NCBI GenBank assembly: GCA_047495785.1
Contig: JBLDXI010000064.1
Span: 248,001-312,000, forward strand
Length of the DNA: 64,000 nt
Origin: Lepidodermella squamata
Lineage: Eukaryota > Animalia > Gastrotricha
Direction: 5' to 3'
Every line of letters starts with the position of its first letter. Positions within the stretch are counted from its first letter, which is position 1. The notes beneath the pieces were generated by a model. That model worked only from the letters and a program-made list of their open reading frames with translations, was not told the DNA's origin and did not search any database. The position numbers were made by a program, and so were the translations under genes. Positions 1-64,000 of this stretch are shown here, one piece after another.

Positions 1-419
1 ACGATGATAAAATTCTTTTTACCGAAATTTAATTTTATCCATATTCACACAGTCCATATTCAAGGGCCTTATTCACAAAATTGGCCAGAACTTCAGGTTT
101 ATACCTCAAGTTCAACACATTCGCCCATTCTATAGGCTATAGGATGGGCGAATGTGTTACAAATACGAGGCTCTCACCACGTTTTGCGTACCTGGCAACA
201 GATGTAACATACCATATACCCAGGTGATATGAATGTTTGTTTTTGAATATTCACAGAAACAGAACTCAATTTCACCAAATTCACATATTCGGTCTTTGGG
301 GGTCCAAATTTTACTAATTTCATAAATAAATAAAATTTAAATTTATTGGGTCCATGAAGCAAGAAAAATGGTCTTCTTGCTGGATCGCATATATTTCAAT
401 TCACTCTCATATTTTCCAG

Positions 420-503
420 TTATTCTGGTTCAATAGCCAAGAGCCGCAGTTGAACTTGAAGTATAACCTGAACGACTGTGAAAAGAAACGAGCAGTTTTC
501 GAT
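420..503 (+). pseudogene. Isolated exon of the Cys-repeat/C-type lectin family (LFWFNSQEPQLNLKYNLNDCEKKRAVFD); upstream exons would lie outside the window, no downstream exons found
   Basis: ttttccag acceptor, gtgagt donor, 84 nt. Homologous to exon 13437-13520 and exon 4 of the genes at 28269 and 34538. Followed by a transposon insertion at 538. Confidence 0.75.
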
Positions 504-537
504 GTGAGTTTCAATCCTTGATTTCATTCATTGCAAA

Positions 538-1835
538 GGGCGTTTTTTTTTATTCCCCACTGCGCCCGGGGAGATCCGGCGGATTGTACGGGCGAGCAAT
601 AAAAAAATCCGGGCTTCGCGGGCGCGTGTACATTTTTTTATTCCCCGGCTTTTTCTCCCGGGCCGCGAGTCGGGCATCACGGGCGACGTGAATAAAAAAA
701 TCCGGGCTGTGCGGGCGGCCCGAAAACATTTTTTTATCAATACAACTTCTACGCGGGCGAGCTGGGAAACACGGGCGAGTAAAAAAACGTCATCGGGCTC
801 GAGTGCTAATAACACTTATTTTCGCGATTTCTTACTGCGATTGCTGATTCATGCTTATGTTCACAAACCAAGGGAGAAAATTATTCGCACCATTCCAGTC
901 TAACTTGATGCTTGCTTAATTAGGAAGGATAAAATCTACAGCATTATTTAATGAAATGTGAAATGTGACCGAGTACAGTTGATTTCATATGATATTTCTG
1001 ATCGCAAATTCCCATTCTTCAGCATTTAAAATATTCTGAAACAGGCCTGGTCAACCTGGTCAAGGTCATTCGCCACGCATAGTTTAATTCCGGTGTCCAA
1101 CTCGCTTCGGATCTGGATAAATTCGATCTCATATGATTCTCAATCATTCAACAATGTTCTAAATTTGTCATGAAATTTTGTAAAATTTTGAACGGAGGCT
1201 GGAATTTTGAATTCAAAATTACATTAATTAACATTAATTAAAGGCTTTTAAATGCAGCATTATTAAAATTTGATAATTAATACGGGTTTAGACTTTTGGT
1301 ATTCTTCAACCACTGCTATTGTGATTCGATACCCGAATCTACGATGAAAATCGATCTAAATTTCACATCTCTCGGTTCGATACCGGAAAGGAAAAATAAT
1401 TTAAAGCAATTCTAATGCGGGGCCATTTGAGATAAATTGAGGTGAAATACCCACCCGGGATCGCTTGCCAATCGCTGCGATTTTGCCGTACTTCTTATTG
1501 ACCATAATTATTTTTAAATTATTTGCATTTATTTTATGGTTTCCTGAATTATTATTCAGCAGCAGAAATAAAATCACTTGCACTACTTTATCACTCATAT
1601 TAAATGTTTTTTGCAATTTTTTGCTGCTTCGAATCGCGTGCGTGATCATTTTTCCCGCAGCTGCCCGGTCTTGAGAGGCCGGGCGTTATGGGCGATGTGT
1701 AGAGTGCGGGCAAGCCGGGCTAATAAAAAAATGTGTTCGGGCGCCCGTGGATGTACGGGCGGTCTGGGCGGAATAAATGAACGTGTGCGGGCAGTGCGGG
1801 CGCGGGCAAGTCGGGTCGAATAAAAAAAAACACCC
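538..1835. mobile_element. Non-autonomous DNA transposon with GGG-starting TIRs and 3-bp TSD (PIF/Harbinger-like, tentative)
   Basis: gggcgtttttttttattc at 538 vs gaataaaaaaaaacaccc ending 1835; AAA on both sides; subterminal cgggc/aataaaaaa repeats. Joined flanks ttgcaaagagtgcggcacgcga match 53024-53045 (reverse complement). Confidence 0.7.
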
Positions 1836-2339
1836 AAAGAGTGCGGCACGCGACCACCTTTTTTGCCACCCAACGCTCTATCCGCCCATTATAATTTTAA
1901 TTAATTTCAAAAATTGAAAAGGCCACAGGTACCTTTTTCGAAAATTTTGATTTTATGCTCGTAAAAACTAGAAGCGGCCCTCTATCTAAGTATACCAGGC
2001 ACACCTAGTGTTCCCTTATTGATAATTTTCTAAAATTCGCCTAAAAGTGCTATATTTGGCGTTTTTGGGCAAAATTGCCGTTCTTCTGCCACGGTTGGCT
2101 CTTTTGGAAAAATTTGGAAAAATTTGAAAAAATTAGTTTATCCACATTGAGAATTTTCTCTATCCGGCGATGTCAAATTTGCCGGTTAATTAATTAATTT
2201 TGATTTTTCGATTATTTTCGGTCTTGCTACATGGACTTTGACTTCTCTTAACATTTTAAGCGCCGGGGTTTTTCACGTGTACCATTCCTGCAGCGCCGGG
2301 GTATTTTCGATGTACCTACCAAAAAATTCGACCCCCAGA

Positions 2340-2590
2340 TTATTCGATTTTTGCTCTATCCAACGATATAAAACTTGAGCGAATCAGAATTTTTATTGAA
2401 TTTCGCGAAGTTTGCATTCGCTTGATAATACTTTGAGCGGGCTAAAAATAGCTACAAAAAACCTAATAGCTATTTTTAGAAAAGCATTATCACGCTAAAT
2501 CCCAATATAAGTCCGAAAATTTCGCGAAATTCAATAAAAATTCTGATTCGCTCAAGTTTTATATCGTTGGATAGAGCAAAAATCGAATAA
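2340..2590. repeat. Perfect 70-bp inverted repeat with 111-bp spacer
   Basis: 2340-2409 is the exact reverse complement of 2521-2590. Confidence 0.9.
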
Positions 2591-3832
2591 GATCATAGTA
2601 TTTTTCTCGGATTTTTTCGGCTTAAAATGAAAACTTTTACCGTCCTGAAAGACTCTCGAACTGGCGATTTTTCGTAAAAGTGACCAACTTTGAGATAATT
2701 TTGAAAATGTTAGGAAGAAAACCGTCTCATGTGCGAAAAGAACCGGTGTTGGCAGCAGTGGACGGAGCAGGGGCAGCACCCGCAGGAGGAGTGATTTGGG
2801 GCGGCGGCTTAACACGAGGGTCAGGGGCCGTCGGGTGCGACGACGGGCGCTGAGACGAGGCCGTGGACGTGGCCGCGCCAGCATAGGTGAGCGTAGGTGG
2901 CTCGTCGCCACTCTCGTCAGCCGAGTCCATTTGGACCTCGCCACTAACCGAGAGAGTCTCTGGGCAACACTTCGCGGCCTTGAGCGCCGCGATCACCTTC
3001 AGCAATGTCAGCGATGTCAGCAGCGTCCAGGCCCCTCAGAGCCTTGAACAGGGCAAATGTAGGAGCTGCCTTCTTCTTCTTCTTCCCGCGTTTATTGCCG
3101 GCCATCGTAAGAATTAATTAAGTGGAGACTGATATCGATTTAAGAGCAGTAAATGGCTATTAGGTAATTTTTTTTAATTTTGCAAAATGCTAAGGGTGTA
3201 ATTCAGGTGCTTATAGTGGCACGCGATCAGATTTCTTTCTTATAACAGACAAGTGATTCTCGACCCATTAAGTAGCTCGAGTTGCTGTTAAATCGCTCCG
3301 CTAATCATTTGATAGGGATGAGGAGAAAATCTGATCGCGTGCCACTATTTTTTCTTGATTTATCATTAATAATTGCTCGTTTGTCGTTCTGCTCTTATCT
3401 TTTGCTCTTATATCATTGCTCATATATCATTGCTCTTATTTCGCTTGCTCATTTCGCACACAACCATTAGTGCGACTCCCGCGTTTATTTTTGAATTGAC
3501 CAATAACGCGCGAGTAATTAATTGTTAGAGAAAACTAGCATTTCACGGCTTTTTAGTGACCGGAGGAAACCACCGCGGACCGCGGATCCGTAAATGTGCG
3601 ACGCCGACATTTAATACCACCCAACGGCTGAAATTCGCTCATGGCCCGCGACATTTATCGTCTTAATCCAAGAATGTAGTATTTATTATTGATATTTAAT
3701 TAGGCTTCTAAATTTTTAATAATTTTGGATAACATTATACACGAGTCAGATCGTAAATCTCCCGATAACCGTATTCCCTTGATTCATCATCTGATACACC
3801 TCACAAATCACAAATAATTGTTCGCAGTAAAT

Positions 3833-5872
3833 TCACGAGAACGTCTCGCACAGGACGTTCTCCTCCGACAGGTTACATTCAACAACTGTGAAGTACCAGT
3901 TGATGCCGTCAAACTTGAAAACAACACAATCACCATTGTCCAATGGCCCAACCCATTGCGAATCGAACAGAAAATTGGAGCCGTCGTCCCATTTGAAGAC
4001 TCCGCCTTGCGAAGAGAGACCTATCCAGAATTGGACGATATTTTGGTCTTCAGACCCTTTTACTGCCAGCCTAGCCTGTCGCAGCTCAAGGATAGACCTG
4101 ATCGTAGCTATCGTAGCATTGCTTGCGAGGCAAGTCGCTACGCCGTCGACTTTAGCGAACGCTGGGCCGGGCGATTGCAATTTCACGTATTTCTTCGTCG
4201 CATTTCTGCAGGTGTTCTCGTCCGGATAGGCGATATTGACCGGAATTCGAAGCTGAGTTGCACCATCGCAGCCTGTCGACTGCGTGACGCAATGAACCGT
4301 CCCGTCACTGTTGTCGACGCAACGGAAATAGGCAGTCTAAAACGTTTGAAATTTTTTAATTTCTATTCAATTGAAAATCGGCCAATCTTCTGTCTCATCG
4401 ATTAGTTAAAACCCGAGGCAGAATGTAGGAGTGGGGTAAGGTGTTACAAAATGCGCAGACCTGAGCCACTTGAGATTGCAAGCAGTCGGCATAGTTGCCG
4501 GCAAAGTCTGATTTCGCACGGAAAATCGATGCCTGAAAGATGGCAAAATAATATGTTAATGATTCTTCGTCCACATGTGTGTTGCCTACCACTGTCATAG
4601 GAGACGGGCACGTGTTTCTGCAAACCATCCCACCAGAAGTCGAGCATAGGGCAGCAGGCTGCAATGCTTCAACAATTATTTTCCTAATCAACAAACAAAT
4701 TGTCGCGAAAAAAACGAACGCCTGCGATGCAGTGGAATCTGTCGATGTAGGTTCCGCTACTGTAGGACTAAAGAAAAAAAGGAATCAGTAAAACTGGTTT
4801 TCAATATTGAAAAACAATTATACCCGAGTCATTGAGGTTGGATCGCAAGGCGTCGACTGGCAGCCCGCGAACGACCGATCGCTTTGGAGGAAGCATCGAT
4901 TGAAGGCCACGAAATCAGCATTATTCCGGACAACTTTCAAAAAGAAAAAACCTCGCTATAGAACTTCGTACTACGACAAATCTGCGAAAATGACAGAATT
5001 CGAGGAGTAAGCAAGTGATTCATCCTCATTTGTTTTACGAATTATTAGTATTGACTAAAGGAAACCAACTTTTCTCTTGCGCAATGCATATTTGCATCGT
5101 TGTATGACTGCCGACCACAGTCTGCGTTGAAGAAAAATGAGCAAAGCGATCAATTCCAGAATTGACTTTAAATGTAACTCACCCCGTTATTGGGGCACGA
5201 GCCATTGATTGGAATGCACGATCGCTGGCCATTATGATCACAGACCGTCGCCTGAATATTCTGATAAAATAAAAAAAATTATGATGAAAATAATAAATTA
5301 ACAAATTAATAATAATTAATAATAATAATAATTAATAAATTAATAAAATAATAATAAAAAAATTAATACCATGAAATTTTTAATCGTCGATCGGCACAGA
5401 TCGTACTGCGATCCAAAGATGTCTCCGAGAAATTCAGCCGTCTAGTTTCCGAAATTAAATTAGTAAAAAATGTCATGCGAAATCTGAGGCACCGACTATG
5501 ACTTCATCGTTTTTATCACAGCCAAGGTTACGAGGGATACATCGCATGTTGATCGTTTTGTGATTGAAACAGCTCCGAGCGGCCTAGCAATGAATACGTG
5601 ATGAGAAGTAATTTGGCAAAGGAATAGCTCACGCCGGATTTGCAACTCGCCAATGAATTCAACTTGAGACCGAGCTTCAATGAAAAAGGTAAAATTAGCA
5701 CAGAAAATCTGGCTTTAAAAAAGGGGCTTGCCTGAACTTCATCGAGGAACGAACAGTTCTCTTTACAACCTGCGAAAGCGTCGTTCAACCGTGAGAAGCA
5801 TCGCTTGAATTCTTGTGAACAGGCTGAAGCAGTTAGGCTCAAGATGAGAAAGATTCGAATAATTTCAGTCAT
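3833..5872 (-). CDS. Secreted Cys-repeat + C-type lectin-like domain protein, about 11 exons, appears intact
   Basis: Signal peptide MTEIIRIFLILSLTASACS. Small exons (KRCFSRLNDAFAGCKENC, RCFLQSDRSFAGCQSTPC, FRCVDNSDGTVHCVTQSTGC) splice in frame. Last exon has CTLD motifs C..NATIATIRS, WIGL, FKWDDGS, CV...C...LCE. Confidence 0.85.
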
Positions 5873-6859
5873 TCTTCAAAATAAATGACGAAAAAAATAA
5901 ATGAAGTTTATTAAAATGGCTTTCCAGTGGAGATTTGAGCACGCGATGTTTTTTCCAGGAAGTGGAGAATGACACGCTTTTATACCGTGTCCTCTCATAC
6001 AGGAGCGAGAAAATGGCACCGAAAGAATGCTTTAACATTAAAAAAAATATTTTCGTGTGAAATTCCGAGAATATGGTTTTCTGAACCTCTACTTTCTCTG
6101 ATAACTTTCTTGCTTTAAATTTTATACCAAAAAATATACGTTCAATCCCTAACAAGTAAAATTCTTTCACGATGATGTGAAAACGTGGGTTGAGTTGTCG
6201 CTCGAATTCAGGAATAACCCACTGTAAATTTATTAATAAATCCTATGTTACGAATGGAGCGGAGCCTAAATTCATTTCAATATCATTTTACCTATTTCGA
6301 GGTTCATCAGGGCATCAGAGATAATATTGAGACAAAAGTCCTATAAGCCTATAAGCCTGTAAGGAAAACCAGATGTTGTGGTGAATCTGCATCGGAGTGG
6401 TTTTTTGGAAAAGTAAACACACCGGGTGATTTTTCGATTTCAGATTTGTTATGCTAGGTGCCCGTGACATTTACAGGCGCGTTGGAGCGTAGACCGACTA
6501 CATCAGGAGTAGGACTAGCTGTCAGCAATCAAAACTGCGATGATTTTCAATGGCGAATCAATTCTGTCGACTCTCTTTTTTGCAATTATCGGTCAAGTAT
6601 TACTTTTCTGCTTCGCAACTTCGATCAATACTTTTCCGGTTTTTACCATCCACATCAAAGTAAAACACTGCAATCACTTATAGCACTTATTCGCTATTAT
6701 TCTGTGATTAGTATGGTGAAATAATATAGAAAGAACGAGTAATAGTAAATGCTTTATTCTTTATTCGAGAGTTCAAAAACATAACACTTCACTGCTATCG
6801 TCAGTTCTTCCTGTAGTCTGTATCAGGGATTTGGAATTGACTTGACTTGACTTGAGGCG

Positions 6860-7085
6860 TCAAGTCAATTCCGAATCCCTGGTCTGTATCACGGCAAGCA
6901 AGATCCACGAGACGAATGGCTGCCCGAGGTCAACTGAAAGCGCAAAAAAAGAAAAGTTTGAATCGAAATCATGATGATGAAACGTACGTACCTCGTTATA
7001 GCTGCATCCTGCTGAAATCAGCTGGCAAATTTTGAACTTGTTAGAAGTTTTGTCCATGCAGCGAACGTGAGGCTGTAACATAACG
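6860..7085 (-). pseudogene. Fragment of the Cys-repeat family (HVRCMDKTSNKFKICQLISAGCSYNE)
   Basis: Matches the RC..C...GC...E repeat followed by a gtacgt donor. No complete gene recognisable; lies next to a TIR element. Confidence 0.55.
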
Positions 7086-7317
7086 TCACAGCTTCAATTT
7101 AGTGCTCATAGAATTTTCAAATTTTTTTTTTAAAAAATGGACAAATGTAGAAATTTCAAATTAAAACAATTTTAAATCGATTCGATTTTTTTAGGGAAGA
7201 TCGATTTGTGTCACTTACATTGGAATTTAGGGTTTAGGGATTATTGGTCAATTAATTGGATGAACCAATTTTTTCAATTCAAACATCTGGTCGGAAATAA
7301 TAAAAAAAAATGATTCA

Positions 7318-8477
7318 TTCAACTTTCCCAATGCAAGTTTCCCAATGCAAGTTTACCAATGTGTAAAACTAACACGGGAATGCACACTGCACACTTAGCT
7401 AATTCGCCGGGAGGCGCTATTTAATCCACTGCAAATATGCAAGTTTACCACCGAAAACACGTAAAAACGTTTATATTCGCTGAGCAACCTTGCATCGCAG
7501 GATTTTATTACGCAACTCGAGGTAAACAGAAGGAACAACATCAATCAAACCTGGCGGTTCATATCATGCAAATAACACTCAAATTTAGTGAGCGTGCAAA
7601 TAGCTAGTTTAATTACTGCGTCGTTGCTAATGAGAGGCGCGCGTTTTTTCGCGTATTTGGCCGTGATGTTTCTCATCGCAAAAGCGCCAAAAGACAAGGT
7701 GACTACAACTCCCAGAAGTGCCGGAGTTGGGTCGCAGCGGCCGAACATAAGACGTGGCCGAATTATGGCATCTTATAGTAAATCAGGAGTTGAACAGGAT
7801 TACTGCGCGAAGTGCGAGCGCGAATTCGGCGATGGCCGCGGCATAGCCCAACACAAATGTATCAAAAACTGCAAGCCGAAGTCGGCCGAAATGCGACGCA
7901 ATTAGGTTAACACCGAGATTTTACCAAGACAGCGTTTACGTACGTTGTTCACACGAAGAACGGCGTGGAGGGCAATAACAGCTGCTACAACCGTGCCGCG
8001 CGTTGTTGTCACTTTGTCTTTTGGCGGTTTTGCCACCTTATCATCACCATCGAAGACCATACAGATAGCGATTTGCTACTGCAAGAGGCAAGAAGCAGAC
8101 GGCGAGATCGACGCCGCTATCAAGAAAATTACGGCGAAATACTCGAAGAAGCGCGCGGCTCTTATTAACAACGATGATGGCTGTTAAAAAATTAGCATTG
8201 AATACGCTTAATTCGTTTTGAGTACTATTTTCATGACATGAATCGCCAAGTATAATCGCCATAATAAGGTTAATGAAAAGGGCAATAAAATGATACGATG
8301 CAAGCTTCCCCCTAATAAGCAATTTTGTTGCTAGTTGTTCTGGGTAAACTTGAATAAAATCTGCAGATTGGGAAGCGGATTAGAAGGAAATGCTAGCGTA
8401 ACGGCTCAATTGTATTTTGGAGTGAGTTTTACACATTGGTAAACTTGCATTGGGAAACTTGCATAGGGAAAGTTGAA
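7318..8477. mobile_element. Foldback-like non-autonomous element with about 53-bp TIRs and an internal inverted duplication
   Basis: ttcaactttcccaatgcaagtttcccaatgcaagtttaccaatgtgtaaaact (7318-7370) mirrored at about 8425-8477. About 7590-7710 is an inverted diverged copy of parts of about 8005-8200. Confidence 0.75.
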
Positions 8478-9234
8478 GACATCAAAAAAATATTGTCGTA
8501 GGCGATGGTGAAATATTGGCCAATAACACATTAGAGTATTCTATCATGAAATATCACCATGGACGAAATGAAAATGACATGGATGAAATATCAACGGGCT
8601 CCCGCGGTCGGACGCCTCGTTGGAGGGAGTCCACTACGGGTGCAGAGGAACTCTGGGTGTCAAGCAGCCACTTCCCAAGTTCGTTGATCGTCTTTTGGTA
8701 GGCTTACAATCGTTAGGGCTCGAAATTCCATGCTAACTGCCAACTTATTTTCTGTGTAGATCGAACAAAACCAATTCAATTCATTTCGATTCATTTAAAA
8801 TTTGCGGAGTTGTCGTTAACGCGATAATGTCCCATTTTAATTTCATTGATTCCTTAATTGACATTCGCTTATTGTCGCCTCACTTGCAACAAACATCTCT
8901 TGTATGGGCATAGAGTAACGCGACAAATTGCTTTCACAAGCCATGAATGAGAGAAAGCCACGAGGCGTGGTCGGCTAACAGCACTGATAGTATCATCGTC
9001 TCGCGCATTTAAAAGGCGCGCGCAACTCCATTGTAATATATGCGAATGCGCGCACAATGACAAAAGAAGCGACGCGCCTTGGTTTTATTACTACCACTAC
9101 AGCAACTACAACACGCTCATTTGTCCAGTTGCGGCCGAGCGTGATAAGCAATAGACATGCCCAGGTGGTAACTTGCTTTATTTACCCACCTACACTCAGA
9201 AAATTCTCGGAATATTTTTAATAATTCCGGAAAA

Positions 9235-11797
9235 ATGGGTAAAATACTCAGCTTAATTTTTTTCACATCATTATTATGGTTTCTCTCCATCAATCATCAG
9301 TGTAAGTTTTCTTAGATCATCGCTGTTATTTTTACGATCATTATTTAATTTTTATTGTAGGCGTTTCTGCATCGAAAATGGAGGCGCATTTGATTCGTGA
9401 ATTGTTTAAAGACTACAATAAAATGGAACGGCCAGCCGCTGATGAACGCGATTCGGTCAATGTTATTTTCATTGTTTACCTGCGCCAGGTCATTGATGTC
9501 GTATGTTTCAAATTTTATCGAAAAATCATTCATTTAATTGAGATATATTCAAGGACGAAAAATTGCAAAAGATTCAGACAACACTTTGGCTGAGTTTGGT
9601 AAATTAAATCATCAAATTTCCCAACTCGAACCCTGATTTTTCGTATTTTTTAGAACTGGTTTGATTACCGGCTTCAATGGGACCCGTGGCAACATAATAA
9701 TATCACGCGGCTTTTGAGTGAGATAATTAATTTTTTTAGATTTTTCTCAATATTTTTTTTTATTTTCAGTACCTCATGATAAAATTTGGAGTCCGGATAT
9801 TTTGCTGTGAGTTGTTACGGCTATCTTTCTGAATTTTTATATATTTTTTCCGATTTTTATGAAAGGCACAACTCGGCGGTGGATAATTTCGACCCGACGA
9901 ATAAAGTTCACGCTGAAGTTTTCTACAACGGCGAAATTGCTTGGATGCCGCCTGGAATTTTCGCATCTACCTGGTAAGCCATTGATCACCGAGTTTGAAA
10001 TTGAGGAAAATTCCATTTCTTAGAATTTTAATTTACCATTTTTTATTAGCATCATTTTTTCAAATTATATCATTGTACCGATTAGTTCAAAATAGAGAAT
10101 TTCAGTTATTCTAAAAAAATTCTAAAAATAAACTGACAGGGCCGAAATTTGAAAAATTAGAAATTAGGGGAAAATTTCTTGGATTATTTTTTCAATTTTT
10201 CGTATTTTATTTTCCAGCCGGATTCAAATCAAGGTAAGAAAATTGAAAATTACGAAAATCGCTTGAGCTCTCGCATTTCCGACTCGCTCCTGCCCTAGTA
10301 TTTCCCATTCGATACGCAACGCTGTGATCTCAAGTTCAGTTCCTGGACGTACGCCCTATCCGGCGTTAATTTGACCCTGCCGTTCTACGAGGCCGATCTC
10401 AAATCGTACGTTCGCAACGGCGAGTGGGATCTGTTGGGTGCGCCAGCCATGCGTAACGTCGTGCCTTACGAGGGCGAATCTTACGTCGACGCAACGTTCG
10501 TCATCATTCTCAGCCGGCGGCCGCTGTTCTATATTTTCAACCTCGTTGTACCAACTGTTTTGGTGAGAGAATTTTCGAAAAATAATTTTGTTTATTTTCG
10601 ATAATTTTTCGAAATTTCCAGATCTCAATTATTGCGCTATTGACGTTCACTTTACCGGCGGAATCTGGCGAAAAAATCGGACTATGTGAGTATTAAGTAA
10701 TTAAAAAAATTCCAATTTCAATCTATTCATATTCAAAATTTCAAATTTTTCGAAATTTTTAGATTTTTTTGGATTATTTCAGAATTTCAGAATTCAATTT
10801 TAGCCGAATAATTTCCACCTTTCTAATAAATTTGAAAAAACATTAAATTTTTTACAAGGTTTTTATGTCGGGTTTTTTCTTTCTAGGCGTTACTGCTCTA
10901 CTTTCGATTTTTGTGTTCCTCAACTTGGTCATGAATTTGCTGCCCGCCGGTGAGCACGTCCCACTTCTCGGCCTCTACTTTGGCGGCACCGTCACCCTAT
11001 TGTCAATGTCCGTCGCCAGCACTATCATGGTGCTAAATATTCACTATCGCACGCCGAAAACACGCAAATTACCGCAATGGGTACGTGCGGAATAAAATTA
11101 GACAATGAATTTTCATTTTTCATTTCATTTCTGTAGGTTAAAATATGGATCAACAAGAGATTGGCATGGCTTGTCCGAATGAAGAGACCGGTAATTCTTC
11201 AAAATCTTCAACTTTTTAATTTTTTTTTCCAAAATTCTGAAATCAGTTAAATCATAAAATGGTGATCTTTATTTGTTTAGTTTTATTTTCAAATTTAAAA
11301 TTTTCCAAATAATTAATTTTTATTTTTTTTAAATCAATTATTAATTTTCAAATAATTTTTTTATCAGAGATTTTCCGATAACTTTTCAAGAATAATTGAA
11401 ATTTGTGGATAATGTGGAATCATTATAGAAAAATGAGGCGAACGAAGAAGAGCAACGGCGATCGACACTGGTTGTTCACAGTGAATTATCGCCTCAACTG
11501 CCAGATTTGGACATGGGCGTTTTCGAATGCACGCCGACATACGACGACTGCGATGATTTCATCGACCGTGGCATGACGTTGACGGACGAAGTTCACTGGC
11601 GCATGCGTCAAGTGGTGCGTGAAATGCGAACGATCACCAAGAAATCAGAGCGCGACAACGAGGAGGCCGAGGTGAGTGAGGAGTGGAAATTCGCCTCCAG
11701 CGTCATCGACCGCGTCTGTTTCATTGTGTTCACTTCGATGACGATTATCATGACCCTGGTCATCATGTTCTGCGCACCCGACCCAATGGACCAATAA
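9235..11797 (+). CDS. Nicotinic acetylcholine receptor (Cys-loop ligand-gated cation channel) subunit, non-alpha type, alpha7-like motifs
   Basis: Spliced model: signal peptide MGKILSLIFFTSLLWFLS, ERP, WSPDILLHNS, PPGIFAST, Cys-loop CRIQIKYFPFDTQRC, FSSWTY, RRPLFYIFNL (TM1), PAESGEK (cation filter), TM2/TM3, EEWKFASSVIDR (TM4). Loop C (VPYEGESY) lacks the vicinal Cys pair. Confidence 0.95.
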
Positions 11798-11920
11798 TTA
11801 TCATTACATTATGTGTGAGTAAATAAAAAAAAATGAATTCACTTAAAGTCAGCATTTTATTTCACTTCAATACACTCCTCGCAAGTAATATGTGTTGACC
11901 TACAACAGCTATGAGTGAGC

Positions 11921-14900
11921 TCACGAAAACGTCTCGCATAAGACGCGGTCAGCCAAACTATTGCAAGCAACTGTCATGTAGTAAAGATTCGCGCCGTTAC
12001 GAATAACAACACACCCATCGGATGTAATAGGCGTAACCCACTGCGAATCGATGTAGTTGAAATTGGAGCCATCGTCCCATTTGAATACTTGGTTATTTTG
12101 ATGGGTGAGGGGAATCCACGCTTTCGAATATCCAATTGCACCGAAAATCAATGCTACCACGGCATCGCTCCATTCAGAGTCTGATCTGATCCTGGCGAAG
12201 CTAGCATTTCGCGCGGCGCATTTCGACCGGGCTTCGGCAACGCCAAAATCAACAGCTCCGGCGATTGCCAAAAAATTCTTCTTCACATTCTTACACGTCT
12301 TCTCATCGTTATAAGTGACATTAGCCGGTTCTCGAACTTGAGAGACCGCATTGCAGCCAACCGTTTCCGCCACACATTGAACTGCCCCGTTGCTCGTGTC
12401 GACGCAGCGGAAAATTTTCGGCTATAAAAATCAATAATACGGTTAACAGATAAAAAGTAGGGTCCAGCAACATTTCTGACGTTGTGAGATTTTGATGTAA
12501 CTTTCAAGATAAATTAACGTGGAGTCGAAGAAAAGCAAAAAAAAAATTTCGGAACATTTGAATTCGAGTGTGGGATTGCGACAAAATTAAAGACTAAAAT
12601 AAACAAAATTTAAAAAAAGTGGCACGCGAAATTTATATTTCGAAATGTTGAGAGCCAACCCACCAGAGGTGTTATATCTCTGATACAGCTGTCATGGTTC
12701 AGTCGGAAGTTCTGCAAGCCTGAGAACAATTTAACCTGCAAGGAAAAGCAGTTTTTACCGGCAAATTGTGTTGAACCAACTTTACCTGCGAAAGGTCTCG
12801 TGGGCAAGCGGCGTAGCAAGATAGCCGTTTGGTTGAATCCTCGCATGAAACGGCATTCTGTTGAAATTGAGACACTTTCTTGTTAGATTGCTAATACCAA
12901 AACTCACGCCAAGCAAGCACGTCTCGCGATTGATGAACACTCCGGTCGAGTACTGCTGGGTTTCATTGCTAGCGAAGCAGCCAGGGATTTGCGGTCGACA
13001 GTCGTTGAACTTTTTGGTCGTAGAATCAAAGCACCGAATGTGCGGCTTTTCACTGATCGGAGCTGAGACTGAAATGACAAACGCAAAATTAATTGTCGGC
13101 CCAGGTTTCTAGAAAGTCAAATCATTCACTGGGGAAATTATTCTAAATTCTATTTCTAGTTTTCAAATAACGAGACTTTCGAACCTGTTCCATTGGTGCA
13201 TAACGCGAGGGTTGGATACAGAGTTGATCCCGTGGCCTAGACCACAGAAAGGAGAATCAGCGTCACACAGTAACACATCAACCGTTTCAAATTGCTCACC
13301 CAGTTGTTGGGGCAGGAGTACGGGTCTGGGACACAGGTCATGATGACGTTGTTTGAGGTGCATCGCTTGAATTTCAAAGTCTGAAATGGCAATGCAGTTG
13401 AACTTCAATGGTGCCATCAGTTTCTTGAAATCTCACCGCGAATTCAGCTTTCTTTTTCTCGCATTCGTTGAGGTTGTACTTTAAACTTAAAGTTGGCTTC
13501 TGATCGTCGAACCAGAACGTCTAAAATTTTAAGCGGATTTTTTGATGGTATAGCGATATCATAGTAGATAATACTTCAAAAAAAAATAAGGCCAAGGATC
13601 CGTACACCGACGCGTTTCGGCTTTTATTGCCATCTTCAGGGTCTAACAAAGAAATTTACAACATCAATTAAGCTAATTTCAGATGTCAACAATCAGTACG
13701 GCCTCTCACCTCATTTTTGTTGCCAGTTGGTGAAGATTATATAAACTGCGGAAATTAGTTCAGATTTACATCTTAAATGTTACTAGAAACACAACAAGTT
13801 AAGTTAGGATATTATAGTCAAGTAATATAAAATTATAAACTATTTTTGCGATTATTTACGTATGCACATTTTGTTGATAGTGGGATCCAAAGCCTGTATG
13901 TACAGCTTTTCAGTACGTAAAAGACTGAAAGGTTTTTGGCACTGGTGGAGGATAGAGGCGTGGAATGGAGGATCTTTTTTCACACATGTTACGAAGTGCT
14001 CACCAGGCGTGCCAGGTTTTATCGAGTTGACTGAGTAAATATGCTGAGTGGTACGTGTAGCAGCAGGTTTGCTAGTGCAACCAACATATTTTTCACCACA
14101 AGTTCTACATTCCAATTGATAAATTACATTTTGTTTCGTACAGTTAGAACGAAGGTCTTTTGATAGGCCACACAAGCAACCCCAACATTTATAAGAAGTA
14201 TGTACATAATCTGTGAAGCGGGTGGGTATCATGACTTTCAAGGCGGTAGATTTCCAGCAAATCTGGATATCTCTTTGATAAAAGGCCTGAAATTTAAATT
14301 GGCTGAAATTAGCTTAATTGATGTTGTAAATTTCTTTGTTAGACCCTGAAGATGGCAATAAAAGCCGAAACGCGTCGGTGTACGGATCCTTGGCCTTATT
14401 TTTTGAAGTAACGTCTAAAATATCGATTTTATAAAATAAAAACAAGATTTCGATGACCAATTTCAATCATTTTTTAGAATTTTTTAAATAATTGAATGAG
14501 GCTCACATTCATATCACCGGGGTTGTTACAGCCGATATTCCCAGGCACGCAGAACGGAGTCAGAGCCGCGTATTTGTAGCACATTCGGGCATTCTGTAGA
14601 CAAAACAGAACATATTTGAATTTTTATAGCAGAAGAAATAACGGACCCCAGTGTTGCAGACGCCGGTTGTTCGGAAAATGGAGCCCAACTTCAATAGACA
14701 AATAGACAAACACGTCAATTCTCGGAAGAAATTAAAATGGTTAATTGAGGAATTAACCTGATATTCGGTGAGTGGATCACAGGCATTGGCAGCTAGTTTG
14801 CAGCTGGTGAATCGGTTGCTGAACTGCGAGAAGCACCGAACCCAGTTCACTTCTGTACCCGAAACGTCGTCGCCTGACGCCAACAAGAGGGTTAGCAGTA

Positions 14901-14922
14901 GGGCGTAGCAATACGAAACCAT
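11921..14922 (-). CDS. Secreted Cys-repeat + C-type lectin-like domain protein, about 10 exons, Penelope insertion at an intron/exon boundary
   Basis: Signal peptide MVSYCYALLLTLLLASG; NWVRCFSQFSNRFTSC. The exons I translated splice in frame to a CTLD exon (KCAARNASFARIRS, WIPL, FKWDDGS, GCV, VLCETFS*). Confidence 0.85.
13606..13642 (-). ncRNA. Minimal type I hammerhead ribozyme (sense to the element and to the host lectin gene)
   Basis: acc-CUGAAGA-u-ggc-aauaaaa-gcc-GAAA-cgc-GUC-ggu: full catalytic core, 3-bp stems I and II, palindromic ACGCGU stem III, as known for Penelope pLTR hammerheads. Confidence 0.88.
14343..14379 (+). ncRNA. Minimal type I hammerhead ribozyme, inverted copy
   Basis: accctgaagatggcaataaaagccgaaacgcgtcggt, identical to the minus-strand copy. 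Confidence 0.88.
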
Positions 14923-15433
14923 CTGGTCAAATGAGCTTTGAAAGAAAATAAACAAAAAATTCGCTTTGTGAATTTTATTAAAAATTTAACGAATGAAACT
15001 TGAATTGAGGCGCGTTTCAACGTGTTTGTAGTATTTTTTATGGCTCGACTTATTCTTGTGTTGCGATGACACGCGGCCTAGAAATTTCGCCAAGTCACGT
15101 TTTAAAAAAATACTCTGATACAAAACTGTGTCACGGCGTTTCATTTTCGGCGCCGAGCCCTGCCAAATAAAAGATCGCGTGTTTAAGAGTGCACTGCCGA
15201 GTTCAAGTCCGTGTTATCCGGTTGACTATAGTTTAACAATTATTTCTTATTTCTTTGAAGAAAAATAACAGATTATTCAATTCAACAATCCACACATTCT
15301 TCATTTCACAAAATCGACTAAGAAGAGCAGCTAAGACTCAGCTAAATCGACGAAGAGCAGAACTTGGTGAATAGAATTCGGTATTCGGCATTCGGCATTG
15401 CTTCGCCTGTGTTGTAAGATCTGGGAAGTGAGC

Positions 15434-15652
15434 GTGTGACAAAATGACTGACGGCAAATGTAGGCCATGACCTGGCGGTTCTTTTGACTCCGAATTTGGG
15501 GCCATAAGATCTGAGCAGGTCTTTGAAAATGACTGTGTAATAACGTCGAAATTTCTGATTTCTGTGCGTTCCTTGAAGTCTTTGGCCCCAAATTCGGAGC
15601 CAAAAGAACCGCCAGGTCATGGCCTACATTTGCCGTCAGGCATTTTGCCACA
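15434..15652. mobile_element. MITE / long hairpin with about 75-bp imperfect inverted arms
   Basis: caaaatgactgacggcaaatgtaggccatgacctggcggttcttttgactccgaatttggggcca mirrored at about 15580-15650. Confidence 0.75.
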
Positions 15653-18165
15653 CGACGCATTGTTGACCCGATAAAAGGACTTTTTGACAGACCCAGGATT
15701 TGGATCCAAATATCGGATCTCGCAGTCTATTTTTGGCAGTTAAAGTGTTAATGGTCCTGGAACACGGAGCATTACAAATTTTACATTTTCAATATCACGG
15801 TTCCCAAACCCGCAAGGGTAAGGCTGTTACATTTCATTAAATTGTCATCACCTTGATGCCTTGACACCTCGCTCTTTTTCGGTTGAAATCACTTGCCATT
15901 ATGGGAAATACAGCACACATTTTTCCATCCCTGGCAGCTCCAGGATCTAAGATCGCAACGTTATTCATCCAGGCACAGATTTGTCAAAATCGGCAACCTT
16001 CAAATTATAAATTAATGAAGACTGGTGATACACCTACTTCCATTTATTCTTATGAATGAAATCATAGTTAGGCAATTAACATAATTCAAAGAAAACGATG
16101 TAGATTGTCAATTTTTGAAGTAACGATGAGAGTACTTTATAATCAGCAGTCACTGATGTATAATTGTGTATGATTGTATAATTGTGACTGGCGGCTTTCC
16201 AACCTAGCTCTTGCCAATCGTGAAAGCGGCACAATTGATTTCAACCATTCGCATTTCCTCAAAACTTAGAACCTTGTAGAATAAGTTCAGGCAAGCCACG
16301 CTACCCAACAGCTGTTCTTGTGGGTTTGAAAGCGAGCTGTTAAATGGAAGTGAATGAACCATGCACTTACTGTATCAAAAAAAATGAAACTAACCCTCCC
16401 AAGCTGAATAAGCCACTCGTGACAGGCCGCGAGCTGCTTCCTACAACCCCACCTTCCGTTTGGATAAAGAACTGCAATTCATTGTTGTTGGAATTGAACG
16501 TTATTGTCAGAAACTGCCATGCCATTGTGGATGGTGCCTGGATTGATTTCGATATAAAAGAATCACCATACGGCCGAATTTGAAACGTTCCGCCACTTTT
16601 CCGGAGTTCAAGTCCAGCAGCATTATCTGGAGCGAATTCGAATATCGCGCCGGTCGTGCCATCTGGACTAGTGGCTAATAGAGTGATTGTAAAATTTCCC
16701 GAGGTCAGCCTGACTTTATCATCAGCCACAATTATAGGATCGGATGAATTGTAATAGAAGGCCGTGCTTGGTACACCGAATGGCCCGGTAACTCGTGCCA
16801 GGGGCGTGATTGGCACGTTCTTCGCATCGGCTCTAGGATCGACTACGTCGTTGAAATCAGAAACCAGTGGCCAAAGAGCTGTGTTCGATGGTAGAATAGC
16901 TTTCAAATTCTCAGGAGCCCAAGTTTTTCCGGCGCTGATTTGCAGGCATCTTCGTCGAAGTATCCACAGCTGCTGGATTGTCAGGGCTGTCTTGAATATC
17001 GATAAACAAGACCCTCCACCATAAAGCGGGTCTTCGTCTAATGTATTGGTGCCCATATGCAATCTATTGCTGGTAGCTGGCGCCGTTACGCTAACCGTGT
17101 AGGTGAAGCTGTCGCAAACAGCTGTCAGTTGATTAGATGCACGATTGTAGATGGCAGCGATAAAAATCGAAGCTGGGAGGGTCTGAGCGGCACATTGAAA
17201 TGACTTGGCCGCGGACTGAGTATCTGTAACAAAACATGGCAATCATGTTCCCTGTGCAATCACTCTAGCTGTTCGAAGTTGAAAAAAAATCTGCTCGACT
17301 GCTCGAATTTGGGATCCCCCATCCCCTCTGAAAGTCGCACACTGAAATTCGGAATCTAGGATCTTAGATTCCGAATTTCGCCCTATTAAGACTAAGAGTC
17401 CATAAGTTTCCAGTCTTATATTATTTGTATATGTTTTGCATACACTGTATACCTTTGAGTCTCTCGAACACATTATTTCTTCCACTTTGGCATGATAGCT
17501 CGGTAACGGTAGAGAATTTGCATCTTTTAAACACGTTCTCCCGTAACAATTTGCTACGGCGCTATTGTCAACATTGCCGAACTCCCCTTTCATTTATATA
17601 CTAAACAATTTCAACTGATAATGAACTCACCGATGTATATGAGCAGAGAATTGCTAGAAAAAACGTAATAAATGCGGAATAGTGATGCAGCGTCGCGAAA
17701 CATTAGGATTGGCGAAGGGTTTGATCCACTGTCGATGCGGGCGTAAATAGAAATTGTGAAAGAAGATTGGCTGAGATCGAGCTGGCTATTCTGGACGATC
17801 AGATAACCGGGCGTACCACCAGTCGATAACAGAGAGTTTGCGAATCCAAATGGGCCAATATAGAAATAGTTATAACCATAAACAGTTACACCATGGACAC
17901 CATTCCCGCTAACATCATTTGTGCCGTAAGCCTTCGTCAGCGGTAAGTAAGCCAATTCTTTCGGTAGCCCAAAAGGCATTTCTGAAAGCGACAGCTGACT
18001 GTTTGCGATTCGAAATTTCGCCAGACTTACCTAGTTCGCATAGCGCCAAATCGGTGAACCATAAACCAGTCGATGCCTAAGTGCGAGCAGTTCGGCTATG
18101 AATGCAATAGGAGATGAAATGATGATGCTCACGGAATTTTGAGGGCAGTTGTCGCTAATGGTCAC

Positions 18166-18926
18166 GCACATTTTCCGGCCCGCCGGTGTTTCCTCCGCGC
18201 GCGCGCTCCTATTGGTTGGGGCTTATTGCGCAACATTTCAAGATAATTATAGCCTACCCCCACGCGCGCGCACTCGGACGCGCCTGAGCGCCCGTGCGCT
18301 AAGTCTATGACAGTTTGCTAAGTCTAAGACGAGCATGCTGCATGCTTTTCAACAAAAATATAAGCCCACCCTTGAAAAGGATGTTTGGCATTGTTAATAC
18401 GACAACAAAACTGACTGCATCGTGACGGCCTACACGTCTTTATTTGATGACTTATCTGTTCGTATCCAAAAACACCGGCCATAAGAATTTAAAAAGTTGA
18501 TATAAGAAAGGATGCGAAGGATTTTTTTCGAGGAACCCGCTTTTTTTATGAAAAATTATTAAATAAAAAAAATAAACTGGAAATAGCCATTTTAGGCGCG
18601 CTATTTTAGGCTATTTTAGGGTGATGTTGAACACTTCAGGGAAAATTCGGTTCAAATTTAAAATCAACTTGAAACACCAAATACCAATGAAAAAAGTGAA
18701 AATACGAAAATTTCGCCTTTTATTCCACCCACCACGCATATCCAACCCCTAGCGCGCCGTTATTCTCCTGAATTTCGGACTTGTACATTTTCCAGCGCAC
18801 GCGCGCGAGGGAGGGCTGCAATTATTTGTTGCGCAATAAATGCGAGCGAGGCGTATTTACGCGTAAAACGAGCCAACCAATAGGAGCGCGCGCGCGGAGG
18901 AAACACCGGCGGGCCGGAAAATGTGC
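18166..18926. mobile_element. Non-autonomous Mutator-like element inserted in a coding exon
   Basis: Long TIRs gcacattttccggcccgccggtgttt..; 9-bp TSD aatggtcac at 18157-18165 and 18927-18935. Removing it restores ARQCVTISDNCPQNS on the minus strand. Confidence 0.88.
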
Positions 18927-19857
18927 AATGGTCACACATTGACGCGCCATGAGCAGTTGATTCGTGCAGAGAATGTACTGCATTAGGGACACAAAATATA
19001 AAATGAAACAAGCGTCGTCTGTTAGAAAGCAATACTAAAGAATGATAAATACCAGGGAAATAACAGGCTCAGAGTATATTCGGGGAGAACATTTCAATTT
19101 CGGAGTAAGCGTTTTGAGCTGTTCAGTAATAAGGATGTCAACCTGTTTGTAAGGGGAATCTGGGAATTATTCCCGCTGAAGTCTCGAAGGCGGCCGCTAT
19201 CTAATGAGCTCAAGCTTGGAATTCAGAATTTTAGTTTGATTTATTTCGCGAAAAACGACTTTTTAGAGCGGCATTAATTTATTAATTATTAATTGAAAAT
19301 CGACTTAAAAAACAATTAAACGCATTCGAAAAGATTGTTGTACGATCTTTTCGAATTTTCAAGCTTTTAATAATAGAACCAATTCCTAAATTCCTAGTCT
19401 TACGAAAATTCAGACGACCTGAAAATTATCCACTTTCTTTTATTTCTTTTATTTGAACTATAGAACTATAGTAGAACTATAGAAATAAAATAATTCCAAA
19501 CACTAATTGGCGTTGTTTCTCCATATAATTCAAGGGATATAGTGAGGCAAAGTGTAACTTCGTACCCGCAATTTCGTACCGCTGTCATTTCGTACCAAAA
19601 GTGGTGACCTTTTCATAACATTTTTAGTGATTTTTTCATTCCCAAAGCAATGCGAGGATTAGACTCACGATATGAATTTGTATTGGTACGAAATGACCAC
19701 GATATGAATTTTCCGATACGAACACTAAATCATAGTGAAATCATTACGAAATTATTGAATTCAGTACCTAACATCATTGAATTTTGTACCAAATTATCGC
19801 GACACCCCAGCTCTGGGACCCTAAGCAGAGTAAGGCTCAACAAACCACAGGGAGGAC

Positions 19858-20147
19858 CAGGGTGCGATCTTGGATCCCGGAGCTGCCAGGGATGGAAAAA
19901 AATTGTTTTGCTGTATTTGCCAAAATTACTAGTTATTTTGGCGAATAACCGAGCGCAGCGAGAAAATTTTGGAGATTTTCCACTAAAACACGCTCCAGAC
20001 CCAAATTGACGAAATAAGGGGATAAATTCTCATTTTGTCGTCTGGCCCGGCCGAGCTGGGAGGGGGGGGGACCCTTTGGTTACTTCGGCTGGGTGCTAGA
20101 AACTTGCTAGAAAACACCGCAGCTCCCGGATCCTACTTCGCACACTG
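19858..20147 (+). mobile_element. hAT-like MITE, same family as 36915-37162 and 54147-54335
   Basis: Termini cagggtgcga / tcgcacactg; internal similarity to the other copies. Confidence 0.75.
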
Positions 20148-23100
20148 CGTGTATGAAACTTACGATTGATCTGCAAGCCGCGTAATTTTGCGAAAATGTT
20201 CCATTTGCGAAATCACGTGTCTAAAATAAGACGATTTGATAAATTGAGAAATTGAGGTAGTTGATCAGACCGAAGGCTTTCCTTGCGGGCAACTCGGCGA
20301 ATCCTGGCATGTTGCTGCAGCAGCGCAGAGATGAACACTCTGAAACAGCGAAAGCGTTTGCAAAACATTACGTTGAACAACACCCTCACCGCAGTATTGC
20401 ATGCACTTTCAGATGTGAAACTGACGTCTCCAATCTGTGATGGAACATTTTGAAGTTGAGCAGAGTTATGCCTCGCATCAACTCACGGCAATGGAAGGGC
20501 TCGAGCAAGACGGGAAGCAGCCAATGTAGGATTTATCGCCAGCGTTGTAACAGTGCACGTAACTAACAACTGATTATAATGTTCATCAATGGAGATTATC
20601 TATATCAAAGCTAGATATATAAACCAACTTTTGCAGATTGCGAACGAGTCATAGCTAGCTCCATCCTGGTTTGCGGTCTGCAAAACAGTGTTATCAACCT
20701 TGGGATTCTGTCAAAGTAGACTCACAGTCGATGTTGGGCAGTTCGAGCTGATCGGGACGCAGACAGAGAGCAAATTTGTCTTCGGATCGACGCAGCGTTT
20801 ATGCTTCCCCTGAAATCAGCCAAATATAACCACCAAAGTCGTTGAACTTTTATATCACCTGAATTGCAGCAATGCAGGTCTGGAAATTAGTAGCAAACAG
20901 CGTAGTGCTCGATCCGACGCTTCCACCCTGTAAAATTTGCGATTGAACTCAACAGTGAGAAATGAAAAACTGGTGTCACGTCATATTTCCCAGCGCCGCT
21001 CGGGCACGAATCCAGGCAGCTACCGCCGTTCGAAGCATCGTAACACATGTTGATAGACTAAATATTAAATAGTTTGGTAAATGGTGGTATAATCGATGGG
21101 AAATCGCTGAACCCCTGTATCGCAACTAGTTTTCGACGCGAAGATCGTTTGGCTGGGTAGCTGTTTTACGAAAATCTATCAAAGCGTGGAATCATTGAAA
21201 ATAGACCTTACATCTGTCCCGTCACATGGCAACTGAGCAGGCCTGCACCCGGAGAACGTCGACCCGGTCGAACCAAAGCAACGGCGATGAGGGTAGAAGG
21301 ACTGCGGGGCTGAAAACACGATTTCACAGCACATTTCTATCAAGTTAATCATCAACCGACCAGATTCGCACTCGCCAAGATTGCTGAATGCAACGCCAGT
21401 TCAGAGGCTACTTGTACTGCCAGCCGGGCAAGTTTGAGAGCCATCAGTAGGGATGCATTTAACGAGAGCATAGGTTTGTGAATTCAGACAAAATGTATGT
21501 GGTTTCTACATAGAAAATATATAGAAATATTGATCGATTGTACCGATATATTGTACCGTATATGCCGCGAGATAGGTCATGCATTGGGCGTAATTCGTCC
21601 CAAAATCATCTGCGTTGTTGAAAGTAGCCACCTTCAAATGAGTTGAATAGGCTGGTAAAAACTTCACAACACATCGAAAAGCTCACCAGACTCATAGGCG
21701 ATCTGCAAACGCCTCGACAAACGAAAGCCGAAGCCGATTTGCATAGAGCTGCGGGCTGAGAAAACGAAACACAGACAAGTTTTGTCGCCCGATAAAAAGA
21801 AAAATGATTTACTCACCCCGGCAGAGCAATGTTTCTTGTCGATGTAGATTCCACCGCTGAAAGCCTGAGATCAAAATGAAGATTCAAATTAGATCTAAAA
21901 TTGTCTGAAACAAATACAGCACCTGTGTTTGAGTTGTAGTGTCACAACCCGGGGAAGCCAACCGACAGCCAGCGAATGAGCTGTTCGATGTTGAGAAACA
22001 CCGAACATGCTGCGAGAAATCTGAACTGCGGGCAGCTGCAAAAAAGAGGAAACGAATTGTTTGATTTAAACTTCGGATAAGTTCGGATAACGACAAATTC
22101 GGATAAATTTGCGTATTTGACCTCAATAAGCCTCAATAATTGCTGGCCTAAATTTTCCCAAAGTTATTCTACGGGGGCATAGATTCTTCTGTCGCGATTG
22201 CCTCTTTCGGATACAGTGCTCCCCCGCTATATGCATGGGGGCCGGGTCCAGGGTCGTGCAATTATCGAGGGAGACAGCTAACATGGGCTGTAAACGAGTC
22301 AGGGATTAAGTTTGAGCGAGTTGCTAGCCAGATGGCGCTGAGCAAACAGTTAACCTGACAACGCGTGATTTTTATTTCGCCTCTAGACTCTCTTTATTCT
22401 GAGCGGAAAATCGCATCAACGATGTTTCACGTTTCCTCGTGATTTTTAAAACTAAGGCATTCACGATAAATATCAATTGTCTCGGCAACAGTGGGACACC
22501 TGGGTTCTTATTTTCAATCCTAAAATTTTAACACTTTTGAAAACTTTCAAAGTTGAATTTCAAGATCATGCGTTTACCGAAATGTCATTTATTTGCTTTT
22601 CAGAACTGCCAATATTGATCAGTTGTCAGTAGCATCGATTTTAGAAGCATTCATTATACGCAGCAGTGTTTTATGAATGACATTTTTCGATTTTTCATTA
22701 AATTAATCGAATCGAAGATATTGAGCACGAAATAGCTGTGAATCGCTCTCATCGAGTTCGATTTTGTTTCGAAATGGCGCCTAGGCACCAAAATCCGTAG
22801 CTAGGCTAACAATTCCAACAACTCAGGACAACACGAACGAATAATCTCGGCCTAATTACGAGAATAAATCGATGTATCGAAATTCAAATAAAACGCCTAA
22901 TTCCTACTTGTGATGAGCTTTACAATATTAAATTCTCTTCTATGTATATTGAAGATAAGAGACCGTAACAAACCTCGAATCTGTCCCAAGCACTCCGTCA
23001 AGCTGAAAATCGGGGTCGATTCACTCTGAAATAAATGAGGACAAAATCATACAGCATGAAAATGAGAGAGAATCTCACCCAGCCAGTCAGACATTTGCTG

Positions 23101-24036
23101 TCAATGGGCACGCAAGTAACCGCTGTGCTATTCATGCACTTCTTCGCCGGGTTTTCCTGTTGAAAAATTCAAATAATTAAAAAATTCAATCATTCTCGAA
23201 AAAGGAGTAATACCATGTAGGGCCGAATAACACTGATGCAGTCGTCGTAACGCGGCTTGAACGCCAAACCCGTGAAATTGAGATGCTGCCGTGAAATAAT
23301 CGGTAAACAATTTAGCAATAATTAATTACTTGAGAAAATACCGGAATTTCATCCTTCGAGCATGCCACGGTTCGAGACAAGCATCTCAGGGTGAACTGCT
23401 TCACGTTGTAACAGCTACGGGCCGACTGAAATCAGATCTATGAAAATATGTTGACAAAGGTTCGAAATCAACTAACGCCGTCCTTGCATGACGCAAAATC
23501 AGTAAACGTCGAGCCGAGCTATTTGCGAGAAATTATAGATCAGAAATTATATAGATTTTTTAGATCAGAGTGAATTGTTGCCATTCTTGTATCCCACCTG
23601 AATTTCCTCGAATACAAAGCAATCGTCTTTGCAAGCGATGAATTCATCGTTCCATCGTGATATGCATCGCTTGTAGCAGCCGCCGAAGCCAAAAGCGATG
23701 GCAAGTAGTAAATAGGCTGTTAACAAATTCATCTATTAGCTGAAGTGAATAAAAACGAATGGATGTGAAAAACGATTTTTTCTTAATTTGTGCCGTTGTA
23801 GGAAAGGCTGTTGAAGAGCCGAGATTTATAATCCATATAGCACCAACGAATCCAGATCATCGCTATTGGCTAAACTGAAAATTACCAAAGCACGCGAGTA
23901 AGAAGATGTTCTCTCAAAGTATGGCAGAGTATGTCTTGAAAATTTGGTGAAATTTGGTGAAAAATGGAGATATCTGTTTTGAGAAATTCAACTTGAATAA
24001 GAATAAAGATTTATGAATTTTAGCTTGAGTGCTTAC

Positions 24037-24180
24037 TCTGGTCATTTGTTTCTCTATGCTCCTAGTAAATCGGTTGCTGAACAGCAAGGAGCAGCGAACC
24101 TAGCTCATCTCTATACCCAAAGCCCTGTCGCTTGATGCCAGCATGAGGGGTAACAACATTGCGTAGAAATACGAAGCCAT
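24037..24180 (-). pseudogene. Exon-1 remnant of the Cys-repeat lectin family
   Basis: MASYFYAMLLPLMLASS..EMS*VRCSLLFSNRFT. Paralogous to the 14922 gene; TAG replaces the conserved Trp and the rest is degraded. Confidence 0.8.
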
Positions 24181-25325
24181 GTGATGAAAAATCAGCTGAA
24201 AGTTTACGCTATGAAATTTGTAAAAATTGTTATGAATCAAATATGTAATGACGGTGCGATTCAACGTGTGTGTGTGGTTTTTTGCGGCGCCACTATTTGG
24301 TGTGATGAAATTAAGCACGCTCTCACAGTCACGCAGAAGTCTCAAAAATCTGAGCAACGGCGTTTTCGTTTTGGGCTTCTATTAAACAACTGCGCAGTAG
24401 CTTGGTCGCGTGCCGAAGAGGTCACTGCCGAGTCCATGTCGGAGTTTTATAATGTCGGAGTTTTATTCGAATTATTATTTTGAACACATACAAGCCGTTT
24501 TCACAAAATAGACCAATAATTATGAATTATGATAAAGCATGTGCGCGATTAACTAATACAAACCAGCTTATTGAAATTTCCAACATTTTCCGACTGCTTT
24601 TTCCTGTAAAATCAGTGATATTTTTTAGCCAAATGAAGATGTGTAAAATTAATGAAGCCTTCTGAAAAATGGTCAAGCTGGGAGCTCAGATCAGATCTAT
24701 TGACTGAAAACTGTGCGGGAATTTATTCCATCACGTTTTATGTGAAATCGATATAAAATGGATTATTAGAGATTATTAGATTATTAGATTTCTTGAATTT
24801 TCTGATTTTTTCTTTTTTTCATTATAATGACCTGGGATATTTGAGATATCCTTTCGTAACCTCAGGTGTATGTATTGCGATTTTGTATTTTGAATTCATC
24901 AGAAAATTTACTGATTTGTTATGCACAATGGCAGGAAAATGAAAAATCAGGTAGAAGTGACTCCAAAATAATATATTATGGCGGCTTCAAATTGGTGGAA
25001 GTTTCGTCGCTAAATTCCAGTTCGCAATTGGCACTTGGCAAACTTCCAACATCAAATGTGTCTGTCCCAATATAGTGCAGGTCATTTTTTCGAGTTGCGT
25101 AATACATTTTTTTGGATCGTGCCCCCGTTTTTAGCAATAAAAATACTACGCATTTTCCACGGCGATTTGAATGAAACTCTAAACACGTGTTGCAGAAATG
25201 CTTAGCCTCGAGTCGCGCGAAATAAGCCACCCGTTTAAAAAATGTGTAATCTGCTCGTCATTCAATTCATTTCGCTCGAATTGATTCAATAAACGTAGCT
25301 TTTTTAGAAAATTAAATTTCGAGCT

Positions 25326-26520
25326 ATGACTTGCTACTTGAGCTTTGCGTTATTGGTAATTGTCGTATTGGCTACGGGACCATTAGCAACAATGCAAGAT
25401 TAGGTTCGCTGCTTCTCGCAGTACGACAACAGGTTCAAGGACTGCTACCCAGCTACGCCCGGCTGCAACCCTCTAACCGAATTTATGGTAATTTCAGATG
25501 ATTATGAATTACGAGCCCTTATCGATTTCCTATTTTCAGTGGGCTCCCAAATGGCTGCGTGTCGGTCCTTGCACTAATGGCGTGAGTTGTTTTGCTCAAT
25601 TTGATACGAAATTAAATTGAAGTATGAAAATTTGCTGATTCTTTTGCAGAACAATCAAATGTGTTACGAAGTACGAAGCGCTCACTCCCATGCGTCCCTG
25701 GCAACGTCGGCTGCGATCGGCAACGCGAAATTAACGTGAGTATAGCGAGGCGATTGTAATGTCGAAATTTCGCATCAATGTTATTGTTGCATCCAGCTGT
25801 TCTGGTTCAGTAACTTAAGGCCAGCCAGAAAGAGTGTGAGAAAATGAGGGCTGTATTTGCGGTGAGTAATTTCCTGTCTTCGCTTCTATTATAGTTTGGT
25901 TTCTCTTTAACAGAATCTGAAATTCAGGCAAAGTACCGCAAGTGGCGTCGTCAGAACCTGCGTTCCAGATTCATACACGTGCCCCCAAAATTGTGTTAGC
26001 TTTTAATTTCTGTGATAAATTTTCAATTGATTTCCGAATTTTTAGCGGCACAGGTGACTGAATCGACCGTCCATACAAATTTGGCAGCATGCATCAATGG
26101 AGCAGGTAGAATATGGCTCAAGCGTTGAAAACGTTTGTTTTATTTTGTTTACAGTTACGGTTACTGATAGCTAGTAGCCGCACATGAGATGTTTTGAGGC
26201 TAAGTCGCGCAAGTTCAATGGCTGCCGCCGTTTTTGTTTCGCCAACGAGACATATCAGTATTCAACGGGCACCCACAGCAACCTCGATTACTACTTACTC
26301 GGTGTTCTATAATTTATCACTTGATAGAAAACTGTTCAATGCAATGAGTCGGGGGCGTGACTTGCCGATATATTTGTCTTCGGGGTTCAACTCAGGTCAG
26401 CCATTCATTGATTGAACAGTAACGATAAAATGCTCGTGTTTTTCAGGTAAAGATGTACAACAGCTCATCGAAATTTGGCGATAATCACGCGATATGTTTA
26501 GCGGAAATCATGCCCAAGGT
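25326..26520 (+). pseudogene. Cys-repeat lectin family pseudogene lacking a recognisable terminal domain
   Basis: Signal peptide, QD*VRCFSQYDNRFKDC (TAG 25401), frameshift in exon 3; exon series paralogous to the 28269 gene. Confidence 0.85.
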
Positions 26521-27325
26521 AAACATTTCTCATTTCCCTGTCACAAAATTGACACCGAATCAGGAAAATATTTCGAAAATTACTGCATTTTTTTATTTGA
26601 GTTTTTATATTTCACTTGATTTGATATCAAGTTGAAGCTCTTAATGAGATACATTATAGGGGCATTTTATCTGAAAATATAAAATCAAGAATAAAATCCG
26701 CCCAAATCAAAGTGACACCGTATCCGGTGTTTCTTTATGAATTTTTTTCCGGGACTCTAGGTGCTCTGTAGAATTTCTTTGCACACAACTGACCAAATTT
26801 GCTTTACTAAATTCTAAATTCAATTTTTTGAGACGAATACAATGATACCAAACTCATGGTATTTGTTTACCTGGATGTGGCGGTCGAAATTAGGGTCCGC
26901 CGCTTCCTAATTTCGATAGGGCCGGGTGTCTAGGCGACTACAAAATTAGCTATAAATCACGGTAAAATCGTCCAGATTAGCGGCAAAGGGGCATTCGATC
27001 GCCGATTATTTTCTGAAAATTCAACTCGCTGGCAGAGTAGAAAAAAACCTAGAAAATGGCCGAAATTATGGCGGGGTGCTTTAAATCGTAATAAATTACT
27101 ATGAAATTCTGCGTGATTTTCACTTGGATATCACGTCGTTATCATGATTTAACATGTTGTGCCTATAGCTTCGCCCAGCGGAGGGCCTACCGTAAATAAA
27201 ACTAACACACATTTTCGAAAATGCAAATATTTTACTGCTTCTGTTTTGCGCCGAATTTTTAGGTCTGTAATCCGCAAAGAGCTAGTTTTAAGATGTTGAG
27301 GTCCTGCACCTGACAAACACTGTAA

Positions 27326-27960
27326 ACGCCATGGGGTGCCAGATGTTGATATGAATCAACCTTGACTGACAGGAAAAGTATTCAAAAATCAAGTTATTTT
27401 GATCGCTCATAATTCATTATTGATCGATTAACACCGTCAATAATTTCCGGCAGTACAAGATAGCCCTAAAAAAGTTAAAAAGCAAGCGGAGAAAGTAATA
27501 AAATTAATATAGAAAATCAGGGAAAATCGTGCAAGCTCCAATCATCAAAATATAGAGCTTGATCAGAATTACCCAACCCATAGTAGGTAGGCTTCAATTC
27601 CGATTTAATTATTAGTTAATGCCATATTTTTTTGTAATCAAGAAATCATTTTTCCTGATTTCATTGGCAAGTGAAAGAATTTATTGCCTGCCTTCCGTCT
27701 CAAAGAAGCTCGCGATTTCATTGCTTTACATTGCCCTGGAAAAATTGTAATGTTCACCATTTGAAGCGATATCTGGTACTACCAACCTTTTAATGAAGAG
27801 AATTGCCATGAATGAGAAATCGGGAATGGAAAAATAACCTGATTTGTACATTTTTCCTGCTGGTGGGGCCGGTGCCCCCCCTGGCCCCCCCCCCTCCCTT
27901 AGTTACGCCCCTGTGCTAGCCAATGGATATATTCACATCAACATCTGGCGCCCACATGCG
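27326..27960. mobile_element. Element with about 26-bp imperfect TIRs, probably nested
   Basis: tggggtgccagatgttgatatgaat vs attcacatcaacatctggcgcccaca; internal C-rich tract ending tacgcccctg resembles another MITE end. Confidence 0.5.
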
Positions 27961-28268
27961 TATCCAAGTAAAATAAAACCAAAGTTTTCTGTTTAAGCGT
28001 ATCATCTCCTGAGGTATTTGGAGTCGACAAAACTAATTGATTTTTCTACTAATCAGGCCAAGTGTTGGTAATCGGATTCTCGAGACCCAAGTCCCAAGTG
28101 ATTATTCGCCGGCGTTGAATGAATTATGTCATTAAATATGAAGCTGAGCTCGAAATGACGGTGAAACAACGAAATTGTTAATTGATTTTCGCGCTGTTGA
28201 TATCCATTCAAAAGGCTAGTTATATCTTTTATCCTAATTTAGGATAGAGATTTTTGTGTTTGCTATTA

Positions 28269-30333
28269 ATGATGGCCTTCCTTCATGTTGTTTTGGCTCT
28301 TGTGACTTTCCATTCGCAAATCGATGCCGTTTTTGGCGCGGCGAACTGGACCCGCTGTTTCGCACAGCTGAATAACGCTTTCACGTCATGTGTGACAACT
28401 GATCAGAACTGTGATCCGGACTTGGAATACCAGGTTAGCTAAACTTGGAAACTTGGAAACAGCTGAAATGAAACAGGACTAATTTTTAATTTTTTATGCC
28501 AGTTGGGGCCGATTTTCCGAAAGCCGGGAGTTTGCTATCGAGGGGTGAGATTGTTATCGTTATTTTCAATTTTAAATGCTGAATTCTTCAAAAATTCAAG
28601 AACTGCCGACTTTGCTACAAATACGATATGCTAACTCCCAAATGCGTGCCTGGACACATTGGCTGTAACAACCCGGGCGAAATGAGCGTGAGTAATTGTG
28701 TTCGGTTGAAATTCTTTTTAATTTGTATTTTGTGTTTGTTGTGATAAATAATATCAATATCTATTTTTTAATCCTAGCTTTTCTGGTTCGGCAGCCGAAC
28801 TCCACAATTGAACTTCAAATACAACTTCAAGCAGTGCGAGCGGAAAAAGGCTGAATTTGCGGTAGGCCCTAATAGATATCAGCCAACTCAGACAGAATGT
28901 TAACTGTGTATTTTAGAAATTGAAATTCAGGCGATGCACTTCTAACAATGTGACCAAGACGTGTGTTCCTGATCCTTACATTTGCCCAAACAATTACGTA
29001 TGATACTCTAAAACCGTAGTACTTTGCCAAATAAATTTTCTTCGTTAAACAGGTGACTGGGTCTGAGCTTCACCCGAATCTAACATATTGCATCAATGGA
29101 ACTGGTTAGGCAGCGATTTAATTGTCAGTTGTTGTTGTTGAATTTTCACACCCCGCAGTGAGTGTTCCGATAAGCGAATCTCCGCACATCCGCTGTTTCG
29201 ATCCCACGAATCGAGGCTTCACCGCCTGCCGACCTCGAAGCTCCGGCTGCAATGCGAACAGCGAGACGAGTCGATTTTCAGCTATCGTTTTCGACAACCT
29301 GGAAAACTGCTTGCTTGGAGTGAGGTGTTTTTGTATTTGAAATTCGGCAGTCTATTTGTGTTGAATTTGGACAGAAAGCATTTCAATGCCAGGACGCCAC
29401 AGGCAACAAAACATGCCTCGCAAGCTGTCCGCGGAACTCGACACAGGTAATATTCCTATTTTTACGTCGTAGCTGTACTCAGAAAACTCCCGGTCAATCA
29501 GTTGTTGTTACAATGGCCAGTCGCAAGTCCGAAATTGTGTCTGTTCCGCACTAATTGGATCTACGCTTGTTCGTCTTATTTTGAAGATGTCATTGTTTTT
29601 TCTCATCCAACCAGGTGAAAATGTACTCTGATAGTCCAAATTTTCAGCCCAACTACGGCAACTGCATAGCTGACATGACGCAGGTGGTAAGTAAACTTCT
29701 TCTTTAAATCGTAGGAAATCTTTGGCTCAACGACACGAGACTATATGAACGACAATATATGTACGATAGAAAAATTATTATTAGCTGGCGATAGCATTAG
29801 GTTTAGAATTCAAGAGATAATAAGTAGTCATTAATAGCGCTGCTACTTTTGCAGCTTCTCGAACAACAAGCGGAATATTATTTAACGGAAGTTCGCATTC
29901 TCTAAAAGGCTTCATTTTATTTGTCTCGTGTACATTTTATTCACACTTTTTGTAGAGTTTCACTGGCTACAAGACTACGTCACCAACCATTATGCCGGGC
30001 AACGCAAGACAAAGCTGCTTGTCATTGGGCAGTAACTATCGTTTGGCGATGATCAAAACTGATGCTCATCGATCTGCTGCCTACACCGCCATGGTCAACG
30101 CTGGCATTGCAAAGGCGTACATCGGCTTGGCGAAAGTCAACGATGTGTGGCTTTGGGATGATGGTACGCCGTACGCTGACTTGCCCCCATGGGGCAGTGG
30201 CTACCCGAGAACCGGTGTCTGGTGGACTGGCCTGGCAATAACTGAGAGCAGTTCACTCAAGGCGGCGGACGGTTTGATAAGTGCGCCTTCGACTAGCAAC
30301 TACATCTGCCAGAAATCAACCTACAGTTGGTAG
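28269..30333 (+). CDS. Secreted Cys-repeat + atypical C-type lectin-like domain protein, 10 exons, intact
   Basis: Signal peptide MMAFLHVVLALVTFHSQIDAVFG; all ten exons splice in frame with GT-AG. Last exon ARQSC..RLAMIK..AYIGL..WLWDDGT..W..GYP..YICQK. Confidence 0.88.
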
Positions 30334-30859
30334 GGCAATCGCCTAACGACAAGCGCCGAGTGAGATAATGTTTGAGTGATTGAATAAAGATAAGCATTGT
30401 GACATTGATGTGTGATAATAAAAATGCATTCATCTTGTGGATATGAAAGTGTCATGATTAAAATTCATTTTGGAAAGCAGTCAATGCGACTCTGCGAGTC
30501 TGATGTTGTAAAGGCGTGCCATGCAATTTTCCGAAGGATTAGTCATGATAACAATTCGCTTCATGATACCAACTCAACACTTTTCCCCTTAAATCATCAG
30601 ACCGAGATGTACGACGCATCTGCGAACTTCGACACACACTGACGGTACTAAACATTTAAGTTTTTTTTCAAAATATTGCAGCGATAAATGTATCTCGAGA
30701 AATATGAGGGTTTATGAATCGCAGTGAAATGGATTGATCACTCATGATAGATTCCCTTAGCTCAGGTTCCCTGAGCTCTTAGCTTCAGTTTATAGTTTAT
30801 GTTACACTTCGTCGTTAATAAATATATGGCCGAACACTTATACCTTATACTCACGCATG

Positions 30860-31070
30860 GGTGGCGAGAAACTGTCGTCTGATGGGTCTGCGTTCACCTA
30901 CAACGCTGATCCATGCACCTTTTATTCCGACTATGGATGCACCACGATGTGGAATGAGTCTGGCTTGCCCATGATTTCATTTAATTGCTGGCCAGACACC
31001 AGGTTCAGGTACAGGTACAGGTATACACCCTAGTTGTACGATACGGTATTTGCGAAACTTTCACCGAGTA
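30860..31070 (+). pseudogene. Degraded 3' end of a C-type lectin-like exon
   Basis: SDGSAFTYN and VRYGICETFTE* resemble WSDGSALTFN..GYGVCETYVE* of the 62816 gene. Confidence 0.6.
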
Positions 31071-31080
31071 ACTTCATGCT

Positions 31081-33362
31081 TCAAGAAATATTTGTTAATT
31101 GAGCACAGTGAAATAGTGACAAATTAGCTCGACTCGCGCCTCGTGAAATCAGCACATCTGCCACAGTAGTTCTATCTTGACATATTGCGAGAACTAGAGC
31201 ATTATGGCCATTGATATTTCTGACATTCATCCTAGCACCTCTATCTAGCAGCAGTTGAGCAAGATCGGTCAACCCAAGCATAGACGCATGCATCAAAGAC
31301 GTGTTGCCATTGTTGTCAACGACCTCGATGGCAGCATTACGATCAAGAAGCAGTCGAACTGTATCGACCTTTCGTCGCATTGCGTTTGTAAGGAACCACT
31401 ATTTAAAATTTCACGATGGATTTCTTATGAATAATAATGATTGAGTAGCTCCTTTCAAACGCAACGCGACGCTTTCCAGTCACAGCAGCATTCAACAACG
31501 CCTTCGAGCCGTCAGTATCTTTAACATCGATGTCTGGTCGAATTTGCCATCCGTGGACTCGTCGATTTCCGCAATGAGTTGCCGCACCTGTGATACGTCG
31601 TCCGTAAAGGCTGTTACACTCCACAACTGCTCGTACATTTCCCCAATCTATACACGTGGACGAGATTGATTATAGGATAACGGATAACCATGAAGATTCC
31701 CGACACGCTGTATACCAAGCATAATTAATAAAAACATAGACTATGGAGGAATCTGCTCTACTTACGGACAGGTTCTTACTGTTTAGAGTTTTCTTACTAA
31801 ATTTTTTAAGGAATCGCTTTAATCTAGCGCTACACCAGAAAGAAATCACCGTAATTCATTTATCAAAAGAATGAATTTAGTTTCGGTATCTGAATTCATG
31901 GGGAAAAATTCATGGACATTAATTTAATTCCAAAAACTCAAAATCACCCAAATTCTGGGGCACAATTTTCGAGCAGATATACAAGAACTATCCTATTGTT
32001 TTATCCCATGGTTGGTGCTTAGCTGGCCGTTTATTGACAATCGAAAATCAAATCAAATCGATGGTCCAATACAAAGCAGAAGGCTTCAAAGCTGGAAACC
32101 CCAAGAGGGGTGCAAACGCCACGCATCAATAAATCGAATTAATTACGATAAAATTCTGCGTAATTTTCTGAATATGGGCTCATCACAACTTCAAGAGCCA
32201 GGCTTATGAATTTTGATAAATTTTCGAAAGACGACTTTTTTGACCAAATTGAGGTCTGAGCTACATTCTGAGCTACATATATATCATTACTTATGTTCCT
32301 CAATTTTTGGTGTAAAAAGCTAGAATAGCTGACCATCATGTTAGTCTGATTGGTTGAAAATCAGAGGCTAAGCCTGAACGCCTACTGCCTACTGGGAGGA
32401 CTGTTTAGTGCGTTCACCCTTCTTTGAAGCCTTTTGCTTTGTGAGGGACCTGAATCGATAGCAATACGATTTTATCGATTTTAACGATAGAACTAATCAT
32501 ACAAGTATGAAACAGGGTGACAGGGTTCGAGCGGCCGCGGGAATACTCTGTCGAGCAGTTCTGATAAGATCGAACTTGAAGATCCACCTTTCTGGGGATC
32601 TCAGGAAGCCCAGCTGAAATACGAAATAGCACGGGAAAGTAATTCTTATCGAAAATAGTAGTATTGAGACCTACTGTTTGCAAAATGACCCCAGCCAACC
32701 GCGACCGCCGAATCACATCCGTCGATGGAATTCGCTGTATCTGAAATGTCTTGGCACATGGCACTCGCGTCGGGTAAACATATTGGTCTGATCTCCTGTG
32801 AGAATCTGGGGACAGGGCTCATCAATCGCAGTAGAGCGAAATCATAGTCATAGAAATTCCGCCGCCCATCGTATAGCGGATGAACCAAAGGTGGCAGGGA
32901 CACAAAAGATTCGTATGAGGCTTTCTCCGAACGAACACTTATGTTGTGCCGACCTAGCAACGCTTTGATCCTGTAACAGCTAACATTAGACCATCAAACG
33001 GGGGAAATTACGAAAGATTACAAAATCGGCGTCTCCCCAGCATTCCAAACGCAATGAGCAGCTGTAATCAGCCATTGCCTCGATATGAGAGACGCTCCGC
33101 AATGTAAGGTTGACGTTTTGCCGCTGTTATAAATTTCAAGGAAGACCTAGCTCAACATCTCGCTTTTGCTCAGTTGAATGCATTTGGCTCAGTTTGAACT
33201 AACCAACCATGGGTAGTCATGTGCCTTTACTCGCTGACTGCCCGGGCCTCCTGATTTCGCCACAGCAGTGGGGCTCGCAATTCCACATTCGAGATCATGG
33301 GAATCATCTAATCCGAATACCAAACCAAGGAAAACTGTGGTGATAGTTGTGAGATGGCGCAT
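31081..33362 (-). pseudogene. Protease-CCP-ankyrin paralog, internally deleted
   Basis: Signal exon ending YPWL, TAAHC exon and DFALL exon present. Exon 4 breaks off near 32518 before GDSGG and the CCP-coding sequence is absent. Ankyrin exon starts tag|IGEMYEQLW, is frameshifted and ends with the C-cap AICQ..RGASRA. Confidence 0.85.
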
Positions 33363-34537
33363 TTTTGAATTTTACAACCAAGTAAAAACTGAGCTAATAG
33401 CTTACTACAAACATATTTTTGTGTGGCTTGACTCTATGGTAATTCTTTTATTAAGTTATCTCCTGTGCATTATAATATTATAAAAATATACAATGCGATT
33501 ATTATTTACTCCGATGTACCCAGCTCGCCGGGCATTGTGTAAAAATAATTCCAAAAGTTTATCCGGCGGGAGTAGGATCGGATGCAAGCTGCGATAGCTA
33601 TCCTGATCAGCCCCTCCGAACGTGTCAAAATCAGGTCAATTATTTTCTCCAAAATAACGATTCCTGTTTTGTTCAAAAATTCCTATACAATCGAACCAGC
33701 ATAATGTTGAGGTCTGCTCCAACACAAATCCAAGAATATAAACGTCTGGTTCTACGGAAACAAGCTACGGATACAAGCTAAGCAGATTTTATTTTTATTT
33801 AGATAGATCGAATTGATTTTTTTATTCTTATAAACGCGACAATACGTAAACAACGGTAGGATGCTGGCATACCGTGCAGCGTGCGATTTTGGATCCTGGA
33901 GCATCCAAACATTTTTGCCAAAATGACTTCGTTTTTGTTCGGCGTCTTCCCATCAAAATCCCTATTGACCCGAAAGGATTATCGATCATGCAATCTCAGC
34001 CTGGCACAGGGCTTCTCAAATCCAAACCTGCGACGATTGGCGATTAAAATGTAAGATGTTTCAATCACCCATTCAATAATCCTCCGTCCTGAAAATTGAA
34101 GTGAGAAAACGTAAATCTGAGATCAACGGCACTTGTCCAAAGTCCAAAAATGAGTTGTCCTCTTTTCGCTGTGACTGATGACAATTTCGTGGTTGAATGA
34201 GGTCAATTTTTCAACGAGTGTGGACGATACACTACACGAATTATTGTCTCTGGAAAACTAAATCAGGTCTTGAATACAATATCAACGGCAATTAGGCGCT
34301 GCATAATTGATTCTCGGCGCGTGCTGCGACTATAGTCACACATAGATGATTGGCGCCTCGTGGGCTTAAAAAAGTGGGCATAAAAAAGACAATAACTTGA
34401 ATATATTTTTACGGTCTTAGTCTCATTATTTCGCTCAATTTTTCCACCTGTTTGCAATCAGCCATTATAGACGGTTTGCTTCTCAAGTTTTATTTATACC
34501 CAATAGATTTCTGCAGTAGTCAAAGATATTCATCAGA

Positions 34538-36827
34538 ATGACAACCTGTTCTCTGTTTCTGCTTTGTGTCGTGACGTTCATTGGAGTAGTGAACAGCAAC
34601 CGTTGGGTGCGCTGCTTCTCACAGCTAAGCAACAGATACAAATCTTGCGTACCGGCTTCTAATGGGTGTAATCCACTCAACGAGTATTCGGTACGTTGGA
34701 TTATTCTGGTTATTTCTAATTTTTTATGCCTCTATTTGTTTTTATCGCCTTGAGAATTTCATTGCTTTTTGCATTGACAGTCGGGTCCGATTTTTCGAAA
34801 GTCTGGCTTTTGCGACCACGGCGTAAGATTCATCTCTGGTTTTAAGTGTTCAATTTTTTAATGTGTCTTCTAAATGCTGATAGAGTGCTCGTATGTGCTA
34901 CAAGTACGAAGCCCTCACCCCGAAATGCGTTCCCGGAAATGTTGGCTGTAACAATCTTGGTGAAATGAACGTACGAACTATTTGATCGGATTTAATTCAG
35001 AATTCCTATTTTTACTAATTTTGTTTCCATAATATAATTTGCACAAATTTCTACTAATTTTCGGTGGTCATTAATTTTCGGTTTGATCTTTGAATTCGGT
35101 GTTTTTGCGAAATTACCGAATATTAATTCTAATTGAATAAATAAATTTTTGCTCAGCGGCCAGCCTAAAACCGAATTAAAATCCACCAAAATGTAATGTA
35201 CAGGCCCAAATTCTCCATAAAATAAAATGAATTTTTAACCTTCAATCCTTAATTTTTTCTAGCTGTTCTGGTTCGGCAATCGGACGATGTTGCTGAATTT
35301 AAGAAACAACTTGAATGATTGCGAAAAGAAAATAGTTGTATTCGACGTGAGTGCAACTTTATTTCAATAATAAATGCTTTACATTTTTGTCTCAAAAAAT
35401 CCAGAAATTGAAGTTCCGAAGATGCACTCTTAGTGAAGCTGTCAAAACCTGTGTTCCAGACCCTTACTATTGCCCGAACAGTTGGGTAGGTTTGTAGTTT
35501 TGAAGGGAATTCGAGCGTTTTTGAGCAAGAAAAATAATTATCTGTCGAGTTCTCGATCGTGAATTTATTTAAACATTTGTTCCATTGTGAGAAGGTCACC
35601 GAATCGACGCTGTATCCCGATCTTGCTTCTTGCACCAATGGATCTGGTTAGCCTCAATAAGTAGCTTTCAATTCTAATTCCATTTATTCTATTTAAATGT
35701 TCTTCTCAAAATGACTCATTTCATGAATCATGAATTCAATTGATAGTCACAGTTCCAATCAGCGAGATGCCTCACGTTCGCTGCTTTGATTCGACCACTA
35801 CCAAATTCAATGACTGCCGACCACAGAGTGTCGGTTGTTACGCTAGCAATGAAACTCGACAATATTCTTCTCAAGTTTACGTTAACCGTGATACCTGCCT
35901 GCTAGGAGTACGTGCGAAAATATGTTGCGAATCAGCATATCATTTGTCTTTTTTTAACAGAACGCCGTTTCGTGCAAGGATTCCGCCGAACGACTGTCTT
36001 GCTATGCAGTCTGCCCAAAAGACCTCACACAGGTGAAGCTAAGCCAACTGTTCTGAAAATTTTCAATTAACCATCGTTATAACAGAATCAGCTTTACTCG
36101 GGCTTGCAGACCTTTCAGCTGAATTACAATTAATGCATTGAGGAAAAATCGCCTGTTGTGAGTTTATTCATTTCCGAATTTTGCAACCAAACCCGGGATG
36201 TAGTTCGTCTTGATTATATTATCTATATTGGATAAGCTAAATCTATCAAACTTTCTGCTGCTGTGCGTGGGATATAACCTAACAAATGTTTTTGTTTTGC
36301 AGACGGTAGTCTATTTCCGGTGCGTTGGCAAAAGTGACGCTGCTGTTCGATGCGTCGAGAACACAACTGGCTGTGATGCGGCCACTGAAGTGCGAATTCC
36401 GGCTGATGTCAACTATAGGGAAGAGATCAGTTGCCGAAACGCGACGAAAAAATTCTTGTTATTAATGTCTGAGTACACAAGAGATATGGGATCAGATGAT
36501 TGCGTCAAACACAACGCTACACTCGCCACGATTAGATCAGAAGAAGAGCTGACAGCAGCTAAACAGCTGCTGGCAAAACGAAAACCAAGACTCCAGAACA
36601 GCTGGGTCGCTCTCAAAGGGCAAAACGGCGTATTCAAATGGGACGATGGCTCGGATTTCACCTACATTGCGTCGCAGTGGGTTCGGAATGCTTTGTCTGA
36701 TGGCTGCGTTTATTTTGCGTTCAAACAAACTCCTAATTATCCAAGTAGCGACTACTACTATACAGCATCACCTTGCTATTACAAGGTTAACTCTGTCTTA
36801 TGCGAACAATTTAAGAATGTTCTGTGA
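34538..36827 (+). pseudogene. Cys-repeat + C-type lectin-like gene, 10 exons, one nonsense codon in exon 9
   Basis: All exons in frame except TAA at 36131-36133 (QLNYN*C vs QLNHDKC in a paralog). CTLD exon to 36827 is open. Confidence 0.75.
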
Positions 36828-36914
36828 TCGGAACATTCGTCGTGCGAAGTGTGAGGAGAAGTGAAAGATCGAAATAAAAGGAAAATGCTGATTTATCTGA
36901 TACTTTGAATCATC

Positions 36915-37162
36915 CAGTGTGCGACTTTCAGGGGGGGATGGGGGGGATCATCCTCCCCAGCTCGGCCGGGCCAGACAGCAAAATGAGAATGTATCCCACG
37001 GTCTTGTTAATTTTGGAAGGTTCTGGGGCGTGTTTTAGTGAAAAATCTCCAAAATTTTCTCGCTTCGCTCGGTTATTAGCAGAAATGACTCGTCATTTTG
37101 GCAAAAACAGCAAACAAATTTTTTCCATCCCCGGGAGTTCGGGGATCGAAGATCGCACCCTG
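36915..37162 (-). mobile_element. hAT-like MITE
   Basis: TIR cagtgtgcga / tcgcaccctg; 8-bp TSD gaatcatc at 36907-36914 and 37163-37170. Confidence 0.88.
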
Positions 37163-37170
37163 GAATCATC

Positions 37171-38027
37171 TCCTCGGGACGTTATCATGGAATCCATCCA
37201 GCCATCGTTATCTTTCGCATCGACCGCAGCGTTTCGATCTAGTAACAGTCGATCAACTGCGATTTGCCCTTTCAAAAAAGCTCTCATCAATGCTGTAAAG
37301 CCATCGTTATCTTTCGCCTCAGTTGAAGTGTTACGGTCCAGCAACAGTTGAACTACTGCGACTTGCCCTTTCGGAACAGCACTCATCAACGCTGTTAAGC
37401 CATCGTTATCTTTCGCTTCAATTGAAGCGTTACGGTCCAGCAACAGCCGTACCACTTCGATTCGCCCCGCCGCAACTGCATAGATCAACGCGGTCCAGCC
37501 ATCGTTATCTTTCGCATCGACCGCAGCGTTTCGATCTAGCAACAGTCTAACTAATGCGACTTGCCCGCTATTCGCTGCATACATCAACCCTGTCACGCCA
37601 TCGTTAACTTTGGCCTGGATAGAAGCGTTCCGGTCCAGTAGCAGTTGTGTTGCTGCGACTTCCCCTGTCGTAATTGCATGCATCAACGGCGTGAAGCTCT
37701 TGTTATCGTTTGCCTCGTTGGCAGCCTTGCGATTCAACAAGAGTCGTAAAGCTTCGATTCGCCTATTCATGGCCGCATGCATCAACGCCGTCCAGCCCTT
37801 GATATCCCTAGCCTCTATATTAGCATTTCGATTTTTCTACTTCGGTTTTTCCAGCATTGACAGGAAACATCAACGCCGTAGAGCCTAACTTATTGTATGC
37901 CTCGATAGAAGCGTTCTCGAATATCACCGGCAAAACAGCTCTAGATTTCGCATTTTGTCAAAACAAAACAGCCGTGGCCGATCTTTTGAGGTCGCGAGGA
38001 GCAAGCCGAGCAATATCAACATGTTGA
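37171..38027. pseudogene. Orphan ankyrin fragment: about 6-7 internal repeats on minus (about 37190-37920) abutting a C-cap on plus (about 37920-38027)
   Basis: LLLDRNA.(I/V).AKDNDG repeats on minus with a frameshift near 37830; plus strand GKTALDFAFCQNKTAVADLLRSRGASRAISTC*. Confidence 0.8.
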
Positions 38028-38813
38028 AATCGCGTACTACCTTCACTTTACTTCCGATCTAGTGATTACACCCAAAATCGCCATCTCAATTCGTATTATT
38101 GCCATTCTACCATTCAAAACGCTCCATCAATTTTAATTCATCAATTTTAATAAAACAAACAATCGTTTTCAAAATAATTAGGAATTGGGTCTTTTACATA
38201 GTAAATGATGTAGTGCTAACTGATTAGCAAAGTCCGATCAATACTGAAAATTCGCATCTCCGATGCTTCGATAAAACCGCCAAAACGTTCAGGAACTGCG
38301 TTTGAAAAGCTCGGGCTGTTTTAGGAATGAGACTCAGCAGTACTCGAACGCAAAACGAAAATAATGTTTATTCTCCTTCGCTTTCCGGGCACAATTTACT
38401 CAACCTACAGTAACCTTCAGCGATGTCTTGATGGGGTCTGTAATCGTGTTAGGTATCTCTAATTCATTTTACCTTCTGGATTATGAAGAAAGCGGTTATA
38501 TGTTAACCACTTTCTGTTAAATTTTATACGTTCCTAATAGGTAGAGTAGCGAGAACTGGGTGCCATCTTGGATCCAGGGATGAAAATATCTGTTAACCTG
38601 TTATTCTGCAAAAATGAAGAAGAATGTTGCGGCCTTTTTAATTTTCGCGGACGATTTCACCAAATTAAGAATTTCATTGCAATCTATTAGCGTAAAAGAT
38701 CAATTCAGTCTCAAGAAAGACGAGAAAACGAAAAATCGCTTGAAACTACAGAAGAATACTATCAAGGTGTGCCAAGGATCTTATTCATATCGAAATATCT
38801 GCAGTCAGCCCTC

Positions 38814-41800
38814 TTAGTAGACTAGAATTTCAGAGAATGACATAGGCATGGCGCCTGATTTTTCGATGCGAATGTATCGCCCCAGCAGCGGAGGCGTGCA
38901 GTACATCGTCAGCGATTGGCCGATCACCAAATTCGGGAAGCGATAGCCCCGATAGATATCGCAAATAGGACTAAGCGCTGCACCGGCCGAGCCATCGCCG
39001 ACTCGGGAGAGGACTTCGTAACTCACCGCACTGATTAAATCAACAGTAATATACGAAACCGTAGGACTTATTTTCGATACGTAAATGGACTGGCCAATGT
39101 CGATTAGAAACCAAAAATCAGTGCTGTACCCCCCGCCGCTGCCTGATGGGTAAAATGAGCCATCACTCATGTTGGCGTTGAGCGAAGCCGGAAAGGTCGA
39201 TGTGACTTTCTTGAACAGAGCATAATTCGTCCCAGTTTCAGTGCTAGCTTCAACTTTACAAATTAAAATGATGGCCTCGCGAGAAATAGATATCACGTTG
39301 ACGTAACGGCCCGATACGGGTGGGAAACAAGGCACGGACACTCTAGCGTCATAAGGAACGTCAGGGTCGCCAACATTGCAGTTCGTCAATGCTGCATCAG
39401 CGTACCAAGTCGGGACGCTGTTGGAAACAGCGACTCTCATGTCTGTAATGGCGTATTCAACATCGGCGTAGGTGCAGCCCTTGAAGCTAAACCGTCCTAT
39501 CGGCTGTAGTGTGTAATCGTCAACGTACAGCCGAACGGCGAATGCAACTAGAGCTGGTTTAAGGTAGTTGACGAAAGGCTCAGAATTCGGGCCACTGGAA
39601 GGTCCATCGAAAATTCTAATTCTCGACCCATTGTTCCCGGTGTAAGCTACCCATTTGCTACTGTCGCCCTTAAGCCGAGATGCCAGGTGATACTTTTCAA
39701 TCCAGGCCGCCAGGGTAGCGCTGGATTGAACCGCGACAATGTTGATGATTTTCAGCTCCGTGAATGTTATCTGAAAATACGGCTGACGATCTGTGGCCAG
39801 CGGGATCCAGTCTGAGTTGCCGATGTCATTCCTGCTCAAATCGCTAGGAGTTGTTGCACTCGATGCAGTTTCTACGGATTCGCTATCGTAAAGCTCAATG
39901 TTGCAAAATTGATCTAAAGAGTTTCGAAACATTATCACGGCCTAATTATAAGTAATTTTATAATCTTACGCGCGCAGCCTCGAACTCGCCATTTCAAACA
40001 GATTTGGCCGCTCCACGATTCAGGATGGAATCTGAGATGACGGGCTATGATGTGCGGCCTTATGAAGCTCCACTGAGTCGATGTTGAATCGTTGTTTGCA
40101 ACGAAAATCTATCAAACATTTATTTCATTTTTCGAGCAAGAAATATGTCGGGTTACTTTTGTTGACGATAGGCCGATGGCTCGATTGTAAAATGTTTTGA
40201 AGGTAACGTTATTAGTGCTGTAGGACAATCGATAGGTTCGGACGAAGCAGTTGTTCACCGAATCGCCAGATGTCGCAATCGATGTAACGATTTTCTGCTC
40301 GCCAAAGTCCAACGTTAGGAATTCCGTGTTAGACAAGGTTGCTGGAGTCCAAGCGCAGGCCATGGAGCCACGAACATCATCCGATCCAAGGCAAACGCCG
40401 TAGGGCGGGGAAGCAGAGGAGTAGTTTGAACTGTAAGTCCAGGCCGATGTGGATGACAGGTCGGACTCGCAAACGTGGCCCTCCACTGGAAGTGCAATAA
40501 TTTCGATATCCTCACTACAACTATTATACTTTTTTATCGCTTACATGTATTCGGCGTAGGAATTTGGTTAGCAAGCTCCATGGCTAGGAGTGAATCTGCT
40601 GGGCTTTGGTAGATTGCTAGCCAAGTCATCAGCCCTGTAAAGTACGCGCTGCTCGAGACATCCTAGATATGATGAATTATGTGTTGATGCTTGAAAATGC
40701 GCCTATCAAAATTTTTGATATTATACATGCTCATAAATACTAGAAGCGGCTCTAGGTATATCTTATGATACTGCTTTTTATTCTAGCAAACAAGAGCCCG
40801 GAAAATCTGAGAATCAAATACAAATTGTATATTTCCCAATTAATTGTTCACGACCAAGTCGAACTTATGAAAATGTACAGCGTATACAATTACTATGACA
40901 GAAGACATGATTAGCTCCCTATCAGTTAGTGTTGCCTATGACCTTTCGCCAGCCCTCATTCCGAGGTTGAACATACCAGGTCAGGTTTCCCTACAACTTT
41001 AGCCTATTTCTAGCGTGAATTTTCGGAAAATATTACGATGTTGAAAAATCAGACCTACCCTTCCTATGAAGAGGCTATTCGTGTCACCAGGAATACAGTC
41101 GCCGAAGCTTTGCGTTGCCCCAGCCACGCCGTCACGGTAGCCAGTGATGCGATGAGCGCCTGCTGTGAAATCAACGTTCAACAGCAGGTGCTGCCAGCGA
41201 TTAACAGCCGCGTTGCCTATATCGTTCGCAGTCTGCACTCCATTGCAACTCACAGTGTAGGATATCGACATGTCCGCCGAGTTGTAGAGCAGCTGGAGAA
41301 GAGGAGATGTACCCATGGCCAGCTGGAATATAGGCTGGCTGCCAGCTGTGAAATTTGGAAACATCATTGCATGGATTGCCACGGTATAGGATGGCAGAGG
41401 TGCAGATCGGTTGAAGCCGACCTTGTAGCTACTGAGGTATGAAGCCACGCTCAGTGAATTAGCGGCGGAAGGTGAGAATCGAAACACCTCCGTGTCACCC
41501 GTCGACCAAGGGAAGGCAGGTCCTCGAAGGGACGACCCAGCCGCAGTCAGCACATCACTTGTACCATCCACTGTAGACAGGCCGTTGTTGTAGTCGAAGG
41601 GTGTTAACAGGACGGCTTTCATTGTGCTGGTTAGCGGGCATCGCCTCGAAGAATGGGCGAATCTTCGCGTGAACACAACTGCGTTATACACTTGCACACA
41701 CGCATAGCTCGTCGGCTGGCTGTTGGCGCCTCCGATTCTGAAAAACGTCGCATCAGTTTGTATTCCAATACCGCCACAGCGATTTGACCACGAAGCAACG

Positions 41801-44800
41801 AATTCGCCCTCTTGGATCAGATAGGCGGTAGCCGTCCCTAATCTGTATTGAAATCCAACATAGTTCCACTGATTCAGCAACAGTTTTATCGGCGAAGTTA
41901 GCGTGAAAGGCGACGTTGCACCTTTGCAAAGAGCGACAAGTTGAAGGTAGCCGGTCGAGGATGCCCTCAATCCCACTGCAAAAGCTGTTGAATTCAACGC
42001 ATCCGTCCAGCCCATCAACAATCCGCCAAAACTAGCCGGTTTGAAATGAAACAGGAGAGTGACTGACCGGAGATAGACGGTGAAGCGGCTATTATCAGAG
42101 TTTACCCAGAGATAATCCATTTGAGAATTGAGCTTCAGCGCGCTAAATTAATAGAAAAAAACAACTGCTATTTTTTCGACGCAAGTTTTGAATTACGTGT
42201 TATTGTAGCTGAGCACATTGTCGCACGTCGGGTTTCCAACCGCTTTGAAAGCACTGCTCGGTGTGATAAGATCAGCTAGGTTGCAGGCTAACGGATACAG
42301 CACAGCAGGCGTCGGGGCTGCAAATTGTGATTAAATTTGAGCCAAGTTGCCTTTGAGCAAGAACTCACGAGTCCAAGGAGCTTGGGCACTTTGATCAATC
42401 TCAGCGTTGTCCAAAGCCCGCTTGTATATCTGGATGTGCGATAGCCTCCCGGTCCACGCGCCTCCCACCACGAGGTATGCATTCACTTTGACTGCAGTCG
42501 ATGTAAAGCAGCTGACCGCATAGATCCCGCGCATGATGCGATCGATGAAAGCACGAGCAATACCCGCGCGGCAGTCGAATGTCACAGCGGTGTGAACCCA
42601 GCGATTTTTATCGATGATAACATAACCCTGGGTTTTAGGGAAACTCACCGAGTCGTTGCATGCCCGAGATTGATCCACTAGAAATGTCCCGGTATCGTTA
42701 ATCCAAATTCGCATACACATACTAGGGAAAAGGGAAATATCTTGTCAATAGACAAGCGTGGGATACTGTGAATTCATCACCAAATTGAATTCATTGAATT
42801 CAGTACCAAAAATCATTGAATTTTGTACCAAGTTTTTCCAATCGGTTCAATCGAAGTCACAAATTTAAAGACCCAGAGTCTAACCCGAACCCTAACCCTA
42901 ACCCTAACCCTAGCCCTAACCTTAACAAGCTAAATAACGGAATAAACTCGTTAGGTATTGAATTAAATGAAATTTGGTGCCGCATAAAGATGTTCTCAAC
43001 AAGAGTCAATGCTGTGACTTACTTTCCTTGAGTTGAGCTGACCAAATTGAGAATGCCGCTCGTGTGCCAAACCCATGCTGAAAATGTCCAGCCATTATTT
43101 TTGTCAGCAGCCAAATAATCCATCGGTAGAAACATTTTGCCTGAGCCTGACCACGCGAGGGCTGACAGAGCTCGCCCAGTAACGCCTAAGCCGAATGTCA
43201 GCCCGGTTGAGTAGACGCCGTTGTTGCCATTGCCGCTCAGATCGTCAGCTCGGCGCAAGATGTCCAGAGGCCAGTAGCCATCTGGGACGAGTGTGAAGGC
43301 CGGGTCGAGTTGCGGGGTAGTAATTTCTACAGACGTGATAGTTTTCGTCTCACCCAAATCAATTGTAACGTAAGACCGCTGGAAAGGATCGCCACCACCT
43401 GATCGCAGCTTCGTGCAGTTTGTGATACTTCTCTCTCGGATGACACGGTCGCTAGTCAAAACTGAGGCACCAGGCAGCCCAAGCAAGGCATCAGTCGCTA
43501 GGTCATACGCTTTGGCTATAGGAGCTTTGAAGGCAATATTCGATGTATACCTTGGGATAGTTTTACAGCCAAGCAGCTCGATTTTGTAACAAGGCTTCGC
43601 GCCAGAGAATGAAATCGGCTCAATCCTGAAGTATTGCGCAACAATCGGCCTCGGGAAGACAACTGTTGCGATCTTCATCGCGTCGATGTTACCCGTTAAA
43701 GCAGCTTGGCCATTATTGTCCTGCAGCTCAGCCCAGTTATCGCCCGAACTTGCCTTGTAGCCTAAACTAAAGACTTGGACCCAAGAATTAAGCATGGCAC
43801 AGCCCTGAATTTGAACAGCAGTGACCACGGTCTGTTTTCTCAAGTCGATTACCAATGGCATGCTGTTAGCATACGCAGCCAGGCCCCAATTCAGCCGTGA
43901 GTAATACGGCTTTGCTACTGCAACAATTTCAGTCGAAATTTGAGAATCTTCAATTTCATTAGTTTCCATGCCTAGAGGCTCGAAGCAATTAGCTGGAGAG
44001 CCCTTAACTGCCACTTTAGCTTTGCTTTGAACACTCGTTCTATTCTCGAATGTATTTGTAAATCTGACATGCTTTGTAAGAACTGGTCGGAAAGGCGTGA
44101 AAATCGTAGTTTTGCCGCTGATAGGATTCCAGAATCTGTTCTCACCGTGGCCATTATCAATCGATTGAAAGGCCAAACCATCAAAACTCCACTCTAATTT
44201 CACCTTTAGTAAACAGTCGAACCTGCAGTAAAACTGGAATTCCGTCATCCAAACGAAGCGTTGGAGATCGATTTTAAACCAAGTACCAACGGGAGGATTG
44301 TTGGCGAACCCGAAGTAATGCGGATGATTTTCGTAGAGATGACCAAGCGGCGGCTTCTCGTCGCTATAAGCAGAGCTCGAAGAGTAACCCAAGTCAGTTA
44401 CGTAAGAATTGTCAAAGTCAACAATTTCACCGCCTGAAACTTGCAGCAACAAGCTAGGCGCGGTCCACGCTGATTTGAGTATTGCATCCCATGTCGCTGT
44501 TACCGCACAAGAAGATTTCGTCGAACACTGGCGCGATTTCTTCATCAGACCCTGCGATGCCACTGAGAACGAAGTTGCGTCTGCATTTGCTAGGACTTGG
44601 GCAATTGCCGAGCCAGGCAAGTCAAAGCTCCATAGGTCGCAGGTTTGGTTAGTCGCCGTGAATTGACCAGACCTACAGAGCTCGTTCGAATTACACGAAG
44701 TCATGCAGTTTACGGCTGATTGAACTGAGCTTAGATTTCCAACGAGGTGGATCGAGAGGTTGTAGCCGGCCTTAACTGGGCCGAAGGCCATTCCGGGGTA

Positions 44801-44866
44801 GATGTTGTAGTGATAACCTCCCGCAGCAACGCAGTGGCATAGCGCGGCCGTTAGAAGCAAAATCAT
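38814..44866 (-). CDS. Large secreted mosaic protein (about 1695 aa): PAN/apple-like, discoidin (F5/8 type C) x2, LamG/pentraxin-like domains, discoidin x2, C-terminal galactose-binding/fucolectin-like domain
   Basis: 8 exons (43023-44866, 42369-42721, 42197-42317, 41059-42142, 40545-40662, 40157-40485, 39970-40108, 38814-39913) total 5088 nt in frame. Motifs C..SC....CRS.QF....C.L; PLGME..I.DSQI; IDL..VTAVQIQG; WVHTAVTFD; WFLIDIG; GRYIRI..FSEILVY. No TM segment seen. Confidence 0.88.
42881..42921. repeat. Short interstitial (CCCTAA)n/(TTAGGG)n tract inside an intronic repeat element
   Basis: taacccgaaccctaaccctaaccctaaccctagccctaacc. Its flank (ttgaattcagtacc..cattgaattttgtaccaa) recurs near 19755-19795. 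Confidence 0.75.
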
Positions 44867-45580
44867 TTTATGATGTTATTTAGATAATGTAATCAGTGAA
44901 CAAGCCTGGCTCAACATTGATTTTTTCACATTTTTTGTGCGTGATGCTATTTTTCTGAACTCAGTTGAAGGCATTGTAGGTATTAATTGGATACAGCTTT
45001 CACACTGCTTCGCATCAACACATTCTTGTAGACATCTGAAATTCTACGGCGTAGGAATAAATAATTTAGTGGCCAAAAAGCTTGCCCACGTTTTCTCGCT
45101 GCTAAGGTAAGGTTTTTATGAAAAAATCAAGCGTTCAACGATTGATTAAATTCCGTTTTCTCTTCTTGACGATGATCGAAATTTGTCAAAGATAACAACG
45201 GAAATGCATCCGGATATCAATCCAAGTTTAAGTCTTCAGAGTTCTTTCAGTTTGGCCGCGATTTCCAACTAATTTCAACTGATCGCGGCATTTTCGTCAC
45301 AACTTTTTTTGCCCCTTCCCATTTAAACGATAATTTCTTGAAAGTTTACTAAAGACTGCCTACTGTTGAAAGTCGCTTAAAATCATTGTGTGACCACTTA
45401 AAAGTCCAATCCAATGCGCACGCTGATTGGTCAATCGATCTTTGCTATGACTCCCGGATGAAACGTTCTGTCGTGTGATCCATAAGAGTTTTTGCAACAA
45501 GTGTTTGCAACAAGCCGCAGCAATTTACCACAATTAATATGGAGTTTACGCTCGTGGTCAATGGAAACCGGGCAGAGGGT

Positions 45581-45753
45581 CAGTGTAGAAGATGGACATC
45601 TTGCCGAAAGGGGGATATAGGTAAGGGTCCCCCCTTATATCGCTTAAGTTTCCGCAGGGGTCAGGGAAAAAATCATAAGGGTCCCCCCTGTGGTTAGGCT
45701 TCGAGCCCGAGGGCTCGAAGCAGGGACAATCCCCCCCGCCATCTTCGACACTG
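45581..45753. mobile_element. hAT-like MITE nested in an older inverted-repeat element (about 45381-45909)
   Basis: TIR cagtgtagaagatgg / ccatcttcgacactg; 8-bp TSD cagagggt; outer arms about 45381-45485 and 45802-45909. Confidence 0.85.
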
Positions 45754-46528
45754 CAGAGGGTGTGGCAAGGTCATTTTTTTCATAAATATAAAATAATTTA
45801 TTAGTGGATCACACGACGGAAATGTTTCATTCCGGAGTCATTAGCAACGATAAATTGGCCAATCAGCGTGCGCGCCAAGGTTCAACTTACCAGTGGTTCC
45901 ACAATGATTATTCCCCATGGTTACTAAAAATATGGGAGGCAAAACAATATTGAGAGTCGTACTTTAGTACTGATTGAATGGAAAAAGTCTGATAGAAATT
46001 AGCTGGCATAGTCTCCTTGCAGCTGAGATAAGATAAATATTGATCGATACATGCAATTTATACATGTAATGCCCTATTGTAGGCGAGAAAATGGACTAAA
46101 TAGCGAGTTTGATATGCTTCTTTTTATTCCATTCACCTTAGAAGAGCTCGTAATAAATAATATTGTTTATCATGAACTCAAAAACTGTCTTTTGTCTGCG
46201 GTCATGAATCCAAAACACCGTTTTGCTTTGCGACCTGAATTTTCGCCTTACATCGCAAATGAACTTTGACCACGAGACGAGCTATCGTTAAAAAATCGCA
46301 ATTTTTGGCGATAACTTTGGATTATCCATGCAAGAGGCTATTGTTTATATCCGGAACAAAAGCGTGCGGCGCGTCAACACCTAAAATTAGAAATTCATTG
46401 TCAGTCACCGTTTATCGAAAAAAAATCGACCTAATATCTAGTTCATTTCATTTATTCATTCATTGAATTCATTTCAATTTATCAGTGATATTTCCTTAGT
46501 TGAAATTGTGCATTATTATTATTGACGA

Positions 46529-46775
46529 ATGAATCATACCTGTAATTTGTTTATGATTTGCGTTGTGATCGTTGGGCTAGCAAACAGCAGCAAGCCGTTG
46601 AATTGGGCGCGATGCTTCTCTTAGCTAATCAACAGATACACGTCTTGCGCACCGGCTTCTGATGCCTGTAATCCACTCACTGAATATTCGGTACGTCAAA
46701 TTTTTGAAAAATAATTGTTCATCCATTTATACTATGATCTCTGTTTTATTTGTATCGCTTCGACAGTTGGGTCTA
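46529..46775 (+). pseudogene. 5' remnant of a Cys-repeat lectin gene, close paralog of 34538
   Basis: MNHTCNLFMICVVIVG..NWARCFS*LINRYTSCAPASDACNPLTEYS; TAG at 46622; truncated at the start of exon 2. Confidence 0.85.
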
Positions 46776-47536
46776 ATTGATCTAATTACGATCTAAACGA
46801 TAATCAGAACCTGCTAGAGTCCCCATTTTTTAGGATTCGTTTGGTAACGTCGATATTTTCATATCCGTGCAAAAATCGTAATCCGTTACGATAATCCCGT
46901 AAAAAATCCTGATCCATTACTCAATCCATATTTTGGGTATTCACTGCTCAATTACATCTTGTAACAAGTGATATCGTATAGCACCAAGTATATAATCAAT
47001 GCAAATGAGGTTTCAATGCAAATTATTCACAAACTAGTAGTCAAGTCAGAGTTAATCATCATCATATTTCATAAGCGGAGGTGGAGCAGTGCATCATCCA
47101 AGCTTTGGCTGCCATTTAGAAGCAACTCCAAAGTTAACGCCATGGAACCGCTTTAAAAACGACGAAAAACAAAACTCTAAACCGGACTTTTTAACCTTCC
47201 CACGTCTAAAAATCGCTCCGATTTACGAGAAATCCGGTTTACAGAGTCCGGTTTAGACGACAAATTAAATGTAAGTTCATACTTTCGGCAAGAGCCACTG
47301 AAATCCGTCTGGTTTAGAGAAATTCCGGTTGAGACGACTCTGGTTTACACAACTTTACTGTATACCGTACTCAGTATCGCGGCATATGACTCGATGATGT
47401 CGCAAAACACTTTTATTTTTATAAAACACGATCCTGCTGTAAGACAATGTTTTTTACTTACAAGGCGATGGGTTTTTTTTAAATAACAGGGAATTTGTGA
47501 GGGCCAAATCCTACCCGAGTGTTAAAGTAGGCGATT

Positions 47537-50500
47537 TCAACATATAAATTTTGCCCGACTAGCTCCTCGTGAAATCAGCAAATATGCCACATTAGTCTTT
47601 TTCAGGCATATAGCGTAATCTAGAGCATTATAGCCTTTCGCATTTATAATATTCACGTTTGCACCTCTATCCAGCAGCAGCCGAGCAACATCGGCCCACC
47701 CCTGCATAGCCGCATGTATCAACGCCGTTTGGCCTTCATTACTCATGGCATCGATGGCTGCTTTGCGATCGAGCAACAGTCCAACCACTTCGACTTGCCC
47801 ATCCCGAGCCGCATATATCAAAGCTGTCCAGCCATCATAATCTTTAGCCTCGATGGAGGCGTGGCGATCCAAAAGCAGTCGAACGGTATCGACATGCCCA
47901 TTTGCAGCCGTCTCCATCAACGCCGTCGTGCCATTTATGGTATTGACGTCAATGGAGGCGTTGCGATCGAGCAGCAGTCGTACAGCCTCGACCTGGCCAT
48001 ACATGGCCGCATAAATCAACGCCCTGTACCCATCATCATCTGTAGCCTCGATGTCAGCTTTGCGATCCAGCAACAGCCTAACTATTTCAACGTTTCCTTG
48101 CTGGGCGGCGTACATAAGAGCGGTTTTGCCAATGTTATCTTTGGCTTCCTTAGCTGCTTTGCGATCCAATAGCAGTCGCACTGCATCGACATGATTAAAC
48201 GCAGCCGCATATATCAAAACTGTCAAGCCATTAATATCTTTAGCCTCGATAGAGGCGTGGCGATCCAAAAGCAGTCGAACTACTTCGATATGTCCATGCC
48301 ATGCCGCAATCATCAATGCCGTCGCGCTATATTTATCCTTGGCCTCAATGGAAGCGTTGCGATCTAGTAGCAGTCGTACAGCCTCGACCTGGCCATACAT
48401 GGCCGCATAAATCAACGCAGTACAGCCATTTTTTTCTTTGGCCTCCACGTTTGCTTTGCGATCTAGCAACAGTCGAACTACTTCGACTTGCCCATCCCGA
48501 GCCGCATATATCAAAGCTGTCCAGCCATCATCATCTTTAGCCTCAATGGAAGCGTTGCGATCGAGCAGCAGTCGTACAGCCTCAACCTTTCCGAAAATAG
48601 CCGCTTCCAGCAATGCTGTCGTGCCATTGTTATTTTTTGCCTCGATGGCAGCTTTGCGATCTAACAAGATCCGCACAGCTTCAACATGTCCCTTCGATGC
48701 CGCCCGCGTTAACGCCGTCCAACCATCGTTATTCTTGGCTTCGATAGTTGCTTTGCGATCGAGCAACAGCCGAACCACTTCCATTTTTCCCCTCGAAGCA
48801 GCAAGAATAAGCGCCGTGTTGCCAACGTTATCTGTTTCGTCGATGGAAGCGTTGCGATCCAATAACAGTCGCACAGCTTCAACATGCCCAAACAACGCCG
48901 TCCACATCAACGCCGTCCAGCCGTTGTTGTCCTTTGCATCGACGGCAGCATTACGATCCAGTAAAAGACGCACTACTTCGATTTCTCCTTCCACAACAGC
49001 AAAAGTCAGTGCTGTGTAGCCATTAGCATCACTAGCCTCGATGGAAGCGTTGCGATCGAGTAGCAGTCGTACAGCCTCGACCTGGCCCAATTTTGCCGCA
49101 AACATCAATGCCGTCGTGCCATTGTTATTTTTTGCCTCGATGTCAGCTTTGCGATCCAGCAGCAGCCTCATTATTTCAACGTTTCCTTTAAGTGCGGCGT
49201 AAATCAGCGCAGTCACGCCAGTGTTACTCCTGGCTTCAATAGCTGCTTTGCGATTCAATAATAGTCGCACGCTTTCGATTTTCTCTTGTAAAGCCGCTAG
49301 AATTAACGCTGTTGAACCATCGTTATCCCTGGCCTCGATAGCAGCGTTCCGATCCAATAACAGTCGGACAACTTCGATTCGCCCACTACGTGCTACGTGC
49401 ATCAATGCCGTCCGGCCTTCTTTGTCTTTGGCCTCGATGGCGGCCTTGCGATCTAACAACAGTCGAATTGTATCGACTGGCGCGTTTAAAGCCCCAAACA
49501 TCAAAGCCGTCATGCCCATGTTGTTCTTGGCCTCTAAATCAGCGTTCCGATCCAGCAACGTCCGCACTGCTTCGTTTTTCCCAGAGACAGTCGCATACAT
49601 CAAAGGTGTGGTGCCACTAATATGATCCTTAGCCTCTATCTGAGCGTTGCGATCCAATAGCAGTCGTAAAGCTTTAACCTGCCCCCTCGTTGTCGCAATA
49701 ATCAATGCTGTCAAGCCCCATTCATTCGTGGCCTCGATGGCAGCGTGGCGATCCAGTAACAGCCGAATGGCTTCGACCTGCCCAGCCCCAGCCGCAACCA
49801 TCAACGCCGTCAAGCCATCGTTATTTTTTGTCTCGATCGAAGCGTTCCGATCTAAAAAGAAGCGAACTACTTCGATTTGCCCATTGCCAGCCGCATACAT
49901 CAACGCCGTCGCGCCATTGCTATCCTTGGCCTCAATCGAAACATTCCGATCTAAAAACAAGCGAGCTACTTCGACCCGTCCATAACTAGCCGCAAACATT
50001 AACGCCGTCGTGCCATCGATATTCATTGCCTCGATCGAAGCATTACGGTCCATCAAGAGTCGAGCTGCTTCGACATCCCCATTAAAAGCCGCTGCCATCA
50101 ACGGCGTCCTGCCATAGCTACCCTCCTGGACATTCACATTAGCACCGCGGTCGAGAAACAGCCGAGCAATTTCCACTCGCTGTCCCGGTTTCTGATTGAT
50201 ACACGCCCAAATACTATGAAGCAGGGTGCTATTCTCTGTAATCCAAGTATCGCAGGTATATACATTGGGATTGCGCCAGTTCGGGTCGAACTTGCCGCCA
50301 GTGGATTCGTCGATCTCCTCAACAAGTTGCCGCACCTGCTCTACGTCACCTGTCTCAACTGTTACATTCCACAGTTGTTCGTACACTTCAGGGATCTAAA
50401 GAAAGATTGATTCCTCGAACTATTGCATTGCATTGTGAAACTCACAGGTCTTTGCTTTGCCGACACGCAAGAACCAGGCTGGGACCACGTGAAGTTCGAG

Positions 50501-53500
50501 AGGCACGAAATGGAAGCATTTCCTCGAATCTTAAAATCTTGGTCGCATGATATGCTTCGAACAGCCCCGACGCTCGATAGACCAGGCGCTATGGCGCCGT
50601 TTTTTATCGTCTGAACAGCAACGCAGCCTTTAGGGCACGCATTACAGATGGCGAGGGGAATAAAGCATTGACTTACCTGTACGGTTACACCTTCCAGTTA
50701 TCCCTGGACGGAATGGAGGAAAGCAAGAGGCGATTGATACAGATGCGGAGTACGTGAAACCAGGGTCGCATTTAACGCTCACCACCCCACCTCTCTCTAT
50801 CACCGTTCCAGGCCTTACAACTGAGCCAGTATCTTCCGAAGTTTCTGGGTCCACACGGGTTACAATTCCCGCTGTTATGTTTGGTATGACACAGGACTGC
50901 TGCTGAGTACTCAACTGGCTTCGAACTTCTATGTTCTCCGAAATCCAATCGAGAACCTTACAGACTCTGCTGTAGATGCCGGGGGTTTGCCCATTACATG
51001 TCTCATTGGCTTTAGAAATGATGCCAAGCAGGTATGTTTTTCTCGACATCAGGCACATAAGAGGGCCCCCAGAATCTCCAAAGCAAGCATTGCTGCCGTC
51101 AGCGGCTAAACACATTTTCGAATCGGTCATATTGACTGGATTCGAGCGGCCTCGGGAATACTCCATTGAACAATTTCGGTACGATCGAACTTGAAGATTG
51201 AGCTTCCTCGGGATCTCTGATATTCTGGCTGCAAAACATTAATGCTCTGTAACGATGTGCAACATAGCTAGCCCGTAAGCACCAGATAGAGAAAACTATG
51301 TTTTAGTTGCTGATTAGCCGATTTTCAAATTTTCTCTCTCGGATGAAAATCACCTGTAAACCTTGTTTGTTCTTTCTAGTTAAAGCGCTGATCTCTCCAT
51401 TCCATTTTTCATTTTTCATTTTCATATTCCAAGCCATCTTCATTGCGTCTTTATCATCTGCTCACGGAATATCTGTTTTTCATTGTGAAATTCCATTTTT
51501 CTAATCTCAAATTAATTATCACCCCTCTGAAATTATTTATGCCTTGGTCCTAAAATCAGTCGGCCACTGTGTTGACCATTGTTCGGATTAAAATCAGACC
51601 GGCGGATTTTATGAGCGAGCCGCCGGTCTGATTTGTCTTAACTCGAACGAAGGTCAACTCAGTAGCCGTCAGATGGCAGAGCAAAAATTAAGACAACCCA
51701 AAAAGAGACAGGACAAAAAAATAGGTTAAGGAGAAAATGGCGAAAATAGAGCATGCTCCAACAAATTCCTGGCTTAGGTAAAGGTAAAAGGCCACGTTGA
51801 AAATAGCAAAAAATTAACTAAAATGGCTTGGCTAATGGAAAAGAGCTCAATATTGAATCGAGACAATAATTCGTTCTAATTTGATTTGAGCAATTCACCC
51901 CGTTTTCTACGCAGAGATTCAGAATAATTCCAGAATTCAAGAGATTAGAACAGGTTTGAGGGAAAGACACCGTTCTCATTCATTTTAGATTAATTTGTTC
52001 AACGTGATCAAAATTTTTGGATTTGCCAATTGCCAATTTTCGATCAGCTGGTGCTTTAATTTGAAATCAAACGGCAATGAACGGGCAATGCCGTGAATAT
52101 CGAATTGCAGGCCGGAAAGAGTAATAGGGTTAGATCCCTCTATAAATTTTAGGAGCAGTTTGATGGCAACTGAAATTTATCGCCTAAAACTGTATTTAAA
52201 CAAAAAACGGAATTGTTTTTACACTAGATAATATAGAGCTAGGTCTGACAATCTACATCACCTGAAAGCTAAATAATTACTGAAAATACCTGAAATTGAG
52301 CCGTTCTTGCCACCTTCGGTTAAAAAGAATCTATTCAAACCTCCAAAACTCAGCTTAAAACATGCTAGTAGCTTTCGAATCAAAATTCTGAAAAATGAAG
52401 CCCGACTAATGTTTACGAAGTCCATGTGTCTTAGTCCAAAGGAAAAAAAAATCAGTCTCTTTTCCGTCGTGACGCGGATTACTACTAGGACAAGTCGCAG
52501 ATGGGTGATAATAAGTATATTGCCTTATTTGTAATTTTAGGCAATATACTAAGGCAATATATTATAAATAAGAAGAATTTCACAATGAAAAAGTGAATTT
52601 TCCGCTAGCAGATGAAAAAGACCCATTGTTGGCTGCATCAAATTTCGAACTAAGTTGATTACCGACTCGAAGTTTAAGAACAAGGCGTTCTCGAATGGGA
52701 TCAGAGAATTCCCTACACCCCCATACAACGACCTACTTCAGAGATAATATAGCAAATAAAAAATTGTCATGCCCAAACAATTTCGGAAAATCAAAATAAA
52801 ACATTTACGGGACACATTTTTATCTACGGGAAGCGAAAATTCTCAGCACGGATAAACCTATTTTTCAAATTTTCAAAAAATTACCAACCACGGCAGATGA
52901 ATGGCGATTTTGCGAAAAACCAAAATTATAGCCCTTTTTGGCGGCTTTTAGACTATTGTCCGTATTTTTGGAATTAATTAAAATCATAATTCGCGGATGG
53001 GGGTTAGGTTGCCTAGAAAGTAATCGCGTGCCGCACTCTTTGCAAATTAAGCTCGAATATATTCACTATGGGAAGATTGTTAGTTCCCTATCTCCTATCT
53101 GTTACAGTATTTTCTATGGCTATTAGTTATTACCCAATTCCTGTATACGAGAATGACCTACTGCGAGAAAAATGACCCCAGCCAACTGCGACCGCAGAGT
53201 CGCATCCGTCAATTGAATCCGCAGTGAACGAGTTGGACCGACACATTGAAGTCGCTTCAGGTAAGCAAATCGGCCGTATCTGCTGTGTGAATCTTGAAAC
53301 TGGGCTCGTCAACCGTAAGAGAGCGAAATCAAAGTCGTAGAAATTCTGACTTCCGTTGTAAAGCGGGTGAACTAAAGGCGGCAGAGTCACAAGAGATTCG
53401 AAAGATGGTGTTTCCGACCGAATACTGATATTATGTCGACCTAGAGACGCTTTTATCCTGTTCAAACATAGAATAGAATATAAGTTAGAAGGGGATTAAT

Positions 53501-53850
53501 AATTTAGAAAACCCACAAAACGGGCGTATTTCTGTTTTTCCAAACGCAATGAGCAGCTGTTATCAGCCATTGCCGCGAAATAAGAGACGCTCCGCAATAC
53601 GACGCCGATGTTTCGTAATAAATCTCCAGTGAGACCTTAGAAAAGCATCATTTTTCAGTTCAATTGTATATATGGAAATCATTGCATTTAGGCAAACCAG
53701 CCATGGGTATTCATTTGGTTCTGTCGGGTGACTGCCTGGATCGCTTGATTTCGGCATTGTAGTAGCGATTACAGTACCGCATCCGAGATCTTGAGCGATG
53801 ACAACGCTGGAAATCAGCTCAAGGAAGGCCATAGCTTTAGGAAGATGCAT
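47537..53850 (-). CDS. Secreted serine protease-CCP-CCP-ankyrin repeat fusion, long form (about 1386 aa, 25 internal ankyrin repeats plus caps)
   Basis: Exons 53698-53850, 53517-53635, 53162-53457, 50677-51228, 50446-50627, 47537-50395 total 4161 nt in frame, all GT-AG. Triad TAAHC/DFALL/GDSGGP. 50-nt phase-0 intron joins ..CVSAKQRP to IPEVYEQLW. Confidence 0.9.
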
Positions 53851-53929
53851 TTTGAGTGACGCTAAGTTACACCATACAACAAAACTTGTTGGATGTATCC
53901 TCTTTCGTGATGAAAAACATCTGAAGCTT

Positions 53930-54020
53930 GCGTTCGTATATTTTATTCTATTAATTTTCTCTCGTGTTTTTCTGCTTCATCATTAATATTAATAAGATGC
54001 AGATAAAAGCCTGTTAACGT
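53930..54020 (-). promoter_or_regulatory. Conserved upstream block shared in inverted orientation with 55667-55757 (putative promoter/5'UTR, contains a GATA-like agataa)
   Basis: gttaaca.gcttttatctg.atctt.ttaatattaat..aaaacacga.agaaaa.ttaatagaataaaata precedes both protease-ankyrin ATGs. Confidence 0.55.
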
Positions 54021-54146
54021 TTTTTACTATGAAGGATTATTGTGCTATAGAATAACCTCCGGTTAGATATAGTACTAAGAAATAACAGTTGGCTAGTGGC
54101 CAACATGAAGCCAGTTATCGCCAAGAAAGCGGCTTATGTGCGAGTG

Positions 54147-54335
54147 CAGGGTGCGATCTTCGATCCGCGAGCTCCCGGGGAAGGAAACAATTTTTTTGCT
54201 GTTTTTGCCAAAATGACGAGTCATTTCGGCTAATAACCGAGCAAAGCGAGAAAATTTTGGAGATTTTCCACCAAAACACGCCCCAGAGCCTTCCAAAATT
54301 AACAAAACAGTGGGATAAATTCTCATTTTGTTGTC
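54147..54335 (+). mobile_element. Partial hAT-like MITE (family of 36915-37162)
   Basis: Starts cagggtgcgatcttcgatccc; closely similar to the reverse complement of about 36975-37162. Confidence 0.8.
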
Positions 54336-55796
54336 TTTTGAGGATTTTCCACTAGAAAAGGCTCCGAAACCTCCTAAAAATGAGGTTACAGCAGTCTTTT
54401 CCAGGCGTTACTTCGATTTTGGTTGTAACATTTGGTCCGATTGGTTGTTACATTGTAACATGTGTAACATGCTAAAAAAACACTGGTAAAGGTGATAATT
54501 ATCAGCAAATATTGGAAGCAAAATTACCCCCCATAACAGTAAGCTGATTAGGGTTCATTTCAGTATAACCCCTGATCAGGGTGCATATTACCCCTTGATC
54601 AGCTATACTAATGACTAGGAGCTATGACCCCTGATCAGCCCCCTTATCAGGGGTTAATTTTTTCTAGTGTAGTTCAAAGACGTTTTAGTAAATTAAATGA
54701 CCGGAAACAAGTGGAAAATTGGGGTCTGGCAAATGTTTCGTATTTTCCAAAAAATCAAAAAAGCGCATAAAAATAGCATTTATTGCGCGAGGGATAGATA
54801 TAATGCAGCGTTTCCCAAACCGTGTCCTAATATAGGACACTCGTGTACTTTGCCAACTTTCAAGTGTCCTGTAGGACACTGGTGTCCTACGGGCCTCAAA
54901 ACGACAAAAGGGCAACAATAGATTCACAGTAAGAAACAATGCATTTTGGACCATATTCAGACTATGAATCGGGAAAAAACCGGCAGCTAAAGCTCGCTTC
55001 GCTCGCGCTTTGCCTATTTATGAACTGTCTTATGGCGGATACCTCCGTTCGGACGGGCACAGGTGCTTTCATCGTGGCATGGCCGTAAGCGTATTATGGC
55101 CGAATCTCTGATCAAGAGACGATATTAAACGTTAGGATTAATTTTTGAAACTGGCTTTGTTATTCAAGTACGTCACAGATTGTACTTGTCGACATGACTA
55201 ATCGAAATTTCCTAATTGAGAGCAAAAGCTCCAGACTGAATTTCTGTACAAATTTGTAAGACTTTTTACGGTGTTATGCGTCATTTTCCAGTGTCGATTT
55301 CTTAAAATTTCCTCGCTTCGCTCGTGGTTAGTTTAAATTTCACCTGGGATTTTCTCAATTTCGAGCTAGGTTGCCTTCAAAATTCTCTTCAATTTTTGCC
55401 AAACCCCACTTTTCACTTATTTCCGGTCAAATTATTATTACGCCACATTAGTTTATATTAATTAGGTAGAATGGTAAAATGGCGGAAATGAGTCATGCCT
55501 ATGTTATGCCTGCCGCAATACCATGAAGCTGCTTTAACTTCAAAAATGTCAACGGCTCACCCAACTACTGTAGTAAGGCCTGTTTCGCAATATACAGTAC
55601 CTATCAATTGTCATTGTTAACACTTATTTATAATCAAAACATCTACCCTGAGTATTGACGATAGCATGTTAACACGCTTTTATCTGTATCTTCTTAATAT
55701 TAATATTAAATTAGCAAAACACGATAGAAAAATTAATAGAATAAAATACTCGAAAGCTATTCTCACATAACGTTTTGCTGCATGCTGTAATTTGGC

Positions 55797-58700
55797 ATGC
55801 CCATTCTCAAAGCTATCACCTTGCTTGAGCTGATTTCTTGCGTTGCCATTGCTCAAGAATGCGGTACTGTAATCTCTACCTCAACGGCGAAATCCACAGG
55901 CCCGGGCAGTCATCCAGCAGAGGCACATGAATATCCATGGCTGGTTTGTAATTTTGAATCTGTTATTTTTTTTTATATAACCGAAAAAGATGTTTCTTGA
56001 AGGTCTTCCTTGAAATTTATCACAGCCGCGACACATCGGCCGCATATTGCGGCGCTTCTCTCATTTCGAGGCAATGGCTGATTACAGCTGCTCATTGCGT
56101 CTGGAATGCTGGAGAGACTCCAATTTTGTAAGATTTTTTGTTTTATTCTCTTATCAGATATGGCGAAACTTTTTTATTTACAGAATAAAAGCTATGATTG
56201 GGCGTCATAACATCAGTGTTCAATCAGAAAATGCCTCTCGCGAGTCTCTCGTGGTTCTGCCGCCTTTGCTTCATCCGCGATACAGTGGGAGTCGGAATTT
56301 CTACGACTTTGATTTCGCTCTCTTACGGTTAAGGAGCCCAGTTCCAAGATTCACACAGCAGATACGACCGATTTGTTTACCTGACGCGACTCTAATGTGT
56401 CGGTCCAACTCGTTCACTGCGGATTCAATTGACGGATGTGATTCGGCGGTCGCAGTTGGCTGGGGTCATTTTGCTCACAGTAGGTCATTATCTTAAACAG
56501 GAAATAATAGCTCGGTAATCGCTTGGATTTTTTTACTGTTCACGTAATTTGAATGTATTTTGTCTCTTCTATATGAAGATATGATCCTACGGATCTACGT
56601 CATTTCAGAAAATTAAAATCATTTTTATTTTAGCGATATTTCAGTACTCAACGCGTCATTTCAGAATCGTAAAACTCAGAAAAATGAATTTTGTAAATAT
56701 TTTGAATAACTCCGAAACTCAGAAAACTCAGAATTTATTTGAATTTTACTTCGAAAACTCCAAAATCTCCGAATATTATTTTACAAAATTATTCTAATAG
56801 CCTAGGACAACTTTTATAGGTCCAATCCGCCACTAGATCGGGATGACCTCAGACCCGTTCCATTTTGTGTTCGCGTGCCGAATAAAGTTATCCGGTCGTC
56901 GCCCGGGCCACTGCCATGTCGCACGTCATCCCCGTCCTGGTCAAGAGGCGGAAGATCATCATAGTCGTAGCGAGGGAAAATTGTCGAATTAAGAGGGACA
57001 TTTTGGTGATTTTCAACTGTGAGAATGAGAGAATTAGCAACTTCCATACATTTGCATCTGTTTATGGCACACCAGACATTTGTGTGAGCCTTCCAAACCC
57101 TCAAAAAATTCGGTGTTGACAAACTGAGGCAAGAATTTGACAAACTAGGCACGTGCCTCGTGTGCCCATGCGTTGAAACGGCCCTCGAAACCCCCCGATG
57201 CATCTCGAAGTAAATGATCGCAGCCCTCGTCGCAACTTTACTCGCCCGATTCTCCTTGGCCGACTACGACCGAAATTCTGGCTTCCGAAATCGGCCAGCG
57301 GCCCATCAGATTCAGAAGTGGAGACAGAGTTACGAGAAGGTGATGAAGCCCCATCAGATGACGCCTCGTGTTCTGAAATGACGCTCAGAATGATCATTAA
57401 TTAATTTTCCGAAGTGTCGTGTGCTGAATTTTCGCGAAATTTCAGATCAAAATTTCTGAAATGTCGTTACACGGATCCTAGCTCTCAAACCGGGGAAGGA
57501 ACGGCGAAGAATGACAATTCAGCTACGTAGCCTAGTGGGTAATTCTCAACTCCGGTCTGTCTAATTCTTATAGTTTCAAGTAACTCAGTGCCTCAATTTA
57601 AATGACATTAGGTTTCTAGAGGCGCGATGCATATGCTCCCATGTTTTATAGCCCTTTTAATTAGCTTCATCGTTGTTTCCCTTCAGCTAGGCTCTCTGAG
57701 ATCCCGAGGAAGCTAGACCTTCAAGCTCGATCGTACCGAAACTGCTCAATGGAGTATTCCCAAGGCCGATTGGATCCGGTCAACATCACCGACTCGAAGA
57801 TGTGTTTCGCTGCCGATAAAAGCGACGTTTGCTTTGGAGATTCCGGTGGCCCTCTCATGTGTATGAAATCAAGGCAGACTTACCTGCTAGGCATTATTTC
57901 GAATGGAGATGATTCATGCAAAGGATACACTCCTGGCATCTACAGCAGAGTCTGCATGGTTCTCGATTGGATTTCGGAAAACACTGATGTTCGAAGCCAG
58001 ACGAGCACTCCCGATCAGTCTTGTACCGTACCGAATATCACCGCGGGATTTGTAACTCGAGTGGACCCAGAAACTTCGGAAGATTCTAATGAAGTTCTAA
58101 GACCTGGAACAATCGTGGAAAGTGGTGAAACTGTCGGCATCAAATGCAACCCTGGTTTCTCGTACTCCGAGTCCATCTCGACTGCATCGTGCTTGCCTCC
58201 ATTCCTTCCGGGGATTAATGGAAGGTGTAACCGTACAAGTAAGCAAATGCAGCGTTTTCTTTAATATATGACGCCATTTTTGCCTCCAAGGCTGTGGTGC
58301 CGTTCGGACCGTTCAAAACGGCTACGTAGCGCCTGGTCTATCGGGAGTTGGAGCCACCAGGAACATATCATGCAAACAACATTTTGTGATTCGCGGAAGT
58401 GCTTCCATACTGTGCCTCTCGAACTTCACGTGGTCGCAGCCTGGTTCCTGCGTGCCGGCAAAGCGAAGACCTGTCAGTTTTCTACAAAGATTCACTTCAT
58501 TTTTTCAAACAGTTTCGTCTTACCCAATTCTTGTTTGGCACAGAAACAAAAAACAAAATGTCATTTATTACTTTTATTTACCTAAATTCACTTTTGTGGA
58601 ACAAAATTTGGCTCCGTTCCCTACCGTTCCCTACCAGTGCCGGATTTTCCATTAGGCAAACAAGGCAATTGCCTTAGGGCCCCGCGATTTTCGGGCCCTT

Positions 58701-61078
58701 CAAATCCAAAGGGGGACCCTTATGCCCCAAGGGCCCCCATATTTTTTTACTCTAGTTTGAAAATTCCACCTTTTGATTTGTGAAAACGGCTTCAACGGTC
58801 AATTTTTCGGCCTTTGGACGGAGCTTTTGGATAACAATTTTGAAAAAATGTGCTCGCTTCGCTCGCACTCGTCTACTTTTTCCAGTCCGGTCTAAACTCT
58901 CCGAACAAACCTTACAAATCTGTAAGGCTGTATGCTCTAAAAATCTGGCACTATTGTGTGCAGGAAGCATTCGCATTATAAAACGAATCAATCAAACCCT
59001 GAACTTAACGTAATGTTGCTATTGGTATAAGAGTTCTAAATCACTATATTTTTCCTGCATGTTATCAATGTGAAAACTAAAAATTTTAAGTTATCAGCAA
59101 AAATTCAAGATAAAAGGTCTTTTCAAGTAAAAGGTTGGGGAAACTAGTATTTTGTCCATTTTAAAGTGAGTTTGGCGGGCTTTTTTCATTGAAAAAATCC
59201 CGAAATTTGCTCGCTTCGCTCGAATTAATTGGTTCAAATTACATGTAATCTCCACAAAAGCCGCGGCAAAGTTTTCAGCTAAAAAAGTGGTCCAATTGGG
59301 TCTAGCTCTCAGGTGGTATATTCAGTCATTCAACTGTACCTAACAACTGTTTGAATTTAAAATCAAAACAGTGCTCCGGGTACGGGGGGTAAGGGGGGAA
59401 AACGACCCCCCCCCCCCTTGGCGTTCGAAAGTTTCTGAAAAACGTAAGGGTCCTCCCTGTTGATTTGCAAATTTTGGGCTCAAAATAGCTCCATTTACCC
59501 CCCTCAGAGCTGGACCTAGTCGGATCACTGAATCAAAATCTAAATTTAATCGGAAAACCAGGTAATATGTACATAATCTTATGGTGTCAGTGCCGGATAT
59601 TCCCAGCTTGAAATTCCTCGGGGCCCTAGGAAATTGGATATTTGTTAATTATATTTTGCCGTGGCTTTGGTTGAGATTAGCACATGTAATTTGAACCAAT
59701 TAATAAAAAGTATTTAATACCAATCAATAAGGGAAGCGAGCAAATTTTGGGCTTTTTCAATAAAAATAGCCCCAAACCCTCTTAAAAATATCCAAAGTGC
59801 TCATTTGCTTTGTCTTTTTCTTGAATTTCGGCTGTCTACTTCCAAATTTCGGTTTTCACATTGGTAAAATGCAGGAAAATAACATGATTTAACTCTTCAA
59901 ATTGTTTCAAAATTGTGGTCCAAACGCATTAGAGTCCAATAACTATGTCCTCCTTACGGCACTGTAATCAGTTGTCAATTGTGCTATGCCTTCATCTTTA
60001 GGTTCGTGAAGTGTACGAGCAATTGTGGAATGTATCATCATTGACGGGCGATGTGGCGCAGGTGCGGCGACTCGTCGCGGAGATCGACGAATCCACTGGC
60101 GGCAAGTTCGACCCGAACTGGCGCAACCCTAACGTTTCTTACTGCGATACTTGGACTACACAGAATGGCACCCTGCTTCATAGCGTTTGGCTGTGTTCAA
60201 ATCGAAAATCGGACCAACGACTGGAAATTGTTCGGCTGTTGCTTGACCGCGGGGCTGATGTGAATGCCAAGGAGGGTGCCGCTGGCAAGACGGTGTTGAT
60301 GGCAGCGGCAATTATTGGGGATTCAGATTCAGCTCGCCTGCTGCTGGATCGCAGAGCTGACATTGAGGCTACAGATGACACTGGCTACACGGCGTTGATT
60401 CATGCGGCAAAGGAAGTGCAAGTGGAAGCAGTACGGCTATTACTCGATCGCAACGCTTCAATCGATGCCGGTGATATCGAAGGCTTCACGGCATTGATGG
60501 CAGCGGCTAATAATGACAAATTCGAAGTGGTACGGCTGTTACTGGATCGCAATGCAGCCATCAATGCCACGGATGTAAATGGCTTGACAGCGTTGATGAA
60601 TGTGGCTAAGAACCGGCAAGTCGAAACTGTTCGACTATTACTAAGTTTCAGGCCTGACATTGAGGCGAAGGATGCAGATGGCGCGACGGCGCTTTTACAT
60701 GCCTCTAGTAGAGGGAATGTCGAAATTATGCGCGTTTTGCTTGATCGGAACGCTTCTATCGAAGCTCGGAATAACAAAGGCGAGACAGGGTTAATGAGCG
60801 CGTCTGTGGTTGGAAATGTTGCCGCTGTAAAACTGTTGCTGGATCGCAACGCTTCCATTGAGGCCAAGGATAACAATGGCGAAACAGCGCTGAGCTATGC
60901 GGTTTTGTTCGACCGCGTCGAAGCCATTCGACTGTTACTAGATAGAGGAGCTAATATGAATGTCATAAATATCTATGGCTTGTCGGTTCTAGATACTGCA
61001 GTTTGTGATGAAAGAATAGCTTCGGCCAATCTGCTGAGGTCGCGAGGAGCAATTCGAACAAAGTCGCCATGTCGTTAG
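55797..61078 (+). CDS. Secreted serine protease-CCP-CCP-ankyrin repeat fusion, short form (about 792 aa, 7 internal repeats plus caps)
   Basis: Exons 55797-55943, 56003-56127, 56184-56479, 57687-58238, 58291-58472, 60002-61078 total 2379 nt in frame. Same intron phases and exon 3-5 lengths as the minus copy; ..CVPAKRRP joins VREVYEQLW. Confidence 0.88.
59369..59530. mobile_element. hAT-like MITE in intron 5
   Basis: TIR cagtgctccg / cggatcactg; 8-bp TSD aatcaaaa. Confidence 0.85.
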
Positions 61079-61081
61079 CCT

Positions 61082-61249
61082 CATTGAATAATTCGGATTT
61101 AGGCTTGTTTACGTCAGTTTCAAGGTGACACGTGATAATTAAAAAGCGGTGATTTTTACGAGAGTGTAAGAGGCAAAACGATGACTTTTTACTTGTCAAC
61201 TGTCACCTTGAACCTGATGTAAACAAGCCTAAATCCGAGTTATTTAATG
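61082..61249. repeat. About 48-bp-arm hairpin/MITE immediately after the stop codon of the short protease-ankyrin gene
   Basis: cattgaataattcggatttaggcttgtttacgtcagtttcaaggtgaca vs tgtcaccttgaacctgatgtaaacaagcctaaatccgagttatttaatg. Confidence 0.8.
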
Positions 61250-62088
61250 TATATAAAATTTCCTACTTCCCCTACCTACGTTCCATTTCCGATCTGGTGA
61301 TTACATCCAGGAATCATCATTCTGCCCCTGCCATTGAAAATCGAAAATTCAATATTGAAGTGGAAGTAATTGTTAATAAAACTATTTCGAATTCAACAAG
61401 AAGTCTATTTTTATTACATTTTATATTTCTTTGTACGGCGGGGATACCTTGACCCCCAAACCTATCAGGTACGCGTCCCTGGTACTACCCTCGTTGTCCC
61501 TGGCGTCCCTGGCGCTATTTTCCTCGCTGTTTGGCTGCCTATTAGAGTCGCAGTTGGTGTTTATGTTCCTGAACCTGGGTAAGACAGTTCGAATGGGAAT
61601 TTCGCTGTTGGTTGAATTGGTCTCACTGCGATAACAAAATAGCTGTACAAATTAATAATCCATTAATAATCAAAAATGCTTTGAACAGCATGGGGAATTC
61701 GTCTTGGAATCTTTCAAATTTAAAGTTCCTGTGATTGTGAGCTTTTTTACTATTAGCTTAAAAATCATTGTTTAATTATTCATTCCCGTTGATCAAAACA
61801 GCTACGCCAGATTCTCGCATTCTCGCATCCGAAACCGCTGATATGCCGTTCGAGCTTAACAGGCCACGTTGACGGTGAAATTGACGGTGATCACGCCTTG
61901 CTTACGAATCCCTCGTATCCTGGAACCAGGCTTCAGCTATGATTCCGGGTTACTCGCTTAGATTTTTTCTCGCATAGTTATTTCATAATTTGCCAATTTC
62001 CTATTAATCTGTAAACTGTCCTGCACTTACATGTTTCACTTTCAAATTACCTCTTGTCAAGCTGCCCTCTTCTGGGCGTTAAAGCTTA

Positions 62089-62090
62089 TA

Positions 62091-62154
<64 letters not shown>

Positions 62155-62157
62155 AAA
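62089..62157. repeat. (TAAA)n microsatellite
   Basis: About 15 tandem ataa units. Confidence 0.95.
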
Positions 62158-62419
62158 TTATACGTAGTACGAAGCTAAAGAAATATGTGAAGCAGAACAC
62201 GGCCAGCTCGACATGTATCGAATCTCGCGGGATCTCAAACTGATCGTGCTGAACATTTGGCTTAGGCTGGTCAGGAGAAACGGCACTTTTTGGCGGCGGA
62301 TAGCTGGCGGCATTTTCAAGGAGATACCAGGCGTTATGTGCATTTATTGGACTTGGAGGAGGAAATATGTTGAAACCGAACATGTAAACGCCTAGCCGTT
62401 GGCAAGGACGTTTTATGTG

Positions 62420-62593
62420 AGGTTACGGCTGATTGAACGAAGATCAGATTTCCACCAAGGTGGATCGAAAGGTTGTAGCAAGCCTTAACTGGGCCGCAGG
62501 CAAGCCATTCCGGGGTAGATGTTGTAGTGATAGCCTCCAGCAGCTGCCGTTATCTGTGTTATAGCGCTTCCGTTAGAAGCAAAATAATTTCAT
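62420..62593 (-). pseudogene. Decayed 5' end of a paralog of the 44866 discoidin/LamG gene
   Basis: LLLTEAL* .. AAGGYHYNIYPGMA .. YNLSIHLGGNL..VQSAV with stops and frameshifts. Confidence 0.85.
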
Positions 62594-62815
62594 AGATTTT
62601 ATATCGTTTATTAAATATAATCACTGCAGAAACTAGGATGGCGCCCGTCTCCATTTTGTTGCTGGGAAGGCTAACAAAGAGGAAAAACGTTTTTTCAAGC
62701 CTAGTTTATTCTACTGGTGTTTCCTTGCAGCAGCTCTCAAGTATGGTTAACATGCGAAGTACATTTTTAACAGTCATTTCAAAAGCTCAAAACGGCAGCC
62801 TCAATGTCGTATCAC

Positions 62816-64000
62816 TCATTCAACATAGGTTTCGCACACTCCGTAGCCCAAACGATTGCCGCAAGGAAAAAATGCCATCAAAGATTGAATGACCCCGCAT
62901 TTAGTAACATCTTTCGGAGACTGAAACAGCGTTTGATTGAATGTGAGAGCCGAACCGTCTGACCATTTAAGGACGCCGGACTCTGGAGCAAGGCCCACCC
63001 AAGCGCTGTCGCCGTTGGGTGCAACGCTGCCAACCAGGGCAAGGTCGGCAGCCGTTTTGACAGTTGCCAAGATGCCATCCAGTTGCGAGCAATATAAAGC
63101 GGCATCCTGGTGATTTATCCCATCAACGCCATTGCCAACCGAGAACAGCTGCTTTCGAGCGTTTTGACACTTCGATTCGCTGCTGAACAGAACATTTGCA
63201 GGAAAACGTTTCTCAGTGTTGTCGCCACAGCCGCTTGAGCTCGGCCGGCAGGTTACTGAACCATCGGCAGTTAGCAGGCAGCGATGAAAAGTGGTCTAAT
63301 AAAAAGAAAATATCAATCATTTGCCTACGAGTTCGTCCCGCGGTAAATAGGGCGTATTATAGCGCAAAAAACTGAAGTTCAGAAGTTCATTTTTCGCACA
63401 AGGTTATAGAGCCAAACAGTTCACGCTGCCTGGTATACATTTTGTTTGAAGAAAATTTGAGTTATCAGCATAAGAAAAAGAAATGAGCCATAGCTTTTCT
63501 AGCTGCCCTACAACGGTGGTTTTAATCTGTTTACTAAATTGTGGGAATCTCAAAATCTCCAACACAATTATGTTGTTAAAAAAAACCGAAATTCAATTAC
63601 CAATCAAATCATACAAAATCACTAATAAACGGAAAATGGCTGATGATCCGTTTTAATTCATGGTACATCAACACGCGTTGAATTTTTCAAATTTCGAAAA
63701 CCTGAAATTTTCAAAGAAATAAACTCACCGGAGGCGATATATCAGTCATGCATTTGTCGTGATTCAGCTGAAAGGTGACCAAGTTTGAGAACAGCTTAAC
63801 CTGTTATAGAGAAGCAGTTGCTACCGGAAAATCCGTGCTTTTGGTTCAGCGTTACCCGAATTTGATTTAGGGGACAAGCGGCTTAGCAAGACTGACGGTT
63901 AGATGAATCTTTGCACGAAACGGCATTCTGACAACCGAGAGTAAATGCCCCAATTGCGAAAACAGAAGAATAACTACTTACTCCGAGCAGGCAAGCTGCG
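62816..64000 (-). CDS. 3' part of another Cys-repeat + C-type lectin-like gene (5' end beyond the window)
   Basis: Exons NAVSCKDSSNRQSC.., VKLFSNLVTFQLNHDKC.., last exon FHRCLLTADGSVTCRPSSSGC..WVGL..LKWSDGS..CG..C..GVCETYVE*. Confidence 0.8.

Follow-up and report, generated by a model that had tools for sequence, protein, structure and literature searches.

Ankyrin repeats are in animals normally an intracellular binding module, and the locus described here raises the question of whether such an array can form part of a secreted protease. The window, a stretch of 64,000 nucleotides from the gastrotrich Lepidodermella squamata, carries two genes, copies A and B, each of which most likely encodes a secreted trypsin-type protease joined via two CCP modules to an ankyrin array, as judged from gene models and comparison among paralogues. 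This very unusual layout is precisely what MisPred rule 2 flags, since a combination of extracellular domains with ankyrin in a protein lacking a membrane segment is taken there as a likely gene-model error (PMC3927609), and this match counts against a fusion model. Comparative genomics lends good support to the predicted one-polypeptide architecture, as do signs of secretory-pathway adaptation in the ankyrin part, and both lines of evidence are set out below.

Gene models of the two copies

Copies A and B are head-to-head paralogues, with A on the minus strand (53850-47537, 1386 aa) and B on the plus strand (55797-61078, 792 aa). Both full models give uninterrupted ORFs assembled from six exons, and the five introns of each copy are all GT-AG and identical between the copies in position and phase (0, 2, 1, 1, 0) (Table 1). 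The order of the predicted product is also shared: signal peptide, S1 protease, divergent CCP, Pfam-grade Sushi and ankyrin array. The initial annotation had proposed that the two ankyrin ORFs, listed from a GTG at 47537-50386 (minus strand) and 60011-61078 (plus strand), are really last exons, and this holds in the intact six-exon models, where the phase-0 GT-AG introns that it placed between the second CCP exon and the ankyrin exon were read in frame in both copies. Its further claim that a pseudogene in the window keeps the same acceptor position was also borne out, the N-cap fragment of this degraded paralogue beginning immediately past the acceptor (...gtgtatag/ATT), with 37 aa left of exon 4.

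Table 1. Exons, selected introns and related features of copies A and B, with positions in the window
Feature	Position	Strand	Content
Copy A exon 1	53698..53850	(-)	ATG, signal-peptide-like N-terminus, propeptide-like CG...K segment; ends ...YPWL, phase 0
Copy A exon 2	53517..53635	(-)	S1 protease domain start, His57 (TAAHC); Pfam Trypsin 31.8 bits
Copy A exon 3	53162..53457	(-)	Mid-protease, Asp102 (DFDFALL); Pfam Trypsin 28.2 bits
Copy A exon 4	50677..51228	(-)	Protease C-terminal half, Ser195 (GDSGGP), then divergent CCP1; Pfam Trypsin 59 bits
Copy A exon 5	50446..50627	(-)	CCP2 (Sushi), Pfam Sushi 32.1 bits; ends ...AKQRP, phase 0
Copy A intron 5	50396..50445	(-)	50 nt, GTGAGT...TTTAG, phase 0; CCP2 to ankyrin exon
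Copy A exon 6	47537..50395	(-)	N-cap, ~26 ankyrin repeats, C-cap, stop codon
Copy B exon 1	55797..55943	(+)	ATG and signal-peptide-like N-terminus
Copy B exon 2	56003..56127	(+)	Protease, His57
Copy B exon 3	56184..56479	(+)	Protease, Asp102
Copy B exon 4	57687..58238	(+)	Protease with Ser195, then CCP1; Pfam Trypsin 62.3 bits
Copy B exon 5	58291..58472	(+)	CCP2 (Sushi), Pfam Sushi 30.1 bits
Copy B intron 5	58473..60001	(+)	1529 nt, GTCAGT...TTTAG, phase 0; full of dispersed repeats
Copy B exon 6	60002..61078	(+)	N-cap, ~9 ankyrin repeats, C-cap, stop codon
Shared intergenic region of A and B	53851..55796	between divergent genes	Conserved promoter-proximal blocks ahead of each ATG; insertion of a high-copy repeat
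Degraded paralogue	~31081..33332	(-)	Exons 1-3, truncated exon 4, N-cap fragment, eroded repeats; without CCPs

Predicted continuity across the CCP-to-ankyrin join

The join itself was followed across the family. The AG acceptor of the ankyrin exon is identical, falling in the same codon, in 30 of 30 paralogues, an agreement far beyond chance. On the upstream side, a phase-0 GT donor ends CCP2 at every locus where CCP2 was found. Protease, CCP and ankyrin exons are collinear in 21/21 loci, 20 of which yield intact ORFs, 614-1386 aa long, while in the gene models of four short paralogues the signal-peptide exon is spliced in phase straight to the ankyrin exon.

An ankyrin exon expressed from its own start had been named beforehand as a finding that would speak against a fusion. 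No ATG lies near the start of this exon in any of the 30 paralogues, the first Met coming 17-164 codons in, and an in-frame stop stands at the acceptor in 26 of them, including copy A, where a TAG lies directly upstream of exon 6. The exon is nonetheless conserved from its first codon: over the first 100 codons the best 30 loci are 57-81% identical, with an omega of 0.1-0.6 that indicates purifying selection.

Intron 5 ranges in length from 50 to 1529 nt. If it were retained in copy A, the frame would shift and a stop would follow after 26 codons; no poly(A) signal was found within it. In copy B the intron consists of transposon copies that recur at other places in the genome; one such element, of ~165 nt, numbers at least 30 copies. 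When the genome was searched for an intronless (retro) copy with the 51-residue CCP2/N-cap junction peptide, no uninterrupted match was obtained, and the longer genomic matches arose by read-through and contained stops or were of low identity. A search for sequencing runs over the locus yielded no RNA run; the single run that covers it consists of genomic DNA contigs (unique depth ~22), in which the introns are covered and no splice joints occur.

Protease domain and CCP modules

Exons 2, 3 and 4 all exceed the cut-off of 20.6 bits for Pfam PF00089 (peptidase S1A; scores in Table 1), and in alignment the solved structures most related to the domain are chymotrypsins. The intact H/D/S triad reported in the initial annotation was recovered in both copies, and the full triad recurs in 16/21 paralogues, His57 being lost in the other five. 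Aligned to chymotrypsin, residue 189 is Asn in copy A and Asp in copy B, and a trypsin-like S1 pocket (Asp189/Gly216/Gly226) is found in copy B and most paralogues, which would therefore be expected to cleave after Arg or Lys. The canonical zymogen activation site (Arg/Lys-Ile-Val-Gly-Gly) is absent; the segment reads KSS-DPGS in A, KST-GPGS in B and R/K-GPGS in other paralogues, and because xPGS takes its place, protease activity is uncertain. Of the earlier proposal of a protease aimed at its targets by a binder, the architecture is supported; the missing activation site and the loss of the catalytic His in a quarter of the paralogues examined qualify the proteolytic part. Protease and CCP1 together have an omega of 0.07-0.31 in paralogue comparison (0.13-0.31 for the exon 4 part). 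A reading of the family as decaying pseudogenes was rejected, omega being well below 1 and the ORFs intact.

The pair of CCPs had also been called in advance, and the second stands firmly: it matches Pfam PF00084 (Sushi) above the cut-off of 20.7 bits in both copies and has four Cys and the motif FTWSQPGSC with its conserved Trp. The first is divergent, and its tentative assignment comes from four invariant Cys, with no Trp, and a moderate fold match. Of four copies scanned for this module, three matched Sushi and no other Pfam family, scoring 14-16 bits (14.4 in A) and below the cut-off, and the fourth gave no Sushi match. AlphaFold2 returned one model at pLDDT 74 and four at 43-55; nearly all top Foldseek matches of the CCP1 model are CCP modules, with TM ~0.6 and E > 0.01.

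The ankyrin array and its probable adaptation to secretion

The ankyrin exon is matched by the ankyrin families PF12796/PF00023, with Ank_2 scores of 639 bits in A and 275 bits in B and a repeat period of 33 residues. Exon 6 of copy B was modelled by AlphaFold2 at pLDDT 93.8 and is helical from residue 2; the model superposes on the ankyrin-B and ankyrin-1 solenoids with TM 0.84-0.85, and the best fold matches of the array include DARPins as well as ankyrin-B.

Repeat number differs among paralogues, from about 3 to 27, and so do the residues of the binding face. Entropy is maximal at repeat positions 3, 4, 6, 11, 14, 15 and 17, and five of the six positions randomised in DARPins are among the most variable. 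Omega is 0.16-0.8 for the framework and reaches 1.2-3.0 at binding-face positions defined a priori, exceeding 1 in several paralogue pairs, though these values come from few codons and can be inflated by repeat misalignment. The variability peak on the canonical binding face, together with the raised omega there, is compatible with the variable recognition module that had been suggested for these genes.

A Cys pair is present in the N-cap at 30/30 loci and in the C-cap at 19/21, the internal repeats are almost Cys-free, and the sequons N10 and N55 are kept at 25/30 and 29/30 loci; for these reasons the array fits a secreted protein. The N-termini of all 21 loci, encoded by a homologous exon, have a basic start, a hydrophobic core of 10-14 residues and V-x-A before Q-D/E (VVAQ(D/E)), features read by eye and hydrophobicity as a putative signal peptide; the core of copy A contains a Glu. 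No transmembrane segment was found, the best 19-residue hydropathy window beyond the N-terminus being ≤1.5. In copy A the protease and CCP portion contains 20 Cys, and this even number is compatible with full pairing. A membrane protein of type I whose ankyrin part faces the cytosol was rejected, given the missing hydrophobic segment and a linker of ~10 residues.

A large family and its nearest known systems

The genome-wide count that the initial annotation had proposed gave ~46 copies of the protease and a minimum of 150 ankyrin exons, some of which may be haplotigs; for arrays without a protease, upstream sequence was read within 1.5 kb. HSP70 from this genome shares only 77-78% identity with mollusc and other animal proteins, COX1 was not found in the assembly, and the genome was placed as that of a bilaterian, probably a protostome. 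We conclude from these comparisons that A and B are probably intact members of a large, lineage-specific gene family, each encoding one soluble secreted protease-CCP-CCP-ankyrin polypeptide. No relatives of the family were found in the protein libraries searched: the N-cap gave generic ankyrin matches only in a set of 5.8 billion proteins, the ESM Atlas yielded only generic ankyrin clusters, and an exon 4 profile run against 1.84 billion representatives retrieved ordinary or multi-trypsin proteins, with ankyrin in 0/10 of those scanned. The literature searches likewise turned up no trypsin-ankyrin architecture, in agreement with the initial annotation, which had not recognised this combination.

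In C1r, C1s and MASP the domain order is CUB-EGF-CUB-CCP-CCP-protease, and the CCP pair of C1s and MASP acts as spacer and exosite. These mosaic S1A proteases, like the trypsin-Sushi proteins, are secreted and combine a chymotrypsin-fold protease with CCP/sushi modules, as predicted for A and B. In contrast to C1r/C1s/MASP, the CCPs of A and B lie C-terminal to the protease, CUB and EGF are missing, the activation site departs from the canonical motif and an ankyrin array follows the CCPs. Trypsin-Sushi proteins exist in sponges, ctenophores and cnidarians, and ankyrin is nowhere named in a survey of the domains that accompany trypsin across animals (PMC6767649). The Toxoplasma protein RON9 and its apicomplexan orthologues do combine a signal peptide, ankyrin repeats and Sushi in one secretory-pathway protein (PMC3299665). 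RON9 differs, however, in that it belongs to the rhoptry neck of a protist, lacks a protease, has only 5-6 ankyrin repeats and carries PEST repeats and a C-terminal membrane segment, and it has no sequence relationship to the A/B family.

Alternative readings of the locus

The fusion could be a precursor that is secreted and then cut at the basic CCP2/N-cap linker, either by a convertase of the furin type or by the trypsin-like domain of the protein itself, so that the halves act separately. We consider this unlikely. A basic motif does end the CCP2 exon in almost all paralogues (AKQRP, AKRRP, SRQRRP, PRRRRT), most of them have Asp189, and short ankyrin-only forms exist, but a Pro, poor for both trypsin and furin cleavage, usually follows the basic pair, and the linker is only ~10 residues long.

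It is distinctly unlikely that the protein is a delivered effector or venom whose ankyrin array works, after export, inside a cell of prey, host or competitor or at the membrane of that cell, in the manner of latrotoxins and of ankyrin effectors from bacteria. The known animal example of a secreted product with ankyrin repeats, the latrotoxins, provides a precedent (PMC2517654; PMC13611351), and the large, clustered family with its fast turnover and pseudogenes would suit such a role. Like the proposed A/B product, the latrotoxins of widow spiders, with ~20 ankyrin repeats, act outside the producing cell (PMC2517654); unlike it, they have no signal peptide, protease or CCP and possess an N-terminal pore-forming part of their own. 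In Pfam scans of all exons of A and B the matches were Trypsin, Sushi and, for the ankyrin exon, families of ankyrin type plus weak chance matches over sub-stretches; latrotoxin N- or C-terminal domains and pore-forming or translocation modules were not among them. The disulfide-type caps and conserved sequons, moreover, suggest a protein that remains in an oxidising medium.

Two separate genes, with protease-CCP-CCP ending after exon 5 and the ankyrin exon reached through an unseen first exon or an operon spliced leader at the AG, would agree with the normally cytosolic place of ankyrin repeats but are very improbable: the gap in copy A is an intron of gene-typical size with no room for a promoter or further exon and no poly(A) signal, the family's signal-peptide exon is reused by the short forms, and conservation, the invariant Cys pair and the sequons begin right at the acceptor, so that ~100 conserved codons would stay untranslated in a leader-spliced mRNA, a spliced-leader or operon start being rejected for want of a conserved ATG.

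Proposed mechanism and function

If A and B are single secreted polypeptides, the ankyrin solenoid, which has its own disulfide-type caps, may use its hypervariable concave side to engage a macromolecular target, either extracellularly or within a secretory compartment. The two CCPs could then serve as a short stalk that spaces and orients the protease, and the protease, in copy B and in most of the paralogues, would cleave after Arg/Lys, either in the target so bound or in a substrate close by. Because the repeats, the binding face and the pocket vary, and because some paralogues are without the catalytic His or without the whole protease, ankyrin binding is probably the core function and proteolysis an added effector. 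Targeted proteolysis, in immunity or predation, may be the function of the family; venom and allorecognition are further roles suggested in the initial annotation.

A bolder reading, which we offer as a speculation with a low chance of being right in full, is that the at least 150 capped arrays form a germline repertoire of extracellular recognition proteins, ~45 of them wired via the CCP stalk to a protease effector, in innate immunity or in the targeting of prey, hosts or competitors. Such a repertoire would be a natural counterpart of DARPin libraries and LRR-based variable receptors, and part of a previously unknown recognition-plus-proteolysis system in an animal. DARPins and the lamprey VLRs (LRR) likewise vary one face of a fixed repeat framework; DARPins are man-made, however, and VLRs combine LRR with somatic assembly, whereas the diversity of the A/B family is germline, each paralogue having its own array. 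A large family of secreted ankyrin proteins that is maintained by selection would overturn the intracellular-only rule for at least one lineage and illustrate how a cytosolic scaffold can be adapted to work outside the cell. The family also hints at what may be a new type of protease system coupled to recognition, and natural disulfide-capped ankyrin binders would be of interest to protein engineering.

Haptoglobin and the arthropod SPHs are non-catalytic protease homologues used as binders, and the five paralogues that replace His57 similarly keep the fold, whereas copies A and B retain the full triad. The neighbouring genes are C-type lectin, F5/8C and LamG genes.

Gene models of the two copies

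The ankyrin reading frames that the initial annotation listed from a GTG (47537–50386, minus strand; 60011–61078, plus strand) and took to be last exons proved to be just that: each closes a six-exon gene, and the two genes, copy A and copy B, are divergently oriented paralogues. The introns proposed to lead in frame from the second CCP (Sushi) module, CCP2, into the ankyrin exon lie exactly where they were claimed (50396–50445, 50 nt; 58473–60001, 1529 nt). All 10 introns of the two copies have GT-AG borders, with phases 0, 2, 1, 1, 0 common to both, and the Pfam matches are Trypsin (exons 2, 3 and 4), Sushi (exon 5) and ankyrin families (exon 6). Upstream of the two start codons (53851–54050 and 55597–55796), both copies share the blocks GTTAACA.GCTTTTATCTG.ATCTT.TTAATATTAAT and GAAAA(A)TTAATAGAATAAAATA, and several paralogues share a GAAAAACACGA motif; together these are probably the family promoter, with a GATA-like TTATCT among them.

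Exons of copies A and B, and neighbour ORFs with C-type lectin, F5/8 type C or LamG-like domains (window coordinates; strand in brackets)
Feature	Copy A	Copy B	Neighbour ORF
Exon 1	53850-53698 (-)	55797-55943 (+)	
Exon 2	53635-53517 (-)	56003-56127 (+)	
Exon 3	53457-53162 (-)	56184-56479 (+)	
Exon 4	51228-50677 (-)	57687-58238 (+)	
Exon 5	50627-50446 (-)	58291-58472 (+)	
Exon 6	50395-47537 (-)	60002-61078 (+)	
Product length	1386 aa	792 aa	
Neighbour 1			3836-4186 (-)
Neighbour 2			11924-12373 (-)
Neighbour 3			36210-36824 (+)
Neighbour 4			38817-39938 (-)
Neighbour 5			41002-42120 (-)
Neighbour 6			43022-44866 (-)

Probable joining of the CCP and ankyrin exons

Among the sequencing runs searched no RNA run turned up for this animal; the single run covering the locus is of genomic DNA, and the join between the CCP2 and ankyrin exons was judged by comparing paralogous loci. 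In all 30 loci the ankyrin exon follows a pyrimidine-rich AG acceptor and starts at one common codon, and in 26 of them the TAG of the acceptor doubles as an in-frame stop; none of the 30 has an ATG near the exon start, with the first methionine 17–164 codons in. Protein-level conservation begins at the first codon past the acceptor (the best 30 loci are 57–81% identical across their first 100 residues), and the start of the exon shows an omega of 0.1–0.6 and holds an invariant cysteine pair and two conserved N-x-S/T sequons. In its predicted structure (pLDDT > 90) helix starts at residue 2, and the model aligns with ankyrin-B and ankyrin-1 over ∼345 of 358 residues. Taken together, these features mean that the codons must be translated from upstream. 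A spliced-leader or operon start of the ankyrin exon was rejected, as it would leave ∼100 conserved codons untranslated.

On the other side of the join, a phase-0 GT donor closes the CCP2 exon in every locus where CCP2 was found, and the exon order signal, His, Asp, Ser plus CCP1 (the first CCP-like module), CCP2, ankyrin is kept in 21 of 21 fully read loci. Of these 21, 20 gave uninterrupted ORFs of 614–1386 aa whose GT-AG introns occupy homologous positions; in the one remaining locus the CCP1/CCP2 intron has been lost. Intron 5 ranges from 50 to 1529 nt across the family with its phase kept. Dispersed repeats make up intron 5 of copy B; that of copy A, at 50 nt, matches the gene's other short introns in size (49–62 nt), is too small for a promoter and, if retained, would shift the frame to a stop. 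In four short paralogues a signal-peptide exon, ending in a GT donor, leads in phase straight to the ankyrin exon. A search for an intronless genomic copy carrying the CCP2/ankyrin junction found none. Because MisPred rule 2 would flag such a layout as a gene-model error (PMC3927609), the paralogue evidence carries particular weight, and from these comparisons a single secreted polypeptide running from a putative signal peptide through S1 protease, CCP1 and CCP2 to the ankyrin array appears likely.

Some variation accompanies this order. An additional CCP-like match lies between CCP1 and CCP2 in at least three loci, and a gap of ∼280 nt between the two modules suggests the same additional exon in up to six. 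At L043/L023 (G000:C4:318000-323100 in the assembly), CCP1 and CCP2 occupy one open frame with no intron between them, an intron loss within the family. Two of the dispersed repeats at 58520–59950, in intron 5 of copy B, are an element of ∼720 nt that contains an inverted repeat and one of ∼165 nt that has at least 30 copies at 86–94% identity.

Searches of two very large protein libraries returned no relative, nor did a literature search for a trypsin-ankyrin protein yield a description. The nearest precedents are mosaic S1 proteases with CCPs, the latrotoxins and TgRON9, in which a Sushi domain and ankyrin repeats occur together with a signal peptide (PMC3299665).

Protease and CCP modules

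The catalytic triad was correctly called intact, with His57, Asp102 and Ser195 in the motifs TAAHC, DFDFALL and GDSGGP. The proposed pair of CCP modules stands for CCP2, a Pfam Sushi; CCP1 was found only as a divergent module with Sushi below the cut-off. In Pfam scans of four CCP1 copies, Sushi was the sole match in three, at 14–16 bits and below the cut-off, and was not matched in the fourth; the four cysteines are invariant and the tryptophan is missing. One AlphaFold2 model, moderately confident at pLDDT 74, returned mainly CCP modules as structural matches (TM ∼0.6, weak E-values). We regard this module as probably a divergent CCP.

The nearest solved structures to the protease are chymotrypsins, and alignment to them gives copy B and most paralogues a trypsin-like pocket (Asp189, Gly216 and Gly226). 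Asp189 occurs at 15 of 21 loci, and the residues in copy A are Asn189 and Ala216. A canonical zymogen activation site is absent from the protease segment, which reads K-S-S-DPGS in copy A and K-S-T-GPGS in copy B, and several paralogues have R/K directly before GPGS. An omega of 0.07–0.31 (at dS 0.1–0.9) shows purifying selection on the protease and on CCP1. His57 is replaced in 5 of 21 paralogues, by Asp in L037, Arg in L041 and Gln in L051, L052 and L053 (contigs C42, C4, C85 and C64), and Asp102, Ser195 and the remaining gene are intact despite the lost histidine. These five are probable non-catalytic protease homologues, so that part of the family would lack catalysis.

Probable secretion and possible cleavage

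Trypsin and CCP domains are obligate secretory-pathway folds. The sole hydrophobic segment is the N-terminus, and no membrane anchor was found between CCP2 and the array, where the linker is ∼10 residues, or at the C-terminus. The protease/CCP part holds 20 cysteines in copy A and 21 in copy B (one in the putative signal peptide), which we take to correspond to the disulfides typical of S1A and CCP domains. At the ends of the array, cysteine pairs occur in the N-cap (30 of 30 loci) and the C-cap (…AIC…∼21 residues…C-terminal C; 19 of 21), and the hundreds of residues inside are nearly cysteine-free. Of 30 loci, 25 keep sequon N10 and 29 keep N55, their middle residue varying, and N-A-S recurs in the inter-repeat loop. 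Judged by sequence, the ankyrin part seems to have been adapted to the secretory compartment, and we infer the disulfides and the glycosylation.

The end of the CCP2 exon is nearly always basic (AKQRP, AKRRP, SRQRRP, PRRRRT; 50446–50466, 58452–58472 and paralogues); this motif abuts the N-cap and may be a processing site.

Ankyrin array and its possible function

Copy A has ∼26 repeats, copy B ∼9 and the paralogues ∼3–27. Across 240 repeats the framework positions are nearly invariant and entropy peaks at positions 3, 4, 6, 11, 14, 15 and 17; our mapping puts five of these among the positions randomised in DARPins. Using a position set fixed a priori, we obtained binding-face omega values of 1.2–3.0 in five paralogue pairs, whose framework positions gave 0.5–1.6, and a low value (0.14) in two near-identical pairs that are possibly alleles. 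These values suggest, short of proof, that selection on the binding face is relaxed or diversifying; the comparison covers few codons, and shuffled repeats can misalign.

Of the mechanisms considered, we favour, though only tentatively, proteolysis targeted through an ankyrin binder. Its rivals are a precursor in which the protease-CCP part and the array are separated after synthesis, and a delivered effector whose array acts in or on a target cell.

Family and genome setting

At least 150 N-cap/ankyrin exons were counted in the 121-Mb assembly, along with 46 protease/CCP1 exon copies (E ≤ 6e-60); when the two match tables are paired, ∼40 of the 46 have a same-strand N-cap downstream. The copies are clustered in tandem on a small number of contigs, and some may be haplotigs. 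Same-order locus pairs on C42 versus C36 and C64 versus C4 (e.g. L010/L012, L005/L006) differ by a dS of only 0.05–0.14. They may represent haplotypes that were not collapsed, in which case the copy counts would be too high.

Two of the four protease-less short forms, L011 (G000:C4:1788437-1791730) and L024, carry an exon 1 homologue (signal peptide … SWL|gt) upstream of the ankyrin exon. The other two, L019 and L025 (G000:C10), have a deletion-made 69-nt mini-exon that fuses the signal-peptide start to the last CCP2 residues (…CVPRQRRP|gt). All four are in phase with the ankyrin acceptor.

The window also holds one degraded family copy and one ankyrin fragment, a 230-aa array at 37093–37785 (minus strand) with the same consensus (LLLDRNA.IEAKD) but no N-cap, which adjoins a high-copy repeat and is probably a truncated family member. 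This repeat occupies 36905–37351 and 54000–54600, the latter between copies A and B, where contig depth reaches 9440 versus ∼22 for unique DNA; an ORF-like stretch of it (…YPTVLLILEGSGACF…) occurs again beside the fragment at 37 kb. With three confirmed C-type lectin-domain ORFs, two F5/8 type C-domain ORFs and one LamG-like ORF, the window is a neighbourhood of extracellular recognition-type (binding-domain) genes. One of the F5/8 type C ORFs has a PAN-like start.

Follow-up and report, generated by a model that had tools for sequence, protein, structure and literature searches.

Within the 64,000-nucleotide window of Lepidodermella squamata DNA analyzed here, the minus strand carries a gene, referred to as gene C, whose successive exons encode a trypsin-like protease, two Sushi/CCP modules, and a long array of ankyrin repeats. 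The stop-to-stop open reading frame containing exon 1 (53563..53850, −) has a methionine at 53850 and a hydrophobic, signal-like N terminus; these coordinates are limits of the reading frame rather than a mapped 3′ exon end, its tail overlaps the following exon in another frame, and the signal peptide was called by eye rather than by a predictor. Downstream lie the trypsin exons with the catalytic histidine (TAAHC; 53507..53647, −; Pfam Trypsin E = 1.4e-7) and the catalytic aspartate region (53130..53465, −; E = 6.3e-7), followed by an exon that joins the C-terminal part of the trypsin domain (GDSGGP) to a first Sushi-like module (50645..51166, −; Pfam Trypsin E = 7e-14). With TAAHC, DFALL, and GDSGGP in order on successive exons, the protease belongs to the S1 (trypsin-like) type; a canonical IVGG activation N terminus was not seen in its translation. 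Sushi/CCP modules comprise about 60 residues with four cysteines and a conserved tryptophan. The second module (50446..50637, −) qualifies as one (Pfam Sushi E = 1.9e-7, 31.8 bits, cut-off 20.7), and the first matches Pfam Sushi weakly, under the cut-off (E = 0.063).

The Sushi exon is separated from the ankyrin exon by a 50-nt phase 0 intron (GTGAGT...TTTAG; 50396..50445, −), whose acceptor at 50396 directly precedes the ankyrin exon. This junction is in frame, has canonical signals, and occurs at the same place in the paralog described below. In a search of sequencing reads the locus was present in one run and in no RNA run, and the exon joins given here come from the sequence alone. The run holding the locus, which consists of short unitigs and contains exact contigs at a depth of 25 to 38 along with many paralog contigs, probably comes from the source sample. 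Joints listed in the reads were cross-matches between repeats. The gene C product is apparently secreted; a literature search for secreted protease-ankyrin fusions returned nothing relevant.

The ankyrin exon of gene C (47537..50395, −) codes for an N-cap region followed by 25 internal repeats and a C-cap and ends with the stop codon at 47537-47539. Its open reading frame (47537..50386, −) runs for 949 codons without interruption (949 amino acids), beginning with an 88-residue N-terminal cap region that precedes the 25 internal repeats of 33 residues (47645..50122, −; residues 89 to 914 of the reading frame; TRF period 99). A single extra residue lies between repeats 5 and 6. The C-terminal capping repeat (47540..47644, −) carries two cysteines and is conserved in paralogs D and A; counting both caps, the solenoid has 27 ankyrin repeats. 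The family-specific N-terminal region with its half-repeat cap (50123..50395, −) has conserved cysteines and no start methionine, the first methionine of the exon appearing only at about residue 97, and is 71% identical to that of paralog D. No homologue of the first ~50 residues was found by either an N-cap search or an exhaustive profile search. The former, a search for family members, yielded generic ankyrin matches only; the latter, with the ankyrin exon of paralog D as the query, was dominated by giant ankyrin proteins and left residues 1 to 50 uncovered. Metagenome scans gave no matches. The N-cap matches included an unrelated bacterial trypsin-ankyrin fusion adjoining a serpin.

Ankyrin repeats are 33-residue units of a helix-turn-helix plus a beta-hairpin, with the motif G-x-T-P-L-H-x-A-A ... 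L-L-x-x-G-A. The gene C array is recognized as such by Pfam PF00023/PF12796 (Ank_2, E = 8e-197; Ank, E = 4.8e-184, in 22 stretches), and its repeats depart from the motif in having TAL(M/I) for TPLH and N/K/H for the glycine of GA. In-register alignment with ankyrin-R/B (4rlv; E = 3.5e-132 and 4.6e-134) confirms the repeat register, and a single-sequence AlphaFold2 model of the whole exon (pLDDT 65.7) places a helix pair every 33 residues. Residues were mapped to the binding face by homology and from the literature. An NxS sequon (N27-x-S29) recurs along the array.

Paralog D lies on the plus strand, with protease and Sushi exons (55668..58480, +) that are colinear with those of gene C (self-BLAST, 74 to 77% nucleotide identity) and a Pfam-supported ankyrin exon (60002..61078, +; open reading frame 60011..61078, +) in which 7 internal repeats lie between an N-cap and a C-cap. 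The initial annotation had reported 25 versus 7 repeats in paralogs whose protease exons stay colinear; both statements hold, and caps are present in C and D alike. Across these protease and Sushi exons, the two genes have diverged to a dS of 0.41 to 0.77, with a dN/dS of 0.23. Two further copies are fragmentary. Fragment B (37093..37850, −) retains 6 to 7 ankyrin repeats without caps, is frameshifted upstream and cut by a repeated element downstream, and is probably a decayed copy. Copy A (31081..31380, −) retains the last two repeats only and adjoins degenerate protease exons (32414-33300) from which the GDSGGP part is missing.

We quantified variability along the repeat by per-position entropy. 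The consensus of repeats 2 to 25, D-N-N-G-T-T-A-L-M-Y-A-A-L-Y-G-Q-V-E-A-V-R-L-L-L-D-R-N-A-S-I-E-A-K, agrees with the repeat motif proposed from initial inspection, and all of the dipeptides then listed as variable (FN, SY, GN, TR, LK, RD, MY, WH, and QQ) were found at positions 13-14. Entropy was highest at positions 14 (3.46 bits), 13 (3.41), and 5 (3.40), followed by 10 (2.73), 3 (2.68), 16 (2.60), and 2 (2.38), which upholds the description of a fixed framework with a variable binding face. At positions 5, 13, and 14, the observed 3.40 to 3.46 bits compare with 3.49 ± 0.20 expected for an unconstrained, saturated codon. At position 10 the residue stays aromatic (Y/F/H), and N or D is retained at positions 2-3; F, W, and Y together make up 24% of residues at positions 5, 10, 13, and 14. 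At the other extreme, L8, L24, and R26 are invariant across the gene C repeats, G4, T6, R21, D25, and A28 show 0.25 bits, and position 33 is mostly lysine (1.86 bits). The outer-helix charges E18, R21, D25, and R26 stay at or below 0.9 bits, versus 1.4 to 1.6 in other ankyrin proteins.

These variable positions had been said to coincide largely with those randomized in designed ankyrin binders. Four of the six most variable positions do fall within the DARPin set 2, 3, 5, 13, 14, and 33 (hypergeometric P = 0.005), but the coincidence is generic to ankyrins: unrelated ankyrin proteins have a matching entropy profile (Spearman's ρ = 0.51 to 0.64), with face versus rest entropies of 2.66 versus 1.32 bits compared to 2.87 versus 0.96 bits here. 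Library designers randomized the positions with the highest entropy in natural repeats (PMC4308713), and a resemblance to DARPins is therefore expected. Like the gene C array, DARPins (PMC8683736) and ANK-N5C (PMC4308713) have a consensus-like framework of 33 residues with caps, and they share with it variable positions 2, 3, 5, 13, and 14 in the beta-turn and helix 1; position 10 is shared with ANK-N5C only. The gene C array differs in being natural rather than designed, in having TAL(M/I) in place of TPLH, and in its mostly lysine position 33, its fixed arginine at 26, and variation at positions 10 and 16, which are fixed in DARPins. The face variability of gene C is thus the ordinary ankyrin pattern in a sharp form.

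The repeats are old. Mean identity between gene C repeats is 64% at the nucleotide level and 57% at the amino acid level (best pair, 89% nucleotide), pS between repeats is about 0.6 with synonymous sites near saturation, and the repeats are more diverged from one another than genes C and D are. In the repeat tree, within-gene sister pairs are few and C and D repeats are interleaved; the B repeats group in one clade (support 95/91), as do the penultimate repeats C25, D7, and A1 (95/97). Concerted evolution of the fungal NLR type left no sign in the array, whose repeats fall short of the >85% inter-repeat identity that characterizes it. Nor was there any sign in the window of cassette assembly like that of lamprey variable lymphocyte receptors (VLRs): gene C has its two caps and all 25 internal repeats in a single open exon, and the nearby fragments A and B are copies with frameshifts or truncations. 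The analogy to LRR-based variable receptors drawn in the initial annotation accordingly fails on mechanism, the germline gene being complete, its repeats old, and signs of cassette assembly and concerted evolution absent.

To compare selection on face and framework, we estimated dN/dS between repeats of the same gene pairwise, in sister pairs, with cross-validation, and under partitioned codon models, a comparison that reads out paralogous divergence rather than ongoing selection. Purifying selection on the framework is strong (dN/dS = 0.19 to 0.40, significantly below 1), and control sets of variable framework positions gave 0.34 to 0.41. For the face, the all-pairs ratio was 0.56 to 0.68; because synonymous sites are near saturation, this value says little on positive selection. 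Sister pairs gave 1.31 (Fisher P = 0.17; bootstrap interval, 1.12 to 1.54), an interval that is untrustworthy because picking pairs by overall identity biases dS downwards: pS was 0.22 to 0.29 in the half used for pair selection versus 0.37 to 0.43 in the held-out half. With the held-out, cross-validated dS, the face ratio was 1.15. Positions 5, 13, and 14 alone gave 1.5 to 1.7.

The maximum-likelihood codon models rest on six codons, and the ω estimate depends heavily on the codon-frequency model, ranging from 1.15 to 10.9. Under GY+FQ, kept as the best-fitting model, the face ratio was 1.15 (P = 0.54); it was significantly above 1 only under the worse-fitting frequency models GY+F1X4 (2.7, P = 0.0035) and GY+F3X4 (10.9, P = 0.0017), and such tests are inflated when repeats recombine and their tree is poorly resolved. 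Concave-surface positions chosen a priori evolve about as fast as synonymous sites. With a ratio of about 1 the face looks unconstrained; some analyses give values above 1, so mild positive selection may still have acted. Of the diversifying selection on a binding surface that had been proposed from the letters, the difference between a face near 1 and a constrained framework stands, but a ratio above 1 is not robust (1.15, P = 0.54), and the tests run do not show that selection drives the face variation.

[quoted passage not shown] The ANK, TPR, and WD repeat domains of those proteins, however, show >85% inter-repeat identity through concerted evolution (Dyrka et al. 2014, PMC4986451; Podospora HET-D/E), vary in repeat number among isolates, and are under significant positive selection (PMC4986451), whereas gene C repeats share 57% amino acid and 64% nucleotide identity, have nearly saturated synonymous sites, and yield a face dN/dS that ranges, by method, from 0.56 to 2.7. 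The partner domain also differs, being a NOD in fungal NLRs and a secreted trypsin-Sushi unit in an animal genome here; Pfam found Trypsin and Sushi and no NOD (NACHT/NB-ARC) in the exons upstream of the gene C repeats. The best match among solved structures is the membrane-binding domain of ankyrin-R/B (PDB 4RLV, 5Y4D; E = 3.5e-132), an uninterrupted 24-repeat solenoid about as long as the one here, with an inner groove in which extended peptides are bound. Ankyrin is a cytoplasmic protein in which each repeat is conserved between species; the gene C array, in contrast, follows a putative signal peptide, protease, and Sushi modules and has cysteine-bearing caps and the recurrent NxS sequon.

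The LRR-based VLRs of lampreys resemble gene C in their solenoid scaffold, variable concave face, and variable repeat number, but in VLRs an incomplete germline gene is completed by somatic assembly from cassettes, whereas the germline already contains gene C in full and the fragments near it look decayed. A trypsin-fold protease with Sushi/CCP modules is shared with C1r/C1s/MASP and Limulus factor C. In complement-type proteases, CCP modules serve as substrate exosites; there they precede the protease and ankyrin repeats are lacking, in contrast to the gene C order of protease, CCP-CCP, and ankyrin. Latrotoxins (PDB 7PTX, 9GO9), which are among the PDB matches of gene C, are animal proteins that act outside cells and have about 20 ankyrin repeats; they lack protease and Sushi modules and a near-consensus framework, and a toxin role is not indicated for gene C.

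The reading we favor, with a confidence somewhat better than even, is that gene C encodes a secreted trypsin-Sushi-ankyrin protease whose groove is a target-docking module shaped by germline birth-and-death, drift of the face, and purification of the framework. The product would be a signal-peptide-bearing trypsin-like protease followed by two Sushi/CCP modules and a C-terminal solenoid of 27 ankyrin repeats; we infer its secretion, the binding by its groove, and its docking role. In each repeat, positions 5, 13, and 14 would be free for any residue and positions 2, 3, 10, and 16 partly free. Judged from homologous ankyrin domains of solved structure, they would lie along the concave groove that the beta-turn and inner helix make, and the groove would therefore differ in every repeat and paralog. 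The array would most likely be the docking module of the protease, with a putative extended ligand lying along the groove as in the 24-repeat membrane-binding domain of ankyrin. Old repeat duplications and a few younger ones would reflect germline birth-and-death, in which the face diverged without constraint (dN/dS about 1), the framework was held by purifying selection, and repeat gain and loss led to 25 versus 7 repeats; this history would involve neither concerted evolution nor somatic assembly nor any demonstrable positive selection.

The same data bear on three other explanations. It is unlikely, in our estimate, that the groove acts as a recognition surface, whether in an arms race or as part of a non-self repertoire, and that selection favors both new residues at positions 5, 13, and 14 and a changing number of repeats, making the family a germline-encoded variable receptor-protease system. 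Face point estimates of at least 1 in every unsaturated analysis (1.31; 1.5 to 1.7; 2.7, P = 0.0035), the aromatic-rich face, and several paralogs with differing repeat numbers in one window would fit such a history. That signal is nevertheless model dependent, falling to a nonsignificant 1.15 under both the best-fitting model and the unbiased dS and to 0.56 to 0.68 over all pairs; the repeats are old and not homogenized, the pattern is generic for ankyrin repeats, and recombination and the poorly resolved repeat tree inflate the tests. Alternatively, the solenoid may serve as a spacer, spring, or scaffold, like those of NOMPC or ankyrin; its length (repeat number) would then be what matters, and the groove positions would vary simply for want of a binding partner. 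Such a structural role agrees with a face ratio of about 1, entropies equal to those of an unconstrained codon, unusually strong conservation of the framework including exposed E18, R21, D25, and R26, and the presence of NOMPC among the best PDB matches; we regard it as quite improbable, given that the aromatic position 10 and N/D at positions 2-3 imply partial constraint on the face, that an unused surface displaying hydrophobic and aromatic residues would carry a cost, and that the seven-repeat paralog D keeps the same caps and face pattern.

A dead gene or an artefact, with the ankyrin exon lying outside the protease gene or the variation reflecting the decay of a pseudogene, would be compatible with the lack of the locus from RNA runs, the fragmentary state of neighboring copies A and B, and a protease without the canonical IVGG N terminus. 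This is very hard to reconcile with an uninterrupted 949-codon frame, a framework dN/dS significantly below 1 (0.19 to 0.40), intact catalytic motifs, and in-phase canonical splice signals at the same place in two paralogs at a dS of 0.4 to 0.8.

A broader interpretation, which we consider doubtful, is that the ankyrin arrays form a germline recognition repertoire, a counterpart of the LRR and Ig variable receptors, with selection at positions 5, 13, and 14 together with repeat gain and loss and with the protease as a built-in effector. Should selection indeed favor diversity of the groove residues, the family would amount to an animal recognition system in which extracellular ankyrin repeats are coupled to a protease effector; to our knowledge, none has been described. 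A secreted docking protease is the reading we prefer, and as the evidence stands, gene C is a very clean natural case of the fixed-framework, free-face design that was built into DARPins, found here in an unusual secreted context and, since synonymous sites are nearly saturated, long maintained by purifying selection.

The ankyrin repeats of gene C, a minus-strand gene with trypsin, Sushi, and ankyrin sequences, are encoded in a single large exon with a 949-codon open frame (47537 to 50395, minus strand) that matches the Pfam ankyrin families with an E value of 8e-197. The frame comprises an 88-residue N-terminal region with a half-repeat cap at its end, 25 internal repeats of 33 residues each (with one additional residue between repeats 5 and 6), and a C-terminal capping repeat. 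Exons located 5′ on the same strand encode a trypsin-like protease (TAAHC, DFALL, and GDSGGP) and two Sushi/CCP modules, the second significant (E = 1.9e-7) and the first weak (E = 0.063). The final Sushi exon ends in a GTGAGT donor, and the ankyrin exon begins 50 nt on, after TTTAG, in phase 0; the plus-strand paralog, gene D (protease and Sushi exons, 55668 to 58480; ankyrin exon, 60002 to 61078), has an identical junction with a 1.5-kb intron. Because this junction is common to both genes and the first methionine in the gene C ankyrin exon occurs only from about residue 97, the predicted protease/CCP-CCP/ankyrin fusion is supported by sequence in two copies. At the start of the gene C protease domain (53700 to 53850, minus strand), the canonical IVGG activation motif is missing, the expected site reading ...DPGSHPTEPNEYPW..., so the usual zymogen cleavage may not be its activation route. 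No relatives of the family-specific N-cap or protease-Sushi exon were found in protein collections or metagenome contigs. Among public sequencing runs, the locus matched one only (short unitigs, probably from the source sample), and no RNA run matched. An independent case of a protease linked to ankyrin repeats is the unrelated trypsin-ankyrin fusion P0003 of a bacterial metagenome contig (L001:2510-5917), which is immediately followed by a serpin gene.

Entropy per repeat position was computed over gene C repeats 2 to 25. Positions 14, 13, and 5 were highest (3.46, 3.41, and 3.40 bits, respectively), compared with 3.49 ± 0.20 bits expected from 24 samples of an unconstrained, saturated codon; these positions are therefore variable up to the chance maximum. 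Positions 10, 3, 16, and 2 formed a second tier (2.73, 2.68, 2.60, and 2.38 bits), whereas most framework positions ranged from 0 to about 1 bit, with L8, L24, and R26 invariant and G4, T6, R21, D25, and A28 at 0.25 bits. The repeat motif and the list of variable dipeptides in the initial annotation were both correct for these repeats. Its proposed overlap with the positions randomized in DARPins (2, 3, 5, 13, 14, and 33, reportedly from Binz et al. 2003) holds in part: of the six positions with the highest entropy, four are in this set (P = 0.005), but positions 33 (mostly K) and 26 (fixed R) show no variability and positions 10 and 16 vary. An AlphaFold2 single-sequence model yielded the expected helix pair per 33 residues, at moderate confidence (pLDDT 65.7). 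Judging from in-register alignment with ankyrin-R/B and published structural descriptions (PMC4308713 and PMC4986451), positions 2, 3, and 5 would fall in the beta-turn and positions 10, 13, and 14 in the inner helix. An N-x-S sequon occupies positions 27 to 29 (DRNAS) in 14 of 38 repeats (47537 to 50122, minus strand; 60275 to 61078, plus strand; 37093 to 37785, minus strand). N27 and S/T29 covary across repeats (Fisher's P = 0.0035, inflated because the repeats are related), and such sequons would be consistent with an array that is secreted and N-glycosylated.

The comparison set consisted of repeats from four unrelated ankyrin proteins (one sea anemone and three metagenomic). The gene C entropy profile was correlated with each (Spearman's ρ = 0.51 to 0.59) and with the pooled set (ρ = 0.64). 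Mean entropy of the face, the concave binding-surface positions, was 2.66 bits versus 1.32 bits elsewhere in the unrelated proteins and 2.87 versus 0.96 bits in gene C; the gene C pattern is not different in kind, but sharper. What is unusual is the degree of framework fixity, including the exposed outer-helix charges E18, R21, D25, and R26 (≤0.9 bits in gene C versus 1.4 to 1.6 bits in the unrelated proteins). The designers of ANK-N5C report choosing positions 2, 3, 5, 10, and 13 for randomization because entropy in naturally occurring internal repeats peaks there (PMC4308713), and the same consensus logic underlies DARPin design (PMC8683736). Because libraries randomize naturally high-entropy positions, the coincidence with DARPins is built into the comparison.

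Differences between repeats of one gene record how paralogous units have diverged rather than selection acting at present. Over all pairs, which are saturated, dN/dS was 0.56 to 0.68 for the face and 0.19 for the framework. Among eleven sister pairs, the a priori face gave 1.31 (Fisher's P = 0.17) and the framework 0.40 (P = 5e-8 below 1). Because similarity-based pair choice deflates dS, a held-out design was required, in which half of the framework codons served to pick the pairs and the remaining half to measure dS. The six a priori positions then gave 1.15, with 1.5 to 1.7 at positions 5, 13, and 14 and 0.8 at positions 2, 3, and 33. In partitioned codon models on a fixed tree, ω was 0.35 for the framework and 0.34 to 0.41 for variable framework control sets. 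For the six face codons, ω was 1.15 under GY+FQ (best lnL and AIC; P = 0.54 versus ω = 1), 2.7 under GY+F1X4 (P = 0.0035), and 10.9 under GY+F3X4. All of these selection tests would be inflated by recombination between repeats and by the weak resolution of the tree. What holds robustly is a face rate close to the synonymous one and three to six times that of the framework; a face dN/dS above 1 is not established.

Gene C repeats share a mean identity of 64% in DNA and 57% in protein (best pair, 89%), and TRF detected a period of 99 with 66 to 67% matches. Pooled all-pairs pS was 0.60 (dS about 1.2), versus a dS of only 0.41 to 0.77 between C and D in the protease, Sushi, and N-cap exons. Most repeats are therefore older than the C/D duplication, and their likeness is kept by protein-level selection, not homogenization. 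Synonymous sites are not fully randomized: where two residues are the same amino acid, their codons match in 44% of cases within a repeat position and in 22% between positions. Such codons are position specific (47645 to 50122, minus strand), Gly4 being GGC in 20 of 23 repeats, Gly15 GGG or GGA, and Asp25-Arg26 almost always GAT-CGC, which reflects either common ancestry or a DNA/RNA constraint.

Repeat number differs clearly among gene copies; as initially annotated, C and D have 25 and 7 internal repeats and colinear protease exons (74 to 77% identical). Copy B (37093 to 37850, minus strand) has six to seven repeats without caps, with a frameshift upstream and a repeated element cutting it downstream, and copy A (31081 to 31380, minus strand) retains two repeats beside degenerate protease exons. 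A tree built from 38 repeats grouped the penultimate C, D, and A repeats in one clade (support 95/97) and all B repeats in another (95/91); C contained about seven young sister pairs, and C and D repeats were interleaved. The repeat history is one of birth and death, and because a long array was already present in the C/D ancestor, D probably lost repeats. The element, about 190 nt long and probably a transposon remnant, has copies 84 to 93% identical at 36973 to 37162, 54147 to 54336, and 19857 to 20060; one abuts fragment B, and another lies just upstream of gene C.

The window is rich in domains of the extracellular recognition type. The interval separating fragment B from gene C contains a series of large ORFs that encode F5/8 type C (discoidin), Laminin_G_3, and PAN domains (38814 to 44866, minus strand); together they probably make up a single multiexon gene whose product is secreted or adhesive. 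C-type-lectin-like ORFs are scattered at 3833 to 4186, 11921 to 12373, and 62816 to 63070 (minus strand) and 36210 to 36827 (plus strand). An interstitial, TTAGGG-type telomere-like repeat, (CTAACC)x7.8, lies at 42880 to 42926.

The nearest described phenomenon occurs in fungal NLRs, whose ANK/TPR/WD arrays show high internal conservation (PMC4986451). Like these arrays, the gene C array is variable on its concave face and its copies differ in repeat number; unlike these, its repeats are not >85% identical, show no concerted evolution, and accompany no NOD domain. The proposed analogy to variable LRR receptors fails in its VLR form, since gene C is complete in the germline.

An annotation artifact or dead gene is very improbable, given the intact frame, the constrained framework, and the conserved in-phase splice sites. 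Diversifying selection, as originally proposed, is possible: the face rate is near synonymous and above that of the framework, but its excess over 1 depends on the model. True diversifying selection, with the array as a recognition repertoire, seems unlikely to us, and we give slightly less credence to an array acting mainly as a structural spacer or spring, its face free since nothing binds there. We lean toward the array being a docking module of a secreted protease: old repeat duplications would have come first and divergence of the face without constraint later, giving a different groove in every repeat and paralog. The gene C array is a real and very clean case of ordinary ankyrin design in an unusual setting, apparently extracellular and linked to a protease.

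Follow-up and report, generated by a model that had tools for sequence, protein, structure and literature searches.

In the 3' half of a long ankyrin exon of the gastrotrich Lepidodermella squamata, blocks of DNA recur as a patchwork that we read, with a probability of about 0.68, as the eroded record of several old germline duplications and deletions of blocks by unequal crossover or slippage. The exon lies in a window of 64,000 nt (assembly GCA_047495785.1, contig JBLDXI010000064.1, positions 248,001 to 312,000 of the forward strand), which is the whole stretch of DNA that was analysed, and all positions given here are counted from its first letter. This is an ordinary and well-known mode of growth of repeat proteins, seen here in a new instance and in an unusual gene. 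Taken alone the finding matters little: ordinary recombination would have grown and rearranged a long ankyrin array, long ago.

The exon is the terminal one of its gene and encodes a family-specific N-cap followed by 27 ankyrin units, which we number W1 to W27 (the repeat number of the preliminary description plus one). Its frame is open over 949 codons, and every unit is 33 aa long with the exception of W7, which has 34. We call it an ankyrin array on the ground that its repeated 33-aa units score above the cut-offs of the Pfam ankyrin models (Ank_2 8e-197, Ank 4.8e-184, 22 stretches). The Sushi exon directly upstream is joined to it in frame through an AG acceptor that was read from the sequence, and the exons further upstream carry parts of a trypsin (Table 1). 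The contig comes from an animal with small introns and does not resemble human DNA. These Pfam searches were made exon by exon rather than on a joined protein model. The product is presumably a secreted protein with an unusual trypsin-Sushi-ankyrin architecture, for which a literature search returned no relevant match.

Table 1. Features of the ankyrin exon and of the exons upstream of it, in window coordinates. Matches and offsets compare the two copies of a tract; offsets are in ankyrin units.
Feature	Position	Strand	Content or basis	Match between copies; offset
Terminal exon: family-specific N-cap and ankyrin units W1-W27	47537..50395	-	ORF/translation, Pfam	
Stop codon of the ankyrin exon	47537-47539	-		
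GT..AG intron between Sushi exon and ankyrin exon, 50 nt	50396-50445	-	boundaries read from sequence	
Sushi/CCP exon directly upstream of the ankyrin exon	50446..50627	-	Pfam Sushi 1.6e-7	
Intron between trypsin/CCP-like exon and Sushi exon, 49 nt	50628-50676	-		
Exon with trypsin C-terminal part (GDSGGP) and CCP-like module	50677..51166	-	Pfam Trypsin 6e-14	
More trypsin exons and signal-like start	53130-53850		exon-by-exon search	
Peptide GWTALIYAARDGQVEVV, found twice	48476-48526; 47783-47833			
Peptide ALIYAAMYGQVEAVRLLLDRNASI, found twice	48347-48418; 47951-48022			
Peptide GNVEI.RLLLDRKADIEA, found twice	49133-49186; 48044-48097			
Peptide IEAKNNNGTTAL, found twice	49106-49141; 48611-48646			
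Tract T1 copy A	48452..48562	-	end of W17 to W18 codon 28	104/111 nt (94%); 7
Tract T1 copy B	47759..47869	-	end of W24 to W25 codon 28	
Tract T2 copy A	48203..48418	-	W19 codon 7 to W21 codon 12	181/216 nt (84%), patchy similarity; 4
Tract T2 copy B	47807..48022	-	W23 codon 7 to W25 codon 12	
Tract T3 copy A	49033..49156	-	W11 tail and W12	109/124 nt (88%); 5
Tract T3 copy B	48538-48661		W16 tail and W17	
Tract T4 copy A	49041..49188	-	W11 codon 14 to W12 codon 30	124/148 nt (84%); 11
Tract T4 copy B	47952-48099		W22-W23	
Tract T5, both copies	49035-49087 vs 48342-48394			51/53 nt (96%); 7
Hybrid unit W25	47747..47845	-	nt 11-54 P19-like, nt 58-99 P20-like (tail 33/33)	
Hybrid unit W18	48440..48538	-	P19/P20-type head and middle as in W25, A-type tail	
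Unit W4, extra relative to L002	49829..49927	-	middle P4-like, tail P3-like	

The preliminary description had reported four peptides that recur in this array, as near-identical blocks placed out of order. All four recurrences are present in the translation of the exon; the coordinates first given for them were off by 8-17 nt for the GWTALIYAARDGQVEVV pair and essentially exact for the other three. At the DNA level, a self dot-plot of the exon yields five ungapped tracts of 53-216 nt with 84-96% identity (T1 to T5), and two more of 46-49 nt that are borderline. The best tract scores (83, 76, 64, 52 and 45) were set against a null of 500 shuffles of codons within alignment columns, which keeps the framework conservation and the codon usage of each column. 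The null maximum has a mean of 29 and a 99th percentile of 41, and the five tracts exceed all or nearly all of the 500 shuffles, so that the blocks recur more than chance would have it. The recurrence thus stands, but the term near-identical does not, given the identity of the tracts and a longest exact repeat within the exon of 52 nt. Ordinary pairs of W units share 55-75% of their DNA sequence (typically 64%), and the most similar pair of whole units, W18/W25, is 91% identical. The tracts measure 0.5-2.2 units, which is far less than their offsets of 2-11 units, and they are spread over at least six different diagonals.

These blocks are nevertheless not free of order, contrary to what had been claimed at first. 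Tandem Repeats Finder (TRF) detects a period of 396 nt, i.e. 4 units, over 47807-48574 (1.9 copies, 77% matches). Types of units were defined from a maximum-likelihood tree of the units of the exon and of its closest paralogue (P units, locus L002), together with segment-wise best matches. Type A holds W11, W22, P10 and P16 (tree support 99/97), and type B holds W12, W17, W19, W23, P11-13 and P17, with W23 and P17 grouped at 100/98. Type C is made of W20, W24 and P18 (94/89), and type D/D' of P19, P20, W15, the tail of W14, the head of W21, W18 and W25 (97/85 for W15 with P20). Read with these types, W11-W25 becomes (A B ? D D') (? B D) (B C D) (A B C D/D'). This is an anchor path of four passes along P16-P20, the successive copies being W11-15, W16-18, W19-21 and W22-25. 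We have here a higher-order tandem repeat, with a period of more than one unit and with a constant succession of types A, B, C and D from copy to copy (W13 and W16 being untyped). The pairs that had seemed out of order (18/25, 19/23, 11/22 and 12/17 in W numbering) join units of type D, B, A and B, respectively, from different copies, and the A-B-C-D order is kept inside each copy of 4-5 units. The pattern is that of periodic block duplication with loss of units, rather than of free shuffling.

The copies do not all tell the same history. According to the B units, copies 3 and 4 are the closest (W19-W23 85% vs W17-W23 73%), whereas the D units bring copies 2 and 4 together (W18-W25 91% vs W21-W25 74%). 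As the closest copies are not the same for the two types, several events are needed, with at least one exchange between copies. The case that the preliminary description had named as fatal to its own proposal, a repeat phylogeny fitting simple block duplication, is therefore not the one encountered, since a single tree of the block copies does not fit. Its statement that the pattern is not one tandem duplication also survives, through this conflict and through the number of diagonals occupied by the tracts. Two particular single duplications were tried and rejected. For one of 7 units (W12-18 vs W19-25), the end units alone are similar (82% and 91%) and the inner five are at the background level of 61-71%; for one of 10 units after W15, merely one 46-nt tract lies on the corresponding diagonal. 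As a side observation on the unit types, W13 and W16 have no clear one, which makes the four-pass reading partly interpretive, and the p-value of the anchor path is inflated as the thirds of one unit are not independent.

The paralogue gives a measure of what has changed. L002 lies on another contig (ORF 1202-3550, minus strand, 782 aa, 22 units P1-P22) and has an overall identity of 75% with the product of the W exon; it is the single close paralogue that served as reference, and the comparison is made within the genome of one species. There is a one-to-one correspondence of W1-W3 and W5-W11 with P1-P10, of W22-W24 with P16-P18 (82-93% identical) and of W26-W27 with P21-P22. Most of the W/P pairs are well supported by the unit tree, including the one-to-one pairing of W2-W10 with P2-P9, and W11 groups with P16 instead of its positional partner P10 (99/84). 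Between these two regions, the ten units W12-W21 stand opposite the five units P11-P15 with no collinear match, and the best relatives of P19-tail and P20 are found in the middle of the W array, in the tail of W14 (32/33 nt) and in W15 (89%). W1-W11 and W22-W27 have thus stayed collinear with the paralogue, and the middle of the array has turned over. The number of units also differs, with 27 in the W exon vs 22 in L002.

The age of the events can be approached through synonymous divergence (dS, Nei-Gojobori), with 14-53 synonymous sites per estimate. T1 has a dS of 0.165, T3 of 0.26, T4 of 0.37 and T5 of 0.22, and the dS along T2 is uneven (0.16 in its first part, 0.66 in the middle and 0.06 in the last). 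Collinear units of the W exon and L002 diverge by 0.23, and unrelated background units by a pS of 0.60, which is near saturation. As the dS of the tracts is close to 0.23, the events are about as old as the split from L002, or somewhat younger. The recurrent gene conversion or unequal crossover proposed in the preliminary description is in this sense half right: there were multiple events, as the conflict between block copies and the hybrid units indicate, but they recur only on an evolutionary timescale (dS 0.06-0.37). With tracts as old as these, its hint of somatic variants finds no support.

Several units appear to be composite. W25 looks as if two adjacent ancestral units had been fused (P19/P20 runs test, p=0.0005), and W18 is also significant as a hybrid (p=0.0026). 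In W23, nt 31-70 resemble W19, and the flanks of this segment resemble P17 (p=0.0085). W4, the extra unit, gives an offset-1 dot-plot tract of 105/130 nt and looks like an a4/a3-type hybrid, as expected from a one-unit unequal crossover, with a hybrid runs test that is not significant. The head of W24 is 91% identical to that of P18, and this, along with the uneven dS of T2, suggests that the head of W20 is of different origin and that its tail alone is of type C, which makes W20 probably a hybrid too. The parents in these tests were chosen from the unit tree or from best matches, so they are selected comparisons; after Bonferroni correction over the 14 runs tests, W25, W18 and W20 are the only ones to pass, the parent of W20 (W4) having been picked post hoc. 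Fused units (W25, W18) and a change in the number of units relative to the paralogue are the two signs that we would look for in unequal crossover, and the exon carries both.

In the history that we favor, the germline would have seen several duplications and deletions, each affecting a block of between one and about five ankyrin units of 99 bp. These would most likely have arisen when units of the exon, which has no introns, were misaligned and underwent unequal crossover or slipped during replication. Four to five types of units (A-B-C-D-D') would have made up an ancestral super-repeat, which would still be intact as P16-P20 in L002 and would be present four times here, some of its copies having lost units. 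The hybrid units (W25, W18, W4 and probably W20) would then sit at the expected junctions, and one more exchange between copies, if not several, would be needed as well, by crossover or through a short tract of conversion. What the data show is the tracts with their significance and ages, the lack of collinearity and two of the hybrid units; the mechanism, the order of the events and the direction of the transfers are what we infer from this pattern.

Formal tests of recombination do not refine this picture. The PHI test, run on 25 units or on 45 units including those of L002, with three window sizes and also on third codon positions alone, gave p=0.06-0.8, the lowest value being that of the smallest window. 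A global triplet max-chi-square scan with permutation of site order was not significant either (observed 31 vs a null mean of 30). Triplets selected from the tree or from matches are significant, but this is a post hoc result which, given the global scan, is not to be taken at face value. A check of the GENECONV/RDP type, which had been suggested at the outset, is thus significant for the selected triplets and not significant once corrected. As the corrected tests are not significant, gene conversion and crossover are not separable event by event. The power of such tests is low on units of 99 nt with a near-saturated background.

Among the other explanations, we take most seriously short-tract gene conversion between non-adjacent units, at a constant number of units and on a much older array, unlikely as we hold it to be. 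It would suit the small length of the tracts (46-216 nt, well below their offsets), the heterogeneous dS along the offset-4 diagonal (T2), the W19-like segment lodged in W23 and the clustering of W11 with P16. However, neither PHI nor the corrected triplet scan is significant; the 27 vs 22 units, with W4 and W25 resembling products of gain and fusion, indicate that length-changing events did occur, and the fresh events seen in paralogues are adjacent tandem blocks and not distant patches. Very improbable, by comparison, is convergence alone, in which selection for the same framework and binding residues, combined with codon bias, would have produced the similarity. Framework tails are indeed very conserved from one paralogue to the other (33/33 nt in W5/P4, W20/P18 and W25/P20), and their dN/dS is 0.20. 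Yet the tracts beat a shuffle null that keeps the codon composition of each column, and they span the most variable positions (e.g. AARDGQ, AAMYGQ) with a dS of 0.06-0.26 vs a background pS of 0.60. Convergence is therefore largely refuted by the identity at synonymous sites.

An artefact of assembly, with repeats mis-ordered or collapsed, is a worry in any tandemly repetitive region that is judged from an assembly rather than from reads. We give it slightly less credit still, as the longest exact repeat is short and the typical identity between units low, the 949-codon frame is open, the exon is present in one copy in the 121 Mb and 151 contigs of the assembly, and its flanks are collinear with L002. 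Hardly any credit at all goes to ongoing programmed or somatic shuffling of the kind known for lamprey variable lymphocyte receptors (VLRs), which shares with this exon a modular layout and a variable binding face, and nothing more. Even the youngest tract has a dS of about 0.06, the mean identity between units is low, and genome-wide DNA searches found no near-identical donor cassettes such as a VLR-like assembly would draw on. In those searches, made with W16-W21 and W22-W25, the best match in another gene reached 86% and was the collinear paralogue; no tract above 86% was seen that would speak for exchange of repeats between genes.

Duplication of blocks of units, which the reading that we prefer puts down to unequal crossover or slippage, can also be seen at work in other members of the family. 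The family has more than 40 loci, on contigs C4, C64, C10, C73, C81, C85, C36 and C42. In its other members a count of motifs recognises 12-25 units, which is too few relative to the direct delimiting used for the W exon and L002. Adjacent 2-unit blocks with 99-100% identity occur at loci L004 and L005, the second of which has an additional adjacent duplicate of a single unit, and L003 holds a 337-nt tract at a 4-unit offset. Several members are far more homogeneous than the W exon. In the fresh duplications of these sister genes the copies are in tandem, and the length of the tract equals its offset. With their fresh or long duplications, these three loci demonstrate that block duplication is active in the family. 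They favor it as the primary process and place the W exon at the old and eroded end of the range found in the family.

Duplication, unequal crossing-over and gene conversion are described as the drivers of the evolution of repeat arrays (Persi, Wolf and Koonin 2016, PMC5120217). The W exon resembles this general model in its 4-unit period, its hybrid junction units and the difference in unit number between paralogues, and also in its conserved terminal units around a variable middle and in the fresh adjacent duplications of its sister genes; it differs from it in nothing of kind. A more specific comparison is with the WD40, ANK and TPR domains of fungal NLR/HNWD proteins, in which unequal crossover and conversion lead to fused and reordered units, and whose repeats are highly conserved internally, shuffled and subject to concerted evolution (Chevanne et al. 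2010, PMC2873952; Dyrka et al. 2014, PMC4986451). Both systems have fused units, units in a new order, variability at binding-face positions and a large gene family. The fungal class of high internal conservation is, however, defined by repeats that are more than 85% identical in aa over 100 aa or more (Dyrka et al. 2014, PMC4986451), whereas the W units have a mean of 57% at the protein level and 64% in DNA, with a single top pair at 0.85 and no pair above that value. The fungal repeats are moreover exchanged between genes, for which the genome-wide DNA searches with W16-W21 and W22-W25 gave no sign here, and the W gene has trypsin and Sushi modules in place of a NOD (nucleotide-binding) domain.

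It is conceivable, if rather doubtful, that the trypsin-Sushi-ankyrin family, the W gene being one of its old members, generates new extracellular binding surfaces in the germline by continually duplicating, losing and fusing blocks of ankyrin units. If that were true, animals would have in it an equivalent of the NLR repeat system of fungi, with the 99-100% identical 2-unit duplications of the sister genes at its active end and the W exon at its eroded end. The W exon itself gives no evidence for a diversity mechanism that is selected, fast or programmed. What it provides is a calibration for the family: the order and number of units are labile over evolutionary time, with a conserved framework and binding-face positions that are free to vary.

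The module can also be compared with designed ankyrin repeat proteins (DARPins); Binz et al. are cited by Chevanne et al. 2010 (PMC2873952) for the random assembly of ankyrin units. The W exon, in contrast to DARPins, belongs to a natural gene, whose binding is putative. It has in common with them a near-consensus framework with variation at similar positions, a likeness that bears on the module and not on the shuffling. Variation between the units is concentrated at positions 0-3, 5, 10, 13, 14 and 16, which correspond approximately to the randomised positions of DARPin libraries. Between units of the paralogues, dN/dS is 1.07 (0.73-1.66) at the positions of the face and 0.30 at all others; the value of the face is no evidence of positive selection, since the positions had been picked for their variability. 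The units differ in that each brings its own binding-face residues, so that with every event both the order and the number of the putative binding modules were altered.

Codons 22-32 of the ankyrin unit encode its framework tail (RLLLDR.A.IEA), and in three units of the window gene (W5, W20 and W25) this stretch is identical at 33/33 nucleotides to that of units P4, P18 and P20 of L002, the closest paralogue, in contrast with the 75% overall identity of the two paralogues. The dS between these genes is 0.19 in the unit tails against 0.26 in the heads. Such tail identity might come from synonymous-site constraint or from small exchanges.

In two sister genes, L004 and L005, neighbouring blocks of two ankyrin units match each other at 99-100% identity. 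The mean DNA identity between their units is about 80%, so that their arrays are much more uniform than that of the window gene. The family members L010 and L009, which lie 31 kb apart, gave the same scores, coordinates and internal repeat patterns, as would be expected if a whole gene had been copied very recently by segmental duplication. The window ankyrin exon has 44 DNA matches, and since over 20 of them fall within G000:C4:1.42-2.08 Mb, there is a large family cluster in one 0.7-Mb stretch of this contig.

The second gene of this kind, head-to-head with the window gene, has a signal-like start and the trypsin motif EYPWLV (55797-56131, plus strand), and its ankyrin ORF of 355 aa (60011-61078, plus strand) falls far short of the 27-unit array of the window gene.

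Location of the family loci and of the features flanking the window gene
Feature	Location	Strand
Sister gene L004	G000:C81:32959-34509	
Sister gene L005	G000:C10:361343-363012	
Family member L010	G000:C64:608036-609655	
Family member L009	G000:C64:639096-640715	
Second gene of the same kind, head-to-head with the window gene	window 55797-61078	+
F5/8 type C + PAN ORF	window 43019-44866	-
Laminin_G_3 ORF	window 40999-42120	-
F5/8 type C ORF	window 38814-39938	-
Further ankyrin ORF	window 37093-37785	-

The plus strand of the ankyrin exon holds long antisense ORFs (47714-49985; the longest 193 aa), which seem to arise from the repetitive arrangement of codons and not to be genes. Just downstream of the window gene, a series of ORFs with extracellular-type domains occupies 37093-44866 on the minus strand.
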